Assembly: GCA_024399535.1 (NCBI GenBank)
Contig: JAKSNU010000001.1
Location: forward strand, 5,628-69,627
Direction: 5' to 3'
Source of the DNA: Paludibacteraceae bacterium
GTDB lineage: Bacteria; Bacteroidota; Bacteroidia; Bacteroidales; Paludibacteraceae
DNA length: 64,000 nucleotides
This document shows positions 1 through 64,000 of the stretch, piece after piece. The number at the start of each line of letters is the position of its first letter. Position 1 is the first letter of the stretch. The notes below the pieces were generated by a model. The model ran no database searches. It saw only the letters and a program-made list of their open reading frames with translations, and was not told the origin of the DNA. A program made the translations under genes and the position numbers.

Positions 1-2269
1 GTCTTTTGCGGAACTTGGCATTCTCGTCTTCTTTGGCTCGCTGATATTTCTCAATAGCAGCACGAACATTAGCATCGTTAAATTCGCGTGCAGTCTCGAC
101 GACAATCCTTGTGTTTTCGTCTATTATACCATCGATTAGGAGATTGTTAATCTGTCGGCGAAGTTGATGAAGCACACGCATAACCATAGGATTGCGGAAA
201 ACATTGGTGGCAGGCGAGTTCAAGAGACGGAGAGACAAGAGGTTGCCATTGTGCCATAAAGTCCTTTCCTTTGCCTTAGGGTAGATGTCAATGGCAGAGG
301 GATGATACAAGACAGTGGAAAGGTCAATGTCTTTGTATTTGTCAGAAACCATATCACCGAAATGTTCTGTGATGAAGTCAGCAATAGCATCTGTCAGTTT
401 AGGAACCTTGACCATTTTGCGTTCAGAATCAGCAAAGAAACCCTGATACAAGACGGCGACACGATCAAGCATTTTTTGTTTTTCCTCGGCAGATTTATCT
501 CGCCAGACTTTCGGTGAAAACATATCCTCGCTGAACTTTCTCACGTCTTTGCGGTCGTCATCGTCTATGATATATGAAGTGTCGTTGATAGCGAATTTCT
601 TCTCGTCAGGCAACATCCTATAGTATGTGATGACATTGTTGGCAATGCGGCTGCAAGTGTTTTCAAATGCCACATTTTCTTTGAGCACATCGTATGCGTC
701 AAGCATGGTGTCTTTGTTTCTCTCCCAATTAGCAATACCGATAATATCAGCAACCTTAGCCCAAAGGACAGCATCAGAATATATGAGTCCTTCGAAGAGA
801 AGCCTATTGATGTTGTTGATGGCTTTGAGCGAAAGGTTGGCATAGCCGTCACTTATCGCAGACCAAAGTTTAACCATGACGGTGGATTTGTCGTCGTCAA
901 GATGCTCAGCGCAGAAATCCATGATGTCCTCGGCATCATCAGCCGCAAAACAAACATGCCAAAGTTCATCATAATTATATAGTTTCACCTTGTCTTTTTC
1001 CCTTGAGGAATGACCGCCGAGTGTGGCATTTTTCCAATCATCACCCAACAACTGCTTCAGTCTATTGATTACGGGACAACCAGATACGGTTGTGTTGTTT
1101 TTGTAGTTAAGATAAAGGACTTTGCCAGTGTAGCTGAAATGGTTGATGAGGAATTTTTCGATGTCAGAGAACTTGAATGTTTTTTTTGCCCTGGTGAAAA
1201 TCCCGTCGAACAGTTCCCTCTTGACCTGCAAGTCAAGAGGACGGAAATCCTCGTTTTCGTCAAGACGATATTTGATGTTGTTGATTAAAGTCCAAGCCCT
1301 GAACTCCTCAAACTCAGGACGGCTGATAGGGCAACGACTTTTGGATGGTTCAAGAGTACATTTGCCGACAGTTCCTTTCTGTGAACGCAGAGGACGTTTG
1401 AAGAAGATTGAACCTTCGTTGCGCTTGCGGCTGAGTATCTCCAAACCAAAATCCTTGTCCACGTCTATGTCCTGACACTGGAATATAGCACGCACCTCTT
1501 CCTCATAAAGATCACGAACAGCCTGAAACTCACCATTACCCCTTACCCTTATTCCGTCACGTTCCATCATGGCGAAAGCAACACCTGCGGTTTTGCATCC
1601 GTTTTCCGTCATATAATTCTTTAGTCCAGAACTCTTTTTCTTTTCAGATTCCTTCAAAGCATCAAACATTTCGACCTCCTGAACCTCAGCATTCTTTTCA
1701 GTAGCCTCTTTCTCCATATCGTTCAAAGTCTCACCTTTGCTGCTTTTGAAGCCACGTCTCTGGGCAATATGATAGAGGGCACGCCCGAGTTTGAAGCGGT
1801 TAATCTGTTGAGAAAGGTCAAGTTTTGTTTCGGCAAGTTCAGCCCTCAGCTGATATGGAGAAGAGTAGTCTGGAATGCCGTCAAGATTGAAGTCAAGTCT
1901 TACCCACTGCTCGAATTTGTAGTTTTCGATAGGATACAGACGTTTGACAGCTTTGCTTTTGTCATAATGCCGCCACCTGTCAAGCTCATCAATGGACAAA
2001 GGACAGTAGCCATATTTAATCAAAACATCAAGAGTCCGCCATATCCTGTATCTGCGTGCTTGATTAAGCCTCCGTGAACTGCGGTGTTTGGTTCGTTCAG
2101 CAGCCAGACTTTTGATTGTACCTTTGTCCGTACGTCCTGTTCCTTCTTCAAATATCACAGAAGTAAAAAAAACAAGCTGATCTGATACTTTTCCTTCAAT
2201 GTCAGTGTCTCTTACACTTAATCCTATCGAATTGGTTCCCAAGTCGATACCTAAAACTTTACCTGCCAT
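1..2269 (-). CDS. cas9: Cas9 (type II CRISPR endonuclease), N-terminal ~756 codons; ORF continues beyond the left window edge
   Basis: Not in the ORF track because there is no in-window stop. Hand translation from the ATG at 2269..2267 (minus) gives MAGKVLGIDLGTNSIGLSV (RuvC-I motif with catalytic Asp). It also gives an Arg-rich bridge helix AAERTKHRSSRRLNQARRYRI, ALYHIAQRRGFKS, NPMVMRVLHQLRRQINNLL, and a RuvC-II-like RIVVETAREFN near codon ~735. The frame stays open to position 1. No listed minus-strand ORF shares this frame, which fits one uninterrupted open-ended ORF. Confidence 0.9.
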   Translation of the reverse strand, partial: MAGKVLGIDLGTNSIGLSVRDTDIEGKVSDQLVFFTSVIFEEGTGRTDKGTIKSLAAERTKHRSSRRLNQARRYRIWRTLDVLIKYGYCPLSIDELDRWRHYDKSKAVKRLYPIENYKFEQWVRLDFNLDGIPDYSSPYQLRAELAETKLDLSQQINRFKLGRALYHIAQRRGFKSSKGETLNDMEKEATEKNAEVQEVEMFDALKESEKKKSSGLKNYMTENGCKTAGVAFAMMERDGIRVRGNGEFQAVRDLYEEEVRAIFQCQDIDVDKDFGLEILSRKRNEGSIFFKRPLRSQKGTVGKCTLEPSKSRCPISRPEFEEFRAWTLINNIKYRLDENEDFRPLDLQVKRELFDGIFTRAKKTFKFSDIEKFLINHFSYTGKVLYLNYKNNTTVSGCPVINRLKQLLGDDWKNATLGGHSSREKDKVKLYNYDELWHVCFAADDAEDIMDFCAEHLDDDKSTVMVKLWSAISDGYANLSLKAINNINRLLFEGLIYSDAVLWAKVADIIGIANWERNKDTMLDAYDVLKENVAFENTCSRIANNVITYYRMLPDEKKFAINDTSYIIDDDDRKDVRKFSEDMFSPKVWRDKSAEEKQKMLDRVAVLYQGFFADSERKMVKVPKLTDAIADFITEHFGDMVSDKYKDIDLSTVLYHPSAIDIYPKAKERTLWHNGNLLSLRLLNSPATNVFRNPMVMRVLHQLRRQINNLLIDGIIDENTRIVVETAREFNDANVRAAIEKYQRAKEDENAKFRKR

Positions 2270-2292
2270 ATAATAATTTTTTTGTTTTTTTC

Positions 2293-2323
2293 TTTGTCAC
2301 GTCAGAAAATATTACTACCTTTG
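2293..2323 (+). promoter_or_regulatory. Bacteroidetes-type promoter for the tracrRNA candidate (-33 TTTG 2293-2296, -7 TACCTTTG 2316-2323)
   Basis: TTTG and TAnnTTTG separated by 19 nt, matching the Bacteroides sigma-A consensus spacing. No ORF lies downstream. Confidence 0.6.
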
Positions 2324-2328
2324 CACCC

Positions 2329-2421
2329 GTAAAAAGATACTAAGTGAAAGACTTTTCACAACAAGGCTATAAGCCGAAGAATCTCTAAGCTCTGCGCTCC
2401 GTGCGTGGAGCTATTTTTTTT
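2329..2421 (+). ncRNA. tracrRNA candidate (~92 nt), divergent from cas9
   Basis: Four parts in order. Putative anti-repeat at 2329-2362, GTAAAAAGATACTAAGTGAAAGACTTTTCACAAC. Nexus-like AAGGCTATAAGCC at 2363-2375 (GGCT/AGCC hairpin preceded by AA). A 10-bp terminator stem 2388-2397/2403-2412. T8 at 2414-2421. It sits 60 nt from the cas9 start codon on the opposite strand. Ends are approximate. Confidence 0.65.
2388..2421 (+). terminator. Intrinsic terminator of the tracrRNA candidate
   Basis: AGCTCTGCGC / GCGTGGAGCT stem (10 bp including 2 G:U), loop TCCGT, then A + T8. Confidence 0.7.
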
Positions 2422-2427
2422 CCGCTG

Positions 2428-2459
2428 CAAAGTTACAAACAATTATTGGTTTATACAAA
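2428..2459 (-). promoter_or_regulatory. Probable cas9 promoter (minus strand: -33 TTTG 2459-2456, -7 TAACTTTG 2435-2428)
   Basis: The reverse complement reads TTTG-(20 nt)-TAACTTTGCAGCG. The extended GTAACTTTGCAGCG is identical to the promoters at 20939 and 39546. The predicted TSS near 2421 gives a ~150-nt leader to the cas9 ATG. Confidence 0.6.
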
Positions 2460-2671
2460 TTTTCGTTCTTTAATTATGGCGAATCCGAGATAATTAAAAA
2501 TAAGTCCGATTATTTATTTTCTTCATTTCCTGACGTTCGTCAAACATTTCGATTTCTGCCCAGCATTATGTGAACCTTTGTTTCGTTCGACCATCATCCG
2601 ATAATACAAGTGCATTATCGGACGGTGAATATTCGAAAATGGGGTTCACCTAAAACGATGGTAATAGCAGA

Positions 2672-2741
2672 TTGAAAAGAGACGGAGCAGGCTCCGTCAT
2701 TACAGCCGATATGCCTTATAAAACCTAAACAAAATATTTCA
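2672..2741 (-). ncRNA. Candidate short RNA (~65-70 nt) from the orphan promoter, ending at a hairpin plus weak U-tract
   Basis: Minus-strand -7 box at 2754-2747. Hairpin GACGGAG/CTCCGTC (2681-2687/2692-2698, 4-nt loop) followed on the minus strand by TCTTTTC. No ORF longer than 16 codons. Speculative; transcription may instead read through towards cas9. Confidence 0.3.
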
Positions 2742-2746
2742 CGCTG

Positions 2747-2754
2747 CAAAGTTA
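2747..2754 (-). promoter_or_regulatory. Orphan -7 box (TAACTTTG, extended GTAACTTTGCAGCG) with no ORF downstream for ~470 nt
   Basis: Exact copy of the 14-nt extended -7 motif seen at three other promoters in this window. No clear -33 TTTG. Confidence 0.45.
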
Positions 2755-2846
2755 CACATTCACTTGCCGATATTTCCGTACAGTGATATTTTTTTTCAAA
2801 AAAAATTATTTCTACGTTTTATACTCTCATTATCAGTTTTTATTAT

Positions 2847-2854
2847 TAACTTTG
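2847..2854 (+). promoter_or_regulatory. -7 box TAACTTTG upstream of the WYL regulator gene
   Basis: TAnnTTTG motif 109 nt upstream of the ATG at 2963, and divergent from the orphan minus-strand box ~90 bp away. Confidence 0.5.
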
Positions 2855-2962
2855 CAACGTCATATTAAACTGCTGTATCGCCCCCTTTATTGATACTCAC
2901 AAAATCTTGGCAAATGGTGGCTAATAAAAGGAGTTTGATTAGTACAAAAACACAATATCGCT

Positions 2963-3874
2963 ATGAATGTAACTTTCAGGTTAGTCTGGCTCATCGACAC
3001 ACTTATGAGTCGTAAATCACTCTCGTTTGAGGAGATTTCGGACCTCTGGAGCCGAAACACATTCCTCAACAACGGTTCACGCCTGCCTCGCAGCACTTTC
3101 AGCGACTGGGTACGCGAAATACGCGACCTCTTCGGCATCAGAATAGAATACGACCGCAGCAACCTGCAAAAATACGTAATCACGAACCTCGACGAGATGC
3201 GTGACAACACTACTGCAAATTGGATTATCAACTCTATATCGGTCTGCAACACCCTCAGCCAATACAAAGATATGAAGGATCGTGTCATCATCGAAGATAT
3301 ACCATCAGGACAACCACACCTTGACACTATCATCAACGCTATGCGCGACTGCCACCCTATCCAAATCGAATACCACAACTTCAGACGCGACGACCATAAA
3401 TTGCACACTTTGCAACCGAGTTTCGTGAAGTTATTCGAACGGCGGTGGTATGTGTCCGCTTTCTCGGTTGAAAACAACGAGCAGCGTGTCTATTCGCTCG
3501 ACCGCATAAAATCAATCACCGTGCTGACCGACAGTTCGTACACCTACGACCCAAAGGTGCAATCGCACGATGCTATCTACGACCGTTGCACTGGCATATT
3601 CACCTCCGACAACAAGCCGGTGGAAATAGTTTTCCGCACATCGAAGCTTCAAGCTAAATACCTCACGAGTCTCCCTCTGCATCAGTCGCAGAAAATCGTT
3701 CGGCAGACACAAATCAAAACAACGTTTTCGATAATGGTCGCCCCTACTATCGACCTTAACCGCAAATTCCTGTCGCTCGGTGCAAATGTCGAAATAATCT
3801 CGCCTAAATGGTACCGTCAAGAGATACGCGAGGAGTGTGCTCGAATGGCAAAAATGTATAAAATATTAAGATAA
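2963..3874 (+). CDS. HTH-WYL domain transcriptional regulator
   Basis: 303 aa. The N-terminus FRLVWLIDTLMSRKSLSFEEISDLW is wHTH-like. The central ERRWYVSAFSVENNEQRVYSLDRI matches the WYL-domain signature, followed by a C-terminal extension. Confidence 0.8.
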   Translation: MNVTFRLVWLIDTLMSRKSLSFEEISDLWSRNTFLNNGSRLPRSTFSDWVREIRDLFGIRIEYDRSNLQKYVITNLDEMRDNTTANWIINSISVCNTLSQYKDMKDRVIIEDIPSGQPHLDTIINAMRDCHPIQIEYHNFRRDDHKLHTLQPSFVKLFERRWYVSAFSVENNEQRVYSLDRIKSITVLTDSSYTYDPKVQSHDAIYDRCTGIFTSDNKPVEIVFRTSKLQAKYLTSLPLHQSQKIVRQTQIKTTFSIMVAPTIDLNRKFLSLGANVEIISPKWYRQEIREECARMAKMYKILR

Positions 3875-3887
3875 AAATGATAGAGTT

Positions 3888-4387
3888 ATGAAAAAACTAT
3901 TTACATTATTAATCGTTTTGACAGCAAGTCTGTCGGCAATGGCGTACGACTTCGAGAAAGATGGTATCTATTACAACATCACCGGCAATTCTACAGTCGA
4001 TTACACTGCCAAACAGCCTGACAACCATAAAAAATTATGCCTTCAACAAATGCACAAGTCTGAAATCGGTCGTCGTTCCGGGCAGTGTAACGCAGAATAC
4101 ACGAGGGACTCGCCACAATCGGCTATGCAGATTTCGCAAATTGTCCCGCCTTGCGTTCGGTGGATATGCCTGCCTCGCTGACAGCCATCATGGAACAAGC
4201 ATTCTACGGTAGCAATGAATTAACGACCATAGTATGCCGTACGGCAACACCTATCGTCATTCCTTCAAACGTATTTACGAATTATGACGCAAACCTATAC
4301 GTGCCCGAAGAGAGTGTCGATGCATACGAAACAGCCACACATTGGAAGAATTTCAATATGTGGCAACCGACGGCAGACAATCGATGA
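3888..4387 (+). pseudogene. BspA-like leucine-rich-repeat surface protein, disrupted by two +1 frameshifts
   Basis: Three consecutive ORFs in frames 0/1/2 (3888, 3961, 4151) together read as one gene: signal peptide [29 protein letters not shown] units [32 protein letters not shown] and [35 protein letters not shown], and the tail LYVPEESVDAYETATHWKNF. The shifts lie near 3985-4000 and 4090-4105. Confidence 0.75.
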
Positions 4388-4418
4388 AGTTCAGCCGTTG
4401 AGCAGAGTCAGATTTATC

Positions 4419-5378
4419 CTAATACAGCATATTCAGAGCTGAAGGAATAATAGATATGTCGTAGTCGGTGATAGCGGAGGAGATACGTTTGGAATCAGCT
4501 CGTGCGTCAATCACTACCCCATCAGCCTCGAAAAGCTGAGGTCGCTGGGTGTGCAGGTGGAGATGAGGTGTCGAGAAGTTGCGGGCAATGTCCATCTCGT
4601 AGAGATGACCACCATGAAGACGCGAGAGACCAGACAAGATTTTCGGCAGAGAAGGGTTAGGCACTACGGTGGCAAACATCTTGCCATCAGTAGGGTCGCC
4701 GTCGTTCATCTTCATTCCACCGCCTGAGTAGCAACCATTACCGACCGAGATAGTATAAATCTTGGCTGAGAGCGTATCGCCCTCGTCGGACGTAATGGTC
4801 ATCTTCGAAGAGCGGTGGGTGAAAGCAGCAGTCACGGCAGAGATGAAATAGAGCCAAGAATGTCCACCGAAAAGCCGTTTCAGCTTGTTGGTGTAATAGA
4901 CCACCTCGGAATCAAGCCCCATGCCGAGACCGTTGAGGAAATACTCACAACGGTTTTCGGAACCTACGCGATAGTTGAGGCAGCCGATATCGACACGCTG
5001 GCTGCGGGGATTGCGGAGGATTGAGACAATGTCGGTCTTGCCGCGATAGAGCCCCCAATAGCGCGCCCAATCGTTGCCTGTGCCGCAGGGCAGCAGCGCC
5101 AACGACACTTCGGATTTATCGGCAAGCGAGGAGGAGTATATCCCGTTCACCACCTCGTGGAGAGTGCCATCACCCCCCATTATGAGAAACTTGCGGAAAC
5201 CTTTGTCTTCGATGAGATTACGGGCTATTTCGATGGCATGACCCACGTATTCGGTGCTGAAATGAGCGAAATCAATGCCTGCGTTCTTCAAGCTCCAGGC
5301 TATGCTTTTCCACTGACTTTTCAGGCGTCGCGTTCCTGCCGTATAGTTAACTATTATTGCCCACTTTGTATTGTTCAT
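4419..5378 (-). CDS. Diacylglycerol/lipid kinase family protein (YegS/BmrU-like)
   Basis: 319 aa with the GGDGTLHEVVNG motif and a catalytic-domain layout typical of the DAGK_cat family. Confidence 0.85.
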   Translation of the reverse strand: MNNTKWAIIVNYTAGTRRLKSQWKSIAWSLKNAGIDFAHFSTEYVGHAIEIARNLIEDKGFRKFLIMGGDGTLHEVVNGIYSSSLADKSEVSLALLPCGTGNDWARYWGLYRGKTDIVSILRNPRSQRVDIGCLNYRVGSENRCEYFLNGLGMGLDSEVVYYTNKLKRLFGGHSWLYFISAVTAAFTHRSSKMTITSDEGDTLSAKIYTISVGNGCYSGGGMKMNDGDPTDGKMFATVVPNPSLPKILSGLSRLHGGHLYEMDIARNFSTPHLHLHTQRPQLFEADGVVIDARADSKRISSAITDYDISIIPSALNMLY

Positions 5379-6319
5379 ATTATCTGATCCATAAGAGTCA
5401 GGGCTGTCATCGAACGGACCACTGCCGCCGCACGAGGGGCAATGACACGGTCGTGACGACCCGATATTGTTAATAATGTGTTCTGACGATCATCCGTCAC
5501 CGTATGTTGCGGCAGCGAGATGGAAGGGACAGGTTTGAAGACCACATCAAACATAATCTCCTCGCCAGTGGAGATACCGCCTAATATTCCGCCTGCATGG
5601 TTAGTGAGAAAACGGAGATGCCCATCGGCATATTCCATCTGGTCGTTGTGCACGGAACCTGACATACCAAACGAGGCAGCCCCTGAACCATATTCGAACG
5701 AACGGCAGGCAGGGATTGAAAACATAGCATCAGCGAGACGTGCCTGGAGTTTAGAGAAGAGAGGAGTGCCCTTGCCGGCAGGCATACCTTTCACCGAACA
5801 ATGGACAGCACTGCCGACAGAATCGTTCACAGGAATAACATCAGGCATAGTGACCGAAGTCTCGATAGTCACACCATGAGTCTGCTCCAACCATTGTTCG
5901 GCAAGCGAACCAGCAACGACACGGGCTACAGTCTCGCGCGCCGAAGCACGTCCGCCACCACGATAATCGCGTATGCCATAGCGGAGGTCGTAGGTAAGGT
6001 CGGCATGAGAAGGACGATAGACGTGACGCAAAGCATCGTAATCGCAGGAACGCTGGCAGACATTGCGCACAATGAAAGCTATCGGCGTGCCGAGAGTCAC
6101 ACCGTCGAGAATGCCCGAAAGCCATTCGACCTCGTCAGGTTCGCGGCGTGACGTATCAGTAGCCACACAGGAAGGAGCACGCGACGCAAGAGCCGCCGCC
6201 ACCCTACCGAAATCAATCCTGAACCGGGAAGGGAAGCCGTCCAACACGCCACCCACGGCAGGTCCGTGGGACTCGCCAAAGGTTGTCAGGACGAGACGCT
6301 CGCCAAATGAGTTGTTCAT
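5375..6319 (-). CDS. aroC: Chorismate synthase-like protein (short, divergent)
   Basis: 314 aa. It has LTTFGESHGPAVGGVLDG, RPSHADLTYDLRYGIRDYRGGGRASARET, NHAGGILGGISTGE and GRHD. It is shorter than typical AroC and has substitutions in conserved motifs (see findings). Confidence 0.75.
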   Translation of the reverse strand: MNNSFGERLVLTTFGESHGPAVGGVLDGFPSRFRIDFGRVAAALASRAPSCVATDTSRREPDEVEWLSGILDGVTLGTPIAFIVRNVCQRSCDYDALRHVYRPSHADLTYDLRYGIRDYRGGGRASARETVARVVAGSLAEQWLEQTHGVTIETSVTMPDVIPVNDSVGSAVHCSVKGMPAGKGTPLFSKLQARLADAMFSIPACRSFEYGSGAASFGMSGSVHNDQMEYADGHLRFLTNHAGGILGGISTGEEIMFDVVFKPVPSISLPQHTVTDDRQNTLLTISGRHDRVIAPRAAAVVRSMTALTLMDQII

Positions 6320-6325
6320 ACAGCG

Positions 6326-6886
6326 TCAATCGTGGCAACCGTGGCACGAAGAGCAGCAATCGTCGGAACAATCGCCACCACAGCCATGACAATGATGAGG
6401 GTGAAGCAGTTCGTTCAGTTCTTCGTCGGAAGGTTTGGTCACAGATATAATCCTGCCGCTGAAATAGAGGTCTTCGCCAGCGAGAGGATGGTTGAGGTCA
6501 ACACGCACCTCGTTCTCCTTCACCTCAACGACCTCGGCATTCAGGCGATTTCCCTCAGCATCGACGAGAGGTACAATAACGCCAGCCATAATCTTGGTTT
6601 CGTCGAACTTGCCATTGATACAGAATATATTTTTAGGAAGGTCGATGATGTCGTCCTCGCTATATTCGCCATAAGCTTCGGCAACAGGAATCATAAATTC
6701 GAAAGTGTCGCCCTCGGCAAGGCCAGCGAGATTGCCCTCGAAGGCAGGAAGCATCATGCCCATACCCTGCACATATTGCAGCGGCTGCTCGGGAGATGTC
6801 TCCTCCCACAGTTCGAAATTACCTTCTTCGTTTTTGGTCTGCAAACGATATTGCAGAATCACAAGAGTTTTGTCTTCAATTTTCAT
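6326..6886 (-). CDS. slyD: FKBP-type peptidyl-prolyl isomerase SlyD with a Cys/His-rich metal-binding tail
   Basis: 186 aa with an FKBP plus IF-domain pattern (LNHPLAGEDLYFSGRI). The C-terminus is HPHHCHGCGGDCSDDCCSSCHGCHD. Confidence 0.8.
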   Translation of the reverse strand: MKIEDKTLVILQYRLQTKNEEGNFELWEETSPEQPLQYVQGMGMMLPAFEGNLAGLAEGDTFEFMIPVAEAYGEYSEDDIIDLPKNIFCINGKFDETKIMAGVIVPLVDAEGNRLNAEVVEVKENEVRVDLNHPLAGEDLYFSGRIISVTKPSDEELNELLHPHHCHGCGGDCSDDCCSSCHGCHD

Positions 6887-6897
6887 ATAAACATAAT

Positions 6898-9732
6898 TTA
6901 TCTATTATCAAGGAAATGAGCATTAGAAGAGGCATCAGAGCGTTTCTCGTACTTGACATCCCTCAGGATGTTGGCATTTATGCCAATGGTGACAAGGAAC
7001 GATTTGTAAAGTCCGACAGGCGAAATAGAGGCAGAGAGACGCCAGCAGTGCAAGTCGCGTTCGACAGACATGGTCATAGACGTAACTTTCTTATTCGTAA
7101 GGTCGAAATAGGCATTCATCGAGACATGCCACTTAGGCGTAGGAGTGATATTGGCAGAGAGAGACATATTGTGCGTATATCGCAATTTGTAATAGTAGTG
7201 CACAGGGTCGTAGTCCTCAGGCTTGTGCGACTCCTTATAATTAAATGTATAGGACACGGTCAACGACCAAGGGATATCGAGTTTGTCGTAGCCATCAGCG
7301 TCAGAATCCATCTTCTTTTTCTTGTCGTCGTTGCTGAACTTATGCTTAGGTTTGCCAGTGGCAGGGTCGATTTCGACATTAGGGTCCTTAGGTTTGCCGG
7401 TCGCAGGGTCGATTTCGACATCATCCTCGGCGTTAGGGTCCTTCTCCTCGACATTCTTGTCCTTAGGTTTGAAAGTATTGTTGTTGAAGGTATAGGAGAA
7501 AGTGGTACCGAAACCGGTGAAGTGCATCGGTTCCTTATGCTTCCAGTGGAGGTCGTTGGTATGGACGATAGAACCAGTTTCGGTCTTCATCCAACGATAA
7601 GGGTCGAACGAGGTGTTGAGGTTCAAGGTGAGATATTTCGACAGTTTCAAACGGAGACGTACGGAAAGGTCGTTCCAATTCATAGAATCGGCAGCGAAGT
7701 TGTAACCCCATCCGAGGCTGAAAAGGTCGATGAGACTCACCTTCTTGTAGGTCAGCTCGGTTGTATCCTTACGGTCGCGAACCTTCATCTCGATGTTATT
7801 GTCGAGCGAGAACTGCAGCGAGGAGGACATACCCTGCCCCGGCACACCGAATATGTTGCCCGAATAAGGGGAATATTTGACGGTCTGGTGGGAAATAGGC
7901 GTGCGTGAGGTCTGGTCGAGGATAAGTTTCTCATAGGAATTATACATGCCGAACTTCTCGTCACCAAAATCAGGGTGATAAACGAAAGAGATTTTAGGCG
8001 TCATCAGATGGCGGATACGATCGACATTGTCGCCGAAAAGTTTGCGGATAGGCGTCCAGAAACCATAAATCTTGGTAGAAAGCGAAGCATTGACGTTGAA
8101 GTCGTAGATGTTATAGAAACCATACGTAGTGTCAAGCACCTCCTGTTGGGCGGCAATATTCCAATCACGGTTGACCGCAGAGAAAGCCCAACGCCAATTG
8201 GCTGAAGCACCGACATTGAAATTAAGATACTTGAAGAAAGTATAGGCAGCACCGACATTGAAAGTATGTTTCACGCCATTCTTCCAGTCACGGAGGAAGT
8301 TGGAATGGAGGAAATCGCGCTCCTTGCAATCAATACGGTTGTTGGCAGTCATGTTGTAAGAGAGATATATCTTCTCGTACCAACGTTCCTTGCCGACAGG
8401 TTTCTTACGCTTGAACGGATATATCTGCGAAAGGTTGACAGTCAACGAAGGGAGAGTGAGCGATATGGTAGAATCGGCAGTACGCTGCGAGAGCGAAGCA
8501 TTCAGCGATATGCTCCATTTGCTGTCAGGGAAACGCTGGGTGTAGTTGATAGACGAACTCGTAATATTCTTAGACTGCTCGACAGGGTCGTAGTAGTTGT
8601 TGACATTAGAACGGTCGTAACCAGAGGTGGTAAAATCGACATTGGCTGAGAAGGACGAGAACTGCGAAGCCTTGGCATCCTGCTGATGACGCCACGAGAT
8701 TTTGAGGTTCTGAGCCTTCGAATAGTCAGGCATATTCTTCTCGCCGGTGACATCCTCGCGGTAGGCGATATTGATGTTGCCAGAGAACTTATAACGCAGG
8801 GCATAATTCGAGTTGAGGGTGACAGCCCAGGTGCCCTTGGTATAAAGCTCGCCCACCACCTCGATATCTACATAGTCGTTTATCGCCCAATAATAGCCAC
8901 CATTCTTGAGGAAGAGTCCACGGTCGAATTCCTCGCCGAAAGTAGGCATGATGATACCAGACGTATTTTTCTCGGTGAAAGGGAAGAAGCCGAAAGGAAT
9001 GGCTATAGGGAGAGGCACATCGCCAATGACGAAATAGGCAGGACCGGCAGCAAGGAAAGAGTTAGGTTTCATCTTAGCCTTGGTCAGCTGCATATAGAAA
9101 TGAGGATGGTCGTGGAGATCGCAAGTCGTAAGACGTCCGCCACGCATATAGGCAGTACGGTCCTCGAGCAGTTTCGTCTCGTCAGAAACCACATAAGCCT
9201 CGTCCTGCTGCGTCACCACACCACGGACGTAACCACGGCGGGTATTGAAATTATAAATCATGAACTTCGACTGATACTGGTCGTCGCCATCGTGGAAAAC
9301 AGGCAGTCCGACAGGTTCGCCGACAGAATCGACACCCCCAGTGGCATAGACAGTCGAACTATCCATCTTGATGCAGATATAATCAGCCTCAAGAGCCATA
9401 GGTTTCGGGGTAAGATAGTTCACTTTCGAGTTATGATACAGATAGCCCGTACCGTTGGCATAAAAGACTATAGAGTCCTCGGCAGAATAACGCACATCAG
9501 CCTCGATACGCGATTTCGACTCGTTAGATTGCACGGGAAGAGCAACAGAATCTGACTGCACGGAATCTCGTTTGAGCGAGTCGGCAGGGGCACTATTGAC
9601 GAAAACAGCAGTATCTGTAATGGTTTTGACAGTATCCCCAGAAGCCGACAGAGGGGCAGCCATCGCCACAGATGAGCAGCAAAAGCATGCAACGAGAACG
9701 CACACAATATGTTCTATCAGACTGTTTTTCAA
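6898..9732 (-). CDS. lptD: LptD-like LPS-assembly outer-membrane protein (Bacteroidetes long form)
   Basis: 944 aa with a signal peptide, an OstA-like N-terminal region and a long beta-barrel-like remainder rich in aromatic/Gly alternation. This is the typical neighbourhood for Bacteroidales. Confidence 0.65.
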   Translation of the reverse strand: MKNSLIEHIVCVLVACFCCSSVAMAAPLSASGDTVKTITDTAVFVNSAPADSLKRDSVQSDSVALPVQSNESKSRIEADVRYSAEDSIVFYANGTGYLYHNSKVNYLTPKPMALEADYICIKMDSSTVYATGGVDSVGEPVGLPVFHDGDDQYQSKFMIYNFNTRRGYVRGVVTQQDEAYVVSDETKLLEDRTAYMRGGRLTTCDLHDHPHFYMQLTKAKMKPNSFLAAGPAYFVIGDVPLPIAIPFGFFPFTEKNTSGIIMPTFGEEFDRGLFLKNGGYYWAINDYVDIEVVGELYTKGTWAVTLNSNYALRYKFSGNINIAYREDVTGEKNMPDYSKAQNLKISWRHQQDAKASQFSSFSANVDFTTSGYDRSNVNNYYDPVEQSKNITSSSINYTQRFPDSKWSISLNASLSQRTADSTISLTLPSLTVNLSQIYPFKRKKPVGKERWYEKIYLSYNMTANNRIDCKERDFLHSNFLRDWKNGVKHTFNVGAAYTFFKYLNFNVGASANWRWAFSAVNRDWNIAAQQEVLDTTYGFYNIYDFNVNASLSTKIYGFWTPIRKLFGDNVDRIRHLMTPKISFVYHPDFGDEKFGMYNSYEKLILDQTSRTPISHQTVKYSPYSGNIFGVPGQGMSSSLQFSLDNNIEMKVRDRKDTTELTYKKVSLIDLFSLGWGYNFAADSMNWNDLSVRLRLKLSKYLTLNLNTSFDPYRWMKTETGSIVHTNDLHWKHKEPMHFTGFGTTFSYTFNNNTFKPKDKNVEEKDPNAEDDVEIDPATGKPKDPNVEIDPATGKPKHKFSNDDKKKKMDSDADGYDKLDIPWSLTVSYTFNYKESHKPEDYDPVHYYYKLRYTHNMSLSANITPTPKWHVSMNAYFDLTNKKVTSMTMSVERDLHCWRLSASISPVGLYKSFLVTIGINANILRDVKYEKRSDASSNAHFLDNR
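7345..7428 (-). repeat. 42-bp in-frame tandem duplication inside the lptD-like gene
   Basis: cttaggtttgccagtggcagggtcgatttcgacat (7345-7379) recurs at 7387-7421 with 2 mismatches. It encodes DPNVEIDPATGKPK twice. Confidence 0.8.
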
Positions 9733-9771
9733 AGCAATAGTCCGTTATACGCCATTTTACAATACAAATTA

Positions 9772-9779
9772 CAAAGTTA
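9772..9779 (-). promoter_or_regulatory. -7 box TAACTTTG for the lptD-like gene
   Basis: The reverse complement of caaagtta lies 40 nt upstream of the start codon at 9732. Confidence 0.5.
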
Positions 9780-9871
9780 CAACTAATAATTAAGAACACA
9801 AAATAATTCGGACATATTATTGATGTGAATACTTTTTTTCTGAAAAAAGTTGCACAGACAATATTTTTGAT

Positions 9872-9879
9872 TAACTTTG
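9872..9879 (+). promoter_or_regulatory. -7 box TAACTTTG for the amidase gene
   Basis: TAnnTTTG motif 15 nt upstream of the ATG at 9894. Confidence 0.5.
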
Positions 9880-9893
9880 CAATTTGAAAAATT

Positions 9894-11075
9894 ATGCATA
9901 ATAAAATTATGAGAAGAGTTGTAGCAGCAATAATAATGGCAGCTATGGTAGCAGCAGCCGGAGCGAAAGATTTCGTAGTTGTCATTGATGCAGGACACGG
10001 AGGAAACGACCCTGGAGCAGTGGGAAACAAAGTGCTCGAAAAAGATGTGAACCTCGGGGTGGCATTAGCATTGGGGAAGGCCATTGACGACAATTTCGAC
10101 GACGTGAAGGTGGTCTATACACGCACGACAGACGTGTTCGTCACATTGCAGGGACGTCCGGCAATAGCCAACAAGGCGAACGGCGACCTGTTCATATCAA
10201 TACACACCAACGCATGCGAATCAAAAGCCGCATTCGGGACAGAGACCTTCACGCTCGGTTTGGCAAAAACAAATGCCAATTTCGACGTGGCAAAGAGAGA
10301 GAACTCGGTGATGCTGCTCGAAAACGACAAGGAAGTTTATAAAGGTTTCGACCCTACATCGCCTGACTCGTACATCATGTTTGAAGTGATGCAAAGCACT
10401 TACGTAGATCAATCAATAATGATGGCAGATCTGGTCGAGAAAGAGTTCACTGCCATGAAAAGATACGACAGAGGAGTGAGACAAGCAGGTTTCTGGGTGC
10501 TGCACCAAGTGAAAATGCCAAGCGTACTCATAGAGGTGGGATTTGTGACCAACCCGACAGAAGAGACATACATTGGCAACAAAGACAACCAAAAAGCCTT
10601 GGCAAACGGAATATACCGCGCATTCGCGAAATACAAACACGAATACGACAAGAGAATGAAAAAAGAGTCAAGCAAAGAGAATAACGAACAAACCAAGAAG
10701 GAAGAAACGACTAAGAAAGAAGAACCCGTGAAGAAAGAGGAGCCTACGAAGAAGGAAGAGCCTACGAAGAAGGAAGAGCCTGTGAAGAAGGAGGAGCCTA
10801 CGAAGAAAGAAGAGGCGACACAAACAAATGGGACAATATACAGCGTGCAGTGCTTCGCCATCGGCAACAAATTGAACGACACAGACCAGCACGTGAAAAA
10901 CATCAAGAAATTCGGAACATACAAATGCACAAAAGAAGGCAAATACTATAAATACTTTTGCGGAGACTGCAAGACCTACGAAGAGGCAAGAGCTCTGCTC
11001 AAGAAGGTACAGACAATATATAAAGACGCATTCATCGTAATGTTCACTGATGAAGGCAAAAAAACAGTAAAATAA
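9894..11075 (+). CDS. N-acetylmuramoyl-L-alanine amidase with a repetitive linker and SPOR-like C-terminal domain
   Basis: 393 aa. VVIDAGHGGNDPGAVG and FISIHTNA are Amidase_3 motifs. A KKEEP linker is followed by the C-terminal YSVQCFAIGN...YKYFCGDCKTYEEA, which is SPOR-like. Confidence 0.85.
   Translation: MHNKIMRRVVAAIIMAAMVAAAGAKDFVVVIDAGHGGNDPGAVGNKVLEKDVNLGVALALGKAIDDNFDDVKVVYTRTTDVFVTLQGRPAIANKANGDLFISIHTNACESKAAFGTETFTLGLAKTNANFDVAKRENSVMLLENDKEVYKGFDPTSPDSYIMFEVMQSTYVDQSIMMADLVEKEFTAMKRYDRGVRQAGFWVLHQVKMPSVLIEVGFVTNPTEETYIGNKDNQKALANGIYRAFAKYKHEYDKRMKKESSKENNEQTKKEETTKKEEPVKKEEPTKKEEPTKKEEPVKKEEPTKKEEATQTNGTIYSVQCFAIGNKLNDTDQHVKNIKKFGTYKCTKEGKYYKYFCGDCKTYEEARALLKKVQTIYKDAFIVMFTDEGKKTVK
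10692..10818 (+). repeat. ~7 tandem 18-bp units encoding (T/V)KKEEP in the amidase linker
   Basis: TKKEETTKKEEPVKKEEPTKKEEPTKKEEPVKKEEPTKKEEA; the DNA-level periodicity is visible. Confidence 0.8.
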
Positions 11076-11083
11076 TATTCGAT

Positions 11084-11986
11084 ATGAAACACAGCAAAGA
11101 ATTGAAAATAGGAGTAGCATTCGTTTTGGCACTCGCATTATTAGTTTACGGCATAAACTTCCTGAAAGGAATCAACCTGTTCTCGCCTACCAACACATAC
11201 TATCTCGTATATGACAACCTGGACGGATTGGTGATATCCAACGGCGTATATATAAAAGGATACAAAGTAGGGCAGGTCAAAGACATCAGATACGACTTCA
11301 AAAAAGAACACCCATTCATAGTCGAGATTATCATCAACGACGATATCGAGGTGCCAAACGGAAGTGTGGCAAACCTATACGACGCAAGTATGCTCGGAGG
11401 TAAAGGCATAAACCTCGTTTTAGGCGCAGAGAGCAACCATTACGCCTCAGGCGACACTCTGCCCACCGACATCGAAAAGGGTCTCGTAGGAGCCCTCGCA
11501 GAAGTCGTTCCGACACTACAGACCACAATAGGACATGTAGATTCGGCAGTAGTATCAGTCAACTCGCTGCTGAACTCAGACGAAATAGCACATAGCTTAG
11601 AGAATTTAGAGGCTGTCACAAGCGATTTGAAGAGCACTTCAAAGAGATTGGACTATATGATGAACGTCGAAATTCCACCTGTCATCAGCAAGGCTGACAA
11701 AACGCTCGCAAACATCAACAGCATTTCCGAGCAACTCAACGAGGCAGACTATAAACGCATCATGTCAGGAATAGATACAGCCATCCAAAACGTACAGGGA
11801 ATTGCAAGCAAATTCAACTCGCCGGAAGGCACAATCGGACAATTATTGACGAATCACTCGCTTTACGACAGTATAAACACCACAATCGGGAGTGTCAACG
11901 CACTGGTCATAGATTTGAAAGCAAACCCTAAGAAATACGTACATTTCTCGCTATTCGGAGGGTCAGAAAAGAAGAATAAGAAATGA
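11084..11986 (+). CDS. MlaD/MCE family protein
   Basis: 300 aa with an N-terminal TM (IGVAFVLALALLVYGINFL), an MCE domain (YKVGQVKDI) and a helical C-terminal region. Confidence 0.75.
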   Translation: MKHSKELKIGVAFVLALALLVYGINFLKGINLFSPTNTYYLVYDNLDGLVISNGVYIKGYKVGQVKDIRYDFKKEHPFIVEIIINDDIEVPNGSVANLYDASMLGGKGINLVLGAESNHYASGDTLPTDIEKGLVGALAEVVPTLQTTIGHVDSAVVSVNSLLNSDEIAHSLENLEAVTSDLKSTSKRLDYMMNVEIPPVISKADKTLANINSISEQLNEADYKRIMSGIDTAIQNVQGIASKFNSPEGTIGQLLTNHSLYDSINTTIGSVNALVIDLKANPKKYVHFSLFGGSEKKNKK

Positions 11987-12176
11987 TGCGAATAAATCTC
12001 AATAGATAAAAAAGCAAAAAAAATATAGTAGTTGATTTTCAAATTTTTTGGTAAGGAGCGACCGTAAAACAGGGATAAAACATAGCTAAAAATCAACAAA
12101 TTACAAAAAAACGACATAGAGAATAAGCAATTAAGGAAAGATAGCAATAAACACTATTTGAAAATAAGCAAATTAT

Positions 12177-12218
12177 AAATTTCGCAACAAAAAATGACGG
12201 TTTTCTGTTGCGAAATTT
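12177..12218. promoter_or_regulatory. Perfect 12-bp inverted repeat (AAATTTCGCAAC-18 nt-GTTGCGAAATTT) abutting the dnaA promoter
   Basis: The arms are 12177-12188 and 12207-12218. The right arm ends 6 nt before the -7 box and is followed by TTTTGTTTG. It could be an operator or a terminator. Confidence 0.4.
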
Positions 12219-12224
12219 TGTTTG

Positions 12225-12232
12225 TACCTTTG
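12225..12232 (+). promoter_or_regulatory. -7 box TACCTTTG for dnaA
   Basis: TAnnTTTG followed by CAG, as in other promoters here. It lies inside the ORF-track version of dnaA, so the TTG start at 12208 is unlikely. Confidence 0.5.
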
Positions 12233-12255
12233 CAGTCGCAAAACAAGAGAAAAAA

Positions 12256-13659
12256 GTGGAAAGACATCAACAACTTTGGAACGAATGTCTGTCAATAATA
12301 AAAGACAACATCAGCGAGGACCATTACAAAACATGGTTCATGCCAATCGTGCCAGTGAAATTCGATGGAAAGGATTTACTATTGCAGGTGCCATCACAAT
12401 TTTTCTATGAATATATAGAGGAATGTTTCGCTGACCTTATACGAAAATCCATTGAAAAAGTCATAGGGCCAAACATCAGGTTGCTCTACAAAATAACTAT
12501 TGTCAAGAACTATCACAACAACGGAGGCGACATCACAATGCCGACGACGGTAAGAAAGACAATAGAAGACACACCACAGGGAATCACCCTGACAGATGCC
12601 ACGAAAGAGGCTGAGGAACTCACAGACTTCGATTGCCACCTCAACCCTAAATACACATTCGAGAATTTCATACAAGGAGACAGCAACAAACTCGCACGTT
12701 GCGCAGGACTGAATATTGCCGCACACCCAGGCGAATCTGTGTTCAATCCCATATTCATCTATGGAGCTCCAGCTGTCGGCAAGACACACTTGGCAAATGC
12801 CATCGGTATAGCCATAAAACAAAGATACGCCCGCAAACGCGTCATATATGTGTCGGCACACCTATTCCAAGTGCAATTCCAGGATGCAAGAATCAACAAC
12901 AAGATAAACGACTTCATCAACTTCTACCAAAGCGTTGATGTGCTCATCCTGGACGACATACAGGAATTCATAGGCAAACAAGGGACACAAAACACATTCT
13001 TCCATATACTCAACCATCTGTTGCTCATAGGCAAACAGATAATCATCTGTTGCGACAAGAAACCAGGGGAACTCGAAGGAATGGAAGAAAGACTCGTCAC
13101 CCGTTTCAAGATGGGACTGTCAGTGGAAATAGAAAGACCGAACTTCGAACTCAGAAAGGAAATCCTGAACCACAAAATATGTAATGACGGACTGAGCATC
13201 GACGATGAAGTGGTCAACTACGTAGCGCGTAACGTCACAACAAACGTCAGGGAACTCGAAGGAACATTAGCATCAATATTGGCACACTCGACATTCCTCA
13301 ACGCTGACATCAATATAGAATTGGCTGAGAAAATCATTGGCAAGACCGTAGAATCAAAGCCGATGGACTCAGAGTCGCAAATTGAAAGATTGTACAACAT
13401 CGTCGGTGAAGCCTACGGATTCACAAAAGAAGATATATGTTCGAGACGCAGCAACCGTAAACTTTCAGAAGCAAGACAGATGATAATGTATCTCGCCAAT
13501 TCGACAGCAAACATATCAATGACCAGAATAGGCAGCCTCATAGGCAACAGAGACCATACCACAGTCATATACGCTTGCAAATGTATTAAAAACCAAATGG
13601 ATGTAAATCCTGCATTCAGCGAGACAGTGAGGAAATTCGAAAGACAGGTAAGCGAATAA
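12256..13659 (+). CDS. dnaA: Chromosomal replication initiator DnaA
   Basis: Walker A GAPAVGKTHL, LILDDIQ, box VII RELEG, and the C-terminal DNA-binding region RDHTTVIYA. The ORF track starts at TTG 12208. I prefer GVG 12256 (VERHQQLWNECL) because the promoter box lies at 12225-12232. Confidence 0.9.
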   Translation: MERHQQLWNECLSIIKDNISEDHYKTWFMPIVPVKFDGKDLLLQVPSQFFYEYIEECFADLIRKSIEKVIGPNIRLLYKITIVKNYHNNGGDITMPTTVRKTIEDTPQGITLTDATKEAEELTDFDCHLNPKYTFENFIQGDSNKLARCAGLNIAAHPGESVFNPIFIYGAPAVGKTHLANAIGIAIKQRYARKRVIYVSAHLFQVQFQDARINNKINDFINFYQSVDVLILDDIQEFIGKQGTQNTFFHILNHLLLIGKQIIICCDKKPGELEGMEERLVTRFKMGLSVEIERPNFELRKEILNHKICNDGLSIDDEVVNYVARNVTTNVRELEGTLASILAHSTFLNADINIELAEKIIGKTVESKPMDSESQIERLYNIVGEAYGFTKEDICSRRSNRKLSEARQMIMYLANSTANISMTRIGSLIGNRDHTTVIYACKCIKNQMDVNPAFSETVRKFERQVSE

Positions 13660-13687
13660 ATTTTTCAAAATTGATACTATTATTTGG

Positions 13688-13728
13688 CTGCACATATTCG
13701 AGAAATTGAGTGTGTGCAGATTTTTTTT
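13688..13728 (+). terminator. dnaA terminator
   Basis: CTGCACA (13688-13694) / TGTGCAG (13713-13719) followed by T8 (13721-13728). Confidence 0.6.
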
Positions 13729-13760
13729 GAAAAAAAGCATTTTATATCAAATATTTATTG

Positions 13761-13768
13761 TAAATTTG
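13761..13768 (+). promoter_or_regulatory. -7 box TAAATTTG
   Basis: TAnnTTTG 24 nt upstream of the ATG at 13792. Confidence 0.45.
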
Positions 13769-13791
13769 CAAGATTAAATAATAGTGATAAT

Positions 13792-14337
13792 ATGATATAT
13801 AGAATCGGACTACTATCGAACGAAGTTGATGACTTCAAGATGGAAATAGAGGCTGAACCAACAACAACATTCAAAGAGTTGAATGACTTAATTATCAATA
13901 AATTGAAGTATTCAACCAATGAAATCACATCATTTTTCAGCTGCGACGACGAATGGGAACGTTATCAAGAAATCACACTCATCGAGATGGATAGCAGCTC
14001 AGACGTGGACACTTATATTATGGAAAATACGACTCTCGAAGAGTTCATGCAGGACGAAGGCGACCGGATGCTATTCATCTTCGACACACTCAACGACAGA
14101 GGGTTCTATATGTCGCTCCGCGAAATAAAGAGCGGCACGCTGAAAAAAGCAAAATGCACCAAGCTTTCGGGCAGGATACCAAAGCAGATAATCATGGAAG
14201 ACCTGTTCAACATTGATACAAAGAAAAACGGCAGGAGTATTCTCGATGACGACATGTACGGTGATGACGGATACAACGAAGACGAACTTGACATGGAGGG
14301 ATACTCTGAGGTTGACATGAGCGAGATAGACATCTGA
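13792..14337 (+). CDS. Conserved hypothetical protein with an acidic C-terminus (possibly pRiA4b ORF3/MM3350-like fold)
   Basis: The ORF-track entry 13684..14337 overlaps the terminator and promoter, so the ATG at 13792 (MIYRIGLLSNEVDDF) is the plausible start. The family assignment is from memory only. Confidence 0.45.
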   Translation: MIYRIGLLSNEVDDFKMEIEAEPTTTFKELNDLIINKLKYSTNEITSFFSCDDEWERYQEITLIEMDSSSDVDTYIMENTTLEEFMQDEGDRMLFIFDTLNDRGFYMSLREIKSGTLKKAKCTKLSGRIPKQIIMEDLFNIDTKKNGRSILDDDMYGDDGYNEDELDMEGYSEVDMSEIDI

Positions 14338-14342
14338 TACAC

Positions 14343-15197
14343 GTGGGAATACTGCACGTCATATTAGGTCCTACCGGAGCAGGCAAAAGCGAATACGCCA
14401 TGGCTGTCGCCAGGGAGTTCGGATGTGGGATAATATCAGCCGATTCAAGGCAAATATACAGAGAGATACCCATTGGGACAGCTGCCCCGACAAAAGAAAT
14501 GATGCAAGAAATCAAACATTGGTTCGTCGGGACAAAAAGCATCAGAGAACACTACAGCGCAGGACAATTCGAAATTGACGCATTGCCAATTATCGAAAAT
14601 GAAATAAATGAACATGGACATGCAGTGATGTGCGGAGGTTCAATGATGTACATCGACGCAATATGCAACGGTATAGATGACATCCCGGACATAAGCGACG
14701 ACATTAGGGAAAGAGTCAGCAAAATGTTCCAAGAAGAGGGATTGGAAACTATGAAGGAACGTCTGAAGGCATTAGACCCTGAATATTACAAAACAGTTGA
14801 CCTCAGAAATTGGAAAAGAGTCGTTCATGCAGTAGAAATATGCGAACAGACAGGCGGAACCTTCACAGAGCTGAGAAAAGGGAAAAAGAAAACAAGAAAC
14901 TTCGAGATAGAAAAGCGGGGAATATACCGAGAACGTGAAGATCTGTTCAAACGGATAAACCTGAGAGTCGAGGAAATGATGGACCAAGGACTCGAAAATG
15001 AGGCAAGGACAGTCCATCCGCTGAAAGGACTCAATGCACTGAACACAGTAGGATACAAAGAATTGTTCGGCTATTTCGAAGGACAATACGATATCAAGGA
15101 AGCCATACGGCTCGTACAGCGCAACACACGCCATTATGCCCGCAAACAGATGACATGGTTCAACAGGGATGGCGAAATAGAATGGATTGATTTATGA
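14343..15197 (+). CDS. miaA: tRNA dimethylallyltransferase
   Basis: GPTGAGKS P-loop, SADSRQIYREIPIGTAAP, YAKRQMTWF-like C-terminus. Confidence 0.9.
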   Translation: MGILHVILGPTGAGKSEYAMAVAREFGCGIISADSRQIYREIPIGTAAPTKEMMQEIKHWFVGTKSIREHYSAGQFEIDALPIIENEINEHGHAVMCGGSMMYIDAICNGIDDIPDISDDIRERVSKMFQEEGLETMKERLKALDPEYYKTVDLRNWKRVVHAVEICEQTGGTFTELRKGKKKTRNFEIEKRGIYREREDLFKRINLRVEEMMDQGLENEARTVHPLKGLNALNTVGYKELFGYFEGQYDIKEAIRLVQRNTRHYARKQMTWFNRDGEIEWIDL

Positions 15198-15901
15198 CAG
15201 TAATAGACATTATACAGGAATTTCTGAAAGCCACAATAGTGGGCATCTGTGTCTCGGCTCCTGTCGGGCCTTTAGGTGTCCTCTGCATACAGCGCACCAT
15301 CAACAAAGGCAAATGGCATGGTGTCGTGACAGGACTTGGGGCTACTACTTCCGACATAATATACGCATTCCTCGTGGGATTCAGTATGAACATAATCGTT
15401 GACTTCATCTCTGCCCACCAATACGTGATACAGCTTATCGGCGCTATTGTCATTGGCTTCTTCGGACTTCACATCTACCGCACTAAACCAAAAGAGATGG
15501 AAATAATCCGCAAGCGCAAACAGGAAGGAGAACTCCGTGTAGAGGGAAGCATGGCAAAGAACCCTACACTCTACGAGGCTATCCTGAAGAACGACTATTT
15601 CCATGATTACATTTCAGCTTTTGGCCTCTGCTTCAGCAATCCCCTGATTATATTCCTGTTCATTGGTCTTTTTGCACAGTTTCACATGTTCGGCACAGAG
15701 AGTGTGACTCTCAACATGTCGTGCATATTCTTCATAATTGTCGGAGCTTTTCTATGGTGGATGACACTGACGTACATCGTCTGCAAGTTCCGCAAGAATT
15801 TCAAGGAGAAAGGAATAATTATCCTCAACCATATTACAGGTGGCATACTTGTCATAGCTGCCATTGCGACAGCCGTTAACGCGATAATAATGCTTATATG
15901 A
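15194..15901 (+). CDS. LysE/RhtB family amino-acid exporter-like membrane protein
   Basis: 235 aa, multi-TM, with an N-terminal SAPVGPLGVLCIQRT motif region. 4-nt overlaps with both neighbours. Confidence 0.6.
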   Translation: MTVIDIIQEFLKATIVGICVSAPVGPLGVLCIQRTINKGKWHGVVTGLGATTSDIIYAFLVGFSMNIIVDFISAHQYVIQLIGAIVIGFFGLHIYRTKPKEMEIIRKRKQEGELRVEGSMAKNPTLYEAILKNDYFHDYISAFGLCFSNPLIIFLFIGLFAQFHMFGTESVTLNMSCIFFIIVGAFLWWMTLTYIVCKFRKNFKEKGIIILNHITGGILVIAAIATAVNAIIMLI

Positions 15902-17775
15902 ATTATAATTTTGCAAGAATAGCGGCAGGAGTACCTTCGATAGTGATGGGAAATCCTGCAGAAAATGCCAAAAGGATATTGGCACAGGCAAAGGAAGCAG
16001 AAGCCAGATGTGCACAGCTCATCTCTTTTCCTGAACTTTCCATAACAGGTTACACCATAGGCGATTTCATGCAGTACCGTGAGTTGCTTGATGGTGCATA
16101 CAATGCCTTAGATTGGCTCTTGGATGAATCAGAAGCACTTGAAATCATAATGGTTGTCGGCATGCCTGTCGAAGCACAGGGAATGCTTTTCAACTGCGGT
16201 GTGGCGATTCACAAAGGCAAGATACTGGCTGTAGTGCCTAAACGTTACATTCCTAATTACGGAGAGTTCGGCGAACGTCGCTGGTTTGCAAATTCCCGCG
16301 AGATACGCAAGACTGAAATTGAATTGGCTGGACGGCGCAACGTGACTTTCGGCGAAGGAATTGTTATAAAGACAAAGGAATTCTCGTTTGGCATTGAGAT
16401 ATGCGAAGACCTCTGGGCACCTCTTCCTCCAAGTTCCGAACTTGCACTACTTGGTGCTGAGGTTATAGTCAACCTCTCAGCTTCAGACGAGTTGCTCAAC
16501 AAGAATGACTACCTAATACAGATGGTTTGCCATCAGACAACCGCTTCACTTTCCGCTTACGTCTATTGCTCTGCAGGCAATGGCGAGTCGTCAACAGACC
16601 TTGTCTTCTGCGGCAAGGCAGGAATTGCAGAATGTGGCGAGATTGTCAGCAAGTCAAAACGTTTCTCGGATGACCCTCAGATAATATATGGCGACATCAA
16701 TATCGACAAGATTCGTGCAATGCGCATGAAAAACACCACTTTCCGTGCGTCTGTAGGCGACATCAAATATCCGCCACGCGAGGTGCTTTGCGAGAACGAC
16801 ATACCAGAATTCAAAGTTGAGAGGAAATTCACTAAGAGTCCGTATTTTGACAACAATGTCCCTATGGACAAACAATGCAGAGAGATGTTCAGCATACAGG
16901 CAACAGGACTTGTCCGCCGCATACGCAACATAGGCGTAAAGAATCTCGTTATCGGCATTTCCGGGGGACTGGACTCTACGTTGGCATTGCTTGTCTGTGC
17001 TGAGGCTTGCGACCGTCTGGGGCTTCCACGCAAAAACATCTATGCAGTGACAATGCCAGGTTACGGCACTTCCGACAGGACTCACAGAAACGCCTTAGAA
17101 ATCATGGAGCAATTGGGCGTTACATCCATGGAAATCAGCATTACTGAAGCATGCGACCTGCATTTCAAACAGATAGGACATGATAAAAATGTACATGACG
17201 TCACTTACGAAAACACTCAGGCACGTCAGCGCACTTTAATACTCATGAACCTTGCGAACAAATACAACGGCATAGTTGTAGGTACAGGCGACCTCAGCGA
17301 ACTTGTGCTCGGCTGGGCAACATACAATGGCGATCAGATGAGCATGTATGGCGTAAACGCAGGTGTGCCTAAGACACTGGTACGCAAGATTGTAGAATAC
17401 GTTGCAGGAAACATGGTAGGCGAAAAGCTCCGCGACAATCTCCTGGACATTGTGGATACTCCGATATCCCCAGAACTCGTTCCTATGGAAGGCGGTCAGG
17501 TGACCGAAGATTTCGTTGGTCCCTACCCTCTTCACGATTTCTTCATGTATTACATGCTGAAATATGGTTTTGGCCGCGACAAGATTGTGATGATGGCAAG
17601 CCTTGCCTTTGCGGATGAATATGACCTTGCGACAATCGAAAAGTGGTACGATGTATTCTTCCGCCGCTTCAAGCACCAGCAGTTCAAACGTTCTTGTATG
17701 CCTGATGGTCCTAAGGTAGTTTCCATCGGTGTCTCGCCAAGAGGTGACTTAAGATTACCAAGTGATTTAAAGTAA
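15898..17775 (+). CDS. nadE: Glutamine-dependent NAD+ synthetase
   Basis: 625 aa with an N-terminal CN-hydrolase domain (FPELSITGY, EICEDLW) and a C-terminal NAD synthase domain with ISGGLDS. Confidence 0.9.
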   Translation: MNYNFARIAAGVPSIVMGNPAENAKRILAQAKEAEARCAQLISFPELSITGYTIGDFMQYRELLDGAYNALDWLLDESEALEIIMVVGMPVEAQGMLFNCGVAIHKGKILAVVPKRYIPNYGEFGERRWFANSREIRKTEIELAGRRNVTFGEGIVIKTKEFSFGIEICEDLWAPLPPSSELALLGAEVIVNLSASDELLNKNDYLIQMVCHQTTASLSAYVYCSAGNGESSTDLVFCGKAGIAECGEIVSKSKRFSDDPQIIYGDINIDKIRAMRMKNTTFRASVGDIKYPPREVLCENDIPEFKVERKFTKSPYFDNNVPMDKQCREMFSIQATGLVRRIRNIGVKNLVIGISGGLDSTLALLVCAEACDRLGLPRKNIYAVTMPGYGTSDRTHRNALEIMEQLGVTSMEISITEACDLHFKQIGHDKNVHDVTYENTQARQRTLILMNLANKYNGIVVGTGDLSELVLGWATYNGDQMSMYGVNAGVPKTLVRKIVEYVAGNMVGEKLRDNLLDIVDTPISPELVPMEGGQVTEDFVGPYPLHDFFMYYMLKYGFGRDKIVMMASLAFADEYDLATIEKWYDVFFRRFKHQQFKRSCMPDGPKVVSIGVSPRGDLRLPSDLK

Positions 17776-17787
17776 AAAACCAAAAAT

Positions 17788-18678
17788 ATGGAAGAGAGAA
17801 TAAAAAAACAGAAAGCATCATTCTTTAACCTGCATATGACATCCAACATAAGCATCGCCTTAGTGCTGTTTATGGTAGGACTCATAACATGGTTGCTGAA
17901 GTCAACCTCTGAATTCGCCAATCAGACAAAAGAGAACATGTGGATTACTATAATGCTCGACGACAGCATCAGCCAGCAGAATCTTGAACGACTTGACAAT
18001 TATCTAAAGACAGCCGATTTCGTACATTCTACAAAATACATCAGCAAGGACAGTGCACTGCAAGATTTGGTAACATTGTTAGGAGAAGACCCTACTGTTT
18101 TGTTAGGTACAAACCCAGTCAATGCAACATACGATGTAAGACTGAAACAAAAATATGCGAACGCCAATAGCATTAAAGACGAGGTGATACCGAAAGTCAA
18201 AGCATTCCAAGGAGTTACTGACGTGATATGCGAATATGACATTGTCAAATCAGTTGACAAAAACGTAAACAAACTCATGTGGCTATTGACTTCGACAGTA
18301 CTTGTACTTCTATTCATCTCAGTTGTCCTCATCAACAACACAATAAGACTGACAATATATTCTAAAAGGTTCATCATCAACACTATGAAACTTGTTGGAG
18401 CAAAAGATTCGTTCATACGTGCGCCATTCGTCAAACGGTCGCTTATCAATGCTGTCATAGGTGCAATCATAGGTTTCCTTCTGTTGATGGGAATTATATG
18501 GTTCATACAAGCACAAATGAACGGATACACAAATTTCAGCGAAATGTTCAATCCAAATGTTATGATACCTGTAGGAGCAGTGATGATAGCAGTCAGTGTG
18601 GTTATTAACCTTTTTGCAACATTGTTTGCTGTAAACAGGTATCTGAGAATGTCATCAGACAAAATGTACTTTGTATAA
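17788..18678 (+). CDS. ftsX: Cell-division permease-like protein FtsX
   Basis: 296 aa with an N-terminal TM, a periplasmic domain and three C-terminal TMs with an FtsX-like pattern (MKLVGAKDSFIRAPF). Confidence 0.7.
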   Translation: MEERIKKQKASFFNLHMTSNISIALVLFMVGLITWLLKSTSEFANQTKENMWITIMLDDSISQQNLERLDNYLKTADFVHSTKYISKDSALQDLVTLLGEDPTVLLGTNPVNATYDVRLKQKYANANSIKDEVIPKVKAFQGVTDVICEYDIVKSVDKNVNKLMWLLTSTVLVLLFISVVLINNTIRLTIYSKRFIINTMKLVGAKDSFIRAPFVKRSLINAVIGAIIGFLLLMGIIWFIQAQMNGYTNFSEMFNPNVMIPVGAVMIAVSVVINLFATLFAVNRYLRMSSDKMYFV

Positions 18679-18698
18679 TATACTAAAAACTATATATT

Positions 18699-20759
18699 AT
18701 GATTTCTGAAAAACTTTTGAATCCTAAAAGCATTGCAGTAATCGGTGCTTCAAAGGATGTTACAAAGCCTGGCGGAAAGTTGCTCAAGAACCTCTTGGAC
18801 AGCAATTTCAAAGGTCAGATTTATGTCGTAAACCCTAAAGAGGAGGAAATCCAGGGTATCAAATGCTGCAAGCAGGTTGAAGACCTTCCACAGGTTGACT
18901 GCGCTTTGATGGCAATTGCCGCTAAATTCTGTCTCCACACAGTTGACGTACTTGCAAACCAGAAAGGTTGCGGTGGTTATGTAATCATCTCAGCTGGTTT
19001 TGGCGAGGAGAGTCATGAAGGTGGCGAAATCGAGAAGCAGATGGTCGAAATGATTCGCAAAACTGGCGGTTCGCTCATCGGTCCTAACTGCACAGGTTTC
19101 CTCAACGTAAACTACACAGGTGCTTTCGATGCTCCTATTCCTCAACTCGACCCTATGGGTGTTGACTTCGTTACAGGTTCAGGTGCTACTGCTGTATTTA
19201 TCAAGGAGATTGGTATGACCAACGGTTTGCACTTCAACTCAGTATGGGCTGTAGGAAACTCTGCTCAGATAGGTATCGAGGACGTTCTTGAATATTGGGA
19301 CGAGACATACGTTCCTGGCAAATCATCTTACGTCAAGATGATTTACATGGAGAAGATTGGCAACCCTGAAAAGCTCCTGAAACACGCATCTTCTTTGATT
19401 CGCAAGGGCTGTAAGATTGCTGCCATCAAGTCTGGTTGCTCATCTGCAGGTTCACGTGCTGCTTCTTCTCATACTGGCGCCCTCGCAACTTCAGACGTTG
19501 CTGTTGACGCACTCTTCCGCAAGGCAGGTATCGTCCGCTGCTCCAACCGTCAGGAGTTGGTAACAGTATGCTGCATCTTCATGCACCCAGAGATGAAGGG
19601 CAAGAACATGGCTGTCATCACACACGCCGGTGGTCCTGCCGTAATGCTCACTGATACATTGTCTAATAATGGTCTTGACGTTCCTGCCATCAAAGGTGAG
19701 AAGGCTCAAGCACTGCTCGGCAAACTCTTTGCAGGTTCTTCGGTAGGCAACCCTATTGACTTCCTTGCAACAGGTACTGCCCAGCAACTTGCTGACATCA
19801 TCGACGCTTGTGAGAATGATTTCGACAATATCGACGCTATGTGCGTAATCTTCGGTTCTCCAGGTCTCTTCCGCAACTGGGAGGTTTATGACGTACTCGA
19901 CCAGAAGATGAAGACTTGCAAGAAACCTATCTTCCCTATCCTTCCTTCTATCATCAACGTTAAGGAGGAGATTGACGACTTCATCCAGAACAAACACCGC
20001 ATCAACTTCAGCGAGGAGTGTGTATTCGGTAATGCCCTCTGCAAGGTGATGAACACACCAAAACCTCAGCCAGAGGTTCTTGACATGCCAGAGATAGACG
20101 TAAAGGCTATCCGCAATGTTATAGAGAATGCAAAGGATGGTTATCTCTCACTTGACGAGATAAACAAACTCCTTGATGCAGCAGGTATCGACCGCAAGCG
20201 GAATGCTGAAGTAAAGACCCGCGAAGAGGCTCTGAAAGTTGCTGGTGAATTTGGTTTCCCATTAGTATTGAAGGTTTGCGGACCTGTACACAAATCTGAC
20301 GTCGGTGGCGTTGTACTCAACGTAAATGACATGGAGACTGTAGGCCGTGAGTTCGACCGTCTCATAAAGATTAAAGACACTTACGCTGTAGAGCTTTGCC
20401 CAATGTACCATGGTACAGAGGTATTCATCGGAGCATCAAAGGAGGCTAAGTTCGGTCATCAGGTGCTTTGCGGTCTTGGCGGTATCTTCATCGAGGTACT
20501 CAAGGATGTCAAAGCTTCCCTTGCACCAATCAGCACTGACGAGGCACACAGCATGATTCGCAGTCTTCGCAGCTACAAGATTATCCAAGGCGTACGTGGT
20601 CAGGAGCCAGTAAACGAGGATAAATTTGCCGAAGCTGTATCACGTGTTTCTGCTCTGGTTAAGGCTGCTCCGGAGATTGCAGAGATGGACCTCAACCCAC
20701 TGCTTGGCTCAGCTGAGCGTGTTGTGGCTGTTGATGCACGTATCAGAGTACAGAAATAA
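18699..20759 (+). CDS. ADP-forming acetyl-CoA synthetase family protein (CoA-binding + ligase-CoA + ATP-grasp domains)
   Basis: 686 aa with IAVIGASKDVTKPGG, GPNCTGF and a C-terminal ATP-grasp (LKVCGPVHKSDVGGV). Confidence 0.85.
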   Translation: MISEKLLNPKSIAVIGASKDVTKPGGKLLKNLLDSNFKGQIYVVNPKEEEIQGIKCCKQVEDLPQVDCALMAIAAKFCLHTVDVLANQKGCGGYVIISAGFGEESHEGGEIEKQMVEMIRKTGGSLIGPNCTGFLNVNYTGAFDAPIPQLDPMGVDFVTGSGATAVFIKEIGMTNGLHFNSVWAVGNSAQIGIEDVLEYWDETYVPGKSSYVKMIYMEKIGNPEKLLKHASSLIRKGCKIAAIKSGCSSAGSRAASSHTGALATSDVAVDALFRKAGIVRCSNRQELVTVCCIFMHPEMKGKNMAVITHAGGPAVMLTDTLSNNGLDVPAIKGEKAQALLGKLFAGSSVGNPIDFLATGTAQQLADIIDACENDFDNIDAMCVIFGSPGLFRNWEVYDVLDQKMKTCKKPIFPILPSIINVKEEIDDFIQNKHRINFSEECVFGNALCKVMNTPKPQPEVLDMPEIDVKAIRNVIENAKDGYLSLDEINKLLDAAGIDRKRNAEVKTREEALKVAGEFGFPLVLKVCGPVHKSDVGGVVLNVNDMETVGREFDRLIKIKDTYAVELCPMYHGTEVFIGASKEAKFGHQVLCGLGGIFIEVLKDVKASLAPISTDEAHSMIRSLRSYKIIQGVRGQEPVNEDKFAEAVSRVSALVKAAPEIAEMDLNPLLGSAERVVAVDARIRVQK

Positions 20760-20784
20760 GTGGTCTTGTACCGCAACTCTATAG

Positions 20785-20829
20785 ATAAACAAATGAGGTC
20801 ATAAAATATTTATGGCCTCATTTGTTTAT
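20785..20829. terminator. Unusually long hairpin (21-bp stem, 3-nt loop) downstream of the acetyl-CoA synthetase gene
   Basis: ATAAACAAATGAGGTCATAAA / TTTATGGCCTCATTTGTTTAT with a single T:G position. The T-rich run lies within the 3' arm. Confidence 0.55.
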
Positions 20830-20939
20830 AGAAATACATTTAAAACAATATGTACAAACCAAAATCTTAAAAGAGAATCGTATAAAAAAACAGGGAAAAT
20901 TTTATAAAGAAAAGATTTGGTGGAATGAAAAAATCTTCG

Positions 20940-20947
20940 TAACTTTG
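20940..20947 (+). promoter_or_regulatory. -7 box TAACTTTG (extended GTAACTTTGCAGCG) for tnaA
   Basis: Motif 48 nt upstream of the ATG at 20995. Confidence 0.55.
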
Positions 20948-20994
20948 CAGCGTTTGAATATCTAACACAACGAACTAATTAAAAATAAAAAATT

Positions 20995-22374
20995 ATGGAA
21001 TTACCTTTTGCTGAATCTTGGAAAATCAAGATGGTAGAGCCTATCAAAAAGTCAACCCGCGAAGAGCGTGAGCAGTGGCTTGAAGAGGCTAAAAACAACA
21101 TTTTCATGTTGAAGTCTGACCATGTTTACATTGACCTTTGTACCGACTCTGGTACAGGCGCAATGTCTGACCGTCAGTGGAGTGCAATGATGCTTGGTGA
21201 CGAAAGCTATGCAGGTGCTCGCAGTTTCTTCCATTTCAAAGATACTGTAACTGACATCACAGGCTTCCCATTCGTTATCCCTACTCACCAAGGTCGTGCT
21301 GCTGAGAACGTATTCTTCAGCGCAATCCTTGACCATGATGGTTATGTAGTTCCAGGAAATGCTCACTTCGATACTACCAAAGGTCATATTGAGTTCCGCA
21401 AATGTAAAGCTATTGACGTTACTACTCCTAAAGCTAAAGACACTCAGCTTGAGGACCCATTCAAAGGTAATGTTGACCTCGAGAAATTGGAGCAGGTTTT
21501 AAAAGAGAACAAGGGCAATGTTCCTGTAATGATTCTCACAGTAACCAACAACACAGTAGGTGGTCAGCCTGTTTCAATGGAGAACATCAAGGCTACTTGC
21601 GCTCTCTGCCACAAATATGGTGTACGCGTAAATATGGACTCTGCTCGTTTCATTGAGAATGCTTACTTCATCAAGACTCGTGAAAAAGGTTATGAGAACA
21701 AAACCATCGCTGAAATCGCTAAAGAAATGTTTGCTGATGCTGACTCTATGACAATGTCTGCAAAGAAAGACGGTCTCGTAAACATGGGTGGTTTCTTCGC
21801 TACGAAACAGGAAGATTGGTTCGAAGCTTGCAAACGCTTCTGTATTCCATTTGAGGGCTTCTTGACATACGGTGGTATGAACGGTCGTGATATGGATGCT
21901 CTTGCTGTAGGTCTTCGCGAGAACCTTGAGTTCGGCATGATCGAGACTCGTATCAAACAGGTTGAGTATCTTGCAAAGAAACTTGATGAATACGGAATTC
22001 CTTATCAGCGTCCTGCAGGTGGTCACGCTATCTTCGTTGATGCTGACAAGATTTTGACTAACGTTCCTAAGGAGGAGTTCCCTGCACAGACCCTTACTTG
22101 CGAACTCTATCTTGAGGCAGGTATCCGTGCATGCGAAATCGGTTATGTATTGGCTGACCGTGACCCTGTTACACGTCAGAACCGTTTTGGCGGTCTCGAC
22201 TTCGTTCGTCTCTGCATTCCAAGACGTGTTTATACAAACAACCACATGGATGTAATCGCTGCTGCATTGAAGAACGTTTACGATCGTCGCGAATCTATCA
22301 AGCGTGGTCTTGAAATCACTTGGGAGGCTCCTCTCATGCGTCACTTCACTTGCCAGTTCAAGCGTTTGAAATAA
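20995..22374 (+). CDS. tnaA: Tryptophanase / tyrosine phenol-lyase family beta-eliminating lyase (tryptophanase most likely)
   Basis: 459 aa with DLCTDSGTGAMSDRQW, PTHQGRAAE, SAKKDGLVNMGGF (PLP Lys region) and RLCIPRRVYT. Confidence 0.85.
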   Translation: MELPFAESWKIKMVEPIKKSTREEREQWLEEAKNNIFMLKSDHVYIDLCTDSGTGAMSDRQWSAMMLGDESYAGARSFFHFKDTVTDITGFPFVIPTHQGRAAENVFFSAILDHDGYVVPGNAHFDTTKGHIEFRKCKAIDVTTPKAKDTQLEDPFKGNVDLEKLEQVLKENKGNVPVMILTVTNNTVGGQPVSMENIKATCALCHKYGVRVNMDSARFIENAYFIKTREKGYENKTIAEIAKEMFADADSMTMSAKKDGLVNMGGFFATKQEDWFEACKRFCIPFEGFLTYGGMNGRDMDALAVGLRENLEFGMIETRIKQVEYLAKKLDEYGIPYQRPAGGHAIFVDADKILTNVPKEEFPAQTLTCELYLEAGIRACEIGYVLADRDPVTRQNRFGGLDFVRLCIPRRVYTNNHMDVIAAALKNVYDRRESIKRGLEITWEAPLMRHFTCQFKRLK

Positions 22375-22389
22375 TTATGTAACATCTTT

Positions 22390-22428
22390 AGGCATCCCCC
22401 TCATATAATAGGGGGAATGCCTTTTTTT
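22390..22428 (+). terminator. tnaA intrinsic terminator
   Basis: AGGCATCCCCCT / AGGGGGAATGCCT stem with a one-nt bulge, followed by T7. Confidence 0.75.
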
Positions 22429-22454
22429 ATAAACAACTCTACAAACAACAGATT

Positions 22455-22901
22455 ATGAAAGTCAAGGTTGTGAACAACTCAGACAACGAAATGCCAAGAT
22501 ATGCTACCGAAGGAGCAGCAGGAATGGATTTGAGAGCATTTCTGAAGGAAGAGGTAGTACTAAAACCATTCGAAAGAAGGCTTATCCCTACAGGACTCAA
22601 AATAGAACTGCCAATAGGTTACGAAGCTCAGATACGTCCGAGATCAGGATTAGCATTGAAACATGGCATCACCGTACTGAACACACCTGGAACAATAGAT
22701 GCAGACTACAGAGGAGAAATAGGAGTAATACTAATCAACCTCGGCAGTGAGGAATTTACGGTAAAGAATGGAGAGAGAATATGCCAAATGGTAATAGCAA
22801 AACACGAAACAGCCGAGATTATTAACGTTGAGGAATTAGGTACAACCGAAAGAGGAGAAGGCGGATTCGGACACACAGGTACTGGAGAGATAAAGGGATG
22901 A
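22455..22901 (+). CDS. dut: dUTP diphosphatase
   Basis: 148 aa with [28 protein letters not shown] and [10 protein letters not shown]. Confidence 0.9.
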
Positions 22902-24814
22902 AAAAAATATTGACAATATTGACCGCAATAATAGTGGGAATCCAAATTTCCACAGAGACATTATATGCCAGAATGGCTGAAGAGGACACAATTGTCAAAT
23001 GGAAAAATTTAATCATTGCAAAAGAAAAAGCAGGCAGAGAGATGAGAGATTCTGCCTTAAGAGATGAGGCTAAGAGAGCAAACCTTAGTAGTGAGACATT
23101 GGCAGACAGAATAACAGACTATTACATAGAGGGATTACGATACAAAGAACTATGGACTACAGACAATAACGGAATAACAGAGATAAACAATGCTTTAGAA
23201 AATTTCAACCATTCGATAGAATTACAAGACTCAAACAAAATTCCATATCCTGAAACATACGCAGCATGTTTCTACCATATGTCGGACATATACATTTCGT
23301 TGAGAAGAGCGAACGAAGCGTTCTATTGTGCAGATAAAGCACACAAATACAGCCCAGACAACGAACAATACGCTGCAACATTGGGATGGCTGTATTCACA
23401 CGGCAATACCATAGCATTAAAGGAGAAAGCAATAAAAATATACGAAATACTATCCAAAAAATATCCAAAAAATAGCGTTTATCATTTAGACTTAGTACAG
23501 CTTTATGCAGAAGTGGGGAAACCTGACAAAGCCTTCAAACAGATTAAAATATATGAGAAGGAGAACGAAGAATCGCTAATGACCCTCACATATAAGCTAA
23601 ACATATTGTATGGTTCAGGCAAATCGAAACAGGCAATGAAAGAGATAGATGATTTTGCGGAGAGAAATCCAATGGAGAAGGGGAATGCTCTAATAATGAA
23701 AGAAAGACTCGCAGGTATGATTGGAGACAACGTGCTGAGGATTGAAATACTTGAAAATATTATCGCCGAAAATCCCTATAACGTAGATGCATTGGTAGAT
23801 ATAGCAGACTACTATAAATCATTGGACAACTACGAATTGTTTGAAGAATACACAAAAAGAGCCATTGAAACAGGGAAACTGAGGTTGGAGACAATGGAGA
23901 TGAACGAAAGGCTGACACCACTCGTGATAAACAAACTTGAGAAAGGCGATACAGCAGGGGCATATTCGATTTTAGATACTATCCAAAGCATTTATAGAAA
24001 CGACCTCAATGTAGCAATATACACTTATAACGTCGTCAAACAACTTAAAGATACGGCAAAAATGATAAAAACATTAGAGATAATATCTAATGTAGAAGAC
24101 AACATAGGTTCGGAAGACGACCAGCACAAACGCGAGTTGTTGTCATTGTATTTTGTCAAACAAATGAACGATAGCGCAATCTCATATTCTGAAAGACAAA
24201 GCGAGATATACAAGGAAAACGATATGTGGAAGTACTTTGTCGTATTGGCATTATCGAGTGACACAGCACATCAAGAAAGAGTGATAAAAAAGGCAAAAGA
24301 GGTATTGGTGCCGATGAAAAACAAATTTGCAAAGAGCGAAATTTACGGTATGCTCGGCATAGCATATATAAAACAAGAAGATTCAATTAAATCAAGAGCG
24401 GCATACGACAGCGCTTTGGTATATAACAACGAAAATGCACTCGTGCTGAACAATTATGCTTACGAGTTAGCTACAGCTGAAGGAGCAAGCGAGGAAGACC
24501 TTGCAAAAGCTGAAACAATGGCAGCTAAAGCTATGAGAATAGATTCCAAATCAGCATATATAATAGATACTTACGCATGGATTTTGCATCTCAGGGGTGA
24601 CAACTTCGCCGCACGAATGTATGCTGACAAATTGGTTAAAGCATCAAAAGATTCCAATGCAGAGATGTCAATTGACGAAATGTATCACATTTACGTTATT
24701 TACAAAGCAACGGAAAATGAAAATGCGGTTGAATGGCTCGAAAAAATCAGAAAGGAATATAACAAAGACCCAGAAAAGGTTAACAACAAAGAGATAAAAG
24801 AAATACTGAAATGA
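22898..24814 (+). CDS. TPR-repeat protein
   Basis: 638 aa with a signal-like N-terminus and repeated helical A/Y/L-rich 34-aa-like units. This is the conserved dut-TPR-DUF4292-M23 arrangement. Confidence 0.55.
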
Positions 24815-25641
24815 AAAAAGCATTTGGAGTCATAGTGATTTTACTCATTTTTGTTTCTTGCTCATTGCAAAAACGAAAGGCACAGGCAATAGAACCAATT
24901 AAAGATTCTGTCAATATATCAGCCATAGATATTGTCACACGGGCAATCAAAGCAGAACAAAAAATTAAGACAATGAACATGTCGAAATTCGACATGCAGG
25001 TGCAATTAGGCGAGGCAAGATATGTATTACATGGAGCAATGACAATGCAAAAAGATTCGTTGGTTTCAATCAAACTACAACCTATGATAGGAATAGAAGT
25101 TTTCAGATTAGAATTCTTCAAAGATAAATTCGTAGTATATGACAAAATGAACCATACATACAGCGAATCGCCTTACGAAATACTGCTCTATGAACTCGGA
25201 ATAGACATTAATTTCCAAACGGTTCAATCAATAGTCACACACACTTGGAATATGACAGATGTAGAGAAACAAGATTCAACATTCATAGCACAAAAATACC
25301 ATTACGAGACACAGACTGACTCTACATACATATTGTTTGGCAACATAAATGTAAATAACTACGTAACATATGCAGAGGTTACGAAGAATAATTTCGAGAT
25401 AAAAACAGTCGGATATGCAAAAAAAAGAAATCTCATACACTATGTAGATTATAGCGACAACAAAATGGTCAAAAAGATACTGTTTCCACACAACATAAAG
25501 ATAGACCTTGACCATAATAAATTCTATTTCACAGCAAACATTACAGTTGAAAAGGTAATATTCAACGAAGAGATAACCAAATCGACAATAAATACCGAGA
25601 AATACAAAAGAGTGCCACTTAATTCATATTTTGAATTATGA
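24811..25641 (+). CDS. Lipoprotein, DUF4292-like
   Basis: 276 aa with lipobox LIFVSC. Position between the TPR and M23 genes is as in other Bacteroidetes. The family call is from memory. Confidence 0.45.
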   Translation: MKKAFGVIVILLIFVSCSLQKRKAQAIEPIKDSVNISAIDIVTRAIKAEQKIKTMNMSKFDMQVQLGEARYVLHGAMTMQKDSLVSIKLQPMIGIEVFRLEFFKDKFVVYDKMNHTYSESPYEILLYELGIDINFQTVQSIVTHTWNMTDVEKQDSTFIAQKYHYETQTDSTYILFGNINVNNYVTYAEVTKNNFEIKTVGYAKKRNLIHYVDYSDNKMVKKILFPHNIKIDLDHNKFYFTANITVEKVIFNEEITKSTINTEKYKRVPLNSYFEL

Positions 25642-26891
25642 AGATAAAAACTATTGCTATATTGCTGATGATCACGCTTGCAACAGTGGGAAGTTACGGA
25701 CAGACCAGAAGCCAGTTGGAGAAAAAGAAAAAAAAACTCAATAGCGAGATGCAGACAACCCAAAAGATGATCAAGCAGACCGAGAAATCGAGGAAAGGTG
25801 CTGAGAACAAATTGTTGCTCACCAAACAGAGCATCAAACAAGGACAAGAATACATCAACCTTTTGAATTCTGAGATTACCGTATTAGACAAAGATATAGA
25901 CTCAATAAAAACAGCTAAAGACGATTATACAGACAGGTTAGAGCAACTCAGACGGGAATATGCAGCAAACATTAAAATGCTTTATAGGCAATCCAAAAGA
26001 AATTCAATGACGGAAATAATGTTTATCATCTCGGCTGACAATCTTAACCAAGGGATAAGAAGATTCAGATACCTGCAACAGTTATCAACAAAAAGAAAAG
26101 CCAAAGCCATTGAAATTGGGGTTATTACAGATTCACTCGCTTCAAAAGAGACACAACTCACAGAAAACAAAATGATGAAAGAACAAGCTATGAGCGAACG
26201 TGAAGCACTGCAAAAAAAGCTGGAAACACAACAAAAAAGTCAAAACAAACAGCTCAATTCACTCAAGAAAAAAGAAAACGAACTGAAAAAGAAACAAAAA
26301 GAACAACAAGCGCAAATCAACAAACTAAACAAAAAAATACAAGAAGCGATAGAAGCCGAGATAGCTGCTCAAAAGAAAAAACAAGAAGAGGCAGCAAAAA
26401 AGGCGGGAAGCAGCAAAACTACTACCCCATCATCAAATAATACATATGCACTGAGCAAAGAAGAAAAATTGATAGCTGGAAATTTCGAAGCCAACAGAGG
26501 AAAACTCCCAAGGCCTGTCGAACGAGGTAATATCACTGGACACTTCGGAGTTCACCCTCACCCATATTTAGACCAAGTCAGTGTAAACAACAAAGGGATA
26601 TACATTCAGTCGCCAGCAGAAACAGAAGCAAGAGCAGTATTCGAAGGTGTAGTGACAAGCATATTTATGCTGCAAGGTGCAAACCAATCAGTCATTATCA
26701 GGCATGGAAACTACTCTACTGTATATAACAACCTATCAAGTGTTTATGTGAAAAAAGGCGACAAAGTGACAGCAAGACAAAAAATAGGAAAGATATTTAC
26801 TGACGCTGAGAACGGAAACAAGACAGAGTTATATTTCTTGATATACAAAGACAGACAATGCCTAAATCCAGAGGCATGGCTTGCGAAATAA
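25638..26891 (+). CDS. Coiled-coil M23 peptidase / murein hydrolase activator (EnvC-like)
   Basis: 417 aa with a long K/Q/E-rich coiled coil and a C-terminal M23 domain (IIRHGNYSTVYNNLSSVYVKKGDKV). Confidence 0.8.
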   Translation: MKIKTIAILLMITLATVGSYGQTRSQLEKKKKKLNSEMQTTQKMIKQTEKSRKGAENKLLLTKQSIKQGQEYINLLNSEITVLDKDIDSIKTAKDDYTDRLEQLRREYAANIKMLYRQSKRNSMTEIMFIISADNLNQGIRRFRYLQQLSTKRKAKAIEIGVITDSLASKETQLTENKMMKEQAMSEREALQKKLETQQKSQNKQLNSLKKKENELKKKQKEQQAQINKLNKKIQEAIEAEIAAQKKKQEEAAKKAGSSKTTTPSSNNTYALSKEEKLIAGNFEANRGKLPRPVERGNITGHFGVHPHPYLDQVSVNNKGIYIQSPAETEARAVFEGVVTSIFMLQGANQSVIIRHGNYSTVYNNLSSVYVKKGDKVTARQKIGKIFTDAENGNKTELYFLIYKDRQCLNPEAWLAK

Positions 26892-26916
26892 ATAAATAAA
26901 CAAACAAAATAAAACT

Positions 26917-27846
26917 ATGGAAAGAGTAAAAGTATTGATAATCGGTTCAGGACCTGCAGGATACACAGCAGCAATATACGCTGCAAGAGCAGGGTTAAAT
27001 CCAGTTTTGTATGAAGGGATGTTGTCTGGAGGTCAGTTGACACAGACCACAATGATAGAAAATTTTCCAGGATACCCACAAGGAGTGGATGCAACACAAA
27101 TGATGGGAGAAATCAGAGAACAAGCGGAAAGATTCGGTACTGATGTGAGATTCGGAGTAGTAACAAAAGTAGATTTCTCGGTATCTCCAAAGAAAATTTG
27201 GATAGACGAAGATACAGAATTAGAAGCAGATACTGTAATCATTGCGACAGGAGCATCAGCTAAATATTTGGGTTTGCCTGACGAACAAAAATATATGGGC
27301 GAAGGAGTATCAGCCTGCGCAACATGCGATGGATTTTTCTATAGAAAAAAAGATGTAGCTGTCGTAGGCGGTGGTGACACAGCATGCGAAGAGGCAAGTT
27401 ATTTGGCTGGACTCTGCAACAAAGTCTATCTTATCGTCAGAAAACCATTCCTCAGAGCATCAAAAGTAATGCAAGAGAGAGTGATGAACAATCCAAAAAT
27501 AGAAGTATTGTTCGAACATAACACACTCGGACTCTATGGAGAAAAAGGAGTAGAGGGTGCAAAACTGGTTTATCGAAAAGGCGAAGCAGACGAAAAAGTT
27601 GTTGATATCAAAATTGACGGATTCTTCCTTGCAATCGGACATCATCCAAACAGCGATGTATTCAGAGAGTATGTCAAATGCAACGAAGAAGGTTATATCA
27701 TCACCGACGGAGCAAGACCAACAACGAACGTTCCAGGAGTATTTGCAGCTGGCGATGTCGCAGACCCTCTGTATAGACAAGCCATATGCGCCGCTGCTTC
27801 AGGTTGCAAGGCAGCAATGGAAGCAGAAAAATATTTGAAAAACTGA
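26917..27846 (+). CDS. trxB: Thioredoxin-disulfide reductase
   Basis: GSGPAGYTAAIYAAR, the redox CATCDG motif, and GGGDTACEEA. Confidence 0.9.
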   Translation: MERVKVLIIGSGPAGYTAAIYAARAGLNPVLYEGMLSGGQLTQTTMIENFPGYPQGVDATQMMGEIREQAERFGTDVRFGVVTKVDFSVSPKKIWIDEDTELEADTVIIATGASAKYLGLPDEQKYMGEGVSACATCDGFFYRKKDVAVVGGGDTACEEASYLAGLCNKVYLIVRKPFLRASKVMQERVMNNPKIEVLFEHNTLGLYGEKGVEGAKLVYRKGEADEKVVDIKIDGFFLAIGHHPNSDVFREYVKCNEEGYIITDGARPTTNVPGVFAAGDVADPLYRQAICAAASGCKAAMEAEKYLKN

Positions 27847-27852
27847 TAGGAA

Positions 27853-30800
27853 ATGTTCACCCATCTGCACGTGCATACGCAATATTCAGTTTTAGACGGT
27901 ATGTCTAAAATCGGAGATCTTGTGGCAAAATGCCGCAAGAACGGAATGAATGCGCTTGCACTGACAGATCATGGTAACATGTTCGGTATCAAAGAATTTT
28001 ACGATACTTGCAAAAAAATCAATGATGGGCTTAAACCTGGCGATGAAGGTTATTTTAAACCAATATTCGGTGTCGAGGCATATTGCGCACGAAGAAGATT
28101 GACCGACCAAGATAAAAACTACAAGGTCGTCAACCCAATAAACGGTAAAGAGAGAATAGTAGATGCCTCAGGATATCACTTAATATTATTGGCAAAAAAT
28201 GAAACAGGGTATAAAAACCTTTGTCACATAGTGTCAGTGTCGTGGGTAGAGGGAAACTACTACCACCCAAGAATTGACAAGGATTTGCTTAAAGCTCATA
28301 GCGAAGGATTGATAGTTTGCTCGGCATGCTTAGGAGGCGAAGTAGCACAACTCATTATGGCAAACGAAATTGAGAAGGCAAAAGAGACCATAATGTGGTT
28401 CAAAGATATTTTCGGCGACGACTATTATCTCGAAATACAAAGGCATAAAACAGACAAGATAAGAGCAGACCAAAGCACATATCAAAAGCAAAAAAAGGTC
28501 AACGAGATTATATTCAAATTAGCCGAAGAGACTAACACCAAAGTAATAGCTACCAACGATGTGCATTTCACAGACGAAGAAAACGGAGATGCACATGAAT
28601 TGCTGATTTGTCTCAGTACAGGTAAAGATTTGGACGACCCGACAAGGATGTGCTATACCAAGCAAGAATGGCTCAAGACACCAGAAGAGATGGGCAGGAT
28701 CTTCAACGATCATCCAGAAGTATTGGAAAACACTCAAGAGATAGCTGACAAAATCGAGGTCTATAAACTGTCGAAAGACCCAATAATGCCACTATTCGAC
28801 ATCCCTAAAGATTTCGGAACGGAAGAAGAATACAAACAGAGAATAACCGAACAGGAACTTTTCGACGAATTCACCCGTAATGAAAAGGGCGAAGTAGTCA
28901 TGAGCGAAAAAAATGCCAATGAAAAAATTCAAAAACTCGGAGGTTACAACAAATTATATAGAATAAAACTTGAGGCAGACTATCTCAAGAAACTTACAAT
29001 AGACGGAGCGAAGAAAAGATATGGCGACCCTATCCCAAAGAACATCATGGAAACACTCATTTTCGAGTTGCACATCATGAAGACAATGGGATTCCCAGGA
29101 TATTTCTTGATAGTTCAAGACTTTATCAGTGCTGCAAGAAAAATGGGAGTATCGGTAGGTCCTGGTCGAGGGTCAGCCGCAGGTTCAACAGTAGCTTATT
29201 GTTTAGGTATCACACAGATAGACCCCTTAAAATACGATTTGCTGTTCGAAAGGTTTTTGAATCCTGACAGAATCTCGCTGCCCGATATAGATATTGACTT
29301 CGATGATGATGGTCGAGGAGAAGTATTGAAATGGGTAACTAATAAATACGGAGCTGAAAAAGTAGCACACATAATCACCTACGGCACAATGGCAACAAAG
29401 TCGTCAATAAAAGACGTAGGCAGAACACTCAAAGTGCCATTGGCTGATGTCAATGCTATCACAAAGCTCATTCCAGACAAATTTGGAGAAGACAAAGCAG
29501 ATAAAAAAACTGGCAAAATACCCAAAGTCAACATAGCAACTTGTTTGAAATATTTACCAGAACTACAAGAAGCAGTACGACTCAGCGACCAAATGTCGGA
29601 TGTATTTAACTACGCAGGGCAATTGGAAGGAACTGTAAGACAAACAGGAATACATGCGTGCGGAGTTATAATTGGAGCAGACGACCTTAAGAAATTTGCC
29701 CCTCTCAGCACAGCCAAAGACAAGATAACCAAGGAAGAACTCTTAGTCACACAATTCGAGGGATCGCAGATTGAAGACGTAGGACTTATCAAAATGGACT
29801 TTTTAGGTCTCAAGACATTATCTATAATCAAAGAGACCATCAAAAACATAAAGGAATCAAGAAACGAAGATGTCGATATTGACACAATACCTATAGACGA
29901 CCCATTAACATACAAGCTATATCAAGAAGGCAATACAGTAGCCACATTCCAGTTTGAGTCGCCAGGAATGAGAAAATACCTCAGAGAACTCAAACCAACT
30001 GTATTCGAAGACCTCATAGCCATGAATGCGCTTTATAGGCCAGGACCAATGGACTACATCCCAGATTTCATTGCAAGGAAGCTTGGACGCAAACCTATCA
30101 CCTACGACATTGAATGTATGGAGAAATACCTGAAAGACACCTATGGAATTACAGTCTATCAGGAGCAAGTCATGTTGCTATCCAGGCAGTTGGCAAGTTT
30201 CACCAGAGGCGAAAGCGACACACTGAGAAAAGCAATGGGTAAAAAACAAAAAGACAAACTTGACCATCTGAAACCAAAATTCATTAAACAAGGTGAAGAA
30301 AATGGTCATGACCCTAAGATATTGGAAAAAATATGGTCCGATTGGGAAAAATTTGCCTCATACGCATTCAATAAATCACATGCGACATGCTATTCTTGGG
30401 TTGCATACCAAACAGCATATCTGAAAGCGCACTACCCTGCCGAGTTCATGGCAGCCAATATGGCAAGAAACATAGGTAACGCAGTAGATATTGAGAAACT
30501 TATGGGCGAATGCAAAAACATGAGAATCGTTGTAAAAGGACCAGACATTAACGAATCGCAGGCATCGTTTGCAGTAAATAATAAAGGAGAGATAAGATTT
30601 GGAATGGCAGCAGTGAAAGGTGTTGGTTCAGCTGCTGCTGAACATATAATCAAAGTCAGGGAAGAGGGCGGACCATTCACATCAATATACGACTTTGCTG
30701 AAAGGATAAATTTCAGTGCATGCAACAGAAAATCAATAGAATTTTTAGTTTGGGCAGGTGCTTTCGATTGTTTTAAGAAAGAACTCAGCAGAGAGCAATT

Positions 30801-31707
30801 TTTTGAACTGAACGACAAAGGCGAAGTAACCATAGATGCATTAATGAAATACGGAACAAGATACAAGTCGAGCAAAAATTCAATGGAAAACTCACTGTTT
30901 GGTTCGTTAGATGTGTTGCCAGAAATTGACAAACCATCATTGAGCAAGACAGAAAAGATGTCACAACTTGAAATCTTAAACAAAGAGAAAGAAGCAATTT
31001 GCATGTACCTATCTGCACACCCTCTTGACCAATATAGGACTGATATCTTGTATGGATGCACGACAGATGTCATCGAAGCAGAAGAAAAAATCAACCAGGG
31101 AGAAGGTGTATTCACAGTCGGAGGCATAATAACAAATGCAGAAAAGAAATTCACTAAAAACAACAAACCATACGGAATATTTACTTTGGAAGACTATTCA
31201 GGACAACATACATTCAGATTATTCGGAAAACGCTATTTAGACTATTCCAATTTTCTACAACCTAACTTGTATGTATTTCTGACCTGCGCAGTTCAGAAAA
31301 AAGGAGCTGATTTCAAATGGAGCCAGCCTACCGATGAACTTGAAATGGTAGTCAAAAGCATAATGACCATAGACGAGGTACACAAAGAGCTAATAAAAGA
31401 TGTAACTATTATGGTCGATGTCAACAAAATAGATCTCATTTCAAAAGATCTCATATCTCTTGTAGAAAGCCACAAAGGAGAAACAGAACTCAGAATATGT
31501 ATCGTTGACCACGAACTGAGAGCAAAAATCATGACAAGAAGTAAAGCATTCAAAGTTGATGCATCTTCTAATGAACTTATCGAAACATTAGAAGCAATGA
31601 TGAGAGATGGACTTATACAACTGAGTATCAATGGAAAGACGAGAATTATAGTTAGTGACGAAAAAGAAGAGACAGTGGAAGAGGAAACTTTAGTGACAGA
31701 CGATTAA
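27853..31707 (+). CDS. dnaE: DNA polymerase III alpha subunit
   Basis: 1284 aa with a PHP domain (FTHLHVHTQYSVLDG), GPGRGSAAGS and PDIDIDF. Confidence 0.95.
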   Translation: MFTHLHVHTQYSVLDGMSKIGDLVAKCRKNGMNALALTDHGNMFGIKEFYDTCKKINDGLKPGDEGYFKPIFGVEAYCARRRLTDQDKNYKVVNPINGKERIVDASGYHLILLAKNETGYKNLCHIVSVSWVEGNYYHPRIDKDLLKAHSEGLIVCSACLGGEVAQLIMANEIEKAKETIMWFKDIFGDDYYLEIQRHKTDKIRADQSTYQKQKKVNEIIFKLAEETNTKVIATNDVHFTDEENGDAHELLICLSTGKDLDDPTRMCYTKQEWLKTPEEMGRIFNDHPEVLENTQEIADKIEVYKLSKDPIMPLFDIPKDFGTEEEYKQRITEQELFDEFTRNEKGEVVMSEKNANEKIQKLGGYNKLYRIKLEADYLKKLTIDGAKKRYGDPIPKNIMETLIFELHIMKTMGFPGYFLIVQDFISAARKMGVSVGPGRGSAAGSTVAYCLGITQIDPLKYDLLFERFLNPDRISLPDIDIDFDDDGRGEVLKWVTNKYGAEKVAHIITYGTMATKSSIKDVGRTLKVPLADVNAITKLIPDKFGEDKADKKTGKIPKVNIATCLKYLPELQEAVRLSDQMSDVFNYAGQLEGTVRQTGIHACGVIIGADDLKKFAPLSTAKDKITKEELLVTQFEGSQIEDVGLIKMDFLGLKTLSIIKETIKNIKESRNEDVDIDTIPIDDPLTYKLYQEGNTVATFQFESPGMRKYLRELKPTVFEDLIAMNALYRPGPMDYIPDFIARKLGRKPITYDIECMEKYLKDTYGITVYQEQVMLLSRQLASFTRGESDTLRKAMGKKQKDKLDHLKPKFIKQGEENGHDPKILEKIWSDWEKFASYAFNKSHATCYSWVAYQTAYLKAHYPAEFMAANMARNIGNAVDIEKLMGECKNMRIVVKGPDINESQASFAVNNKGEIRFGMAAVKGVGSAAAEHIIKVREEGGPFTSIYDFAERINFSACNRKSIEFLVWAGAFDCFKKELSREQFFELNDKGEVTIDALMKYGTRYKSSKNSMENSLFGSLDVLPEIDKPSLSKTEKMSQLEILNKEKEAICMYLSAHPLDQYRTDILYGCTTDVIEAEEKINQGEGVFTVGGIITNAEKKFTKNNKPYGIFTLEDYSGQHTFRLFGKRYLDYSNFLQPNLYVFLTCAVQKKGADFKWSQPTDELEMVVKSIMTIDEVHKELIKDVTIMVDVNKIDLISKDLISLVESHKGETELRICIVDHELRAKIMTRSKAFKVDASSNELIETLEAMMRDGLIQLSINGKTRIIVSDEKEETVEEETLVTDD

Positions 31708-31762
31708 CAATATTGTTGAAATAAATATTGGCAAATAACTTGCACACAACAAAAAAAATACT

Positions 31763-31770
31763 TAATTTTG
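31763..31770 (+). promoter_or_regulatory. -7 box TAATTTTG for trxA
   Basis: TAnnTTTG 24 nt upstream of the ATG at 31794. Confidence 0.45.
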
Positions 31771-31793
31771 CACGCTTAAAATAAATTATAATC

Positions 31794-32114
31794 ATGTTAC
31801 AAATTACAGACGCAAACTGCAAAGAAGTGCTCAGCAGCAACGAGTACGTAGTATTGGATTTTGGAGCAGCATGGTGTGGACCATGCCGTTCATTGGCACC
31901 AATTATTGACAAATTGGCTAAAGAGTTTGAAGGCAAAGTAGTTATGGGCAAAGTTGACATAGAGGAAAGCCCAGAAACAACAGATGAATTCGGCATACGC
32001 AATGTACCTACGATTCAGTTTGTCCGCAATGGAGAAGTAGTACCAGAGCTTAAAGTCGTTGGAGCAGTGCCAGAAGCAAAAATACGTGCATCGATTGAGA
32101 AGTTGATGGCATAA
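31794..32114 (+). CDS. trxA: Thioredoxin
   Basis: 106 aa with the WCGPC active site. Confidence 0.9.
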   Translation: MLQITDANCKEVLSSNEYVVLDFGAAWCGPCRSLAPIIDKLAKEFEGKVVMGKVDIEESPETTDEFGIRNVPTIQFVRNGEVVPELKVVGAVPEAKIRASIEKLMA

Positions 32115-33902
32115 ATGGAGCTAATTAGAAATTTTTGCATAATAGCGCATATCGACCATGGTAAAAGTACCTTGGCCGATAGGCTATTGGAATACACCAA
32201 TACCATTGAGGCAAGGGATTTGCAGGCACAAGTACTTGATGATATGGACCTTGAGAGAGAGAGAGGCATCACAATCAAGAGCCATGCCATACAAATGAAA
32301 TATGCCAAAGATGGAAAAGAATATACGCTGAACCTTATTGACACTCCAGGGCATGTAGATTTCTCATATGAAGTGTCAAGGTCGATAGCAGCATGTGAAG
32401 GTGCTTTGCTCATCGTGGATGCCACACAAGGCATTCAAGCACAGACCATATCAAACCTATATATGGCTATAGATCATAACCTTGAGATTATACCGGTTAT
32501 GAATAAAATTGATATGGATAGTGCCATGCCCGATGAAGTAGAGGACCAAATAGTCGATCTCATCGGATGCGAAAGAGAAGACATCATCAGAGCCAGCGGT
32601 AAGACCGGTGAAGGTGTCCACCAAATCTTAGATGCTATTGTTGAAAAAGTCCCTGCTCCTAAAGGCGATCCGGAAGCACCACTTCAATGTATGATATTCG
32701 ACTCTGTTTTCAACTCATTCCGTGGTATTATAGCATACTTCAAGGTCGTTAACGGAAGAATGCACACAGGCGATCTTGTGAAGTTCGTCAATACAGGGAA
32801 AGAATATGAAGCAAACGAAATTGGTGTACTGAAACTTGATTTCCAGCCTGAAAAAGAGATTTCAGCAGGAAATGTAGGCTATATAATCTCAGGCATAAAG
32901 ACATCTAAGGAAGTGAAGGTCGGTGACACGATAACACATGTGCAAAGACCATGCGCAAACGCAATATCGGGCTTCGAAGAGGTTAAACCTATGGTTTTTG
33001 CAGGTGTTTATCCTATTGAAACGGAAGATTTCGAAAACCTGAGAACATCTTTGGAAAAGCTGCAATTGAACGACGCATCACTTACATTCGAACCTGAATC
33101 ATCAGCAGCCTTAGGATTTGGCTTCAGATGTGGATTCCTCGGAATGCTCCATATGGAAATTGTACAAGAGCGGTTAGATAGAGAGTTTGATATGAACGTT
33201 ATTACGACAGTGCCTAACGTATCATATAAAGTTTATACAACAAAAGGAGAAGAATTGGAAGTACATAATCCATCGGGCTTACCAGATCTGTCAGAGATAG
33301 AACATATTGAAGAACCATACATCCGGGCATCAATAATTACGCAAAGCACATACATAGGTCCAATAATGACATTATGTTTGGACAAGCGAGGAGAATTGAT
33401 AAAACAAGAGTATGTGTCGGGCAATAGAATGGAACTCACTTTCGATATGCCATTAGGCGAAATAGTGTTTGATTTCTATGACAAGCTAAAAAGCATCTCG
33501 AAAGGATACGCATCTTTTGATTACCACATGAATGGTTACAAACCATCGAAGTTGGTAAAATTAGATATACTTCTGAATGGAGAAGGTGTTGACGCATTAT
33601 CATCACTGATACATTTCGACAACGCTTATACATTGGGTAGAAGAATGTGCGAAAAGTTGTCAGAACTTATACCGAGACAACAATTCGACATAGCAATACA
33701 GGCAGCCATAGGTGCGAAAATAATAGCGAGAGAAACAGTCAAGCAAGTTCGCAAAGATGTAACAGCCAAATGTTATGGCGGCGATATATCAAGAAAAAGA
33801 AAACTGCTCGAAAAACAGAAACGAGGGAAAAAGAGAATGAAACAAATCGGTAACGTTGAAGTACCACAGAAAGCATTCCTCGCAGTTTTAAAGTTGGATT
33901 AA
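32115..33902 (+). CDS. lepA: Translation elongation factor 4
   Basis: 595 aa with [23 protein letters not shown] and a LepA C-terminal domain. Confidence 0.95.
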
Positions 33903-33913
33903 TAAATTAAATT

Positions 33914-35272
33914 TTGTATTATATGGAAGAATTAGTTCACAGTGCATGGTCAATGATTCCATTTGCGATCATGTTGCTGATGATTGCGGTAGCACCGCTC
34001 GTAGCAGAGAAATGGTGGGAAAGCAACATCAACAAACTCATTGTGTCGCTCGTATTGGGCATACCGGTAGCAGTATGTCTGATAATGGGAGGCATGGGAC
34101 ATAATTTCGAACATCAAATGTTGTTCGATTACGTTCCTTTTATTATCTTATTGTTATCTCTATTCGTAGTTACAGGTGGTATCAATCTGAGTGGAGATAT
34201 AAAAGCAACACCAGGCGTTAACACGTTATTCCTTGGAATTGGTTTTCTATTGGCTTCTTTAATGGGAACTACTGGAGCTGCAATGTTACTCATTCGCCCA
34301 GTATTGACAACCAACCAACAGAGGAAACACAAGTTGCATACTGTATTGTTTTTCATTGCGCTGGTAGCAAACTGTGGTGGATTGATGACACCTCTCGGAG
34401 ATCCTCCGTTGTTCATGTTGTTCCTCCGTGGAGTATCATTCACATGGTTTATGGGCATGTGGGCACAATGGATCTTCACAGGAGCGCTGCTTCTCCTTAT
34501 ATACTACATCGTTGACAAACACGAATATAAAAAAGAGGATCAAGAAGCCTTAGCACGTGATGCAGCAGAAGTTACTCCTATCAAACTCAAAGGCAACATC
34601 AACTTTATCTATCTGATAGGCATTGTATTGTCAGTAGCACTAATCAATGAGGGATTCATTCCTGAGATGGGAAATGCTGATGCACCTGTCTATATCAAGT
34701 ATCTCAGAGAGATAGCATTGTTAATTATAACTGCATTGTCGTATTTCACAACGAAGAAAGAGATTCGTTTCGAAGCAAACAAATTCACTTGGACACCAAT
34801 TGTTGAGGTTGCAGTTTTATTCCTCGGAATATTTGCAACCATGACACCAGCATTGGCTTATCTGAGTGCGCATGCTGGAGAACTCGGACTTGATTCACCA
34901 ACCAAATTCTACTACGTGACAGGTCTGTTGAGTTCGTTCCTTGACAACACACCAACTGCTGTGGCATTTTATGAAGTAGGATCGGGATTGCCAACAGAAA
35001 CACTCACGGCAATGGACACTACCATGCTGGATATGGTCAACGGAGCATTTCCACAAGTATTGTTGCAAGCCATCTCAATTGGTGCAGTATTCTTCGGTGC
35101 CATGACATATATTGGCAACGGACCTAACTTCATGGTTAAATCTATCGCTGAGGAGAGCGGTATCAAAATGCCATCGTTCTTCGCTTATATGTACAAGTTT
35201 TCACTCATAGTCTTGTTGCCAATATATATACTTGTGCAGTTGTTGTTTATATGGTTACCAACCATACTATAA
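33914..35272 (+). CDS. Na+/H+ antiporter-like permease (ArsB/NhaD superfamily)
   Basis: 452 aa, polytopic. It sits in the position after lepA that is common in Bacteroidales. The start could be the ATG at 33923. Confidence 0.6.
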   Translation: MYYMEELVHSAWSMIPFAIMLLMIAVAPLVAEKWWESNINKLIVSLVLGIPVAVCLIMGGMGHNFEHQMLFDYVPFIILLLSLFVVTGGINLSGDIKATPGVNTLFLGIGFLLASLMGTTGAAMLLIRPVLTTNQQRKHKLHTVLFFIALVANCGGLMTPLGDPPLFMLFLRGVSFTWFMGMWAQWIFTGALLLLIYYIVDKHEYKKEDQEALARDAAEVTPIKLKGNINFIYLIGIVLSVALINEGFIPEMGNADAPVYIKYLREIALLIITALSYFTTKKEIRFEANKFTWTPIVEVAVLFLGIFATMTPALAYLSAHAGELGLDSPTKFYYVTGLLSSFLDNTPTAVAFYEVGSGLPTETLTAMDTTMLDMVNGAFPQVLLQAISIGAVFFGAMTYIGNGPNFMVKSIAEESGIKMPSFFAYMYKFSLIVLLPIYILVQLLFIWLPTIL

Positions 35273-35299
35273 TATTCAAAATAAAAAGAACTGATAGTT

Positions 35300-35755
35300 A
35301 TGAAATATATTATTCATGTTTTTAAAAATTACTGTACTTTCAAAGGACGTGCAGGAAGAAAAGAATTTTGGTTGTTCATATTATTTAATGCAATAGTATT
35401 GAGCATATTTATTTTCGCAGATTCAAAAATCTTTCCTGAAATAAAAGCTGGAATGTTTGGGGTTGTAGTTGAGTCTTTGGGTTCAGGATTTGGACTTCCT
35501 TATTTGTTGCATTGGTATGAGATTCATCCTGAAGTGACACCAGGATATGGTCCGTTAGCCATAATATACGTGTTAGGAACATTACTGCCAAATATTTCAT
35601 TAACAGTAAGAAGACTGCACGACATTGAACTAAATGGATGGTTATTTTTGCTAACCATCTTACCAGTTATTGGCTGGATATGGTGGTTTGTAATTGGTTT
35701 GTTCAAAGGCAACACGACTGAGAACAATTATGGTGATGTCCCCACATTATTATAG
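35300..35755 (+). CDS. DUF805 family inner-membrane protein
   Basis: 151 aa with KGRAGRKEFWLFILF and RRLHDIELNGW, which are DUF805 hallmarks. Confidence 0.75.
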   Translation: MKYIIHVFKNYCTFKGRAGRKEFWLFILFNAIVLSIFIFADSKIFPEIKAGMFGVVVESLGSGFGLPYLLHWYEIHPEVTPGYGPLAIIYVLGTLLPNISLTVRRLHDIELNGWLFLLTILPVIGWIWWFVIGLFKGNTTENNYGDVPTLL

Positions 35756-35778
35756 TTAATACTCAAAAAAACAAAGAT

Positions 35779-35809
35779 TAGGCTTTCGAAAAGAGAGCCT
35801 ATTCTTTTT
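35779..35809 (+). terminator. Intrinsic terminator
   Basis: TAGGCTTTC / GAGAGCCTA stem, loop GAAAA, then TTCTTTTT. Confidence 0.65.
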
Positions 35810-35829
35810 GCATTGAAGGAGAGAGGGAA

Positions 35830-36729
35830 ATGAGAAATAAGATAAAGCCATTCGTTTTGCCTATTGCGATTGTCGTGGGCTTCATGACACACCAATGGTG
35901 CAATATGATGGCATTTCTAATGCCATACGTAATATTTTCCATTCTGATGTTTTGTTTTTGTTCGGTAGATATACAAAGTATGAAACCCGGTTGGATGGAT
36001 TTATGTTTGGCAACATTCCAAATTGCAGTCAGCCTCGGAGGATATTACCTTACAAAAGCCATAAGCGGAAATGAAATAGTAGCCGAAGGAATATTGATAT
36101 GTGTATTATGCCCTGTAGCATCATCGACAGCAGTAGTGGCATGTATGTTAGGAGCAAACAGGGAAATAGTAACGACATACACTATGGTAGGGAATCTGAT
36201 GGTAGCTTTTGTGGCACCAATAATCTTTTCGTTTATTGGCACGCATCAGACAATGCCTTTCGTTGATTCATTTCTTCTGATACTTAAAAGAGTAGCCTCA
36301 GTATTGGCAATACCATTTTTCATAAGTTGGATATTGCAAATAAAAACACCGAAAATCTGCAAAAAAATAGCAAAATACAATGGCATTTCGTTCTATCTAT
36401 GGGCAATAGCACTGCTCATTACGCTCGGACAAACAATACATTACGTTATCACGAAAGGAGATGGACATTGGAGCGACATCGGAATACTTGCCATAATGGC
36501 ATTTGTGATATGCGTAGTTCATTTTGGATTTGGAAAATGGCTTGGCAGTAAATTCGGCGACACTATGGCTGGAGGACAATTGCTCGGTCAGAAAAACTCG
36601 TCAATGGGAATATGGATGAGCAATATGTATCTCAACCCGCTTGCATCGTGCATCCTTGCATTCTACAGCATAATGGCAAATTCATTCAACAGCTGGCAAA
36701 TTTGGTATTACAATAGAGATAAAAAATGA
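35830..36729 (+). CDS. Bile acid:sodium symporter (BASS/SBF-like) family transporter
   Basis: 299 aa, polytopic. VLCPVASSTAVVACMLGANREI resembles the BASS signature region. Confidence 0.55.
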   Translation: MRNKIKPFVLPIAIVVGFMTHQWCNMMAFLMPYVIFSILMFCFCSVDIQSMKPGWMDLCLATFQIAVSLGGYYLTKAISGNEIVAEGILICVLCPVASSTAVVACMLGANREIVTTYTMVGNLMVAFVAPIIFSFIGTHQTMPFVDSFLLILKRVASVLAIPFFISWILQIKTPKICKKIAKYNGISFYLWAIALLITLGQTIHYVITKGDGHWSDIGILAIMAFVICVVHFGFGKWLGSKFGDTMAGGQLLGQKNSSMGIWMSNMYLNPLASCILAFYSIMANSFNSWQIWYYNRDKK

Positions 36730-36750
36730 GAATAATTTTCTGATAAAAAG

Positions 36751-36782
36751 TTTGCTACATTCAAGAAAAAGTTATAACTTTG
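36751..36782 (+). promoter_or_regulatory. Promoter (-33 TTTG 36751-36754, -7 TAACTTTG 36775-36782)
   Basis: Canonical 20-nt spacing, upstream of the small lipoprotein gene. Confidence 0.55.
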
Positions 36783-36805
36783 CAGCCAAATAAATTGAGG
36801 TGATT

Positions 36806-37105
36806 ATGAAAAGGACATTAGTAGTATTTAGTATCGCCATAATTCTCGGATTGGTGATAACGTCATGCGACACAAGCAAACAGCAATGTTGGTTATTAAA
36901 GGCAAAACGTGGTGGAGCAACAATCGAATATTATATATTTGCTTCACAGGATTACTTAGATTCCAAAGCATTAGAACTGAGAAGCAAAGGGTATGATGTT
37001 TCCTACAAAAAGAACACTTCATACAAAAATGAAAAGGATTGCAACTCAAACAACGAAAATTTGTGGGAAGATTTTAGCGGCATAGTAATAAGCAATGCGA
37101 ATTGA
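36806..37105 (+). CDS. Small lipoprotein, function unknown
   Basis: MKRTLVVFSIAIILGLVITSC lipobox. The ORF-track start at 36800 is an alternative codon, and the ATG at 36806 is preferred. Confidence 0.5.
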   Translation: MKRTLVVFSIAIILGLVITSCDTSKQQCWLLKAKRGGATIEYYIFASQDYLDSKALELRSKGYDVSYKKNTSYKNEKDCNSNNENLWEDFSGIVISNAN

Positions 37106-37136
37106 TAACTAAAATTTACAAGAATATAATAGAAAT

Positions 37137-38345
37137 ATGGACGCTGTTGAAAGATTTATTGAATACGCAAAGTGGTGGACTACATCTGACGAAGAAAGCG
37201 GAATTACTCCATCCACAGCGAGGCAAATGGATTTTGCTCGTAAGTTGAAGCAAGATTTAGAAGGATTGGGGTTTGAAGAAGTTGAACTTGATGAACTCGG
37301 ATATCTTTATGCGACACTGCCAGCAAATACGACAGAGGCATTGCCTACAATAGGCTTTATTGCGCATATGGATACCTCGCCAGATATGTCCGGCGAAAAC
37401 GTTAAGCCAAGGATTGTAAAGAATTATGATGGAAAAGACATAGTGCTCAACGCTGAACGCAACATAGTTCTCAGCACTGAACAATTTCCTGAGATATTGC
37501 AATACAAAGGACAAGATATCATCGTGACAGATGGTACTACCCTACTCGGAGCTGACGACAAAGCAGGCATTGTCGAAATTATATGTGCATGCGAATACTT
37601 GATGGCACATCCAGAGATTAAGCACGGCAAAATTCGTATTGGGTTCAACCCAGACGAAGAAATCGGTATGGGGGCTCACAAATTTGATGTTAATAAATTC
37701 GGTTGCGATTGGGCATATACAATGGACGGAGGCGAAATTGGAGAATTGGAATATGAAAATTTCAATGCTGCATCGGCTAAACTGAAGTTCAATGGTTTGA
37801 ACGTTCATCCAGGATCTGCCAAAGGCAAGATGAGAAATGCAATCCGAATGGCTCAGGAGTTTATATCAATGATACCTGCCGAACTACCTGAAAACACCGA
37901 AGGATATGATGGATTCTATCACGTGGTAGCATCATCTGGATCTGTTGAAGAAGCATCACTCGCATGGATAATCAGAGACCACGACAGAGCCAAATTCGAG
38001 GAGAGAAAGCGCGTAATGGAAAGAACAACTCGCTGGATGAACGAGAAATATGGCGAAGGAGTTGTTGAATTAGAGTTGAAAGACCAATATTATAACATGC
38101 GTGAGATGGTCGAGCCTGAAATCCACATCATTGACAAGGCATTTAAGGCAATGGAGGAAGCCGGGGTCAAACCGAAAGTATCACCTATCCGCGGAGGCAC
38201 TGACGGAGCTCAATTATCATTCAAAGGTCTGCTATGCCCTAACATCTTTGCTGGAGGTCATAACTTCCACGGAAAATACGAATATTTGCCTATTCGCTCT
38301 ATGGAAAAAGCAATAGAAGTGATAGTTAACATAGTAAAAAAATAA
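37137..38345 (+). CDS. pepT: Peptidase T (tripeptide aminopeptidase)
   Basis: 402 aa with M20B features: [24 protein letters not shown]. Confidence 0.9.
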
Positions 38346-38364
38346 TAATTTTAATATAACAATT

Positions 38365-39456
38365 ATGGAATTAAAGACAACTCCTTTCACCGAGACACAC
38401 ATTGCTCTTGGTGCAAAAATGGCTGAGTTTGCTGGTTACAACATGCCTATTAACTATGCAAACGGTATCAATCACGAACACTTGACAGTAGTTAATGGTG
38501 TAGGTGTTTTCGATGTATCACACATGGGCGAATTCATGGTAGAGGGTGCAAAAGCAAAGCAATTCCTCGGTCGTGTATGTTCCAACACATTGAATCTTAT
38601 TGACGGACAGGCACAATATAATTGCTTCCCTAACGGACAGGGCGGTATAGTTGATGACCTCATCGTATATCACTATAACGATGAAAAATATCTGCTCGTA
38701 GTGAATGCAGCAAACATCGACAAAGACTGGGCATGGGTAAACAAAAACAACGAAGAAGGTGTTAAATTGACTAATATTTCTGACAATGTCGCACAGCTCG
38801 CTGTTCAAGGACCAAAAGCAATTCTCGCATTGCAAAAATTGACAGACGTAAAACTCGAAGACATTAAATACTACCATTTCGCAGTTGGTACGTTTGCCGG
38901 ATGCGCAGATGTCATCATTTCAGCTACAGGATACACTGGAGCAGGTGGTTTTGAACTCTATTTTGACCCTAAATGTGGCAAAAAGATTTGGGATGCAGTA
39001 TTCGAAGCAGGAAAAGAATTTGGTATTGAACCAATAGGACTCGGAGCACGCGACACTTTGCGTCTTGAAATGGGATTCTGCTTGTATGGACACGAGATCA
39101 ACGACACCACTTCGCCAATCGAAGCAGGCTTAGGTTGGATTACAAAGCCAGCTGAAGGCAAGAATCTCATTGACGGAGAACTTTATGTTCGTCAAAGAGC
39201 AGAAGGAGTATCGCGCAAACTTGTTGCATTCGAACTTCAAGAGCGTGCAATTCCACGTAAAGACTACGAATTGACAGACGGCGAAGGAAATGTGATTGGA
39301 GTGGTTACTTCCGGATGTATGTCTCCATGTCGCGGAATTGGTGTTGGTATGGGGTATGTAAAGAAAGATTTTTCGAAGACAGATACTAAAATTGCAGTGA
39401 AAATCAGAAACAAAGAAGTTCCTGCTTTAGTAGTTAAATTACCTTTCAGACATTGA
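38365..39456 (+). CDS. gcvT: Glycine cleavage system aminomethyltransferase
   Basis: 363 aa with [18 protein letters not shown] and ARDTLRLE. Confidence 0.9.
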
Positions 39457-39478
39457 TTTAGAACATATGATTTGCGTC

Positions 39479-39511
39479 AATCCGCACCACATTAAGTGAT
39501 GCGGATTTTTT
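39479..39511 (+). terminator. gcvT intrinsic terminator
   Basis: AATCCGCA / TGCGGATT stem followed by a T-run. Confidence 0.7.
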
Positions 39512-39546
39512 ATTTATTTATTTGTTTGTATATCATTTTTTTTTTG

Positions 39547-39554
39547 TAACTTTG
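39547..39554 (+). promoter_or_regulatory. -7 box TAACTTTG (extended GTAACTTTGCAGCG) for the partner-switching operon
   Basis: Motif 70 nt upstream of the ATG at 39624. Confidence 0.55.
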
Positions 39555-39623
39555 CAGCGCAATTTATAGGGTCGTTTGAAAAAACAAATTTGATAAAAAA
39601 AAAGCGAATAAAATAGTTAACAT

Positions 39624-41444
39624 ATGAATATTAGAGAAAAAATCAGAGAGTTAAAGTGGACAAATGGGAGAGATGCAAATGGGAAGAAGATGTATTCTAT
39701 GTGGCAGTTATGCTTATGGTTGCTGTTTTTAGTTGTTGCTACATACTCATTGAGTTTTGCAAGAAACTACTACATTGCTAAGCAACAGGCATTGTTAGAC
39801 GCTAAGACAAAAGCCGATTTGAATCTCCAAATAGCGAGTTGTATTATTGACAAACACTTGTCTCAAGTGGAAATCTCTTGTGACAACTTAGCTTCTACAT
39901 TCTTGGAAGCCAAAGATGTTATTGACGAGAATGGAAATAAATACAAAAAATTCATCTACCACAATCGTTTTGGAGCAACAGCGTCAAAAAGCGAGATATT
40001 TGATGGTTTGGAATTATTCACAAAAGCAAATCCGCACCTTTGGGGAGCTGCCATATCATTTGAGACTGATTTTTATCAAGACACTTGCCCTAACGGATTA
40101 TGTGTATTTGTTCGTCATTCCGCCAAAGATGTCTACGAGCACGTTGACATTTCGGCAATGGGCGACAACTTTAGGGAAAAAGAATGGTATGGTGGAACTA
40201 AAAAACTCGGAAGAGCTCAATGGACAAAACCATATTTAGACGTTATAGGTGAACTCATTGTCAGTTATTGCATTCCTATTTACGACGAAAATAACAAATT
40301 CATAGGCATAGTCGATGTCGATTATCAATTAAGCCGATTCAATGAGGAACTTACAAAAGAGGTCCATCCATACGAGAATAGCGAATTGATGTTGCTGACT
40401 TCTAACCAATTCATTGTCCATCCAAACAGAAACTATATAAAAGATAAGCAGACATCTATCGAAGATTTGAAAAGAGACTGCGAGGCTGACAACAAAAAAC
40501 TGTATTTTTCGAATATTGATTCGAACATGATGACAGTGGCATTAGTTTGTTCGAACGAAGATATTTTCAGAAACGTTGAGGAAATTACATCTAAAATCAA
40601 ATTATATGGCGCAATTGGTCTTCTCATCACGTTGATATTGCTATTTCTGACAATTGTTGAAATCAAAAAAGTCACCGAAAGCAGAGCAAACATAGAAAGC
40701 GAGTTGTGTGTTGCCTCCAATATCCAAATGGATATGTTGCCTAAGATGTTTCCTGCATTTCCTGATAGACAAGACATCAACGTCTATGCCACATTGAAAC
40801 CAGCCAAAAGTGTCGGAGGCGATTTGTATGATTTCCTTATCAAAAAGGATCCTCAGACTGGGAAAGAATCATTTTGTTTCATTATAGGCGACGTTTCTGG
40901 CAAAGGTGTACCTGCATCTCTTTTAATGGCAATGGTATGCAGTTTGTTCAGAGATATAGCGAGAAAAGAACTGAAAGCATCAAAAATAGTTTCTGACATC
41001 AACAATTGCATTAGCGATAGGAACGAGCATGATATGTTCTGCACATTGGCAGTCGGAATCATTGATTTAGAAACTGGACATTTGGAATATTGCAACGCAG
41101 GACATAACCAGCCAATAATAGCTAAGGATGGTGAAGTAGATTATGTTGATGTCACTCCTAATTTACCTGTAGGCGCATTCGGAGATTTTGAATATATTAG
41201 TGATGAAATGACAATAGGCGGAAATGACAAGTTATTCCTCTATACTGACGGATTGACTGAAGCCGAGAATATCAAAAAAGAAGAATATGGAGAACAGGCA
41301 CCATTAGAAATTATTAAAAATCATATGAACGACACTACAACAAACTTGGTCAACCACGTATTGTCAGAACTCTCTGCTTTTGTCGGGAAAGCAGAACAGA
41401 GTGATGATATAACATTAATGTGCATCCAATTTAATAAAAAATAA
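39624..41444 (+). CDS. Membrane sensor PP2C/SpoIIE-family serine phosphatase with a periplasmic Cache-like domain (RsbU-like)
   Basis: 606 aa. TM1 is LCLWLLFLVVATYSLSF. A ~270-aa extracytoplasmic domain carries WYGGTKKLGRAQWTKPYLD...IGIVDVDYQL (Cache-like). TM2 follows, then PP2C motifs GGDLYDF, IGDVSGKGVPASLLMA, LYTDGLTEA and DDITLM. Confidence 0.85.
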   Translation: MNIREKIRELKWTNGRDANGKKMYSMWQLCLWLLFLVVATYSLSFARNYYIAKQQALLDAKTKADLNLQIASCIIDKHLSQVEISCDNLASTFLEAKDVIDENGNKYKKFIYHNRFGATASKSEIFDGLELFTKANPHLWGAAISFETDFYQDTCPNGLCVFVRHSAKDVYEHVDISAMGDNFREKEWYGGTKKLGRAQWTKPYLDVIGELIVSYCIPIYDENNKFIGIVDVDYQLSRFNEELTKEVHPYENSELMLLTSNQFIVHPNRNYIKDKQTSIEDLKRDCEADNKKLYFSNIDSNMMTVALVCSNEDIFRNVEEITSKIKLYGAIGLLITLILLFLTIVEIKKVTESRANIESELCVASNIQMDMLPKMFPAFPDRQDINVYATLKPAKSVGGDLYDFLIKKDPQTGKESFCFIIGDVSGKGVPASLLMAMVCSLFRDIARKELKASKIVSDINNCISDRNEHDMFCTLAVGIIDLETGHLEYCNAGHNQPIIAKDGEVDYVDVTPNLPVGAFGDFEYISDEMTIGGNDKLFLYTDGLTEAENIKKEEYGEQAPLEIIKNHMNDTTTNLVNHVLSELSAFVGKAEQSDDITLMCIQFNKK

Positions 41445-41457
41445 ACGTTATATAAAA

Positions 41458-41760
41458 ATGGAAATAATTATCAAAGAAAATGCGAATAGCATAGAAGGGC
41501 ATTTTGTAGGAAGGTTGGACACTGTCGCAGCCACAAAAGTTGGATCTGAAATGGCTAAATTAGGTGAATATGCAGACAGAGAAATACTTTTGGATTTTGC
41601 TGAACTTGAATTTATCTCGTCAAGCGGTTTGCGACTATTGCTGATGCTGAACAAACAGTCAAAGGCAAAAAAAGGCAAAGTTATTATCGCTAATGCAAGC
41701 GATGATATTAAGCATGTCTTGAAATTAACTGGATTCATTTCCTTGTTTGAAATTAGATAA
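41458..41760 (+). CDS. STAS-domain anti-sigma-factor antagonist-like protein (RsbV/SpoIIAA-like)
   Basis: 100 aa. DFAELEFISSSGLRLL contains the conserved phosphorylatable Ser context. Confidence 0.85.
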   Translation: MEIIIKENANSIEGHFVGRLDTVAATKVGSEMAKLGEYADREILLDFAELEFISSSGLRLLLMLNKQSKAKKGKVIIANASDDIKHVLKLTGFISLFEIR

Positions 41761-41774
41761 AGGAGACCCTGGTT

Positions 41775-42188
41775 ATGTATAAACTACCGATAACCAACGA
41801 CATATCCGAAATGGAACATCTGGAAGAATTTGTAAACGAAATGGCAGAAGCGTTTAATTTAGCAGATGATTTCAAGTTCCAGTTAGGATTGGCTTTAGAC
41901 GAAGCCGTTGCAAACGTTGTTATGTATGCATACCCCGACAAGGAAGGTATGCCGATACATATTGAGGCAGATGGCGAACAAGGCAAAAAATTGATTATCA
42001 GAATAATAGACGAAGGCGTTGAATTCAATCCGTTAGCCGAGGCTCCAGAAGTAGATACAGATGCGACAACTGAAGACAGAGAAATAGGAGGATTAGGAAT
42101 TTTTTTGGTAAAAGAGAGTATGGATGACGTGCAATACGAAAGGAAAGATGGGAAAAACATACTTACAATGACTAAAAATCTATTATAA
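41775..42188 (+). CDS. RsbW/SpoIIAB-like serine protein kinase (HATPase_c_2)
   Basis: 137 aa with N-box LDEAVANVVMYA, IIDEGVEFNP and GGLGIFLVKE. Confidence 0.8.
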   Translation: MYKLPITNDISEMEHLEEFVNEMAEAFNLADDFKFQLGLALDEAVANVVMYAYPDKEGMPIHIEADGEQGKKLIIRIIDEGVEFNPLAEAPEVDTDATTEDREIGGLGIFLVKESMDDVQYERKDGKNILTMTKNLL

Positions 42189-43729
42189 TGCACTTTTGGG
42201 AAATAATAGCAATAGGTGAACTCACTTGGGGAGCATTATTTGTTTTTGTTGTGATTGCAGCAATGGCATTATTGTTGAACCTAACCAAAATGAAGACAGA
42301 ATCAGTGTTTCTGTTGGGTGTTGTTGTATTATTTCTTAGCGGTGTAATTAACGAAGAATCAGCGTTTGGTGGATTTTCTTCCGAGTCAGTGCTGATTACC
42401 GCTACCCTATTTATTGTAGTTGGCGGACTGACTTATACAGGTGTAATAAACTGGATAGTCAAGTATATGTTGGGCAAGCCAAAAACATTCAAAAAAGCAA
42501 TAGCGAGATTGATGTTCCCTGTGGCATTTCTCAGTTCGCTGATAGGCGATACCACTGTGGTGGCTATGTTTATAAATGTGGTTAGGATTTGGTCTAAAAA
42601 ATTAAATTTGACTCCATCCAAATTACTGATTCCATTGAGCTATGCGGCGTGCATGGGAGGTGCTTGTACGTTGATTGGTACACCCACCAATCTTCTTGTG
42701 GCGAGTTTTTACACAGAATCGACAGGCGAGACTTTAAGCATTTTCACCCCAACCATTTGTGGCTTAGTCTGCTTGGTAGTATGTGTGTTGTCAACTATTG
42801 CTTTGCGGAATCTGTTACCGACACGAAAATCGCCTATGGAGGGAATTGATACTGACGATTTTACTGCAGAACTCACAGTTCCTTCCGACTCGCTTATGAT
42901 TGGCAACGGATTGGACGAAACTGGCTATTTTGACAATGGCGATTTGAAAGTTGTCGCTATAAGGAGATTTGATGATGAGATTGTCACACCTGTTGAACCA
43001 GATGAATTCATTATGGGTGGCGACAGAATGATTGTAACAGGAAAAACTGATGCGATACTGAATTTTTGTAGAAAAGAGCATTTGGGCAACGAGCACATTG
43101 AGGGTATCCTATTGTCAGAAGGAGAGATTGAAAATAAAGGAAGAAGTACTATAATATCCTCATTGATAATATTTACAATGGTGATATTATCTGCTTTTTC
43201 CTTATTACCATTGATGCACTCGTGCATCTTGGCAGCCGTGGCTATGATATTTTTCAAATGCTGCACGCCAAAACAGGCGATGAAATCAATTGAATGGGAC
43301 GTTTTGATAATATTTGCCTGTTCGGTTTGTATAGGAAAGGCATTGACATCGACTGGTGTAACTAAACTTTTAGCTGAGAGTTTGATGTCGCTAAACGGAA
43401 ATAGCCCTTATTTTGCATTATTCGTGTTGTGTTTTGTTGCCACGGTAGTCACCGAATTTCTATCGGACACAGCGACAGCAGCTGTTCTGACACCAATTGC
43501 GTTGGACGTAGCTACTACAATGCACGTCAACCCACTGACTTTCTGTGTAGCCATAATGATAGCATCTTCGGCAAATTTTGCAACACCTATCAGTGCCCAT
43601 GCTCATATGCACGTGTTTGTTCCTGGAGGATATAAGTTTTCTGATTTCGTAAAAATAGGAATACCAATGAACATAATTATCTTGATAACAAATGTGGTTA
43701 TCTCATGTTTGGTATTCCCGTTAGTGTAA
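42188..43729 (+). CDS. SLC13/DASS-type permease with a central TrkA-C (RCK_C) domain
   Basis: 513 aa and polytopic. The central soluble segment ELTVPSDSLMIGNGLDE...VAIRRFDDEIVTPVEPDEFIMGGDRMIVTG is TrkA-C-like. The ATG shares its A with the kinase stop codon (TAATG). Confidence 0.7.
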   Translation: MHFWEIIAIGELTWGALFVFVVIAAMALLLNLTKMKTESVFLLGVVVLFLSGVINEESAFGGFSSESVLITATLFIVVGGLTYTGVINWIVKYMLGKPKTFKKAIARLMFPVAFLSSLIGDTTVVAMFINVVRIWSKKLNLTPSKLLIPLSYAACMGGACTLIGTPTNLLVASFYTESTGETLSIFTPTICGLVCLVVCVLSTIALRNLLPTRKSPMEGIDTDDFTAELTVPSDSLMIGNGLDETGYFDNGDLKVVAIRRFDDEIVTPVEPDEFIMGGDRMIVTGKTDAILNFCRKEHLGNEHIEGILLSEGEIENKGRSTIISSLIIFTMVILSAFSLLPLMHSCILAAVAMIFFKCCTPKQAMKSIEWDVLIIFACSVCIGKALTSTGVTKLLAESLMSLNGNSPYFALFVLCFVATVVTEFLSDTATAAVLTPIALDVATTMHVNPLTFCVAIMIASSANFATPISAHAHMHVFVPGGYKFSDFVKIGIPMNIIILITNVVISCLVFPLV

Positions 43730-43738
43730 AGATGACTT

Positions 43739-44464
43739 ATGCGGTATTTCGTTATTTTCGATTATGACGGCGGGCAATATTGCGGATGGCAGAAACAACC
43801 AAATGGCGAGACCATTCAATCCGTAATGGAAAAAGCGTTTGAAACAATACTGAGAGACGAAATCTCGTTGACTGGAGCAGGAAGGACAGATGCAGGCGTT
43901 CATGCTAAAAATATGGTAGCACATTTCGATTTCGATGGTGACTTTGACTGCGAACAATTGGCAAAAAGATTAAATAGCCTGCTGCCAAAAGATATAGCAA
44001 TAAGAGAAATAAAACATGTTGATAGCGAAGCTCATGCTCGGTTCGATGCTAAAAAGAGAAAATATGAATATCACATACTGAGAAAGAAAAATCCTTTTTA
44101 TAGAGACTATAGTTGTGCGATATATTATCCATTGGACATCGAAATAATGAATAAAGGAGCAGAAAAACTGATTGGAAGGAAAGACTTTCAGTCGTTTTCT
44201 AAAGTACATACCGATGTAAACAACTATTATTGTGAAATATACAAAGCTTTTTGGGAAGAACGGGACGACCAGATGATATTTACGATTGAAGCCAATAGGT
44301 TTTTGAGGGGAATGGTGAGAGCTATAGTCGGAACGCTTGTTGACCTCGGAGCTGGAAGGATAAATCTGGAGGACTTGGATAAAATCATCGACTCGCACGA
44401 CAGATGCAGTGCAGGTCAGGCGATGGATGCTAAAGGGTTATTTTTTGTAGGAGCAAAATATTAA
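43739..44464 (+). CDS. truA: tRNA pseudouridine(38-40) synthase
   Basis: 241 aa with YDGGQYCGWQKQ, GAGRTDAGVHA and FLRGMVRAIVGT. Confidence 0.9.
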   Translation: MRYFVIFDYDGGQYCGWQKQPNGETIQSVMEKAFETILRDEISLTGAGRTDAGVHAKNMVAHFDFDGDFDCEQLAKRLNSLLPKDIAIREIKHVDSEAHARFDAKKRKYEYHILRKKNPFYRDYSCAIYYPLDIEIMNKGAEKLIGRKDFQSFSKVHTDVNNYYCEIYKAFWEERDDQMIFTIEANRFLRGMVRAIVGTLVDLGAGRINLEDLDKIIDSHDRCSAGQAMDAKGLFFVGAKY

Positions 44465-44502
44465 ATAATTCAAAATCGTAATAAACAGAACTTATCTGAC
44501 AT

Positions 44503-45336
44503 ATGAAAAAAGTATTTATTGTTTTAACTACTATTTGTTTGTTTTTGGCAGGTTGCAGTGAAGATTCAACCAACGACAAGGTGATGAAAATTGTCAATGG
44601 CGAGCAATATACTGTCGAAAATATTCAGCAAATTTCCAAAATAATCAATGGGTCAAACGATTTAAGCAAAGATGAGGTGGAAAACCTCTACATTGAGGTT
44701 GGCAATTTCATAAGAATGTTTGCCGAACACACAGCCGATTCTCTTAATAATTGCTTGAACAACCCTGACTTGGAGGAAGAAGAACTGAACATTATCAACA
44801 ACGAGATTGACATGATGTCTAAGATGTCTAACGAGACAGGTGTTGAATTTTTCAAAAGCGAGGGATATGTCGTATATGGCATAATGCCAATATTCATCGC
44901 AAACATATTCCATCCGTACCTGACAGACGAAGAATATAGATTCTCAGAAATAGAACAAATGGAATACGAAGATCCAGCGACATTGGATGCCGCAGTGACT
45001 ATTTCTTATCAGGAAATTGCCGACCGATTGTGGGAATGCGACAAACTCTATTCAAGTCAGAATGTTACAGACGAGCTGAAAACAAATCTGCAAACCTATC
45101 GTAACACATACATCATCACTTTGATGTATGGTGCTGACAACACTCCGGCATTCAATTGGCAGACACACAAGATACAACAGGAAATCAAGGATGCATTGCT
45201 CAACTATGTTAAAGACCATCCGAACGCCGAAAGTACACCGACTCTGAAAGATTACATTGTCGTCTTGGAACGTGGCAATTATTATGAAACTCAAGCTACA
45301 CGCGCATACTATTTTAACTATTTAAGAAACAACTAA
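44503..45336 (+). CDS. Lipoprotein, function unknown
   Basis: 277 aa with lipobox LFLAGC. Confidence 0.5.
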   Translation: MKKVFIVLTTICLFLAGCSEDSTNDKVMKIVNGEQYTVENIQQISKIINGSNDLSKDEVENLYIEVGNFIRMFAEHTADSLNNCLNNPDLEEEELNIINNEIDMMSKMSNETGVEFFKSEGYVVYGIMPIFIANIFHPYLTDEEYRFSEIEQMEYEDPATLDAAVTISYQEIADRLWECDKLYSSQNVTDELKTNLQTYRNTYIITLMYGADNTPAFNWQTHKIQQEIKDALLNYVKDHPNAESTPTLKDYIVVLERGNYYETQATRAYYFNYLRNN

Positions 45337-45338
45337 TT

Positions 45339-45803
45339 ATGACAAACTGGTTTGAATGTAAGGTTAGTTATGACAGTTCGTTCAAAGAGAACGAAGATCC
45401 AAAGAACGCAAAGAAAAAAGAAATTTACCTCGTGGATGCTCTTTCGTTCACTGAGGCTGAAGCAAGAATAATCAAGGAGATAACTCCTTTCGTAGTCGGC
45501 GAACTCGATGTGACGGCAGTCAACAAGAAGAAAATCACTGAGATGGTGTTCAACGACGACCCGAAAGCCGACAAATGGTACAGATGCAAAGTTTTGTATA
45601 TCTCTGTAGAAGACGAAGTTGAGAAAAAAGTCGCTACCACCTATATGGTTCAGGCAGCCGACTTTGAAGGAGCTTTGAAACACCTGATTGAAGTGGGCTT
45701 AAGCGGGATATTATCCGAATATGAGATAGCATCTATCACCGAGACACAAATTATGGATGTGTTCAAATACGAAGCGCCAGAGGAGAACGCACGACATGAG
45801 TAA
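45339..45803 (+). CDS. Conserved hypothetical protein (DUF4494-like)
   Basis: 154 aa. The N-terminus WFECKVSY...LVDALSFTEAEARI resembles a Bacteroidetes DUF family recalled from memory. Not verifiable here. Confidence 0.4.
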   Translation: MTNWFECKVSYDSSFKENEDPKNAKKKEIYLVDALSFTEAEARIIKEITPFVVGELDVTAVNKKKITEMVFNDDPKADKWYRCKVLYISVEDEVEKKVATTYMVQAADFEGALKHLIEVGLSGILSEYEIASITETQIMDVFKYEAPEENARHE

Positions 45804-46467
45804 TATTGCTGAAAATATCAAGAATATACGTGGCAATGTCCCTTCATCGGTAAAACTCGTCTGCGTATCGAAATTCCATCCATGCGAAGCCATTATGGAG
45901 GCTTACAATGCTGGCGAAAGGTGTTTCGGTGAGAATAGACCACAGGAGATGGTTGAGAAAGCCAAAACTCTTCCAAACGACATTCAGTGGCACTTCATAG
46001 GCAATCTCCAGACCAACAAGGTCAAAATGGTAGTTCCCTATGCAGTGATGATACAAAGTATGTCGAACGAAAGATTGGTTGACGAGATTGAAAAATGCGC
46101 TGCACGGCTTGGAAAGATACAAGACGTACTGATTGAACTGCATGTGGCGCAGGAAGAGACCAAGCAGGGGTTTACGGCTGACGAAGCGATAGCATTGTTC
46201 ACAAGAAACTATGTTGACGCTCACCCGCACATTCGGATATGCGGAGTGATGGGTATGGCGTCAAACACTGATAATGTGGAAATTATAAAAAACGATTTCC
46301 GGAAGATTAAACAGACATACGATACTTTACGGAACGGAGTGTTCGCCGACGACCCTCATTTCAACGAAGTGTCAATGGGAATGTCAGGCGACTATCTGCT
46401 TGGAATTGAGACAGGGAGCACAATAGTGAGAGTTGGAAGTGCAATATTCGGCGCACGACAATATTGA
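45796..46467 (+). CDS. yggS: YggS-family pyridoxal-phosphate homeostasis protein
   Basis: VKLVCVSKFHP (PLP Lys), HFIGNLQTNKV, SMGMSGDY. The ATG at 45796 (MSNIAENI) is preferred over the ORF-track start at 45757 and overlaps the upstream stop by 8 nt. Confidence 0.85.
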   Translation: MSNIAENIKNIRGNVPSSVKLVCVSKFHPCEAIMEAYNAGERCFGENRPQEMVEKAKTLPNDIQWHFIGNLQTNKVKMVVPYAVMIQSMSNERLVDEIEKCAARLGKIQDVLIELHVAQEETKQGFTADEAIALFTRNYVDAHPHIRICGVMGMASNTDNVEIIKNDFRKIKQTYDTLRNGVFADDPHFNEVSMGMSGDYLLGIETGSTIVRVGSAIFGARQY

Positions 46468-46506
46468 CAAACGCATACAATGAAATAATATATAAAAACT
46501 CAAACA

Positions 46507-48135
46507 ATGGACAAACATTTATTTTTGGGCGATGAAGCCATCGCACAGGCTGCAATTGATGCAGGTCTTTCTGGTGTATATGCCTATCCGGGAACACCAT
46601 CGACAGAAATCACCGAATTCATCCAGGATTCGAAAATGGCACGCGAGCTCGGCATACGTAGCGAATGGTGCGCTAATGAGAAAACAGCAATGGAGGCTGC
46701 TCTCGGTATGAGTTATGCAGGCAAACGTGCTATGTTCTGCTGCAAACACGTGGGTGTAAACGTAGCAGCTGACTGTTTCGTAAACTCGGCAGTTACTGGT
46801 GTAAATGGTGGTTTGGTATATATCGCTGCCGACGACCCTTCAATGCACTCTTCGCAGAACGAGCAGGACTCTCGTTTCTATGCTGACTTTGCTTTCATTC
46901 CAGCAATGGAGCCAGCATCGCAACAGGAAGCATACGACATGATTCATTATGCTTTCGACCTCTCTGAGAAATACAAAGAGCCAGTCATGATGCGTATTAC
47001 AACACGTATGGCTCATTCTCGTGCAGGTGTTGAGCGTAAAGCTGAGGTTCGCAAACAGAACCAGTTGACGTTGCCAGTTGACAAGAAACAGTACATTCTG
47101 TTGCCAGCGATAGCACGCAAGCAATATGCCAAATTGCTCGAAAAACAACCTGACTTTGTAAAAGAGTCTGAGACTGCAGGATGGAACAAATATTTCGATG
47201 GAACCGACAAAAAACTCGGTATCATCGCATGTGGTATTGCTTACAACTACCTCATGGAGAACTATCCAGATCGCAAATGTCCATACCCTATCGTAAAAGT
47301 TCAGCAGTACCCATTGCCAACAGCAATGATCGAGAAACTCTACAACGAATGCGATGAGATTCTCGTTTTGGAAGAGGGTCAGCCACTCAACGAACAGAAA
47401 ATACGTGGATTCATGAACAATGGCAAACGTGTTCATGGTCGTTTGGATGGCAGTCTGCCACGTATGGGCGAGTTGTCGCCAAACGCTGTAGGTCGTGCTC
47501 TCGGGCTCAACATCGAAGAGGGATTGGAAATACCTGCCCTCGTTGCAGCACGTCCTCCTAAATTGTGCGATGGATGTCCTCACATCGATTCATATACAGC
47601 ATTGAACGAGGCTATGAAATCGTTCCCAGGCGGACGCGTATTCTCAGATATCGGTTGCTATACACTCGGTGCTCTTCCTCCATTTGAGGCAATTTATTCG
47701 ACAGTCGATATGGGTGCTTCTATTACAATGGCAAAAGGTGCTTCTGAGGCTACCCTGCTTCCATCAGTTGCAGTCATAGGCGACTCTACATTCACACACT
47801 CTGGTATGACAGGTTTGCTTGATTGCTGCGTCGATAACGCAAACATCACCGTCATTATTCTCGACAACGAGATTACAGGTATGACTGGTTCACAGAAATC
47901 ATCTGCAACAGGTCGTCTTGAGAGCATCTGTACTGGTCTCGGTGTTGCGCCAGAGCATATCCGTGTAATCAAACCTTTGAAGCAGAACTTCGAGGAGAAT
48001 GTCAAGGTTCTCAAAGAGGAGATTGGCTACAATGGCGTTTCTGTTGTCATTCCACGTCGCGAGTGCATCGTTGCAATGAACAAGCGTCTGAAAGCAGAGC
48101 GTGCTGCAAAAGAGAAAGCCGCAAAGCAGAATTAA
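46507..48135 (+). CDS. iorA: Indolepyruvate:ferredoxin oxidoreductase alpha subunit
   Basis: 542 aa with a TPP-enzyme pattern (GDSTFTHSG), an N-terminal pyrimidine-binding domain, and a paired beta subunit downstream. Confidence 0.8.
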   Translation: MDKHLFLGDEAIAQAAIDAGLSGVYAYPGTPSTEITEFIQDSKMARELGIRSEWCANEKTAMEAALGMSYAGKRAMFCCKHVGVNVAADCFVNSAVTGVNGGLVYIAADDPSMHSSQNEQDSRFYADFAFIPAMEPASQQEAYDMIHYAFDLSEKYKEPVMMRITTRMAHSRAGVERKAEVRKQNQLTLPVDKKQYILLPAIARKQYAKLLEKQPDFVKESETAGWNKYFDGTDKKLGIIACGIAYNYLMENYPDRKCPYPIVKVQQYPLPTAMIEKLYNECDEILVLEEGQPLNEQKIRGFMNNGKRVHGRLDGSLPRMGELSPNAVGRALGLNIEEGLEIPALVAARPPKLCDGCPHIDSYTALNEAMKSFPGGRVFSDIGCYTLGALPPFEAIYSTVDMGASITMAKGASEATLLPSVAVIGDSTFTHSGMTGLLDCCVDNANITVIILDNEITGMTGSQKSSATGRLESICTGLGVAPEHIRVIKPLKQNFEENVKVLKEEIGYNGVSVVIPRRECIVAMNKRLKAERAAKEKAAKQN

Positions 48136-48162
48136 TTTAATAATCAATAAAGTAACAAAGAT

Positions 48163-48741
48163 ATGAAAATAGATATTATCCTTTGCGGTGTCGGCGGTAT
48201 GGGTGCCCTTTCGTCCGCAGCAATCATTTCGAAAGCAGCTCTTGATATGGGTTGGTATATGAAACAGGCAGAGACTCACGGTATGAGCCAGCGTGGTGGC
48301 GACGTTCAGTCTCACCTCCGTCTGAGCGATCAGCCAATAGCTTCCGACCTCATCCCTGCAGGTCAGTGCGACCTTATTCTTTCAGTTGAGCCAATGGAGG
48401 CACTCAGATACCTCCCATTCCTCAACAAAAAGACTGGATGGGTAATCACTAACTCGAATGCATTCGTAAACATTCCTAACTACCCTGACCTTGAGGCTGT
48501 AAAAGCAGAAATCGATAAATTGCCTAACAAGATTATCTTCGACGCTGATGCAGTTGCAAAAGAGGCAAACAACCCTAAGGGAACAAATATGGTTGTGCTC
48601 GGTGCAGCATCTAAATACCTCGGTATCGACATCGAGAAACTCGAAGATGCGGTACGCAGCAACTTCGGCAAGAAAGGCGAAAGCGTTGTCAACGCCAACA
48701 TCAATGCCCTTCGTGCTGGTCGCGCTGTAGCTGACAAATAA
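48163..48741 (+). CDS. iorB: Indolepyruvate oxidoreductase beta subunit
   Basis: 192 aa with GVGGMG and ETHGMSQRGG, which are motifs of the POR gamma-like family. Confidence 0.8.
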   Translation: MKIDIILCGVGGMGALSSAAIISKAALDMGWYMKQAETHGMSQRGGDVQSHLRLSDQPIASDLIPAGQCDLILSVEPMEALRYLPFLNKKTGWVITNSNAFVNIPNYPDLEAVKAEIDKLPNKIIFDADAVAKEANNPKGTNMVVLGAASKYLGIDIEKLEDAVRSNFGKKGESVVNANINALRAGRAVADK

Positions 48742-48763
48742 TCTGAAAAATTGATATTTCGGG

Positions 48764-48805
48764 AAAGACTGTCTGACGTCATTTCGTGTTAGGCAGTCTT
48801 TTTTT
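48764..48805 (+). terminator. iorB intrinsic terminator
   Basis: ~14-bp stem (AAAGACTGTCTGAC / GTTAGGCAGTCTTT with G:U pairs) followed by a T-run. Confidence 0.7.
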
Positions 48806-48813
48806 ATGATTCA

Positions 48814-48845
48814 TTTGGAGAATTGGAATAAATGACGTACCTTTG
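48814..48845 (+). promoter_or_regulatory. Promoter for xerD (-33 TTTG 48814-48817, -7 TACCTTTG 48838-48845)
   Basis: Canonical 20-nt spacing. Confidence 0.55.
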
Positions 48846-48870
48846 CACGACGAAAAAAAACTAACCGCAG

Positions 48871-49779
48871 ATGCTGATCGAGGAATACAAGGGATATCTG
48901 ACACTTGAGCAGGGATTGTCCGGCAATTCGAGAGAAGCCTACGAACACGATGTGTCCATGCTGCTTGACTATTTAGATTCCATCGGAATGGATTGCAGGT
49001 CTGTTGACCTGGCTACGCTATCCGATTTCGTGATGGAATTGGGCAAAATGGGACTTTTGGCACGTTCGCAAGCGAGGATTGTATCAGGAGTCAGGTCGTT
49101 CTACCGTTTCTTGCTCTACAGCAATAAGATGGAATACGACCCAGCCGAACGGCTGATGGTGCCTAAGGCTGGACGACACCTGCCCGAAGTGCTCACACTG
49201 GACGAGATTGATTCCATGATTGCCGTATTGGAAGAAAACGCCATAGGAAGCATCGACATGATAGTGAAAAGGAACAGAGCCATCATCGAAGTGATGTATG
49301 GGTCTGGATTGAGGGTGTCAGAACTTGTAAATCTTAAATTCAGTGATATACGCCGTGATGAGGAGTTCATGATAATCCGTGGCAAGGGCGACAAGCAACG
49401 AATGGTACCAATATCAGTAATGGCATTGGAAAAGATTGACGAATATGCAAAATTTCGCGGTGAATTCGGCATAAAACGAGGCGAAGAGGATATTGTCTTC
49501 CTCAATCAGCGAGGCGCAAGGCTGACTCGTACTATGATACTCATCATGGTGAAAGACCTTGCAAAACGTGCAGGCATAAAAAAGACCATTTCACCGCATA
49601 CCTTTCGTCATTCCTTTGCGACAGCCATGCTCGAAGGTGGAGCCAATCTGAGGGTCATACAGATGCTTTTGGGACACGAAAACATCGTAACCACCGAAAT
49701 CTACACCCATATTGACAATCAGCGTCTCAGGGAAGAAATCATCAATTTCCATCCAAGGAACCAGAAAAAAATTCAATAA
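48871..49779 (+). CDS. xerD: Tyrosine site-specific recombinase XerD
   Basis: 302 aa with an N-terminal SAM-like domain, catalytic R...HTFRHSFAT...LLGH...TTEIYTH, and XerD-like length. Confidence 0.8.
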   Translation: MLIEEYKGYLTLEQGLSGNSREAYEHDVSMLLDYLDSIGMDCRSVDLATLSDFVMELGKMGLLARSQARIVSGVRSFYRFLLYSNKMEYDPAERLMVPKAGRHLPEVLTLDEIDSMIAVLEENAIGSIDMIVKRNRAIIEVMYGSGLRVSELVNLKFSDIRRDEEFMIIRGKGDKQRMVPISVMALEKIDEYAKFRGEFGIKRGEEDIVFLNQRGARLTRTMILIMVKDLAKRAGIKKTISPHTFRHSFATAMLEGGANLRVIQMLLGHENIVTTEIYTHIDNQRLREEIINFHPRNQKKIQ

Positions 49780-49813
49780 AAACACCCTCCAAGGAAAAAA
49801 TCCCTCAAAACCC

Positions 49814-49844
49814 TTTGTTATTCGGAAAATAAATCGTACCTTTG
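49814..49844 (+). promoter_or_regulatory. Capsule-locus promoter (-33 TTTG 49814-49817, -7 TACCTTTG 49837-49844)
   Basis: 19-nt spacing, ~130-200 nt upstream of the UpxY start. Confidence 0.55.
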
Positions 49845-49870
49845 CACAAAATTAAGGATAAAGAATTATA

Positions 49871-49917
49871 CGGTATCAATTACCCTCCTCCCATTTATAC
49901 CGATGGGGGGGGTAATT
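49871..49917 (+). promoter_or_regulatory. Leader RNA structure with a G8 tract in the 5' UTR of the capsule operon
   Basis: AATTACCCTCCTCCCAT (49878-49894) pairs with ATGGGGGGGGTAATT (49903-49917). CGGTAT (49871-49876) pairs with ATACCG (49897-49902). The two helices interleave, giving a pseudoknot-like or mutually exclusive arrangement. The G8 run is 49905-49912. Confidence 0.5.
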
Positions 49918-49979
49918 TACTATAATTCAACTACTTAACAATTCAGTCTTTTTGAAATTCGCTGGATAGCAATATTGAA

Positions 49980-50573
49980 ATGACCGATTCACTTAGCAGT
50001 TCTCCATACATAAATTCCGCTGTTTCGGCAGAGGGGTGTCCCCCAGATATGTCACTTTCCCAACCAAAATGGTTCGTCATGCGCGTCACCTACAGCCGTG
50101 AACTGAAGGCGAAGCAGCTACTACAAGATGCAGGAGTGGAGTGTTTCGTCCCAATGATGTGGGTCAGAGACGAAAATGGCGAGCACAGCATACCAGCAAT
50201 ACACAATCTGATTTTCGTGCATACATCCCGTGAGTTCATGGACGACTACAAGCACAAGATGGAGAACGAATGCCCTTTGCGATATACGATGGACAAGAGT
50301 ACCAGACTGCCGATGGTAGTGCGGGAAAAGGAGATGGAGGATTTCATGCGTGTGACCTGCAACAAATCGAGCGACATACTTTATCTTGACAACCCAGATG
50401 TTACCGCAACCAAGGGCACACCTGTCGAGGTGATGTTCGGGCAATACAAAGGCATACAGGGCAAACTGCTCCGTGTGCGCAAGGACCGCAAGGTGGTGCT
50501 GCAACTGGCTGGCATGGTGGCTATCGCACTTAGCGGCATTCCGATGGAATGGTGCCGCTTAATTGACTATTGA
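49980..50573 (+). CDS. UpxY-family (NusG-like) transcription antiterminator
   Basis: KWFVMRVTYSRELKAKQLLQDAGVECFVPM is NGN-like, with a C-terminal KOW-like VMFGQYKGIQGKLLRV. The true start may be the ATG at 50049. Confidence 0.8.
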   Translation: MTDSLSSSPYINSAVSAEGCPPDMSLSQPKWFVMRVTYSRELKAKQLLQDAGVECFVPMMWVRDENGEHSIPAIHNLIFVHTSREFMDDYKHKMENECPLRYTMDKSTRLPMVVREKEMEDFMRVTCNKSSDILYLDNPDVTATKGTPVEVMFGQYKGIQGKLLRVRKDRKVVLQLAGMVAIALSGIPMEWCRLIDY

Positions 50574-50594
50574 GGGTTGTAATAAAGTATAAAC

Positions 50595-51203
50595 ATGAAA
50601 GAAGTAAGAAGGAAAACTATATATATTCGTTGTATCAAAAGAATAATTGACGTTATTATAGCCCTTAGTGGGATAATCGTGTTGTTTGTTCCGATGGTGA
50701 TAGTAGCTGTACTTATCACGAAAGACAGTTCTGGTAGCGTCCTTTTCACACAGATCCGTTCCGGAAAAAACCGCAAGCCGTTCAAAATACTGAAGTTCAG
50801 AACGCTACCGCCTGATAGTCCTCATTATATTGCATCTAACAATATGACGGATAAAATAAGACTTACGCCTCTTCAGAAATATCTACGCAAGAGTTCCATT
50901 GATGAATTGCCGCAATTATATAATGTCCTGAAAGGGGATATGAGCATAGTTGGTCCCAGGCCTGTGATTTGTGAAGAGACAGATTTGTTGTGTGAGCGTG
51001 AAAAATATGGAGCTAACGATGTACTTCCCGGACTGACTGGATGGGCACAGATTAATGGACGTGATGAATTGGACATCCACCAGAAAGCGCGGTTAGACGG
51101 TGAATACGTGAGTAAAATAAGTTTTGCGTTTGATTTGAAATGCTTTATGCTTTCAATCAACTACGTACTGACGCACAACGGATTCAAGGACAAATTCGAC
51201 TAA
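50595..51203 (+). CDS. Initiating undecaprenyl-phosphate sugar-phosphate transferase (bacterial sugar transferase family)
   Basis: 202 aa with one TM, KFRTL and DELPQLYNVLKGDMSIVGPRP. Confidence 0.85.
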   Translation: MKEVRRKTIYIRCIKRIIDVIIALSGIIVLFVPMVIVAVLITKDSSGSVLFTQIRSGKNRKPFKILKFRTLPPDSPHYIASNNMTDKIRLTPLQKYLRKSSIDELPQLYNVLKGDMSIVGPRPVICEETDLLCEREKYGANDVLPGLTGWAQINGRDELDIHQKARLDGEYVSKISFAFDLKCFMLSINYVLTHNGFKDKFD

Positions 51204-51227
51204 TTTTAATATTTATATCATACCAAA

Positions 51228-53639
51228 ATGCAGGAAAGTAATTCAAACAATCAATTTTCTTGGAGAGACTTGTTTTTCGAATGTATTGCGCATTGGAAAT
51301 GGTTCTTGATTTCAGTCATACTGTGTTTGGCTGTTTCTGGATATGTAATACTATCTTCCAATGACATTTACGAATCATCTGCGTCCATCTTGATCAAGAC
51401 AGAGGACAAGAATGCCATTTCACGACAGGCACGCGATGCCTTCAACCTTTTGGGGTTGGGAAATGCGGGAAGCAATGTTCATAACGAGTTGTTGACACTT
51501 CAGTCGCCAACCCTTATGGCAGAGGTGATTGAGCAATTGCGTCTGAATGAGACTTTCATGGTCAGGAAAGGGTTGAAGACAGTTGAATTGTACAAGCAGG
51601 AGCCTGTTGTCATAGTCTTTGAGAATCCATCCGAACTGCAAAAAGTCCTGAAAATGGACATTACCGTCAAGAGTCATTCTGAGTTTGAACTGAAGAATTT
51701 CAAAGCCGGGAAAATTAAATCGCGCAAGAAGATCGTTGTAAAAGCAGGCAGTCCGGTCGAAACGCCCGTAGGAAGGTTGATTATCTCTCCTTCACAGAAT
51801 TATTCGGATGAGATGGTGGGCAAGAAGATTCAGTACATGCGCACGGATCCGTTACTGATTGCGGACAGTTATGTAAAAAGACTCAACCTCAACATGCCCG
51901 ACCGTGAGGCTACTGTCATAAATATCAGTTATACTGACCCCTCTGTGGTCAAATCGTTGGATTTGATAACTACCCTTATAGATACATACAGGAAAAACTG
52001 GCTCATCAACCAAAATTCTAAAATACGCAGCATTTCGGAGCTTGTCAATGACAGGATAGAGATAACCGTGCAGGAACTTAACGAATCAGAAGTGGCGATA
52101 TCCTCATATATGTCAAAGACTCTCGTCAGCGACTTCAATCAGGCATCCAGTGCTTATTTTAGCCAAAATCTGGAGTTGGACAAGGAGATTATGACATACC
52201 GCACTCAGGTGAATATAGCGAAGTCAATGCTCAATTCATTGTCTGACTCTGAATATCTTACTCTCCCTGCCAATTCCGGTCTGACAGATAATTCCATAGT
52301 TCCACAGATTCAGGAGTACAACCGCTTGATTCTGGAATACAACAAACTCGTTGCGAACAGCGGTTCGACTAATTCAGTCGTAAACGATATGACAAAATCC
52401 TTGCAGGCTATTCGCAAGGGTGTCGTGCAGTCGTTGAAGAGTCTGATTACAAATACTGAAATCATAATCAGTTCGTTGGAGAAGCAGATGAGTGCCAGCC
52501 AAAAGCAATTGGCAAACACGCCACAGGAGGCTCATCGTCTTGCCAACGTCCAGCGCGAACAGAAGATTAAGGAAGAACTTTATCTCTTCTTGTTGGAAAA
52601 GAAGGAAGAGAACGATTTGTCTCAGTCGTTCGAAACTGATAATTCTCAGATAATCGTTGCGCCTCATTCCACTTTCCTTCCGGTGGCACCGAACAAAGAA
52701 CTAATAATTCTGGCAGCACTGATTGCAGCATTTGTTTTGCCTATTGTCATTATTATGCTGCTTGCACTGTTTGACACCTGTGTCCACACCAAGAGAGACC
52801 TTGAGAAAATGAAGGCATCCTATCTCGGCGAGGTTCCTTTTGCATACAGGGAAAAGAAGAAGGGTTTCCTTTCCTTCCTATCGAAGTTACGTCCATGGAA
52901 AGAAGAGACAGAGTCCTACACCGTATTGGTAAAGAAAAACAGCCGCAACATCATAAATGAGGCGTTCCGCATACTGCGTTCACGACTGGACTTCATGAAC
53001 AAGTCGGGTGAAAGTAAAGTGTTCATGATAACATCCATACAACCTGGGTCAGGCAAGACTTTCACATCCATGAATCTTGCTGCATCATACGCTTTGAAAG
53101 GCAGCAAGGTGCTTGTGATTGATATGGATTTGCGCCGTGCATCCGCATCGAAGTATGTGTCAGAATCAAAATATGGAAGCGGGTTGTCCGATTTTCTCAG
53201 CAGCACAGACGACGATTATAAGAAAATCATCATAAGAGATACTATTATCCAAGGACTGGATATCATACCGGTAGGCACCATTCCTCCGAACCCTGCCGAG
53301 TTGATACTCTCCGACAGACTGAAATCAATGGTTGCAGACTTGCGAAAAGAGTACGACTGCATATTCATTGACTGTCCGCCAATAGATCTCGTTGCCGACA
53401 GTGATGTGATAGCTGGATTCGCCGACATGGCAATCTTTGTCATCCGAGCCGGACTGTTTGAGAAAACCTGGCTTCCTGAAGTTGATGAACTCTATACCAA
53501 GAAGATGTTCAAGAATATGGTAGTCCTGCTCAATGGAGTAACTGATTCTGGACACTATGGCTACGGAAGATATGGTCATTATGGCTATTACAGATACGGG
53601 TATTACAGCTATTACCATCATTACTATTCTAAGGATTGA
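51228..53639 (+). CDS. Polysaccharide co-polymerase / tyrosine autokinase (Wzc-like)
   Basis: 803 aa with a Wzz-like N-terminal domain and two TMs, P-loop SIQPGSGKTF, and a Tyr-rich tail GHYGYGRYGHYGYYRYGYYSYYHHYY. Confidence 0.85.
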   Translation: MQESNSNNQFSWRDLFFECIAHWKWFLISVILCLAVSGYVILSSNDIYESSASILIKTEDKNAISRQARDAFNLLGLGNAGSNVHNELLTLQSPTLMAEVIEQLRLNETFMVRKGLKTVELYKQEPVVIVFENPSELQKVLKMDITVKSHSEFELKNFKAGKIKSRKKIVVKAGSPVETPVGRLIISPSQNYSDEMVGKKIQYMRTDPLLIADSYVKRLNLNMPDREATVINISYTDPSVVKSLDLITTLIDTYRKNWLINQNSKIRSISELVNDRIEITVQELNESEVAISSYMSKTLVSDFNQASSAYFSQNLELDKEIMTYRTQVNIAKSMLNSLSDSEYLTLPANSGLTDNSIVPQIQEYNRLILEYNKLVANSGSTNSVVNDMTKSLQAIRKGVVQSLKSLITNTEIIISSLEKQMSASQKQLANTPQEAHRLANVQREQKIKEELYLFLLEKKEENDLSQSFETDNSQIIVAPHSTFLPVAPNKELIILAALIAAFVLPIVIIMLLALFDTCVHTKRDLEKMKASYLGEVPFAYREKKKGFLSFLSKLRPWKEETESYTVLVKKNSRNIINEAFRILRSRLDFMNKSGESKVFMITSIQPGSGKTFTSMNLAASYALKGSKVLVIDMDLRRASASKYVSESKYGSGLSDFLSSTDDDYKKIIIRDTIIQGLDIIPVGTIPPNPAELILSDRLKSMVADLRKEYDCIFIDCPPIDLVADSDVIAGFADMAIFVIRAGLFEKTWLPEVDELYTKKMFKNMVVLLNGVTDSGHYGYGRYGHYGYYRYGYYSYYHHYYSKD

Positions 53640-53703
53640 TGGTTCGGAGATGATTCGGAGATGGTTCGAAGATGGTTCGGAGATGAGATAGAGATGAAAG
53701 AAA
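53638..53703. repeat. 11-bp tandem repeat array (GATGGTTCGGA; 4 good + 2 degenerate units)
   Basis: gatggttcgga gatgattcgga gatggttcgaa gatggttcgga gatgagataga gatgaaagaaa. The array begins at the wzc stop codon and ends 20 nt before the radical SAM start. Confidence 0.85.
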
Positions 53704-53723
53704 TATAAATACATTTAAACAAT

Positions 53724-55088
53724 ATGGAAAAGACATTTGATTTTCATGAGTTGTATTCACATGAGACAGATGTGTACAATTTGAAGGGTTTTAAGCCCCA
53801 AATCGTTGATGCCGAGTATTTGAAGAATCTTGGCGTAAGTGTTGAACCCTCCGAAGCGACCCTGCAAGGGCTTATCCGCGGCTCAAAAATTTTCATGCAA
53901 AGGTTGGAAAACCATACAGTTATTCCAGTTTCAAAACTTTATCTTGAACAGTGTGTCCCAGAGGAAATCCAGACCGAGATACACAACTACACCGGTCGTT
54001 GCCCGACATTGACTTTCGAGGTCAATCCAATCAAGGGCTGCAACGTGGGATGTCAGTACTGCCTTGTCACTGATGGTGTACACGAGCAGAAACTGGTGGC
54101 ATACGAAAACTACCACGAGTATGTGCGTTACCTGCTCAAGGAAATGAATGGGACTCCCACACGCGAAATCACAGAGGACGATATGAAAGAACGTGCACAT
54201 CTGCTCAAAGAGCTGGCGGATGCTATCGAGAGTGCGCCTGAGAAGAAGAAAGAGATTGAAGCCAAGATTGTAGAGCTGAGCCGAGGCAAGAACTGGAACC
54301 ACTACTACTATTTCTCTCCCAAAACCGAGGCATTCCAGGAGCCAACACTTCAGACAGGCATAGCACACCGCATATTGCGTGAGTTCATTGCACATTTCAA
54401 GGAATATCCTGATTCAAACGCACGCCTGTTTATAGCATCCAAGGCGGGCGCAAAGCATTTGCTTGTCAAGGACGAACAGGGAGCAACCATCCTCGACTTG
54501 CTGGAGCAGCTCAAAGACCGCTGCCAGTTCAACACCTCTGTCAGCATCATGCCTACTGAGTTCCGCAATCTGCTTGAACCATACGCTGCCCCTATCGAGG
54601 AGCGTCTGAAAGCAGTCAAGATGTGTCAGGAACGTGGAATTCCAGCTAATTCGGCACTGATTCAACCTATCTTCACACCTTATTTGACAGACGAACACAT
54701 CAAGGAGTTCTTCGACATGTTGCACGATGCCGGCATCATCAACTACAAGCCGGAATTCCTGACAGCCTGTATGGAGAACCTTGCGCAGTTGGGTCAATGG
54801 CTGGGTCATTTCGACAAGAGCATGGAGAAGGCTCTTTACGAGGATTATATCATGCCACAGAATGCCGACCATAAGAAACAGCGTGGACGCACAGCTCCAA
54901 ACAAGGCACTCAGTATTCAGAACATTCAGCGACTGATGAAATACACCGACTCTATCGGCATGAGCATCAGTATTTGCTTCTGGGTACGCAAGATGCTGAA
55001 CATAAGCACGGACATGATTCCTATCATCAACAAGAACGGTTTCCAGTGCTTGGGCTATCAGTCAAAGCTTTTCAAGTGTAAGGAATAA
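53724..55088 (+). CDS. Radical SAM protein, SPL/COG1533-like, with a helical insertion
   Basis: 454 aa. The CxxxCxxC cluster GCNVGCQYC (Cys106/110/113; DNA from 54039) lies in the NP-x-x-GC context typical of the SplB-like clade. A K/E-rich ~60-aa insert follows the cluster. Confidence 0.7.
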   Translation: MEKTFDFHELYSHETDVYNLKGFKPQIVDAEYLKNLGVSVEPSEATLQGLIRGSKIFMQRLENHTVIPVSKLYLEQCVPEEIQTEIHNYTGRCPTLTFEVNPIKGCNVGCQYCLVTDGVHEQKLVAYENYHEYVRYLLKEMNGTPTREITEDDMKERAHLLKELADAIESAPEKKKEIEAKIVELSRGKNWNHYYYFSPKTEAFQEPTLQTGIAHRILREFIAHFKEYPDSNARLFIASKAGAKHLLVKDEQGATILDLLEQLKDRCQFNTSVSIMPTEFRNLLEPYAAPIEERLKAVKMCQERGIPANSALIQPIFTPYLTDEHIKEFFDMLHDAGIINYKPEFLTACMENLAQLGQWLGHFDKSMEKALYEDYIMPQNADHKKQRGRTAPNKALSIQNIQRLMKYTDSIGMSISICFWVRKMLNISTDMIPIINKNGFQCLGYQSKLFKCKE

Positions 55089-55942
55089 TGGAACCTCACA
55101 AACATGCCCTTTGGGTACCGACTCCCAAATTCATTCCTTTCCGGGAAGGAAATATCCTTCCACACGTGAAATGCTCTTTTCACCTGAGTGATCCGGAACT
55201 GAAGATTGCGAGCAGCAATGCCATGTATCCTGTTTCGGCAGGGATATTCCAAAACTTATTCTGCAAAGAAGTGTTTCGGGAGATGCATAGCCTGAACAAG
55301 ATTTTCAATCCGGGAGGGTTTGATGCTTTGAAGAAAGGGAAAATAGACCTGTTCATCACGTATGCCAATGATGAACAGGTTGCAGATATACGACAGACTG
55401 TTCCTTCCTTGAAACAAGTGACACTGCATCTTGAGCCGCTTATATTTATGGTTCACACCTCCAATCCTGTGCAGAACATAACTATGGAGCAGATGCGTGC
55501 CATGTATGAGGGAAAGATTACGAATTGGAAAGAGGTCGGAGGCAAGGATGAACCCGTCTTAACCTTCCAACTGACATCACCAAACAACGTCAGCGGCACG
55601 GCATTCTTAGAGTTTGTCAAAGGAAATACCATGGACGGGAACCACCAATGGAGTGAAACCATGTGGGATGTCGTTGACAGCGTGGCTGACAACATAGGCG
55701 GAATAGGCAATCTTTTCTGGTCATACTATGCCAAGATATATGCCAACAAATACACCCGGATGGTAAGCATAGACGGCAAGTCTTTCAGTAATCCTGCTTA
55801 TCCTTGCCGGTTGCCTATCAGTATGCTGTATGATGGGAACAACAGCAAATCACAATTGCATCAGTTAGTGGAATATCTATCCTCTGAAGAGGGAATCCAA
55901 CTTGTCAGGAAATGCAATGAATGTCAAAGAACAATTGAATAA
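55088..55942 (+). CDS. PstS-like (PBP_like_2) substrate-binding-fold protein with no signal peptide
   Basis: 284 aa. MRAMYEGKITNWKEVGGKDEPVLTF...SGTAFLEFV matches the phosphate-binding-protein family signature region. The N-terminus MEPHKHALWVPTPKF has no hydrophobic leader. Confidence 0.6.
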   Translation: MEPHKHALWVPTPKFIPFREGNILPHVKCSFHLSDPELKIASSNAMYPVSAGIFQNLFCKEVFREMHSLNKIFNPGGFDALKKGKIDLFITYANDEQVADIRQTVPSLKQVTLHLEPLIFMVHTSNPVQNITMEQMRAMYEGKITNWKEVGGKDEPVLTFQLTSPNNVSGTAFLEFVKGNTMDGNHQWSETMWDVVDSVADNIGGIGNLFWSYYAKIYANKYTRMVSIDGKSFSNPAYPCRLPISMLYDGNNSKSQLHQLVEYLSSEEGIQLVRKCNECQRTIE

Positions 55943-57153
55943 TGGAAACTTGCTGGCAAGTCTGTCATACGTTATATGACCATCGGTTAGATTATTTCTA
56001 CCGTTGGTATCATCTCAAGCCGCTGCTTGTCACAGGCGAGCGCAGGGAAGAATTGCGCCGTATGCAACAGCTTCTGTACAAGTGTATAGTCTATATGGCT
56101 GACACGTGGGAGGAGTGGGTTCCGGCCTACATGCCTTTGCCTGAAAAGGTGATTGAGATTCTGCGTTATCAAAGCCGACTGCCATTCCGGGCAGGAGCCT
56201 ATCGTCCTGACTATTTGGTGGATGAGAACGGCAATCTGCTGTTGGTGGAAATAACCTCCCGATTTTTCGGGCACGGGCTATGGCAGAGTTATCCTTCCGA
56301 GGCATGGGCGGAGTCTTTCATGCAGGAGCATACCGATTGCGAATGGGAAAACAGTTATGAGGAACGGTTTCAATATCTGAGGAATCTTGTTCCAGATGGG
56401 CAGAAAGTGGTGGCATTGCGCAGCACAGACCGTACTTCCGAACCCTCTTTTTACCTGCCTTTTTATGAGCATTTCGGACATCAGACTTACGATTTGAAAG
56501 CCGAAGAGGTAGAATCGCAGATAGAGCTTTGGAGCAAAGATGCGTTTGTATTCAGCGGACTAAATCAGCACGATTTGCTATCCTTCCGAATGGAGACCTT
56601 GCAAGCTATGGCGGATGCCCGCATGATGAACGATTTCCGTACTGTCTTTATTATTCATGATAAGCGTTTTATGCGGATGATATTTGAGGATGCGTTCACC
56701 CAGCGGTGTCTGACAGAGGAAGAAACCGTTTTCCTGCGCCAACATACCATCCCGACCTTTTGCTATGAGGATGGCTTTATGGACCGATGGGAATATGCCT
56801 TGTCGCATAAGGACGACTACATTCTCAAACCCTTTGATTTGGGAAAAAGCGAAGGCATCTATGCCGGCGTGATGACTAACGATGAAACATGGGGCTCGCT
56901 GTTCGAGGAAAATCAGTTGCAGCATTACATCCTTCAGCCCTTCATCCGTCAGCGCACCTATCCCACCGTTTGGGAAGGGACAGCGTATGATGACTATATT
57001 TGCGGAATGATGCTTTGTATAGATGACCGGTATTTTGATAGCGGTTTTGTCCGTACGGCAAGTGTGCCTGTGTCCAACAAAGTTGATTTGCGTGTCAAAC
57101 CGGTTATTCACAGTGATTCGGAAGAATTGAAAGCATATTGCCATATTTTATAG
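55942..57153 (+). CDS. ATP-grasp-type ligase resembling eukaryotic-type glutathione synthetase
   Basis: 403 aa. YRPDYLVDENGNLLLVEITSRFFGHGL and YILKPFDLGKSEGIYAG recall the RSDYM...VEFNTISSSFGG and LKPQREGGGNN blocks of eu-GS. The assignment is from memory. Confidence 0.5.
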   Translation: METCWQVCHTLYDHRLDYFYRWYHLKPLLVTGERREELRRMQQLLYKCIVYMADTWEEWVPAYMPLPEKVIEILRYQSRLPFRAGAYRPDYLVDENGNLLLVEITSRFFGHGLWQSYPSEAWAESFMQEHTDCEWENSYEERFQYLRNLVPDGQKVVALRSTDRTSEPSFYLPFYEHFGHQTYDLKAEEVESQIELWSKDAFVFSGLNQHDLLSFRMETLQAMADARMMNDFRTVFIIHDKRFMRMIFEDAFTQRCLTEEETVFLRQHTIPTFCYEDGFMDRWEYALSHKDDYILKPFDLGKSEGIYAGVMTNDETWGSLFEENQLQHYILQPFIRQRTYPTVWEGTAYDDYICGMMLCIDDRYFDSGFVRTASVPVSNKVDLRVKPVIHSDSEELKAYCHIL

Positions 57154-57164
57154 ATTCATCAGTT

Positions 57165-57899
57165 ATGACTGTAGGAATGCAACAACCATACCTATTCCCG
57201 TATTTAGGCTATTGGCAGATGGTGAATGCCGTGGATACGTTCATTATAGCAGATGTATCCCACATGATACAATACGGATGGGTTCATCAAAATCGTTTAC
57301 AGCAGCGTTATATAGGACCATTCTTTTTTCGTTTGGATTTGGTGCAAAAACGCAGTACCTATATGCATCCTATATGCGAAGTGGAAATTGACAGAATCAA
57401 AAAAGACAGATGGAATATCCGTATGCAAAGAACATTGGCACTAAATTACAGCAATGCACCCCATTATGACGAGACGATGGCTTTTATAATGCCACTCTTG
57501 GAGAACGATGAAACAAACTTGGCCGACTACCTCGTAAATCAGATTAGGGCAATAGCCGCCTATTTGGACATAACCACGACCATTGTGCGCAGTAAGGATA
57601 TGATGCAAGAGAAGGAATATAATTTACCAATCTTGGAAAAGATTATAATCTGGCGCGACCGTGTCGGATTCGACTCGTGGCTTAGTTTGAGCAACGGTGC
57701 GCACTACTATACCAAGGATCAGATGGCAGAGATGGGCATTGACATTCGTTTCCATCATATTGACCCCACATTGACTTATCCGCAGGTCGGGGTAAAACGC
57801 GGAGAACCGTTTGTTCCTGATTTGTCCATCATCGATGTACTGATGAATTGCGGAAAGGAAGGGACTAAAGAATTACTGAGTAAATATACCGTAATATGA
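57165..57899 (+). CDS. WbqC-family protein
   Basis: MQQPYLFPYLGYWQMVNAVDTFII matches the WbqC N-terminal signature. The ORF track starts at TTG 57138; the ATG at 57165 or 57177 is more plausible. Confidence 0.75.
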   Translation: MTVGMQQPYLFPYLGYWQMVNAVDTFIIADVSHMIQYGWVHQNRLQQRYIGPFFFRLDLVQKRSTYMHPICEVEIDRIKKDRWNIRMQRTLALNYSNAPHYDETMAFIMPLLENDETNLADYLVNQIRAIAAYLDITTTIVRSKDMMQEKEYNLPILEKIIIWRDRVGFDSWLSLSNGAHYYTKDQMAEMGIDIRFHHIDPTLTYPQVGVKRGEPFVPDLSIIDVLMNCGKEGTKELLSKYTVI

Positions 57900-59014
57900 T
57901 TAACATTATGCAGCCCTCGCTTGGCGAGGAAGAACTAAGCCGCTTGCGCGAAGTGTTTGCCTCCAATTGGATTGGCAAAGGCATGTTGCTGACAAAGTTT
58001 GAGGAAGAGTTTGCCGCTCATGTGGGTTCTACCCGTGAGCATATACTCACTACCAACTGCTGCACCGAAGGACTCTTCGCTTCGATGTACCTGTTCGACA
58101 TCAAGCAGGGCGACGAAGTCATCTGCGGTGACTTGTCGTTTGTAGGTGTTGGCAATGCCATACTGAACTGTGGTGCCAAGATGGTCATCTGCGATGTTGA
58201 TCCTCGCACACTCAACCCTACTGCAGAAACGATAGAACGGGTCATCACACCTCGCACCAAAGCCATCCTGCTGTCTCACTATGGCGGCATAGCCTGCGAG
58301 ATGGACGAGATAATGGCATTAGCTAAAGCACATAACCTGTATGTCATAGAGGATGCCGCACCTGGCGTTTGCTCAAAGTACAAAGGCAAGGCGCTTGGCA
58401 CCATCGGCGATATGGGAATGTGGAGTTTCGATGCCATGAAGATACTTGTCACCGGCGACGGAGCAGCTATATATCTCAAAGACCCGATGCTTCGCAACAA
58501 ATGCGACAAATGGTTCTACTTCGGAATGAACGTCAAGAGCGGCAGCGAGAACAGCGTGGCGCAGAAGTGGTGGGAGTTCGATGTGGAATGCTATGGCCAC
58601 CGTGCTATCATGAACAACATCGGTGCGGCACTCGGCTTGGAGCAGCTTAAGAAACTGCCAATGTTCATGGAACGTCGTGCCTACGTTCACGAGACGTACA
58701 ATCAGGAACTGAAGAATATTGACTGGCTGGTATTACCTCCTGCTCTGCCAGACTATGTAGAAACTTCCTACTATTTCTACCACGTCCAGTTGCCAGACCG
58801 TGACCGCGATGCCTTTGCCCGTTTCCTGCGTGAGAACAACATCTACACCACCTACCGCTATTTCCCGTTCCATCGTGTACCGGGCTTCCATTGTCTGGAG
58901 GCAGAGTGTCCGGGAGCGGATTATGCTACAGACCATACGCTCTGTTTGCCGATACACCAGAGTCTATCGGAGAGCGATGTAGCATATATTATCGAAACAA
59001 TCAAGAAATTCTAA
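57896..59014 (+). CDS. DegT/DnrJ/EryC1/StrS-family sugar aminotransferase
   Basis: 372 aa with IMQPSLGEEELSRLREVFASNWIG and SFDAMKILVTGDG (PLP Lys region). ATGA overlap with wbqC. Confidence 0.85.
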   Translation: MINIMQPSLGEEELSRLREVFASNWIGKGMLLTKFEEEFAAHVGSTREHILTTNCCTEGLFASMYLFDIKQGDEVICGDLSFVGVGNAILNCGAKMVICDVDPRTLNPTAETIERVITPRTKAILLSHYGGIACEMDEIMALAKAHNLYVIEDAAPGVCSKYKGKALGTIGDMGMWSFDAMKILVTGDGAAIYLKDPMLRNKCDKWFYFGMNVKSGSENSVAQKWWEFDVECYGHRAIMNNIGAALGLEQLKKLPMFMERRAYVHETYNQELKNIDWLVLPPALPDYVETSYYFYHVQLPDRDRDAFARFLRENNIYTTYRYFPFHRVPGFHCLEAECPGADYATDHTLCLPIHQSLSESDVAYIIETIKKF

Positions 59015-59019
59015 CCATT

Positions 59020-59553
59020 ATGAGTTTGTTACGCCATTTAGGAGGCATAGAACTGGAAGAAGACTATTGCCGGTTCAAGGAGATAACGCATAGCCGTTTT
59101 TTACGACTGTTTGTGTACAATCCGGCTTTCCGCTATCAGTTTTACTATCGGTTGCGGATACATTCGAAGGTATGGCACATCTTGCTCAAACCGCTTGTGC
59201 CGTTCAATTTCCTAAATTTGTATATGTGCTGTAAGGACATCGGTGGAGGATTATTCATACAGCACGGATATTCCGTTGGTTTGGGTTGTGACAAGATTGG
59301 TAAGAATTGCATTATCAATCAGAATGTAACCATAGGATATAATGACTCGTATCACTGCCCGGTCATTGGCGATAATGTACATATTTGTACAGGTGCTGTC
59401 ATCATCGGAGATGTCAAAATCGGGAATGATGTGATTGTTGGAGCCAATGCTGTGGTGGTAAAAGATGTGCCCGACCACTCTGTCGTTGCCGGTGTGCCTG
59501 CAAAAATAATCAAAACCCGATCGGATATGAACTCGGAATGGGTAAAGGTATGA
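59020..59553 (+). CDS. Serine-acetyltransferase-like hexapeptide O-acetyltransferase
   Basis: The ATG at 59020 (MSLLRHLGG) is preferred. Left-handed beta-helix repeats IGDNVHICTGAVIIGDVKIGNDVIVGANAVVVKDVP. Confidence 0.8.
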   Translation: MSLLRHLGGIELEEDYCRFKEITHSRFLRLFVYNPAFRYQFYYRLRIHSKVWHILLKPLVPFNFLNLYMCCKDIGGGLFIQHGYSVGLGCDKIGKNCIINQNVTIGYNDSYHCPVIGDNVHICTGAVIIGDVKIGNDVIVGANAVVVKDVPDHSVVAGVPAKIIKTRSDMNSEWVKV

Positions 59554-61013
59554 ATGAATCGTTGAAATCAAAGACCTTGCACGGAGTCGGGTGGAGCGCC
59601 TTGCAGAGCGTGCTGAACTACGGAATCAGTTTCGTGGTCGGTATCGTTTTGGCGCGTCTGTTGGACCCGTCCGAGTACGGTTTGATTGGCATGGCTTTCA
59701 TTTTCATTACTCTCAGTACGGTCATTGCAGACAGCGGCCTGACCAACTCCCTGATTCGCAAGACCGAAGCCACCGATGAGGATTACCAAACGGTTTTCTC
59801 CGTCAATCTGGCAATAAGCGTTCTCCTATATGTCGTGCTGTTCTTCGGTGCGGGACTGATAGCGGATTTCTTCCGTGAGCCGCGGTTGGTGATGGTTGTG
59901 AGGGTGTTGGGTGTACTGGTTATTATCAACGCCTTTTCGCAAATTCAGCGCACGATACTGACCAAGCGCATTGACTTCAAGTCGCAGACCAAAGTCTCCA
60001 TCGTAGCAGCGGTGGTAAGCGGTGTTACGGGTATTGTGATGGCATATAAGGGTTTTGGCGTTTGGGCACTGATTACCCAGCAGTTGGTTCAGACGGTGGT
60101 TCGTACAGCCTCCTATTGGATTTATACACGGTGGATGCCGCACTTTACATTCTCTCAAAAGTGTTTTCGCGAGCATTTTGATTTCGGTTGGAAGATGCTG
60201 ATTAGTAATGTTATTTCCGCTTCTTTCAAAGAAGCCGCTAATGCGGTGATAGGCAGATATTATTCCGCACAATCGTTGGGGTACTATGCCAAGTCGCGCC
60301 GAATTACCGAGATTTTCTCCATCAACCTGACCGAATCAGTCAACCGCGTCACTTATCCTGTGATGAGTGAGATGAAGTCCGAACCGTCGCGTCTGCTCTC
60401 CGCTTATCGCAGGATGATACGCACCACGATGTTGCCTACTTTCTTTTGTATGCTTATGCTTGCCGCTGTGGCGCAGCCGCTCATACTCACCCTTATCGGC
60501 GAGAAGTGGTTGCCGTCGGTAGGCATGGTGCAGGTGCTGTGCTTCTATCTTATGCTCTATCCGCTGCATGCCATCAACCTCAACATGCTGCAAGTGGCAG
60601 GGCGAAGCGATTTATATCTGAGATTGGAGATAATAAAGGATGTGTTGCTTGTCATCCCTTTGGTTCTGGGTGTGACGAAAGGTATCTACTGGATGTTATG
60701 GGGGTATGTATTGTTGGGTTTTGTTGCCTATTGGCTTAATGCCCGTTACAGTGGGCGTTTTGTCGGTTATCCTTTTCGGCAGCAGGTCAAGGATATTCTA
60801 CCGGGATTCGGCATAGCAGCTGTTTCGTCAGCAGCAGTTTGGACGATTACGCTTTTGCCGCTCCATTTCCATCTACAACTTGCAATGCAGGCAGTCATCG
60901 GTTCACTGCTGGCATTTGGACTGTGCGAGTGGTTCAGCTTGCCTGAATATAAAGAATTGAAAAACATTGCAACAAATGCATTACGAAGTCGCCATACAAG
61001 TTATAACTTATAA
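59538..61013 (+). CDS. wzx: Polysaccharide flippase (MOP/Wzx family)
   Basis: 491 aa with ~12-14 TMs and an N-terminus LKSKTLHGVGWSALQSVLNYGISF typical of O-unit translocases. Confidence 0.75.
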   Translation: MGKGMNESLKSKTLHGVGWSALQSVLNYGISFVVGIVLARLLDPSEYGLIGMAFIFITLSTVIADSGLTNSLIRKTEATDEDYQTVFSVNLAISVLLYVVLFFGAGLIADFFREPRLVMVVRVLGVLVIINAFSQIQRTILTKRIDFKSQTKVSIVAAVVSGVTGIVMAYKGFGVWALITQQLVQTVVRTASYWIYTRWMPHFTFSQKCFREHFDFGWKMLISNVISASFKEAANAVIGRYYSAQSLGYYAKSRRITEIFSINLTESVNRVTYPVMSEMKSEPSRLLSAYRRMIRTTMLPTFFCMLMLAAVAQPLILTLIGEKWLPSVGMVQVLCFYLMLYPLHAINLNMLQVAGRSDLYLRLEIIKDVLLVIPLVLGVTKGIYWMLWGYVLLGFVAYWLNARYSGRFVGYPFRQQVKDILPGFGIAAVSSAAVWTITLLPLHFHLQLAMQAVIGSLLAFGLCEWFSLPEYKELKNIATNALRSRHTSYNL

Positions 61014-61872
61014 TCAGAAAGACTATATTGCCCAATGCCTGGACAGTATAGTGATGCAGCGCACCACGTTCCCCTTTGTGGCGGTTGTCCATGATGATGC
61101 CTCTACGGACGGCACAGCGGATATTGTGCGTCAATATGCCGAGCACTATCCCGACATGATTCATCCTGTTTTCCAGACTCAGAATCAGTATTCAATAGGC
61201 AATTCTCCTGCAAGGATAGCGGCAGAGGAATTGGATAGGCTCAATCCTAAATACAAGTGTTTTTTGGATGGAGATGATTATTGGACGGATGCTGAGTCTT
61301 TGCAGATGCGTTATGATTATTTGGAAGAACATAGGGAATGCGCTGTCGTATATTCGAAGGTTGTGGAATTGTTACCTTCCGGTGAGATTGCAGAATTGGA
61401 TGCAAACTACCAATGGAAAGTACCTACACTGGAAACGTTGCTTATCAGGAATACAATTCCTTTGGCAACAGCAATGTGCAGGATAGATGTGCATCGGGAA
61501 TTTTTCAAGGAAATAAAGCCTTTCGATAAACTATGGCCAATCAACGATTGGGCAATGTGGCTCTATATGGCATCGAAACAGTATGAGATGGCGTTTATAG
61601 ACCAGGTAACTTGCGTATATAGAGTGACCCCGGTATCCATGACCAGAAAAAAAACGCTGTGGGAGAGAATAAAATATATTAACGGACTCAAACATCTGAC
61701 ATTGTATTTCTCCCGTTATAGTACGCAACCTCATATTCGCCGGCAAATAAAACGGCGTGTGAATCGTGGAATTTATAATGAGATAATGGATGAAATCAAG
61801 AAATATCCAATGGGAGCCTTGCTTTTCAAGGTATTTATGACCTTACGGTATGGAAAAAACAAAACTGAATAG
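60976..61872 (+). CDS. Family 2 glycosyltransferase
   Basis: VAIQVITYNQKDYIAQCLDSIVMQ...VVHDDASTDGT and a DGDDYW (DxD) motif. The ATG at 60976 is preferred over the TTG at 60967. Confidence 0.8.
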   Translation: MHYEVAIQVITYNQKDYIAQCLDSIVMQRTTFPFVAVVHDDASTDGTADIVRQYAEHYPDMIHPVFQTQNQYSIGNSPARIAAEELDRLNPKYKCFLDGDDYWTDAESLQMRYDYLEEHRECAVVYSKVVELLPSGEIAELDANYQWKVPTLETLLIRNTIPLATAMCRIDVHREFFKEIKPFDKLWPINDWAMWLYMASKQYEMAFIDQVTCVYRVTPVSMTRKKTLWERIKYINGLKHLTLYFSRYSTQPHIRRQIKRRVNRGIYNEIMDEIKKYPMGALLFKVFMTLRYGKNKTE

Positions 61873-63166
61873 TCTGTTTACTCCCCTTGTCGCTGCCTGC
61901 TATTACGGCGTGATAATCGGTATGTTGCTGCTTTGGTCAAACGGCGATATACCTGGTGTGTTGCGTTATCCGTTTGCTGTGTTGCCTTTCCTCCCCGTCC
62001 TTTTCGTTGATAAACGCTGGTTTTTCCCGTCTCTGTTTGCCGCCTTGACAGTGTTCAACAATATGCCAAAGGATCAATTTCAGTACAATCAGCTGTTCTA
62101 TATCGGGATGATTGGCATCGTACTCATCTATTACGGCATCCGTGACAGGCAAATCATCTCTCCCTTTGAGTTTGCGCCGTTTGTCTTGACTTTGGCATAT
62201 ATGATGGTGGTGGATTTCGCTACGGACAATGCTTTGCAGCAATGCCATCGCAACCTAAGTGTTGCAGTCTCTGCCATGTTGGCTTTGGGTACCAGTTCGC
62301 AACCTTCGCAAAGGATTGAGGGGCAAGGCAGAGATTGTGCATACGCCTTTGTTATTGCCTCTATAGTCATCAGCATCGTATATTGGCTTAATTTTGACAT
62401 CTATGCGGAAGACTACGGCTGGAAGACGGGGCTGATACGCTCTTTTTACACCGATCCAAACTATCAGGGATGTACCATCGGTATGGGCGTTGTGCTCGCC
62501 GTTTGGCTGCTTTTGAACGACAAAGCCGCCGTTTGGTGGCAACGGATACTCTGTGCCGTCGGCATCGCGGTACCGTTGGTCACGGTCTTCACACTCGCTT
62601 CGCGTGGGGCTTTGGTTGCCGTTGCGGGAGCTGTGATACTACTGGTACTGGTATCCGATACGCGTAAAGGATATAAAGCATTGGTCGTGCTGTTGGGAAT
62701 AGTGTTTGTCGCCTATGCGTATAGCAATCACTATATGGATTTGGTAATTGCTCGTTTGCATGAAAAGGACATGCTTACAGGAGCCTCCCGCCTACTCATT
62801 TGGAAAAGTAAGATGATCTCATTCTTTCGCGACACCAATCCGCTCCATTGGTTGTTCGGTATGGGCTATTGGAATGCCTTGGAATGTGGCGACTTTATCA
62901 CTGCGCACATGAATGATGGCTTAGCCTATTCCGCTTTTCACAACCAGTTCCTTTCAGTGTTGGTAACATACGGTTTGGTGGGATTGGCTGGATTTGTAGT
63001 GCTTTTATGGTTGCCTATCCACAAAGCGGTAAAGGGTAATAAGTTGCTTACGGCAGTGTTGGTATCGTATCTCATATTGGTTTGTATGACGCTGGAGCCG
63101 CTGACAATAGGTCACATTGCTTTCTATTTTTATTATATGTTTGTTTACATTCAGGCTACACGATAA
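61850..63166 (+). CDS. O-antigen polymerase/ligase-family membrane protein (Wzy-like)
   Basis: 438 aa with ~10-12 TMs and a large loop with SRGALVAV, in a locus context with Wzx and Wzc. Confidence 0.6.
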   Translation: MEKTKLNSLFTPLVAACYYGVIIGMLLLWSNGDIPGVLRYPFAVLPFLPVLFVDKRWFFPSLFAALTVFNNMPKDQFQYNQLFYIGMIGIVLIYYGIRDRQIISPFEFAPFVLTLAYMMVVDFATDNALQQCHRNLSVAVSAMLALGTSSQPSQRIEGQGRDCAYAFVIASIVISIVYWLNFDIYAEDYGWKTGLIRSFYTDPNYQGCTIGMGVVLAVWLLLNDKAAVWWQRILCAVGIAVPLVTVFTLASRGALVAVAGAVILLVLVSDTRKGYKALVVLLGIVFVAYAYSNHYMDLVIARLHEKDMLTGASRLLIWKSKMISFFRDTNPLHWLFGMGYWNALECGDFITAHMNDGLAYSAFHNQFLSVLVTYGLVGLAGFVVLLWLPIHKAVKGNKLLTAVLVSYLILVCMTLEPLTIGHIAFYFYYMFVYIQATR

Positions 63167-63178
63167 ATAAAAGATATT

Positions 63179-63739
63179 ATGAGTAAACTAATCAATGTAT
63201 TGAAACATTTGTTTATGTTGCGAAACGCAGCTCTTTCAATTCAAGAAGAGTCAATGAAAATGAAAGCAAAGATAGAGAATGGGGGAGGACATGTCGGGAA
63301 TCATTTTGACTTAATAAATTCTTCCATAGATCTTATTTTTCCATATCTGATAAGCATTGGTGATAATGTAACATTATCAGGAGTCAAGATTCTTACGCAC
63401 GATGCTTCTTTGAAAAAATCAATAGGATATACTAAAGTGGGAAAGGTGACAATAGGGGATAATGTGTTTGTCGGCTGGGGAAGTACTATACTAATGAATA
63501 CAACGATAGGCAATAATGTGGTTATCGGTGCCGGTTCTATAGTAACGGGGCATATACCGGATAATAGTGTCGCAGTCGGCAATCCTTGTCGAGTGATATG
63601 TTCCTATGATGAATACAAACAGAAAATGCTCACAAAGATGCAACAAGTGCCGGTGTTTGACAAATCCCCGAATGAGATAAACAATTCACCGGAAGACGTT
63701 GAAAGACTTAAACAAGCCGGCTACGGTTTTGTATTATAA
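63179..63739 (+). CDS. Hexapeptide-repeat acetyltransferase (LacA/MAT-like)
   Basis: IGDNVFVGWGSTILMNTTIGNNVVIGAGSIVTGHIPDNSVAVGNPCRV. Confidence 0.75.
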   Translation: MSKLINVLKHLFMLRNAALSIQEESMKMKAKIENGGGHVGNHFDLINSSIDLIFPYLISIGDNVTLSGVKILTHDASLKKSIGYTKVGKVTIGDNVFVGWGSTILMNTTIGNNVVIGAGSIVTGHIPDNSVAVGNPCRVICSYDEYKQKMLTKMQQVPVFDKSPNEINNSPEDVERLKQAGYGFVL

Positions 63740-63748
63740 CGAATTAGT

Positions 63749-64000
63749 ATGAAACAAAACATTCTTTTTGTAATACATACATACAATACTGGAGGAGTGG
63801 TGTCTTCTTTACGGAGCATACTGCATTCCGGTTTGAGCTTGCGCTATGAGTTCAGGGTGTTTTCTATTACGAGGGGCTATGACCATAGAAAAGAATTCTT
63901 GAAATGGGATTGCGGATGTAATTTTCTCACCGAATCGTACTTTAGTGATTTCGCGGATTTCCCTATTGGCAGGAAGATGGAAGCTCTCCCAATTAAGATA
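63749..64000 (+). CDS. Probable glycosyltransferase (N-terminal fragment; ORF runs off the right edge)
   Basis: ATG at 63749 with the frame open to the window end: MKQNILFVIHTYNTGGVVSSLRSIL, resembling a GT1/GT4 N-terminus. Not in the ORF track because it is open-ended. Confidence 0.4.
   Translation, partial: MKQNILFVIHTYNTGGVVSSLRSILHSGLSLRYEFRVFSITRGYDHRKEFLKWDCGCNFLTESYFSDFADFPIGRKMEALPIKI

Follow-up and report, generated by a model that had tools for sequence, protein, structure and literature searches.

A probable cas operon promoter beyond the 3' end of the tracrRNA gene in one clade of Bacteroidales Cas9 systems

The CRISPR-Cas9 locus of the gut bacterium analysed here raises the question of where transcription of cas9 begins relative to the tracrRNA gene, which lies upstream on the opposite strand, and of whether that placement could tie the output of the nuclease to that of its guide scaffold. 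To our knowledge, the native balance between Cas9 nuclease and guide scaffold is known in detail only for the tracr-L system of S. pyogenes. The stretch of DNA that we have analysed (64 kb, referred to as the window) begins within cas9. The ATG is at position 2269 on the minus strand, as given by the ORF list and a Pfam Cas9_a match, and the window holds the N-terminal 756 codons (2..2269, minus strand) of an ORF of 1450 aa that runs past the window start (open frame in G000).

The tracrRNA is, on the evidence of its sequence and that of its relatives, genuine. It is about 90 nt long (about 2329..2421, plus strand), as delimited by repeat duplex, fold and terminator, and comprises an anti-repeat (2332-2363), a nexus hairpin, GGCTATAAGCC (2365-2375), a terminator hairpin (2388-2412) and a T-run (2414-2421), all on the plus strand. 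The anti-repeat forms a duplex of -27.9 kcal/mol with nucleotides 1-32 of the locus's own 47-nt repeat, the array repeats lying on the same strand as the anti-repeat; the tracrRNA fold has a z-score of -3.2, and among the 25 loci compared the nexus was invariant and the terminator stem carried compensatory changes. A search of Rfam over 2100-3100 returned no family match, the two hits being at chance level. The tracrRNA promoter identified by motif scan (2293..2323, plus strand) is a full motif, with a -33 TTTG element at 2293-2296, a 19-nt spacer and a -7 box, TACCTTTG, at 2316-2323. It is situated 24-54 nt from the cas9 ATG, within the predicted cas9 leader described below, and the predicted tracrRNA transcription start site (TSS) is only ~60 nt from that ATG.

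A sequence-only reading of this DNA had proposed a second canonical promoter on the minus strand, just outside the tracrRNA terminator and aimed at cas9, and our analysis bears this out. At 2428..2459 on the minus strand, a -33 TTTG element (2459-2456) is followed after a 20-nt spacer by a -7 box of the TAnnTTTG type, TAACTTTG (2435-2428); the extended box, TAACTTTGCAGCG (2435-2423), agrees with the strong-promoter consensus of the organism's own genome. This distal promoter, for which the evidence comes from a motif scan and from conservation in relatives, lies 1-3 nt outside the T-run of the tracrRNA terminator, is directed at cas9 and, on the cas9 strand between an orphan promoter at 2742-2754 and the ATG, is the only canonical promoter. 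The distance from box to ATG (158 nt) is at about the 90th percentile (162 nt) of full motifs genome-wide, within the observed range. The primary sigma factor of Bacteroidetes does not use a TTGACA/TATAAT consensus, and for this reason the weak 9/12 matches returned by a sigma-70 scan, one of them at 2300-2273 on the minus strand, were discarded. This promoter, which is of the Bacteroidetes primary-sigma type, most likely drives the cas9-cas1-cas2 operon.

Motif matches alone are no proof of function, and the orphan box repeats TAACTTTGCAGCG letter for letter, 319 bp farther from cas9 and likewise facing it. The distal motif might thus be a chance or vestigial match, with transcription of cas9 starting farther out (the box at 2742-2754 being one candidate) or at a promoter not recognised here, but we consider this very improbable. 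The full motif, TTTG-N19-21-TAnnTTTG, is rare, with seven occurrences in the window against 1.1 expected, a number reached in none of 100 shuffles, and two of the seven make up the face-to-face pair that flanks the tracrRNA. Of the 221 full motifs in the whole genome, 84% fall in non-coding DNA outside long ORFs. Moreover, relatives share the distal box in its orientation and position but do not share the 2460-2760 stretch, and the orphan box is followed on the same strand by a terminator-like hairpin (2698-2681, minus strand).

If the G of the -7 box is assigned to position -5 (PMC9723704), the predicted cas9 TSS falls at 2423-2421. From 2421 to 2269, the minus strand carries no terminator and no strict or near-consensus -7 box. 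Because no canonical promoter or terminator separates the distal promoter from cas9, the predicted leader (2270..2423, minus strand; 152-154 nt) covers the whole tracrRNA in antisense and continues through an A-rich stretch up to the ATG, in agreement with the earlier proposal of a leader of ~150 nt that is the exact complement of the tracrRNA. This geometry, with no intervening terminator, would fit a cis-antisense 5' UTR overlapping a gene on the opposite strand. The same proposal had described the two promoters as back-to-back; in fact they are convergent and face each other ~95 bp apart.

The predicted leader also contains, as had been claimed, a look-alike of the CRISPR repeat upstream of the ATG (GTTGTGAAAAGTCTTTCACTTAGTATCTTTT, 2332..2362, minus strand, by comparison with the repeat). 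It begins with GTTGTGAAAAGTC at 2362, while the genuine repeat, which lies outside the window, begins with GTTGTGAATTGC. The look-alike retains the -33/-7 geometry of the repeat, with GTTG 19 nt upstream of a degenerate repeat-derived -7 box, TATCTTTT (2344-2337), in which the last G has become T. This raises the alternative that cas9 is transcribed mainly from a non-canonical promoter near or inside the tracrRNA gene, such as TATCTTTT, and that the distal promoter yields a minor or separate antisense RNA. Besides the retained geometry, an intact box, TATCTTTG, is found at the corresponding site (-56 to -84) in loci L009, L011, L013, L024 and L026. Repeat-encoded promoters are, furthermore, accepted for Flavobacterium type II-C arrays, and the present array resembles these in having a promoter box inside each repeat (PMC8092290, PMC10309648). 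We nevertheless judge an internal repeat-derived promoter to be unlikely in the window, given the G-to-T change: ahead of its ORFs, the genome shows sense enrichment of TAnnTTTG (341 sense vs 201 antisense) but not of TAnnTTTT (207 vs 352). The intact boxes elsewhere are sufficiently explained by pairing with the repeat, and all five loci that carry them also retain the distal box. In those clade members, TATCTTTG could give rise to a shorter cas9 leader that barely overlaps the tracrRNA.

We compared 41 Bacteroidales loci with a recognisable divergent tracrRNA. A strict sense-strand -7 box was present <=60 nt beyond the tracrRNA end in 13 of them, against one on the antisense strand, three in the next 60 nt and a mean of 1.8 (maximum 7) in shuffles, counts whose significance is overstated because kin are not independent. 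All but one of these 13 loci fall in a single Cas9 clade with 17 members, supported at 100/99 and drawn from four GTDB families. The arrangement is conserved in this clade, 12 of whose 17 members have the distal promoter in the same orientation, but is not universal in Bacteroidales. The distal box is missing from three or four members of the clade (L006, L023 and L027; L008 has a proximal one). The box is found 6-51 nt from the terminator, in flanks that cannot be aligned; in the window, L011, L012, L013 and L032 it ends 6-8 nt before the terminator, and L016, L021 and L030 have near-consensus distal boxes with a -33 element, 4-8 nt before it. The window can be aligned with L001 and L002 across cas9 and the tracrRNA as far as the -7 box, which stands at the edge of the homology; past that point the similarity is lost, yet both loci have a TTTG 19 nt upstream of the distal box. 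These observations support the reading of the distal element as a canonical promoter whose presence and orientation are conserved among relatives. We regard the layout as a whole, in which cas9 is transcribed through the tracrRNA gene from beyond its 3' end, as reasonably probable.

The tracrRNA side of the arrangement was more widespread: in 37 of the 41 loci an antisense -7 box stood at a distance of 22-92 nt from the ATG, and in one more at 180 nt. A sense box close to the ATG was seen in five loci, three of which have a wider gap between tracrRNA promoter and ATG (80-92 nt). In other Cas9 clades the promoter adjoins the ATG instead, so that two alternative promoter placements appear to exist among related systems. 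The strict motif scan found no recognisable cas9 promoter in most loci outside the clade; motif scanning therefore misses real promoters. If the distal promoter drives the operon, transfer of a Bacteroidales type II-C system to other hosts by means of cas9 with only a short proximal upstream region would lose the promoter.

What the arrangement might do can be set out from its geometry. The distal promoter lies directly against the 3' end of the tracrRNA gene, which is oriented divergently from cas9, and RNA polymerase starting at this promoter, at ~2423-2421, would read antisense through the tracrRNA gene and its promoter before reaching the ATG at 2269, so that the tracrRNA gene would be nested backwards in the cas9 5' UTR. 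With both promoters firing toward each other across so short a distance, a polymerase sitting on the cas9 promoter would occlude the terminator of the tracrRNA gene, and those heading for cas9 would have to cross the tracrRNA promoter; mutual damping of the two transcripts by interference would follow. The leader and the tracrRNA could, in addition, pair perfectly over ~90 bp, giving a duplex that RNase III might cleave, and interference and duplex together would link cas9 and tracrRNA output. The MAG, which is 80% complete, yielded no RNase III, an absence that we treat as an assembly gap because the enzyme is present in 5/5 relatives tested. Promoter collision, RNase III cleavage and coupling of cas9 to tracrRNA are each plausible, and, given the layout, the case for a biologically meaningful regulatory effect seems to us about evenly balanced. 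The fuller proposal, that face-to-face promoters act across the clade through interference and RNase III cleavage of the duplex as a protein-independent feedback setting the Cas9:tracrRNA ratio, is offered tentatively and we think it rather doubtful. Were the layout to couple the two outputs, it would constitute a simple cis-encoded control that is carried along in horizontal transfer, and a true feedback would represent a second, mechanistically distinct route of CRISPR-Cas9 self-regulation beside tracr-L.

The layout may also be real but neutral, the overlap being a by-product of compact packing or of an origin of the tracrRNA from a degenerate leader repeat. The tracrRNA would then be in large excess and quickly bound by Cas9 and crRNA, and interference or duplex formation would have no physiological effect. 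This is a lesser possibility, although one to be taken seriously. The fold of the leader strand is unremarkable (z = +0.25), as expected of a packing by-product in which no structure has been selected, and the nested layout is not required, because related Cas9 clades function with a promoter next to the ATG. Against neutrality, the distal box has been kept near the terminator in non-alignable flanks across four families, which argues for selection, albeit for the promoter and not for the overlap itself. Abutment as tight as that of the loci named above (6-8 nt, or 4-8 nt for the near-consensus boxes) is likewise not readily explained by chance. Even a neutral layout would serve to place the cas operon promoter for the clade.

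Two precedents outside CRISPR biology are instructive. In the excludon of Listeria, one gene has a long 5' UTR that runs antisense to a divergently oriented neighbour, and in coliphage 186 transcriptional interference takes place between the convergent promoters pR and pL. As in the excludon, the long 5' UTR predicted here would be mRNA for one gene and antisense for its opposite neighbour, and as in coliphage 186 the promoters stand face to face less than 100 bp apart. Unlike in the excludon, the antisense partner among these predicted transcripts is a small non-coding RNA, the obligatory cofactor of the very protein that the overlapping mRNA encodes.

A nearer comparison is with the type II-A system of S. 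pyogenes, in which Cas9 with the long-form tracrRNA brings about repression through an 11-bp match and PAM at P_cas9 (Workman et al., preprint 10.1101/2020.05.21.102756). The two loci have in common a tracrRNA gene upstream of cas9 on the opposite strand, and the idea that the tracrRNA locus sets expression of the cas operon. In S. pyogenes, however, cas9 is transcribed from a promoter between the gene and the tracrRNA promoters, whereas here the cas9 promoter would lie past the 3' end of the tracrRNA. The present locus leaves no room for a long-form tracrRNA, and no guide-like 11-mer match to the cas9 promoter was found within 2200-2800, so the analogy with tracr-L autoregulation that had been drawn from the sequence is a loose one. 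Coupling in the present locus would operate by convergent transcription or an RNA duplex, and not by Cas9 binding to DNA as in S. pyogenes.

The Bacteroidota type II-C tracrRNAs of an earlier survey belong to systems with 47-48-nt repeats (Chylinski et al. 2013, PMC3737331), and the present locus likewise has a 47-nt repeat, an array read toward the cas genes and a tracrRNA upstream of and divergent from cas9. In the literature covered by full-text search and term look-up, we met with no account of a cas9 leader that runs antisense to a tracrRNA, nor with a map of TSSs for any Bacteroidota type II-C locus. In the passages reached by term look-up, three of these sources (PMC3737331, PMC8092290 and PMC10309648) place the cas9 promoter relative to the tracrRNA in the case of Fp2Cas9 only. 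There, a TAnnTTTG box is predicted 153 bp ahead of the start codon; the leader would not overlap the tracrRNA because the box lies inside an IS982 element inserted between the tracrRNA and cas9.

The minus strand of the window encodes the N-terminal 756 residues of Cas9 (2..2269; 1450 aa in all), as seen from the ORF list, Pfam and the whole ORF in the source genome (G000). That genome, in which the window occupies G000:C1:5628-69627, is a MAG of 1.63 Mb that is 80% complete; its closest relatives are faecal MAGs of Paludibacteraceae, one with the label horse faeces. The genes cas1 and cas2 and the CRISPR array lie on the same contig just beyond the window, and the 47-nt repeat of the array (GTTGTGAATTGCTTTCGAAATGAGTATCTTTGACATTATAGAACAAC) occurs 11 times in exact form, besides variant copies, and reads on the plus strand towards the cas genes. 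Upstream of cas9, a genuine tracrRNA is encoded on the plus strand. Its anti-repeat (2332-2363) forms a duplex with repeat nt 1-32, to which pairing is limited, at -27.9 kcal/mol, compared with only -16.2 kcal/mol for the opposite strand, and is followed by a nexus hairpin (GGCTATAAGCC, 2365-2375), a terminator hairpin (2388-2412) and a run of eight T's (2414-2421). The fold of this strand beat all 200 shuffles (z = -3.2), and across 25 related loci the nexus was invariant and the terminator stem showed compensatory changes; no Rfam family matched the tracrRNA. The position of its promoter (TTTG 2293-2296, 19 nt, then TACCTTTG 2316-2323) puts the predicted TSS at about 2328-2331, leaving only ~60 nt between it and the start codon of cas9.

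Beyond the tracrRNA 3' end lies a minus-strand promoter pointing at cas9, consisting of TTTG at 2459-2456, a 20-nt spacer and TAACTTTG at 2435-2428, the start of an extended -7 box (TAACTTTGCAGCG, 2435-2423). The sequence-only reading had assigned this promoter to cas9, and a motif scan recovered its elements and coordinates exactly as claimed. With the G of the -7 box taken as position -5, as in a passage of PMC9723704, the predicted cas9 TSS is at 2423-2421, 1-3 nt beyond the T-run and hence adjoining the tracrRNA terminator as proposed, and the leader would be 152-154 nt long and antisense to the entire tracrRNA, in line with the ~150 nt first estimated. The repeat look-alike said to lie in this leader is present, starting at 2362; the leader strand itself lacked any distinct fold (z = +0.25). 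The two promoters had also been called back-to-back, but they are in fact convergent, facing each other with predicted starts ~95 bp apart. The full motif occurs seven times in the 64-kb window against 1.1 expected, a number reached by 0/100 shuffles, and the tracrRNA and distal promoters are two of the seven. Elsewhere in the window TAACTTTGCAGCG recurs four times without change and twice with a single mismatch; duplication as the source of the identical copies was therefore rejected, and their identity reflects instead the strong-promoter consensus of the genome. Genome-wide there are 221 full motifs, 84% of them outside ORFs of at least 120 aa, and a box typically precedes the next ATG by 47 nt (median), with 162 nt as the 90th percentile, so that the 158 nt for cas9 is long, yet inside the genome's range.

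Sequence and comparison together support well the view that the distal element is the cas9 promoter, and we consider this probable. On the minus strand from 2421 to 2269, no terminator-like site was found, and a motif scan detected no strict box and none of the type with one mismatch plus a -33 element; the 24-54 nt before the ATG are taken up by the tracrRNA promoter. The sole other candidate box in this interval is the repeat-derived TATCTTTT at 2344-2337, inside the look-alike, in which the final G is replaced by T. Upstream of ORFs in the source genome, TAnnTTTT shows no sense excess (207 sense vs 352 antisense); TAnnTTTG does (341 vs 201). A second exact TAACTTTGCAGCG box, likewise aimed at cas9, is present at 2754-2742 on the minus strand, with a terminator-like hairpin (2698-2681, minus) and a TCTTTTCAAT tail ~45 nt downstream of it. 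The minus strand at 2681-2757 is a candidate for a short RNA or for an outer promoter subject to attenuation, and no conservation of the 2460-2760 stretch was seen in two close relatives, loci L001 and L002 (Cas9 92-93% identical to that of the window).

An alignment of both relatives with the window extends over cas9 and the tracrRNA as far as the -7 box (TATATTTGCAGCGGA); homology stops upstream of the box, and TTTG nonetheless stands 19 nt upstream of it in both. Sampling of the family (201 genomes) and of the order (401 genomes) yielded 49 non-redundant cas9 heads, of which 41 have a divergent tracrRNA with a conserved nexus upstream of cas9. The tracrRNA -7 box is 22-92 nt from the ATG in 37 of the 41 and 180 nt away in one more, three being without a strict box. 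Comparison of relatives, as the sequence-only reading had advised, favoured its arrangement: a strict TAnnTTTG lies 0-60 nt beyond the tracrRNA 3' end on the sense (cas9) strand in 13/41 loci and on the antisense strand in 1/41, these counts including kin and so not being independent, whereas shuffled sequences gave a sense-strand mean of 1.8 (maximum 7). At 60-120 nt the sense-strand count was 3/41. Twelve of the 13 distal-box loci belong to a set of 17 that share at least 50% identity with the window over the Cas9 N-terminus, and in the Cas9 tree they fall in one clade (support 100/99) spanning four GTDB families. Three or four members of the clade have no distal box. The box varies (TAAC, TATA, TAGT, TAAA, TAAT, TACC), its flanks are unalignable and its distance from the terminator is 6-51 nt; what is conserved is the motif and not the sequence around it. 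In the window, L011, L012, L013 and L032, 6-8 nt separate the end of the strict box from the A-run of the terminator, and in L016, L021 and L030 the corresponding figure for near-consensus boxes is 4-8 nt; at this spacing, the predicted start coincides with the complement of the tracrRNA U-tail. In loci of other lineages (L017, L018, L022, L031) and in L008 inside the clade, the sense box instead stands 24-35 nt ahead of the ATG and back-to-back with the promoter of the tracrRNA, and the gap from tracrRNA promoter to ATG is 80-92 nt in L017, L018 and L031 as against a median of ~48 nt in the distal group. There are thus two alternative cas9 promoter placements among related systems, and the five ATG-proximal loci are natural comparison cases on whether nesting matters. 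In most of the distant loci the strict scan found no cas9 promoter.

Alongside the geometry demonstrated here and its conservation, a regulatory coupling of cas9 and tracrRNA is plausible. Transcription of cas9 would start at ~2423-2421 and cross the tracrRNA gene and its promoter. As the T-run is at about +3 to +10 of the distal promoter, polymerase bound there would cover the tracrRNA terminator, and polymerases bound for cas9 would have to displace complexes at the tracrRNA promoter; from these two effects we infer that each transcript should damp the other. The leader and tracrRNA could also form a perfect ~90-bp duplex. RNase III (TIGR02191) had no match in the source genome, an 80%-complete MAG, and was present in 5/5 relatives tested; its absence is probably an assembly gap.

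Structural counterparts of the window layout are excludon-type overlaps and the classic interference between convergent promoters. On its predicted features, the layout is a combination of two known kinds, a tracrRNA-cas9 head region and a cis-antisense 5' UTR. In S. pyogenes, according to a passage of 10.1101/2020.05.21.102756, Cas9 with the long-form tracrRNA (tracr-L) binds P_cas9 at an 11-bp site with a PAM. The window locus, in contrast, has neither room for the long form nor such an 11-bp match, and the tracr-L system was therefore rejected for it, though the layout might serve a similar end. For Bacteroidota type II-C systems, passages of PMC3737331, PMC8092290 and PMC10309648 report on long repeats, divergent tracrRNAs and promoters encoded in the repeats, and the passages searched contain no description of a cas9 promoter beyond the tracrRNA; a full-text literature search likewise found none.

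Each 47-nt repeat of the array (G000:C1:1238-2200) carries TTG at nt 2-4 and, 20 nt apart from it, a perfect -7 box (TATCTTTG) at nt 25-32. By motif, these form a full Bacteroidetes promoter whose start would fall ~7-8 nt before each spacer, in agreement with the proposal that type II-C arrays of Flavobacterium have repeat-encoded promoters, and this promoter may be a reason for the unusual repeat length. The two cas2-nearest spacers are identical (GCAGGCATCCCGGACTTGTATATCCAGTGC, G000:C1:2046-2152) and the repeat at the far end is truncated, which suggests a cas-proximal acquisition end and a recent duplication of a repeat-spacer unit. Divergent from the cas9/tracrRNA control region is a WYL-WCX protein gene (2963-3874, plus strand; Pfam E = 3e-13 and 2e-8), an adjacency absent from L001 and L002. 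A direct repeat of ~65 nt stands on either side of the complete CRISPR-Cas locus (G000:C1:1141-1203 and window 2790-2856; 39/43 plus 15/15 identities), and a copy of the WYL-WCX gene promoter reads into the array on the plus strand, entering at the cas-distal end. These findings suggest either insertion or duplication at the WYL promoter, or a regulation that the array shares with the WYL gene.

Follow-up and report, generated by a model that had tools for sequence, protein, structure and literature searches.

The DNA analyzed here (the window; 64,000 nt, corresponding to C1:5628-69627 in a 1.63-Mb, 80%-complete assembly of 93 contigs) begins inside a cas9 gene, and an earlier note interpreted a short segment directly upstream of this gene as a tracrRNA gene and derived from it the sequence of a CRISPR repeat located outside the window. 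Is this segment indeed the tracrRNA gene of a complete CRISPR-Cas9 locus, in which direction is the corresponding array read, and could the segment instead, or in addition, serve the expression of cas9 itself? The contig extends for 5.6 kb to the left of the window and contains the array, so that the predicted repeat could be compared with the actual one.

The segment has the organization of a compact transcription unit. The predicted promoter of the Bacteroidetes type (2293-2323, plus strand), read directly from the sequence, comprises a -33 element TTTG (2293-2296), a 19-nt spacer and the -7 box TACCTTTG (2316-2323); transcription from this promoter would start near position 2329. The first portion of the presumed transcript is the 34-nt anti-repeat GTAAAAAGATACTAAGTGAAAGACTTTTCACAAC (2329-2362, plus strand), for which RNAduplex predicts pairing with nucleotides 1-34 of the repeat in its plus-strand reading. 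It is immediately followed by a nexus-like module, AAGGCTATAAGCCGAAG (2363-2379, plus strand), which consists of a 4-bp stem GGCU/AGCC with a 3-nt loop and includes the hairpin sequence AAGGCTATAAGCC (2363-2375), also directly readable, and then by a Rho-independent terminator (2388-2421, plus strand), detected by both the terminator scan and folding, with a 10-bp G+C-rich stem (2388-2412) and a T8 run (2414-2421). For the 93-nt unit, the predicted folding energy is -27.4 kcal/mol (z = -3.3 compared to shuffled sequences); the structure comprises, in this order, a small hairpin (GUGAAA/UUUCAC), a second one with the GGCU/AGCC stem, and the terminator. There is no open reading frame of at least 40 amino acids between positions 2270 and 2614. 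The promoter, the hairpin that follows the anti-repeat, the G+C-rich stem with its U8 tail and the lack of an ORF had all been part of the earlier reading, and each of these elements was recovered in our analysis. The assignment of the strand, the promoter and the terminator, as predicted, is supported by conservation of these features in relatives (see below). A search of Rfam (release 15) with positions 2000-3200 of the window yielded only noise (E-values above 2) and no matching family; the tracrRNA family to which this unit belongs appears not to be represented in that collection.

The small hairpin corresponds to an internal palindrome, GTGAAA/TTTCAC, at positions 2344-2359 within the anti-repeat. 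The earlier note had described this palindrome, which is evident, as unusual for type II guides, but it is not a peculiarity of the locus analyzed here. It arises in every case in which U9U10 of the repeat faces UU, and not AA, in the tracrRNA, and several relatives share it.

The CRISPR-Cas9 locus and its repeat

The N-terminal 756 amino acids of Cas9 are encoded at positions 2-2269 of the window (minus strand; ORF listing and profile matches), and the gene extends beyond the left edge of the window as far as C1:3571, the full-length protein having 1441 aa (ORF listing). The protein matches the NCBIfam profile TIGR01865 (1.7e-114) and the Pfam domains HNH_4, RuvC_III and Cas9_a. The earlier note had placed the remainder of the locus to the left of position 1, and this is where we found it, on the same contig: cas1 (C1:2645-3574, minus strand), which matches the type II Cas1 profile TIGR03639 (cas1_NMENI; 6e-84); cas2 (C1:2307-2648, minus strand), identified by an NCBIfam Cas2 match (1e-20); and a CRISPR array in which 13 repeats of 47 nt alternate with 12 spacers of 29-30 nt (C1:1231-2199, that is, window positions -4396 to -3428). 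Neither csn2 nor cas4 was detected in the locus, and there is no additional ORF of at least 80 amino acids from the array to the tracrRNA gene; this cas9-cas1-cas2 composition without csn2 or cas4 defines a type II-C layout. The tracrRNA gene is oriented divergently from cas9, and its start lies at a distance of 60 nt from the start codon of the latter (2269, minus strand). No RNase III gene was found in the 80%-complete assembly with the profiles TIGR02191 and PF14622, and therefore co-processing of the two RNAs cannot be assumed.

The array and its flanks display some additional features. The two cas2-proximal spacers are identical 30-mers (C1:2046-2152). In the interval C1:2211-2248 (window -3416 to -3379), approximately 39 nt past the cas2-proximal last repeat, there is an exact inverted copy, GTTGTTCTATA, of the last 11 nt of the repeat, and a 10/11 copy lies closer to the repeat; both are located directly before the cas2 terminator. 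Inverted copies with one mismatch are present in the related loci L035 (~39 nt, the same position as here) and L044 (~60 nt), and similar partial copies were noticed, by eye only, in L002 and L042. The inverted copy of the repeat end near the cas2 terminator may mark the end at which spacers are integrated.

The repeat itself, read on the plus strand, is the 47-mer GTTGTGAATTGCTTTCGAAATGAGTATCTTTGACATTATAGAACAAC, which starts with GTTGTGAATTGCTTTC and contains AGTATCTTT. The repeat predicted from the presumed anti-repeat, GTTGTGAAAAGTCTTTCACTTAGTATCTTTTTAC, turned out to be largely right: the start GTTGTGAA, the CTTTC motif and the core AGTATCTTT all match the actual sequence. Direct comparison with the array revealed extended complementarity to 2329-2362, in agreement with the proposed role of this 34-nt stretch as the anti-repeat: pairing with nucleotides 1-34 of the repeat involves 26 bp, begins at nucleotide 1 of the repeat and has a predicted energy of -26.9 kcal/mol (RNAduplex). 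In the predicted duplex, an 8-bp stem is followed by a U.U/U.U internal loop, a G-C pair, a one-base bulge on the tracrRNA side, a stem of 5-6 bp, a second internal loop, a 9-bp distal stem and two further pairs, with 8 of the 34 anti-repeat positions left unpaired. This duplex is the best site on either strand within C1:2260-8700, that is, from the array to window position ~3070. In a scan of the entire genome, 220 of 295,048 windows pair with the repeat as well or better, and therefore the duplex energy alone is not decisive; the identification of the tracrRNA derives from the comparative evidence, namely, the 33 related loci, the co-variation and the covariance model described below.

With the repeat taken in the opposite orientation, the best partner reaches only -20.5 kcal/mol and lies inside genes. 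A blastn-short search of the assembly with the repeat missed the anti-repeat because of gaps; the best match in this search, C27:18816-18844, which aligns with nucleotides 16-44 of the repeat at 26 of 29 positions and apparently lies inside a gene, is probably due to chance.

Conservation and co-variation in related loci

Homologs of the Cas9 protein were detected in 35 of the 400 sampled genomes of the same order; relatives of this Cas9 are also encoded in three GTDB genomes, those of a Paludibacteraceae MAG (89% identity), of Candidatus Minthenecus merdequi (79%) and of a Prolixibacteraceae MAG (47%). A tracrRNA-like unit is located just upstream of cas9, in the divergent orientation, in 33 distinct loci of this order. 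The conserved unit consists of a segment ending in CACAA(C/T), the motif AAGGCTATA(A/T)GCCGNAG, a hairpin and a T-run, and the nexus module is found upstream of cas9 in all 33 loci with at most three changes. These loci fall into two sub-families, one with repeats of 45-47 nt, to which the locus analyzed here belongs, and the other with 36-nt repeats and an extra small hairpin. In most loci of the 36-nt sub-family (L047, L049, L051, L052, L057, L058 and L060), the pairing orientation (GTTGTGGTTTGATGTAA...) is opposite to the tracrRNA strand, so that the array would be read in the direction of cas9, unlike the arrays of the 47-nt sub-family.

For the sub-family with the longer repeats, we constructed an alignment of 17 loci, including the one analyzed here. 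The nexus module is invariant in all 17, and a TAnnTTTG box precedes the anti-repeat on the tracrRNA strand in 15. In the terminator stem, 7 of the 9 pairs show compensatory changes on both sides. Where the anti-repeat is long, complementarity to the cognate repeat begins 4-6 nt past the box; the anti-repeat lengths implied by the position of the box range from ~12 to 36 nt across the family, the 34 nt of this locus being at the long end. The 47-nt repeat itself fits the family pattern of 45-48 nt starting with GTTGTGA(A/T)TTGCTTTC, as judged from the alignment with 15 other repeats. In two loci, L045 and L046, some of the repeat copies carry a G+C-rich insert right after GTTGTGA(A/T)TTGCTTT (e.g., ...ACTCCCTGCGGTCGTGAGATC...).

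The repeats and the tracrRNAs change in concert. Position 8 of the repeat, which is A or T, is matched by T or A, respectively, in the tracrRNA across the loci. In the present locus and in L037 and L038, the repeat has AGTATC and the tracrRNA GATACT, whereas the others combine TGTATC with GATACA. Similarly, in L002, TCTTG in the repeat faces CAAGA in the tracrRNA. In the distal module, cognate pairs match better than permuted ones, with 94 of 20,000 permutations being as good, a figure that is inflated by the relatedness of the loci and their unequal lengths.

A covariance-model search had been among the checks proposed in the earlier note. We built a model, R1, on 14 relatives; neither the present genome nor the two most closely related to it contributed to the model. 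In the whole 1.63-Mb assembly, R1 picked out a single site, at window positions 2341-2419 on the plus strand (78.1 bits, E = 7e-14; E = 3e-15 when only the window is searched). Both R1 and the direct comparison with the tracrRNA of Jejuia pallidilutea (Jpa) indicate that the unit fits the pattern of the Jpa-type family, that is, GAAAGAC-NNN-UCACAAY, AAGGCUAUAAGCCGNAG and one terminator hairpin.

Taken together, the composition of the locus, the complementarity, the conservation, the co-variation and the membership in a family that has been used biochemically form the basis on which we conclude, with a probability of about 0.92, that the plus strand of positions 2329-2421 is the tracrRNA gene belonging to a complete CRISPR-Cas9 locus of type II-C. 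The mechanism that this organization implies would be the following. The promoter TTTG-N19-TACCTTTG would start an RNA of ~93 nt near position 2329 that ends in the U-run; nucleotides 1-34 of this RNA would form a duplex with nucleotides 1-34 of every repeat in plus-strand crRNAs, which would be transcribed towards cas2, opposite to the cas operon. The invariant hairpin AAGGCUAUAAGCCGAAG together with the terminator hairpin would provide the Cas9-binding scaffold, and Cas9 loaded with the crRNA:tracrRNA duplex would cut matching DNA next to a PAM. We infer that the RNA is expressed and active in this manner, with such RNase III processing as may occur.

Direction of the array and predicted promoters at the locus

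Four points argue for transcription of the array from the plus strand. The first two are the strand of the anti-repeat and a plus-strand TAACTTTG promoter box on the left side of the array. The third is that the cas-distal terminal repeat (C1:1231-1277) lacks the 5' GTTGTG, which is replaced by ATATAA, and that the 5' end of the terminal repeat is degenerate also in three relatives (L004, L040 and L043). Finally, there is precedent: in Neisseria meningitidis and Campylobacter jejuni, the array is transcribed in the direction opposite to the cas operon (PMC3737331), and in Flavobacterium, transcription of the arrays towards the variable end from promoters embedded in the repeats has been described (PMC10309648). 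In our search for protospacers, three spacer cores had no exact match in viral contigs, and neither the array analyzed here nor that of L002 had a match in GenBank phages; therefore the crRNA direction was not independently confirmed from a PAM.

Within nucleotides 1-32, every repeat in the array carries the combination GTTG-N20-TATCTTTG, a near match to the TTTG/TAnnTTTG promoter of the Bacteroidetes; the -7 box of this combination ends 15 nt before the spacer. This combination is a candidate repeat-embedded promoter. Of the 16 related repeats, 11 have the TAnnTTTG box, among them those of loci such as L042, in which the predicted anti-repeat does not extend far enough for pairing with the box; retention of the box where the anti-repeat cannot reach it fits a promoter embedded in the repeat.

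The promoter of cas9 itself bears on the alternatives to the tracrRNA interpretation. The cas9 ATG and the -33 box of the tracrRNA promoter are only 23 nt apart, and therefore the promoter of cas9 has to be sought within the unit or on its far side. A promoter-like motif that points towards cas9 (2428-2459, minus strand) is directly readable just beyond the tracrRNA terminator: TTTG (2459-2456), a 20-nt spacer and TAACTTTG (2435-2428). A TAnnTTTG box is found in the same place and orientation in 6 of the 17 aligned loci (the present one, L002, L003, L006, L008 and L014), and this motif is the putative cas9 promoter. If it is used, the cas9 mRNA would have a leader of ~150 nt that is antisense to the whole tracrRNA gene. 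Another candidate, the minus-strand image of the TATCTTTG box of the repeat inside the anti-repeat, was considered as a cas9 promoter and dropped: the image is perfect only in L008, reads TATCTTTT in the present locus and is absent in most loci.

These arrangements open the possibility, in our estimate a rather slim one, that the tracrRNA also regulates cas9, either as an antisense RNA to the leader or through interference between the convergent promoters. The two promoter motifs face each other at a distance of ~93 nt, and the internal hairpin GUGAAAGACUUUUCAC could keep the free RNA closed; the support is purely architectural, and the minus-strand box is found in only 6 of the 17 relatives. 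Autoregulation by a long form of the tracrRNA in Streptococcus pyogenes offers a loose comparison.

Several similarities suggest, at the level of sequence, that the regulation of the locus is shared. A 43-nt block upstream of the array (C1:1161-1203) is 90.7% identical to window positions 2814-2856, upstream of a gene for a WYL-WCX protein (2963-3874, plus strand). The extended box TAACTTTGCAGCG occurs in 17 copies in the assembly, three of which are at this locus (C1:1194, plus strand; window 2435, minus strand; window 2754, minus strand), one in the array leader and two at cas9-directed sites, and the variant TAACTTTGCAACG precedes the WYL gene. That the tracrRNA, the cas9 mRNA and the array constitute a single regulon controlled by the WYL-WCX protein and tuned by antisense pairing between the tracrRNA and the leader is a still more speculative proposition, to which we would assign a low likelihood.

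It is very improbable that the segment is mainly the 5' leader and promoter of the minus-strand cas9 mRNA, conserved for the regulation of cas9, with its resemblance to a tracrRNA being secondary. The motif at 2459-2428 does point across the unit at cas9, and the cas9 promoter has to be located in or beyond the unit; however, the hairpin with the T-run is a terminator on the plus strand only, the order of the anti-repeat, the nexus and the terminator is right on that strand only, the terminator stem co-varies as an RNA helix, and 11 of the 17 loci lack the minus-strand box. Moreover, the two readings are compatible: a cas9 leader in this place would leave the tracrRNA interpretation standing. 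The least probable explanation is that the segment represents a repeat remnant that has decayed and is not transcribed, or complements the repeat by chance, and that the true tracrRNA is encoded elsewhere, for example, at ~3004-3043 on the minus strand, where 17 contiguous pairs can form with nucleotides 1-17 of the repeat (-26.7 to -28.3 kcal/mol; many genomic windows have similar energies). We rejected this candidate anti-repeat, which uses five G.U pairs, is antisense inside the WYL-WCX gene and has neither a nexus nor a terminator; R1 matches only 2341-2419, and the position, promoter and terminator of the unit are conserved in 33 loci.

Relationship to known systems

The segment is thus almost certainly an ordinary tracrRNA gene of a type II-C system, and its practical value lies in the guide RNA for this Cas9. 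The analysis yields a base-accurate annotation of a non-coding gene that is missed by protein-centered pipelines, and supplies the repeat, the anti-repeat, the bulge and the scaffold for the design of a guide RNA for an uncharacterized Cas9 of 1441 amino acids from an uncultured, gut-type member of the Bacteroidales. It further illustrates that an unseen CRISPR repeat can be predicted from a tracrRNA by a reader who has only the sequence.

The similarity to the tracrRNA of S. pyogenes (type II-A) includes the divergent orientation with respect to cas9 and the order of the elements, namely, an anti-repeat with a bulge, a nexus starting with AAGGCUA, terminal hairpin(s) and a U-run. The S. pyogenes tracrRNA differs in having two 3' hairpins, compared to one here, and the respective locus differs in the 36-nt repeat and the presence of csn2. 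Co-processing by RNase III has been demonstrated in S. pyogenes. In Neisseria, the tracrRNA gene is not known to be located divergently upstream of cas9; furthermore, the promoter type differs, and the repeat is 36 nt long. Otherwise, the type II-C locus of N. meningitidis, as summarized in two reports (PMC3737331, PMC5006608), resembles the one analyzed here in its minimal cas9-cas1-cas2 operon, in an array that is read opposite to the operon and in the promoter-like element in each repeat, to which GTTG-N20-TATCTTTG would correspond. By sequence, the closest Cas9 with a solved structure is CbCas9 (PDB 8iyq; 1442 aa, E = 1e-26), although the similarity is local only (residues 671-868); CbCas9 is a PcrIIC1-associated Cas9 according to Zhang et al. 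2024, as cited in PMC13153721, and no PcrIIC1-like gene was found among the ORFs of our locus.

Counterparts are also found among the Bacteroidetes, for which a sub-cluster with repeats of up to 48 nt has been described by Chylinski 2013 (PMC3737331). In Riemerella anatipestifer, Prevotella intermedia, Flavobacterium psychrophilum and F. columnare, the layout is tracrRNA-cas9-cas1-cas2-array, with an anti-repeat upstream of cas9, and the 47-nt repeats start with GTTGTGA and contain GTATCTTTG; repeat-embedded promoters, with transcription towards the variable end, have been proposed. Anti-repeats upstream of cas9 were predicted in the reports on Riemerella (16 nt, with a 47-nt repeat; PMC5006608), P. 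intermedia (PMC5608340) and Flavobacterium, where the tracrRNA-cas9-cas1-cas2-array order and promoters embedded in the repeats are described as well (PMC10309648). The published anti-repeats from these four species are short or partial, such as the 16 nt in Riemerella, and lack a clear promoter, whereas in the present locus, the promoter, the start, the nexus and the terminator can all be delimited.

The closest characterized relative is the Cas9 of J. pallidilutea (1459 aa, clade VIII, 46-nt repeat) from the survey of Gasiunas et al. 2020 (PMC7606464, Supplementary Data 2). The Jpa tracrRNA reads ...GAAAGACAAUUCACAACAAGGCUAUAAGCCGUAG... and carries GAAAGACAAUUCACAAC-AAGGCUAUAAGCCGUAG followed by one hairpin, and a PAM has been determined with the respective sgRNA (PMC7606464). 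The Jpa repeat starts with GUUGUGAAUUGCUUUC, its first 16 nt being identical to those of the repeat analyzed here, and the two are of nearly the same length (46 vs 47 nt), as are the Cas9 proteins; the tracrRNAs share the module GAAAGAC-NN-UUCACAAC followed by AAGGCUAUAAGCCG-N-AG, one 3' hairpin and the U-run. The differences are that our tracrRNA has UU, and that of Jpa AA, opposite U9U10 of the repeat, which creates the U.U/U.U loop and the internal palindrome; that our anti-repeat is longer (~34 nt) and also covers the AGUAUCUUU block of the repeat; and that our locus comes from an uncultured member of the Bacteroidales, whereas the Jpa host is a Flavobacteriaceae isolate. Given the Jpa guide with a determined PAM, this tracrRNA family is already known and works in vitro; accordingly, the designation of the tracrRNA as de novo in the earlier note holds for this genome but not for the family, which had been both described and used biochemically. 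The tracrRNA of the Paludibacteraceae bacterium is one more member of this family, and while no concept is changed by its addition, it joins a group for which a guide RNA has already been put to use in vitro.

Follow-up and report, generated by a model that had tools for sequence, protein, structure and literature searches.

Our analysis identified, in a gut or rumen Bacteroidales bacterium, a cassette that encodes a sensor phosphatase, a STAS protein and a serine kinase together with an SLC13-type carrier, and that holds no sigma factor. Partner switching is usually taught as the control of sigma factors, and in its recognized exceptions the target is a diguanylate cyclase, FlgM, secretion or a glycosyltransferase. 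The four genes probably form one portable signaling cassette, and because the pairing recurs in many gene orders among related bacteria, the carrier itself is the probable target of the switch. We give a probability of about one half to this reading, in which the phospho-STAS switch acts locally on the co-encoded DASS-fold carrier and not on a sigma factor.

Architecture of the cassette

The cassette lies within the 64-kb stretch of DNA that was analyzed (the window), and its features are collected in Table 1. The first-pass annotation had described one promoter preceding four tightly packed genes, with the ATG of the carrier overlapping the stop codon of the kinase. The packing was confirmed (a one-base overlap and remaining intergenic gaps of 13 and 14 nt), and the overlap, TAATG, suggests that kinase and carrier are translationally coupled. 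The promoter element is likewise present, as part of a putative two-part motif that ends 70 nt 5' of the PP2C start codon; the pattern TTTG-N17-21-TAnnTTTG matches the window 8 times, a count reached in no shuffle, where 1.9 matches would be expected. Upstream, a predicted gcvT terminator hairpin insulates the cassette from the preceding operon; our terminator scanner overlooked it, since its loop limit is 8 nt. The downstream boundary required correction. The unit had been taken to span 39547-43729, but a gap of only 9 nt separates the carrier from truA, and our motif and terminator scan of the window found neither a promoter motif nor a terminator in this gap, the next strict promoter motif downstream being at 48814. 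This arrangement suggests that the transcription unit runs past 43729 and that truA is probably co-transcribed with the cassette.

Table 1. Features of the cassette and its borders, in window coordinates.
Feature	Position (nt)	Strand	Description
gcvT terminator hairpin	39480..39515	+	7-bp stem, 13-nt loop, T run; read straight off the sequence
Putative Bacteroidetes-type promoter motif	39525..39554	+	TTTG (-33; 39525-39528), 18-nt spacer, TAACTTTG (-7; 39547-39554)
PP2C membrane sensor phosphatase	39624..41444	+	606 aa
STAS protein	41458..41760	+	100 aa; single-domain, RsbV/SpoIIAA-like
Codon of STAS Ser55	41620..41622		Candidate phospho-site
GHKL serine kinase	41775..42188	+	137 aa; RsbW/SpoIIAB-type
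Kinase stop/carrier start overlap	42186..42190	+	TAATG; one base common to both
DASS-fold carrier with TrkA_C	42188..43729	+	513 aa
First hairpin-tip motif of carrier	42545..42553		GDT, residues 120-122
TrkA_C/RCK_C domain of carrier	42866..43072		Residues 227-295
Second hairpin-tip motif of carrier	43463..43471		SDT, residues 426-428
truA	43739..44464	+	Outside the cassette; downstream edge of the indel

The three regulatory proteins proved to be what they had been taken for, namely a Cache-sensor membrane PP2C phosphatase, a STAS antagonist with the conserved Ser context and an RsbW-like Ser kinase. The phosphatase has a SpoIIE domain (PF07228, 170 bits, residues 415-603) and an extracytoplasmic MCP-like_PDC_1/dCache_1 domain (residues ~94-277) set between two hydrophobic segments (TM1 ~27-45 and TM2 ~325-347). 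This sensor domain has its closest matches in Vibrio chemoreceptors, in dCache domains that bind amino acids or taurine (E about 1e-5), and its RxRPWY motif reads REKEWY, the second Arg being replaced by Lys. The STAS protein (domain match of 49.9 bits; TIGR00377, 57.2 bits against a cut-off of 53.45) contains EFISSSGLRLL, and in an alignment to SpoIIAA (1th8) its Ser55 falls on the Ser that is phosphorylated there. The kinase matches HATPase_c_2 (PF13581, 90 bits) and, in an alignment to RsbW (6m36), has the N box, the G1 (DEG) box and the G2 (GGLG) box; its scores fall under the cut-offs of the RsbW equivalog models.

The absence of a sigma gene from the window also held, as a profile search of the genome, which is 80% complete, placed no Sigma70_r2 match on contig C1, to which the window belongs. 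The only two matches of the genome are on contigs C5 and C9, and correspond to one RpoD-like (317 aa) and one ECF-sized (185 aa) frame. For G000, G215 and G272, the search returned one RpoD-like and ECF-sized open frames only, and none of the searched genomes that bear the module gave a SigB/SigF-type (group-3) sigma factor.

Linkage of the module and the carrier in Bacteroidales

In the carrier tree, all linked carriers fall within a single Bacteroidales clade (n = 34, support 100), in which 13 members touch a module gene, 2 lie near one, 14 stand alone and 5 are at contig edges, the loci surveyed being mostly on MAG contigs, for which ORF length and home-made HMMs served to call the genes. 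None of the 61 carrier homologs outside this clade is linked to a module. The kinase is present in 5 of the 6 genomes of the family that have a clade-type carrier, compared with 12 of 144 others. The linkage is thus conserved, and repeatedly rearranged, across Bacteroidales; the refuting outcome named in the first-pass annotation, a linkage confined to this genome, did not occur.

The linked carriers occur in at least eight gene orders, often between a phosphatase-kinase gene and a STAS gene. The order of the window, gcvT-PP2C(x1-2)-STAS-KIN-carrier-truA, recurs in the same genus (L027, 62-68% identity), in a Paludibacteraceae MAG (L055, 89%) and in metagenome contigs (L147-L151). Other orders include KIN-PP2C-carrier-STAS with 4-nt overlaps (L028), PP2C-KIN-STAS-carrier (L054), KIN-STAS-carrier (L076) and, with PP2C and KIN fused, PP2C-KIN/carrier/STAS (L062, L063, L064, L093 and L161), PP2C-KIN/STAS/carrier (L066 and L069) and carrier/STAS/PP2C-KIN (L218); such fusion frames, of ~790 aa and with STAS separate, are found in many relatives (e.g., L062-L069). 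Module and carrier are convergent or divergent neighbors in L048 and L071, and PP2C alone adjoins the carrier in L052. Junctions between carrier and regulator genes often overlap or measure 1-4 nt. The arrangement types number about 10, and in 7 of them STAS lies right beside the carrier, a hint that STAS itself may bind it. In three congeners that lack the cassette (G244, G269 and G326), gcvT directly adjoins truA, indicating that the four genes are gained and lost as a unit.

That the transporter gene came to lie beside the regulatory triad by chance is favored by nothing except the many clade carriers and many modules that occur apart. This explanation is extremely improbable: 13 of the 29 adequately flanked clade carriers adjoin a module, in many orders and several families, and the same cassette is retained at 62% protein identity. 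The survey refutes this explanation as far as such data can.

A second explanation, which we consider unlikely, is that the operon serves co-expression only. The switch would then control a distant target (the RpoD-like sigma factor, an ECF sigma factor or another regulator), and the carrier would ride on a possibly autoregulated operon. Chlamydia offers a precedent, with a membrane RsbU that senses in the periplasm and sigma-66 as the proposed distal target (PMC11619594), and this explanation also fits those genomes in which the module clade occurs but a clade-type carrier does not (e.g., G044), as well as the STAS proteins, which do not cluster by cargo type. However, the linkage has outlasted at least eight rearrangements, with the carrier often enclosed between regulator genes at the tight junctions described above; in addition, the cassette comes and goes whole, and the module-bearing genomes searched gave no group-3 sigma factor.

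Some features of the survey sit uneasily with the local-switch reading itself. The 14 solitary clade carriers show no consistent difference in TrkA_C from the linked ones. The carrier is only a minority neighbor in kinase- and PP2C-centered samples (0 of the 20 best order-level loci and 6 of 80 PP2C loci). Finally, grouping of STAS by cargo would be expected if STAS read its cargo directly, and no such grouping was seen.

The carrier and its possible control

The fourth protein had been annotated as an SLC13/DASS-type permease, a description that stands for its DASS fold and TrkA_C domain but not for its binding motifs or its score against the family model. It matches CitMHS (229 bits) and Na_sulph_symp (55.5 bits) above both Pfam cut-offs and is homologous in sequence to VcINDY/SLC13 (E = 2e-24), but reaches only 123.5 bits against the NCBIfam 'dass' model TIGR00785 (cut-off, 198.6 bits). 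Its AlphaFold2 model (pLDDT 80, pTM 0.77) predicts an elevator fold in which two inverted repeats each bring their hairpins, and Foldseek matched this model to VcINDY, NaCT and NaS1 (TM-score 0.62-0.75, E 1e-13 to 1e-11). A single TrkA_C/RCK_C domain is inserted between the two repeats.

The two Ser-Asn-Thr (SNT) motifs of DASS symporters bind substrate carboxylates and Na+ (PMC7553777). In the window carrier, the first hairpin tip reads GDT and the second, which aligns with the SNT of VcINDY, reads SDT. Among the 120 best homologs, Asn is missing from both motifs only in the window subclade (8 proteins, P0001-P0008, with G[DEQ]T and [SE][DGS]T) and is kept in both by 112, as it is by all 18 unlinked or edge members of the clade. 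The motifs of the L028/L048/L076 lineage are degenerate (ISE/GNP, MVD/GGP and NNL/SNN), and seven linked carriers keep the canonical SNT/SNT. The divergence is confined to tightly linked lineages, both of which sit on long stems in the carrier tree. Loss of Asn from both motifs indicates that the window protein is not a canonical dicarboxylate symporter, and the change of both residues to acidic ones makes Na+-coupled uptake of a di- or tricarboxylate improbable.

This pattern bears on another explanation, in which the carrier-like protein is an input, that is, a transceptor or co-sensor that reports substrate or flux to the phosphatase or the kinase, with the true output elsewhere. Parallels are DctA and DcuB, which serve DcuS as co-sensors, and SAC1 in Chlamydomonas. 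We regard this role as rather improbable, although the altered motifs of the two long-stemmed lineages, the intact ones of the unlinked carriers and the lone PP2C of L052 would all agree with it. The phosphatase already has an extracytoplasmic dCache input of its own, the cassette holds no other conserved output candidate, and the seven linked carriers with SNT/SNT show no such alteration. In sister modules, RelA_SpoT-like, ABC-transporter or LuxC/E genes occupy the position of the carrier, and enzymes such as the RelA_SpoT-like protein are natural outputs. Moreover, the change from Asn to Asp/Glu is symmetrical and conserved within its lineage, and looks like retuning and not decay. Divergence restricted to tightly linked lineages fits a sensor role at least as well as it fits local control of the carrier.

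For the local switch, we infer the protein contacts and the direction and sign of control as follows. A ligand at the dCache domain would set the activity of the phosphatase, which together with the kinase would set the phosphorylation state of STAS Ser55. Dephospho-STAS might then bind the cytoplasmic TrkA_C domain of the carrier, as MlaB binds MlaF, or might pull the kinase off TrkA_C, so that the carrier would stand where the sigma factor does in classical partner switching; either course would change carrier activity. A more detailed version, which we put forward tentatively and hold to be doubtful, is that TrkA_C/RCK_C replaces the sigma factor, being held by the kinase or by dephospho-STAS and released according to STAS phosphorylation, such that the dCache signal would gate the carrier within seconds and without transcription. 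In this version, the window-lineage carrier, with both SNT asparagines acidic, might transport a cation or zwitterion, or sense one, in place of a dicarboxylate.

If the local-switch reading is true, fast phosphorylation-dependent control of solute transport joins the list of partner-switch outputs, and a concrete role emerges for the TrkA_C domains of YfbS/SLT-like SLC13 proteins, which have so far lacked an explanation. A full-text literature search found no study of partner switching in rumen or gut Bacteroidales, and the finding gives access to a regulatory layer that has gone unstudied in these bacteria, where the module clade also has RelA_SpoT-like and ABC-transporter cargo. The acidic SNT substitutions mark a DASS subfamily for which the family name is no guide to substrate, which matters for the annotation of gut metagenomes.

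Comparison with known systems

The RsbU-RsbV-RsbW-SigB and SpoIIE-SpoIIAA-SpoIIAB-SigF systems of Bacillus subtilis use the same three families, with conserved phospho-Ser and kinase boxes, and share with the window the order of phosphatase, STAS, kinase and then a target gene that overlaps the kinase stop. In the window, however, the fourth gene encodes a membrane carrier, the genome search gave no group-3 sigma factor, and the phosphatase is membrane-embedded and has a dCache domain as its sensor.

HsbA of Pseudomonas and SypA of Vibrio fischeri are non-sigma partner-switch outputs on record, and in HsbR/HsbA and SypE/SypA the kinase and the phosphatase share one chain, with a STAS output to non-sigma targets. 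Many relatives of the window similarly fuse dCache-PP2C to the RsbW-like kinase, with STAS separate and presumably an output other than a sigma factor; in the window the kinase has a gene of its own, a dCache domain serves as input where those systems have a receiver domain, and the presumed target is a secondary carrier (comparison drawn in part from PMC8256260 and PMC10120452). The cassette accordingly has no bifunctional protein of this type. All4160 is a further non-sigma output (HenR/All4160, 2026 preprint) and, together with MlaB-MlaF, a precedent for the local switch.

In E. coli MlaFEDB, the free STAS subunit MlaB binds the ABC ATPase MlaF, and phospho-control at the equivalent position, Thr52, has been proposed (PMC7367683). 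Like MlaB, the STAS protein of the window is free and co-encoded with a transporter, but MlaB binds an ATPase and has no known kinase or phosphatase, whereas the window has a DASS-fold TrkA_C carrier with both enzymes alongside. An MlaB-type ABC subunit was ruled out, as the carrier has no ATPase and the STAS protein scores 21.8 bits against mlaB_1 (cut-off, 90 bits). An SLC26/SulP transporter with a fused STAS was also ruled out: the carrier has the DASS fold, and STAS and HATPase_c_2 domains are absent from all of its 120 best homologs.

Chlamydia trachomatis RsbU/RsbV1,2/RsbW, like the window, has a membrane phosphatase with an extracytoplasmic sensor, of the periplasmic metabolite type, and no SigB/F-type sigma factor; its working model has sigma-66 as target, and its locus has no transporter (PMC11619594). 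The window sensor differs in that it most resembles dCache domains of the amino-acid type, such as chemoreceptors have. With VcINDY and the SLC13 symporters, the window carrier shares its predicted elevator fold, differing from them in the TrkA_C insertion and in having GDT and SDT in place of the SNT motifs.

To our knowledge, action of a partner switch on any secondary transporter has never been shown, and our literature search found no paper on a partner-switch module paired with a secondary carrier. The first-pass view of an uncharacterized output consequently stands for this system and not for its general kind: with non-sigma outputs and a free STAS protein on a transporter already known, the kind is not new, and what is new is the class of output.

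Cassette architecture and candidate targets of the switch

Domain matches, the context of Ser55 and the kinase boxes confirmed that the four genes between gcvT and truA are those proposed in the first-pass annotation: a PP2C phosphatase, a STAS protein, an RsbW-like kinase and a carrier. In alignment with SpoIIAA, Ser55 of the STAS protein falls on the Ser that is phosphorylated; in alignment with RsbW, the kinase is seen to retain its N, G1 and G2 boxes. Gaps of 13 and 14 nt separate the first three genes, and the reported overlap of the kinase stop and carrier start codons is borne out by the sequence (TAATG, 42186-42190, one base in common).

Because scanning for sigma-70-type promoters is not informative in Bacteroidetes, the TTTG/TAnnTTTG motif was used in its place, in the strict form TTTG-N17-21-TAnnTTTG. 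The window has 8 matches (1.9 expected; 0 shuffles reached 8). All eight precede gene or operon starts, including those of cas9, tnaA and the capsule locus. The match at 39525-39554 agrees with a promoter ahead of the four genes, and no further strict match occurs between 39554 and 48814. The proposed end of the unit at 43729 probably does not hold: truA starts 9 nt 3' of the carrier and neither a promoter motif nor a terminator was found between them, so transcription probably continues beyond 43729 into truA.

Cassette features in the window, and gene arrangements and cargo at surveyed loci (L numbers; KIN, kinase; [PP2C-KIN], both fused as one protein)
Feature	Position or locus	Description	Source
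gcvT terminator hairpin	39480-39515	5' of the promoter motif	sequence
Promoter motif, Bacteroidetes-type	39525-39528; 39547-39554	TTTG; TAACTTTG	
Phosphatase	39624-41444	606 aa, membrane; extracytoplasmic dCache_1/PDC between two hydrophobic segments; C-terminal SpoIIE-type PP2C, 170 bits	
STAS protein	41458-41760	100 aa	
RsbW-type kinase	41775-42188	137 aa; HATPase_c_2, 90 bits	
Carrier	42188-43729	513 aa; CitMHS 229 bits, Na_sulph_symp, TrkA_C at residues 227-295	
[PP2C-KIN]-carrier-STAS	L062, L063, L064, L093		carrier-centred search
[PP2C-KIN]-carrier-STAS	L161		PP2C-centred search
carrier-STAS-[PP2C-KIN]	L218		PP2C-centred search
[PP2C-KIN]-STAS-carrier	L066, L069		carrier-centred search
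KIN-STAS-carrier	L076	with divergent PP2C-STAS pair	carrier-centred search
PP2C-KIN-STAS-carrier	L054		carrier-centred search
PP2C-carrier	L052		carrier-centred search
KIN and carrier, convergent	L048	Fibrobacteraceae-labelled MAG	carrier-centred search
Divergent STAS adjoining carrier	L071	Alistipes MAG	carrier-centred search
RelA_SpoT-like at carrier's position	L009:5585-6667, L036:5168-6950, L046:5183-6940	360-372 aa, often with a cytidylate-kinase-like gene	
ABC-transporter parts at carrier's position	L008:5537-6664, L071:4333-7650		
LuxE/LuxC-like enzymes at carrier's position	L018		
Na/Pi cotransporter at carrier's position	L020:5003-6652	another Bacteroidales family	

The sensor domain of the phosphatase (39801-40583) has as its nearest structures by sequence the dCache domains of Vibrio chemoreceptors (6iop, 3c8c, 5ave), which bind amino acids or taurine. 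Its RxRPWY motif reads REKEWY, with the second Arg replaced by Lys, and the PY-D and D positions are retained.

The genome carrying the window is a MAG of 1.63 Mb (80% complete; the window lies on contig C1), and a close relative, a Paludibacteraceae MAG from horse faeces, is 87-97% identical across the locus. This relative and the genes flanking the cassette point to a gut/rumen member of the Bacteroidales. The window's genome encodes a single PP2C, a single STAS and a single clear RsbW-like gene, all three at the cassette. A second, weak HATPase_c_2 match (27.5 bits, contig C46, 7917-8279) lies within a 609-aa open frame. Rfam and PADLOC gave no match.

All three regulator families of a partner switch are present, and its defining trait, a sigma-factor partner, was not found. 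The window has no match to the Sigma70_r2 model, in line with the lack of a sigma gene previously noted: the two matches in this 80% complete genome, an RpoD-like protein of 317 aa and an ECF-sized one of 185 aa, are both on other contigs. Among related genomes, G215 (99% complete) and G272 have one RpoD-like frame each plus ECF-sized frames of 163-216 aa, and the module-bearing genomes searched with this model yielded nothing SigB/SigF-like at about 250 aa. The cassette could reflect co-expression alone, the switch acting on a distal target such as an RpoD-like sigma factor, for which the Chlamydia model is a precedent (PMC11619594); we consider this unlikely. Our main reading, to which we give a probability of about one half, is that a signal at the dCache domain would set PP2C activity, that phosphatase and kinase together would determine whether STAS Ser55 is phosphorylated, and that the switch would act through the TrkA_C domain of the carrier encoded with it.

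Recurrence of the module-carrier linkage

Carrier-centred searches of species-representative genomes yielded 89 loci, nearly all from MAG or metagenome contigs with genes called by ORF length, and home-made module HMMs (36-38 seed sequences per family) were run over their ORFs. In a tree of 95 carriers, all those touching a module gene (linked) belong to a single Bacteroidales clade with 34 members (SH-aLRT 100). Its linked carriers number 13 and are dispersed throughout; of the rest, 2 have a module gene near, 14 stand alone and 5 lie at contig ends. Outside the clade, no linkage was seen among 61 carriers from Pseudomonadota, Cyanobacteriota and other groups. The linkage is therefore conserved beyond this genome, one of the points on which the first-pass annotation had staked its proposal, within one carrier clade and in many gene orders. 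It is not obligatory, since many clade carriers stand alone and a carrier occurs at 6 of 80 PP2C-centred loci. Of 201 genomes drawn from across the order, 77 have a kinase homologue. The best 20 kinase loci all have the phosphatase/kinase/STAS set, often including a PP2C-kinase fusion with an open frame of about 800 aa, and none has the carrier within 7 kb.

In the family sample of 151 genomes, 18 have the kinase and 18 a carrier homologue. The kinase is present in 5 of 6 genomes with a clade-type carrier versus 12 of 144 others, a contrast that is indicative only, because related genomes are not independent. G215 is the only congener with both genes, which are adjacent and in the order of the window (L027); its proteins are 62-68% identical to those of the window, and its phosphatase is duplicated. 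Such tandem dCache-PP2C pairs (L027:9303-13167 and L149:1112-4809; 614-616 aa each) precede one STAS-kinase-carrier set, and may be two sensors feeding one switch. In another genus (G272, G294), a carrier paralogue of 586 aa with two TrkA_C domains lies inside the module (L028), whose order is KIN-PP2C-carrier-STAS with 4-nt overlaps at two junctions. At L048 (8001-12251), a carrier 62% identical to one from a Bacteroidales genus has kinase, PP2C and STAS beside it; the Fibrobacteraceae label reflects either inter-phylum transfer or a binning error. Among isolates, a related module was found only in Parabacteroides gordonii DSM 23371 and Prevotella sp. P6B1, neither of which has the carrier beside it. 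Bacteroides thetaiotaomicron, one of the control genomes, has no SpoIIE-type PP2C.

Three congeners without the module have truA directly after gcvT, which indicates that the four genes were gained or lost en bloc. Three more metagenome lineages (carrier identity 62-63%) have the exact cassette gcvT-PP2C(x1-2)-STAS-KIN-carrier-truA. A chance juxtaposition of carrier and module is highly improbable. No carrier among the best 120 homologues is fused to STAS or kinase domains, and only one weak position, Asn301, separates linked from unlinked carriers, with none in the TrkA_C core.

Fold and binding-site motifs of the carrier

An AlphaFold2 model of the carrier (pLDDT 80, pTM 0.77) has the VcINDY/SLC13 elevator fold (Foldseek E ~1e-13, TM-score 0.62-0.75), with TrkA_C as a beta-rich insert between the two repeats; by analogy with VcINDY topology, the insert would face the cytoplasm. 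In DASS proteins, two Ser-Asn-Thr motifs at hairpin tips bind substrate carboxylates and help form two Na+ sites (PMC7553777). The window carrier has GDT (residues 120-122) and SDT (426-428) instead, the latter aligning with SNT of VcINDY. It has the DASS fold, lacks the SNT signature and falls short of the curated 'dass' cut-off, so that its description as an SLC13/TrkA-C permease stands for fold and insert, as a non-canonical member.

Among the 120 best homologues, taken from a large protein collection, Asn is absent from both motifs in the 8 closest only and retained in the other 112. These eight form the window's subclade (G[D/E/Q]T and [S/E][D/G/S]T), and all members that could be placed lie inside the cassette. 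In L028, L048 and L076, which make up another tightly linked lineage, the motifs are degenerate (ISE/GNP, MVD/GGP and NNL/SNN), while SNT-like motifs are kept in 18 of 18 unlinked or edge clade members and in Prevotellaceae-type linked carriers; the motif survey of the clade thus confines binding-site divergence to linked lineages. Each hairpin tip in the window lineage retains an acidic residue, which suggests an altered substrate or coupling ion (cation, zwitterion, H+) or a sensing role and not simple decay. This divergence favors a carrier that serves as a co-sensor or transceptor, with the output of the switch elsewhere, a reading that we likewise consider unlikely.

Contact models, other cargo and known systems

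If the switch acts on the carrier, dephosphorylated STAS might bind it in the fashion of MlaB-MlaF, a contact weakened by a phosphomimetic at the corresponding Thr52 (PMC7367683); that STAS adjoins the carrier in 7 of about 10 arrangement types fits this model. Alternatively, the kinase might hold the carrier until dephosphorylated STAS draws the kinase off. In the window the genes run phosphatase, STAS, kinase and then the presumed target, whose start overlaps the kinase stop. This order parallels that of rsbU-rsbV-rsbW-sigB and, by analogy, would fit the second model.

In the phosphatase tree, carrier-linked proteins, except the long-branched one of L048, share a single clade of 28 (support 100/99), interleaved with members having no carrier near. 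At the carrier's position, sister modules encode other genes (see table), and RelA_SpoT-like cargo suggests a partner switch over an alarmone synthetase in rumen Bacteroidales. L071 encodes an NMT1-type binding protein, an ATPase and a permease flanked by two STAS genes. ABC genes, including an NMT1-type binding protein, an ATPase of 353-375 aa and a permease, lie between [PP2C-KIN] and STAS at L071, L008, L162, L170, L183, L192, L206 and L225. At L020, the Na/Pi cotransporter follows STAS in a PP2C-KIN-STAS operon beside a STAND NTPase-WD40 protein, and is a further solute carrier adjoining a sigma-less switch. In the PP2C-centred sample of 80 loci (L152-L231), about 27 have an NMT1-like binding-protein gene immediately upstream of the phosphatase; other neighbors are RelA_SpoT-like genes (~17), ABC ATPases (~12) and the carrier (6). 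The modules thus resemble portable phospho-STAS switches whose local cargo can be exchanged. The STAS tree shows no grouping of the proteins by type of cargo, and a search for a docking-type feature common to the carrier and the RelA_SpoT-like, ABC ATPase or LuxE proteins gave nothing below E 0.5.

In the literature, we found no paper in which a partner switch is joined to a carrier of the SLC13/CitMHS/TrkA_C type, nor any study of such switching in Bacteroides or relatives. Partner-switch outputs other than sigma factors are already known, namely HsbA, SypA and All4160 (the last from a 2026 preprint), as is a free STAS subunit on a transporter, MlaB. In modules whose kinase and membrane phosphatase form one protein, STAS alone diffuses freely, following the logic of HsbR/HsbA and SypE/SypA (PMC8256260, PMC10120452).

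Follow-up and report, generated by a model that had tools for sequence, protein, structure and literature searches.

In pyrrolysine biosynthesis the radical SAM enzyme PylB, which is of the BioB/HydE type, converts a proteinogenic amino acid into 3-methyl-D-ornithine, and PylC, an ATP-grasp enzyme of the Ddl type, joins the carboxylate of this product to an amine. For the ATP-grasp enzyme Cp1B it has been demonstrated that a non-amino dicarboxylic acid is converted to its acyl phosphate and then coupled to an amine (PMC12568646). The only non-repair SPL-like radical SAM enzyme found in the literature, gp53 of phage M6, is an isomerase, and SPL-like enzymes can thus remodel amino-acid conjugates. 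With respect to surface glycans, amino acids are attached through amide bonds in O antigens of E. coli, N-acetylglycine of O121 being one case (PMC7685785), and an O-antigen gene cluster of this species is reported to contain WbqC. In C. jejuni the ATP-grasp enzyme Cj1438C amidates the C6 carboxylate of capsule GlcA in a pathway which includes a HAD phosphatase (PMC11800379), and in B. fragilis WcfR and WcfS make and transfer a 4-amino sugar, the dehydratase being encoded outside the operon (PMC13063421).

In the current work, a six-gene cassette encoding both a radical SAM enzyme (rSAM) and an ATP-grasp ligase was analyzed in a 64,000-nucleotide stretch of DNA (the window) from a rumen-type member of the Bacteroidales. 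The module represents a conserved enzyme set located in a capsule gene cluster (Table 1), and no published description of it was found in the literature.

Gene content and boundaries of the cassette

All six ORFs recognized in the initial annotation are present on the + strand and tightly packed, and the genes are translationally coupled within a UpxY/Wzc/Wzx/Wzy capsule operon. Base-by-base reading of the junctions reproduced the TAATG at 55086-55090 (rSAM stop and start of the PstS-fold gene), the TAATG at 55940-55944 (stop of the latter and ligase start) and the ATGA at 57896-57899 (DegT start and WbqC stop), whereas the overlap that had been placed at 57138-57153 requires a TTG start and was not retained. 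Considering that the WbqC Pfam profile starts at residue 16 of the TTG-start ORF, and that WbqC is called as a 244-aa product in L003, a contig 95% identical to the window, the WbqC gene is likely to start at ATG 57165, 11 nt past the ligase stop. The start of the acetyltransferase gene is most likely ATG 59020 rather than 58891, yielding a predicted product of 177 aa, as in L003, and placing the start 5 nt past the DegT stop. As had been remarked previously, no fitting precursor-peptide ORF is present, and just 84 nt are available 5’ of the rSAM gene.

Table 1 Position of the cassette genes, of features within the rSAM gene and of the flanking capsule genes in the window.
Feature	Position	Strand	Assignment or basis
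Radical SAM enzyme (rSAM), 454 aa	53724..55088	+	Distant SPL-like PA0069/Rv2578c clade member
CxxxCxxC codons (C106, C110, C113), context NPIKGCNVGCQYC	54039..54062	+	Translation; columns invariant in alignments A2, A5
K/E-rich rSAM insertion, 48 aa (residues 143-190), within core	54150..54293	+	Alignments
Cytoplasmic PstS-fold (PBP_like_2) protein, 284 aa	55088..55942	+	Pfam, NCBIfam
Cp1B/AnkG-family ATP-grasp amide ligase, 403 aa, glutathione-synthetase-like fold	55942..57153	+	Profile, Foldseek
WbqC-family protein, 244 aa	57165..57899	+	Pfam WbqC
DegT/WecE/PseC-type sugar aminotransferase, 372 aa	57896..59014	+	Pfam DegT_DnrJ_EryC1
Hexapeptide-repeat acetyltransferase, 177 aa, CysE/EpsC/WcaB-like type	59020..59553	+	Hexapep; NCBIfam
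UpxY/NusG-like antiterminator, capsule operon head	49980-50573	+	Pfam NusG
Small Bac_transf phosphoglycosyltransferase, capsule operon head	50595-51203	+	Pfam Bac_transf
Wzc-like chain-length/BY-kinase protein, capsule operon head	51228-53639	+	Wzz/GNVR/AAA_31 annotated on 91%-identical L003 protein
Wzx-type flippase, GT2, Wzy polymerase, second hexapeptide acetyltransferase, downstream capsule genes	59538..63739	+	ORFs; Pfam on syntenic L003

Protein families encoded by the cassette

The rSAM protein matches Pfam Radical_SAM at 38.4 bits (cut-off 29.5). The only named NCBIfam models matched by this protein and ten of its relatives are PA0069, Rv2578c and mobile-pair B, with the window protein scoring 42.7 bits against PA0069 (cut-off 360) and 35.1 bits against Rv2578c (cut-off 430). 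The SPL/COG1533-type assignment given in the initial annotation was borne out, the CxxxCxxC being located at residues 106-113 in the context NPIKGCNVGCQYC. No sequence relative was found in the PDB and no SPL structure was matched even at E<=10, and only 128 representatives of 1.84 billion match the protein at E<=1e-3. Apart from the cysteines of the CxxxCxxC, three further cysteines (C93, C418 and C442) are invariant, all six being kept across relatives at 30% to 100% identity. A K/E-rich insertion is indeed present, although it spans about 48 aa (residues 143-190) instead of the roughly 60 originally estimated; it occurs only in the ~450-aa clade linked to WbqC, where it is partly invariant, and is missing from the ~400-aa relatives P0412, P0402, P0422 and P0246. 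Two NRPS clusters carry rSAM relatives which are 60% identical and keep all six cysteines, with NRPS A domains, an ANL enzyme and a CoA-transferase (carboxylate-activating functions) as neighbours and without the ligase. Such contexts fit an rSAM that supplies or modifies an acid or amino-acid building block, and the lack of a ligase would be more readily understood if the rSAM acted on the free building block. These relatives suggest that the rSAM substrate is a small acid or an amino acid, and that the radical chemistry is not directed at a sugar.

The ligase has no match in the Pfam copy searched, yet its homologues carry the precomputed PF28486 ‘AnkG_N’, and the ligase profile (A1) matches PDB 9cjn_A, ‘Ligase Cp1B’, with E=3.5e-13. 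The RPD motif, of which R88 and D90 are both invariant, is aligned to residues 154-156 of the Cp1B chain, which would correspond to the catalytic R139/D141 if the deposited chain has a 15-residue tag. T105, part of a VEIT motif, is invariant in A1; the stretch lies outside the alignment to Cp1B, and by inspection only we take VEIT/T105 as the counterpart of the Cp1B E163/N165 pair. The AF2 model of the ligase is poor (pLDDT 55), and Foldseek with this low-confidence model retrieved human glutathione synthetase (2hgs; E=4.5e-5), soybean homoglutathione synthetase (3kak) and E. coli YjfC (7uk6). The resemblance to eukaryotic-type glutathione synthetase originally proposed thus holds, in the form of a Cp1B/AnkG relative with 2hgs and 3kak as fold matches.

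The PstS-fold protein matches PBP_like_2 at 44.6 bits and TIGR02136 at 65 bits (cut-off 206.6), and contains the ITNWKEVGG and SGT motifs. PstS proteins in the PDB align to it only from about residue 68 on, and the ORF is not extendable upstream. Since the most hydrophobic 12-residue segment of its first 70 residues reaches only 1.05 on the Kyte-Doolittle scale, the protein has neither signal peptide nor lipobox, in agreement with the cytoplasmic location initially assumed. Its binding of phosphate is only putative, given that members of the clade do not consistently retain the usual anion-site motifs.

WbqC scores 167 bits in Pfam and its AF2 model has a pLDDT of 95; this model has no significant fold match in the PDB (best E=0.024, TM 0.3) and unnamed viral structural homologues of up to TM 0.77. 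The aminotransferase (DegT_DnrJ_EryC1, 303 bits) has as best NCBIfam matches dTDP-4-amino-4,6-dideoxygalactose transaminase (236 bits) and PseC (222 bits), both under cut-off, and is presumed to be the source of a capsule amino sugar. For the acetyltransferase (Hexapep, 40.8 bits) the scores are 91 for EpsC, 76 for CysE, 58 for WcaB and 57 for NeuD/PglB/VioB; because serine and EPS O-acetyltransferases outscore the N-acetyltransferases, this enzyme need not cap the sugar amine.

Conservation of the module across loci

The rSAM gene is located directly 5’ of the ligase gene in all of the 45 distinct loci retrieved, from Bacteroidota, Fibrobacter, Bacillota and a probable archaeon. The pairwise divergences of the two proteins are correlated across loci (Spearman 0.83, Mantel p=5e-4). 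The deeper pairs include one from a gut Firmicute, adjoined by a HAD-domain protein (rSAM 66% and ligase 40% identical to the window), and a stand-alone pair on a probably archaeal contig (41% and 23%); both are without WbqC. In the rumen clade, WbqC adjoins the pair in every locus extending far enough, with or without an aminotransferase nearby. The co-conservation required by the initial annotation was found, since the module recurs elsewhere, and none of the first three genes falls in a characterised nucleotide-sugar route, as it had proposed; its division into a novel trio and a familiar WbqC/aminotransferase/acetyltransferase module has to be redrawn, considering that the invariant unit is rSAM plus ligase, that WbqC accompanies this unit even where no DegT is near, and that the PstS-fold gene is optional (9 of the 45 loci). 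The full-length relatives found for the PstS-fold protein, at 35-40% identity, all sit inside the rSAM/ligase/WbqC block where there is enough flanking DNA, in blocks of four gene orders, and the module is absent from generic PstS loci.

A DegT gene whose product is 61-65% identical directly follows WbqC in 12 of the 45 loci, and no N-acetyltransferase gene lies between the two in the WbqC-DegT loci inspected. Three loci (L016, L023 and L025) carry the triad as an island of three genes without DegT or polysaccharide genes in the vicinity, so that the amine may also come from a source other than DegT. In a sister capsule locus (L042-L044; DegT 87%, WbqC 67% and flippase 65% identical), a single LAL/Ddl-type ATP-grasp gene replaces rSAM, PstS-fold protein and ligase, implying that different ligases can occupy this position next to a constant amino-sugar part. 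Elsewhere WbqC, otherwise a protein of polysaccharide loci, joins DegT with other acylating machinery (formyltransferase, GNAT or FkbH/ACP), and it may serve the sugar pathway instead of the ligase. The core of this proposed capsule-tailoring cassette is the conserved pair of rSAM and Cp1B/AnkG-type ligase.

Possible function and comparison with described systems

The reading we favour, albeit tentatively, is that a small acid or amino acid, formed or altered by the rSAM, would be attached by the ligase through an amide bond to a capsule amino sugar. The gene set, the families and the co-conservation are observed here; from these we infer the substrates, the sequence of steps and what WbqC and the PstS-fold protein contribute, as follows. 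Using a 5’-deoxyadenosyl radical, the rSAM would produce or alter an amino acid or other small carboxylic acid drawn from primary metabolism, probably assisted by a second metal or Fe-S site at C93, C418 and C442. The ligase would phosphorylate the carboxylate of this acid with ATP and join it to an amine, here most plausibly the 4-amino group of the sugar provided by the adjacent DegT, after which the small Bac_transf enzyme would load the amino sugar onto a lipid carrier. WbqC and the cytoplasmic PstS-fold protein may be helpers specific to this module that, for instance, present or transfer a substrate, and the hexapeptide enzyme may acetylate elsewhere, forming an O-acetyl or modifying the appended group.

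The order of the steps could be reversed, with the ligase attaching an ordinary amino acid or acid to the amine and the rSAM then modifying the conjugate, for instance by isomerisation, epimerisation or cross-linking. This order is considered unlikely: tight rSAM-ligase coupling fits either order and phage M6 gp53 provides a precedent, but the window rSAM has no BLAST-level similarity to M6-type phage enzymes (its phage matches being only weak ones to Acidianus virus rSAM proteins), and the rSAM relatives in NRPS clusters have no ligase, which is more readily understood for an enzyme acting on a free building block. Somewhat less likely again is the synthesis of a free small molecule, such as a pseudopeptide or modified amino acid, by an rSAM-ligase(-WbqC) set merely housed in capsule loci. 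The stand-alone triads and archaeal-like pair, the natural-product role of Cp1B and AnkG, and the NRPS contexts of the rSAM would agree with it, whereas the set lies beside or inside capsule or EPS genes in 15 of 22 complete-triad genome loci as well as in the window, is in those glycan loci often translationally coupled to its neighbours and directly followed by DegT, includes WbqC with its usual polysaccharide setting, and is conserved without an exporter.

By analogy with the glucuronamide of C. jejuni, the ligase might instead amidate the carboxylate of a uronic acid, in the capsule or an NDP precursor, with an amine supplied by rSAM, WbqC or the PstS-fold protein. The HAD-domain protein next to the gut-Firmicute pair would suit such a pathway, and a PstS fold could bind a phosphorylated amine; yet the examined parts of the locus showed neither a UDP-glucose dehydrogenase nor any uronic-acid gene, Cj1438C belongs to a different, TupA-like family for which two related loci (L037/L038 and L041) have separate ATPgrasp_TupA genes, and the NRPS contexts favour an acid or amino-acid substrate, making this reading improbable. 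Chance residence of a SplB-like DNA-repair photolyase and a phosphate-uptake PstS is effectively refuted by context, even though several databases label the rSAM relatives ‘DNA repair photolyase’ and the best named relatives of the PstS-fold protein are PstS proteins. The sequence searches against the PDB returned no SPL, the rSAM is invariably paired with an amide ligase, and the PstS-fold protein has no signal peptide, scores far below the PstS cut-off, has full-length relatives that were found only within the module and, among window genes scanned from 42 kb on, is not adjoined by a transporter-permease or ABC-ATPase gene.

Among described enzymes, the closest to the ligase are Cp1B and AnkG, fungal ligases of the E-64 and NK13650 pathways, with which it has structural neighbours in common (glutathione and homoglutathione synthetases and YjfC). 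It differs in being about 100 residues shorter (403 aa versus about 500 for Cp1B), in having T105 where, by inspection only, Cp1B has N165, in belonging to a family from anaerobic bacteria and probably archaea, in having an rSAM partner where Cp1B has an Fe(II)/2-oxoglutarate oxygenase, and in its location in a capsule operon as opposed to a natural-product cluster. The rSAM shares the NPxxGCxxxCxYC context with the SPL-like clade (PA0069, Rv2578c), but it scores 10-fold under the cut-offs of these families and, compared with SPL, has an extra 95-aa N-terminal region as well as the three additional invariant cysteines and the 48-aa insertion. The C-terminal three quarters of the PstS-fold protein align with PstS (PDB 4q8r and 1twy; E=1e-24 with the clade profile), including the motif G-x-I-[ST]-N-W-x-E-[LV]-G-G, whereas its first ~67 residues are unaligned and lack a signal peptide, the ‘ASR’ and ‘R..GSGT’ anion-site motifs of PstS vary within the clade, and the gene is found only in the rSAM/ligase/WbqC block, without pstCAB partners.

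The proposed logic of the pair is that of PylB/PylC, to our knowledge without homology; no NCBIfam Pyl model was matched, and pyrrolysine is a free amino acid for translation and not a glycan substituent. E. coli O antigens are comparable in having a WbqC-family gene beside a sugar aminotransferase and a glycan with an amide-linked acyl or aminoacyl group, as proposed for the window, although for O121 no radical SAM enzyme or Cp1B-type ligase is reported. Cj1438C of C. jejuni HS:2, acting with the HAD phosphatase and PLP enzymes, parallels the proposed reaction in its ATP-grasp amide decoration of a capsule sugar, but activates the sugar carboxylate and involves no radical SAM enzyme. With the WcfR/WcfS (AATGal) system of B. 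fragilis PSA, the window shares, as judged by gene types, a Bacteroidales capsule operon with a DegT and a small Bac_transf initiating enzyme and without an in-locus 4,6-dehydratase; the 4-amino group stays free in PSA, whereas that of the window is proposed to be acylated.

Gene organization and boundaries of the module

Six genes located on the forward strand at positions 53724-59553, within a capsule operon of the Bacteroidales type, specify a radical SAM enzyme (rSAM), a PstS-like protein (PBP), an ATP-grasp ligase, a WbqC protein, a DegT-type aminotransferase and an acetyltransferase. The module is preceded by genes for a tyrosine recombinase, a UpxY/NusG-like protein, a small Bac_transf phosphoglycosyltransferase and a Wzc-like protein, and is followed by those for a flippase, a GT2, a Wzy and further transferases. 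Of the stop/start overlaps by which the initial annotation had chained the genes, three were recovered exactly (see table), and two start codons were revised. The WbqC start is most likely the ATG at 57165, 11 nt 3' of the ligase stop codon, since the match to the Pfam profile starts only at residue 16 of the longer, TTG-initiated ORF, and since a protein of 244 aa is called in a 95%-identical contig; that of the acetyltransferase is most likely the ATG at 59020. Two metagenome contigs contain a nearly identical version of the locus (rSAM and PBP 99%, ligase 95% identical), which argues against an assembly artefact. The earlier remark that a convincing precursor-peptide ORF had not been found was also borne out, as the gap between the Wzc-like and rSAM genes is only 84 nt and the subsequent genes abut or overlap. 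The gene 5' of the rSAM gene varies by locus (Bac_transf, DegT, cobalamin genes, NifX-like). Assignment to a RiPP cluster was therefore not supported, there being no conserved small precursor ORF beside the modifying enzymes.

Positions of the module genes and of further features (window numbering unless a contig is named)
Feature	Position	Strand	Remark
Chromosomal origin region	within 1-14000		
dnaA	12208-13659		in origin region
Hairpin	48764-48801		terminator-like
Tyrosine recombinase gene and intergenic region	48871-49980		
Wzc-like protein	51228-53639		
rSAM	53724-55088	+	454 aa
Overlap rSAM/PBP	55086-55090	+	TAATG
PBP (PstS-like)	55088-55942	+	284 aa
Overlap PBP/ligase	55940-55944	+	TAATG
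Cp1B-type ligase	55942-57153	+	403 aa
WbqC	57165-57899	+	start revised
Overlap WbqC/DegT	57896-57899	+	ATGA
DegT aminotransferase	57896-59014	+	
Acetyltransferase	59020-59553	+	177 aa; start revised
Sister capsule locus, genes	~7742-11433 of contig L042		without rSAM, PBP or Cp1B-type ligase
rSAM relative in one NRPS cluster	7001-8209 of contig L049		
rSAM relative in the other NRPS cluster	7001-8218 of contig L136		

Several features of the surrounding DNA were recorded separately. The recombinase gene immediately precedes the UpxY/NusG-like gene, the first of the capsule operon, and no inverted repeats were found to bracket the 200-bp intergenic promoter region beside it, so that no evidence of an invertible promoter was obtained; a terminator-like hairpin follows the preceding oxidoreductase gene. 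The C-terminus of the Wzc-like protein is a long tail rich in Tyr (…GHYGYGRYGHYGYYRYGYYSYYHHYYSKD), as is typical for tyrosine autokinases of bacteria. An Rfam search of the whole window returned no match. The cumulative GC skew reaches its minimum near 2-4 kb of the window, in the dnaA-containing origin region; nearly all genes from 9.9 kb onward are on the + strand, and the AT skew is unusually high (0.2-0.34) over approximately 10-33 kb.

Conservation and genomic contexts of the rSAM-ligase pair

A genome scan based on one genome per species identified 32 ligase-encoding loci, all of rumen or herbivore-gut origin (Prevotellaceae, Bacteroidaceae, Paludibacteraceae, Fibrobacter and one Ruminococcus), and the genome and metagenome scans combined gave 45 distinct ligase-containing loci. 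The rSAM gene is positioned immediately 5' of the ligase gene in 45/45 of these fetched loci, through which alone the frequency of a ligase without rSAM was sampled. Wherever the sequence of a rumen-clade locus continues for 600 bp or more downstream, a WbqC gene adjoins the pair, the three apparently WbqC-less loci of this clade being ones whose sequence stops at a contig edge. Identity to the window proteins among the genome-scan loci is 73-80% for rSAM, 51-62% for the ligase and 32-38% for WbqC. Pairwise divergence is correlated across this triad of rSAM, ligase and WbqC (Spearman 0.83 for rSAM-ligase and 0.63-0.68 versus WbqC; Mantel p=5e-4), some of which would be expected in any case from physical linkage. 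Carriers in Bacteroidota, Fibrobacter and Ruminococcus have rSAM proteins that are 70-99% identical, and such identity across phyla suggests lateral transfer in the rumen community. Two carriers of the triad are available as cultured isolates, namely Prevotella sp. P6B1 and khp7 (loci L019 and L036). A search of plasmids with the ligase (tblastn) produced no match.

The surroundings of the triad differ. A DegT gene whose product is 61-65% identical to that of the window is found directly 3' of WbqC in 12/45 distinct loci, and several other loci are flanked by more distant DegT genes. The triad also stands alone, as an island of three genes with unrelated neighbours: between cobalamin genes and an ABC/Mla system (L016), beside a chorismate-binding enzyme (L023), or among NifX-like, epimerase and GNAT genes (L025). 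A link to polyamines, raised by arginase-family, agmatine-deiminase-like and Orn/DAP decarboxylase neighbours (L014, L025, L051), was dropped, as these were too few and too inconsistent. Additional ATP-grasp genes were observed beside the triad in some loci (ATPgrasp_ST in L037/L038, L039/L040 and L041; ATPgrasp_TupA in L037/L038 and L041), a CapA-like PGA_cap gene being present as well in L037/L038 and L041; the extra ATP-grasp genes suggest several amide decorations per capsule.

Outside the rumen clade the pair occurs without WbqC. The rSAM relative P0412, a widespread protein of a gut Firmicute (entries in about 1200 of the collection's index blocks), is 66% identical to that of the window and adjoins a ligase 40% identical to the window's, with a HAD/Rce1-like protein, a GT2, another ATP-grasp and a DUF2142 protein encoded nearby. 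A further rSAM, 41% identical, adjoins an AnkG_N ligase on a contig that is probably archaeal, considering its neighbours (RNA polymerase subunit L, RadA-like, AMMECR1). Two relatives that are 60% identical reside in NRPS clusters without the ligase, in the orders C domain / A-PCP-TE / rSAM / CoA-transferase III / PPTase / GNAT and large NRPS / ANL enzyme / rSAM / ABC exporter. A predicted carboxylate-activating enzyme is thus located beside the rSAM in three kinds of context.

The closest WbqC outside the window's own locus (67% identical) belongs to a sister capsule locus, represented by metagenome contigs L042-L044, with the order Wzc / LAL-Ddl-type ATP-grasp / WbqC / hexapeptide transferase / DegT / flippase. 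Its DegT is 87%, its flippase 65% and its Wzc 57% identical to the window counterparts, and this synteny indicates that the window carries the same cassette in which a single ordinary ligase has been exchanged for rSAM, PBP and the Cp1B-type ligase.

Properties of the encoded proteins

The rSAM belongs to Pfam PF04055 (Radical_SAM; 38.4 bits against a gathering threshold of 29.5), and its cluster motif CxxxCxxC reads NPIKGCNVGCQYC, with C106, C110 and C113 invariant. Its named relatives in NCBIfam are limited to the PA0069, Rv2578c and mobile-pair-B families of the spore photoproduct lyase (SPL)-like clade, and the scores are about one tenth of the cut-offs (PA0069 42.7 versus 360; Rv2578c 35.1 versus 430), the PA0069/Rv2578c match being restricted to residues 257-341; ten relatives display the same weak pattern. 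By these profile scores the enzyme is related to the SPL-like clade (COG1533), yet it falls outside the PA0069 and Rv2578c families. SPL structures gave no chain at E<=10 with either the single sequence or the profile, so that by sequence the enzyme is not assigned to spore photoproduct lyase proper, and PDB searches with both returned no usable match. The family is very small: a full HMMER search of 1.84 billion cluster representatives recovered 128 proteins (E<=1e-3), of which many are fragments. Six cysteines are invariant across it, from 30% to 100% identity, i.e. the three of the radical SAM motif together with C93, C418 and C442, and all six are kept in the NRPS-cluster relatives; the conservation of the latter three suggests a putative second metal or Fe-S site. 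A K/E-rich insertion of 48 aa (residues 143-190), partly invariant in its own clade, is missing from the relatives of approximately 400 aa and from the NRPS-cluster relatives. Its restriction to the WbqC-linked clade hints at a physical interaction.

The ligase had been described as a eukaryotic-glutathione-synthetase-like ATP-grasp protein, which stands at the level of the fold and not at that of the family, the proper family probably being Cp1B/AnkG, named for fungal ATP-grasp ligases. The local Pfam copy yielded no family at E<=0.1, hence no glutathione synthetase domain, and all homologues examined carry a precomputed PF28486 (AnkG_N) assignment. A profile of 33 homologues matches PDB chain 9cjn_A, 'Ligase Cp1B', at E=3.5e-13. 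The AF2 model based on the 33-sequence alignment is poor (pLDDT 55) and was used as weak fold support only; its top Foldseek matches are human glutathione synthetase 2hgs (E=4.5e-5, TM 0.35), soybean homoglutathione synthetase and YjfC. A eukaryotic-type glutathione synthetase was consequently rejected, given the missing Pfam domain and a likeness confined to the fold. The ATP-grasp step of the fungal E-64 pathway, in which trans-epoxysuccinate is phosphorylated and then joined to an L-amino acid, is carried out by Cp1B; this enzyme has homoglutathione synthetase and YgiC/YjfC as structural neighbours and requires R139, D141, E163 and N165 for activity, and Cp1B-like proteins are stated to occur 'in a few bacteria' (PMC12568646). 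The invariant RPD motif of the ligase (R88, D90) aligns to residues 154-156 of the Cp1B chain, and would correspond to R139-P-D141 if the deposited chain carries a 15-residue tag, as its 517 residues compared with domains ending at 502 in the paper suggest. The counterparts of E163 and N165 were read by eye, in a stretch outside the alignment, as E103 and T105, in which case the Asn would not be kept.

The initial annotation had considered the PBP a cytoplasmic protein without signal peptide, and this was borne out: a hydrophobic leader is absent and no upstream extension of the ORF is possible. The alignment of the protein to PBP_like_2 and to PstS proteins of solved structure does not begin before about residue 68, and it scores 65.2 bits against a cut-off of 206.6 for TIGR02136 (PstS). 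The PstS 'ASR' and 'R..GSGT' motifs correspond to TYAND and LTSPNNVSGT in the window protein, and to GNDGN and LERGNGSQT in its homologues from Fibrobacter and Bacteroidaceae; as these anion-site motifs are not kept across the clade, phosphate binding is not implied. No transporter genes (pstCAB) adjoin the PBP gene. Its assignment as a PstS phosphate-binding protein was rejected on the basis of score, missing signal peptide, lost motifs and neighbourhood. The gene is present in only 9/45 loci but is exclusive to the module: the metagenome scan recovered seven full-length relatives (37-40% identical), and 6/6 of those with enough flanking DNA lie inside the rSAM/ligase/WbqC block, the module being found in 0 of ~70 generic PstS loci. 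Four gene orders occur (rSAM-PBP-ligase-WbqC, rSAM-ligase-PBP-WbqC, rSAM-ligase-WbqC-PBP and WbqC-rSAM-ligase-PBP).

The WbqC protein is a full-length member of PF08889 (167.2 bits versus 21.3; profile positions 1-217 of 218), and PDB searches with its sequence and profile gave no usable match. Its AF2 model (m517d18b1146a; pLDDT 95) has no significant match among 350,000 PDB chains (best E=0.024, TM 0.3), and the weak top matches, an LmbE-type deacetylase and glutamate 5-kinase, were discounted as evidence of fold relationship. Five BFVD proteins from viruses, none of them named, share the fold (TM 0.55-0.77, E 1e-14 to 5e-6; A0A6J4EHY4 is one of the five), so that, according to predicted structures, WbqC-fold proteins appear to be encoded by some viruses. 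More distant WbqC genes occur with DegT plus RmlA and cupin isomerases, a sugar N-formyltransferase, GNATs or FkbH/ACP genes, which points to WbqC as a general companion of amino-sugar pathways. In a Streptomyces tRNA-ProX operon, which includes a ProRS isoform, an unusual tRNA-Pro and murG, WbqC is placed between a GT4 and an LmbE deacetylase (PMC10404621); by analogy with such ProRSx-GT4-WbqC-LmbE-tRNA operons one might speculate that WbqC is an aminoacyl-tRNA-dependent transferase. The DegT protein belongs to DegT/DnrJ/EryC1 (302.9 bits; profile positions 2-359 of 360) and reaches none of the NCBIfam equivalog cut-offs. The acetyltransferase scores higher with the O-acetyltransferase types (EpsC 91, CysE 76, WcaB 58 bits) than with the NeuD/PglB/VioB N-acetyltransferases (57 bits).

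Proposed role, competing readings and known systems

We tentatively propose, as a reading that we consider somewhat more apt to be wrong than right, that rSAM and the Cp1B-like ATP-grasp ligase form a two-enzyme route to a new non-proteinogenic acid or amino acid, distributed over Bacteroidota, Fibrobacter, Bacillota and probably archaea of anoxic habitats, the product of which would be installed on capsule sugars of rumen bacteria with the help of WbqC and the PstS-fold subunit and would elsewhere be fed to NRPS enzymes, in an O2-free parallel to the oxygenase and Cp1B of E-64. The gene set, the protein families and the linkage are what the analysis shows, and the mechanism built on them is inferred. 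In the mechanism that we regard as the most likely one, the rSAM would make or remodel a small acid or amino acid, which the Cp1B-type ligase would activate as an acyl phosphate prior to amide formation. The amine acceptor at the window locus would most plausibly be the 4-amino group of the DegT product, because translation of the DegT gene is coupled to that of the module, the ligase slot varies between the window and the sister locus with a constant DegT/WbqC part, the in-locus acetyltransferase resembles O-acetyltransferases, and WcfR/WcfS-type operons of Bacteroidales build 4-amino sugars. In B. fragilis WcfR/WcfS, a DegT aminotransferase and a small initiating transferase, acting with an off-locus dehydratase, lead to such sugars (PMC13063421). 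O-antigen sugars bearing amide-linked amino acids are well documented, e.g. N-acetylglycine in E. coli O121 (PMC7685785), and an O-antigen gene cluster of E. coli is reported to include WbqC.

The order of the two reactions would be reversed if the ligase acted first and the rSAM then remodelled the conjugate, for which phage M6 gp53, remodelling glycine on thymidine (PMC8989533), offers an example; however, no similarity of the rSAM to phage enzymes like M6 gp53 could be detected (a tblastn search of phages gave only weak Acidianus virus matches), and the NRPS contexts without ligase argue mildly against this order. The ligase might also amidate a uronic acid, in the manner of C. jejuni Cj1438C; Cj1438C represents another ATP-grasp family, and no uronic-acid genes were seen in the inspected parts of the locus. 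The stand-alone triads would agree with a free metabolite unrelated to the capsule, against which the embedding of the module in a capsule operon has to be set. The reading that follows from automatic names, i.e. a DNA repair photolyase next to a phosphate-binding protein, is contradicted by genomic context, by the scores and by the missing PBP signal peptide.

Each part of the module can be placed in a known superfamily, and glycans decorated through ATP-grasp amidation are likewise known. What is new is the obligatory rSAM partner of a Cp1B-type ligase, a cytoplasmic PstS-fold subunit dedicated to the module, the recruitment of WbqC and the spread of the module across phyla; literature searches on WbqC, PF28486, Rv2578c and SPL plus ATP-grasp plus polysaccharide retrieved no functional description of the module or of the rSAM family. 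The module would give a first functional handle on the widespread WbqC family, on this narrow SPL-like rSAM family and on bacterial Cp1B-type ligases, the latter being relevant to amide-bond biocatalysis. Capsule decorations of gut and rumen Bacteroidales govern recognition by phages, the immune system and competitors; if the two-enzyme route is correct, a radical-SAM-derived substituent would be added to the known kinds of glycan decoration. Since 60%-identical rSAM proteins occur in NRPS clusters, one product identification would annotate both glycan and natural-product pathways.

A precedent for the logic of the proposed route is provided by PylB and PylC, where a radical SAM enzyme makes a non-canonical amino acid and an ATP-grasp enzyme ligates it; the window enzymes would follow the same logic, yet are not homologous to this pair. 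The E-64 pathway is comparable in that a tailoring enzyme makes an unusual acid which is then ligated by Cp1B, and differs in that this tailoring enzyme needs oxygen. As almost all carriers of the module derive from gut or rumen samples, it is plausible that the rSAM performs an E-64-type task without oxygen.
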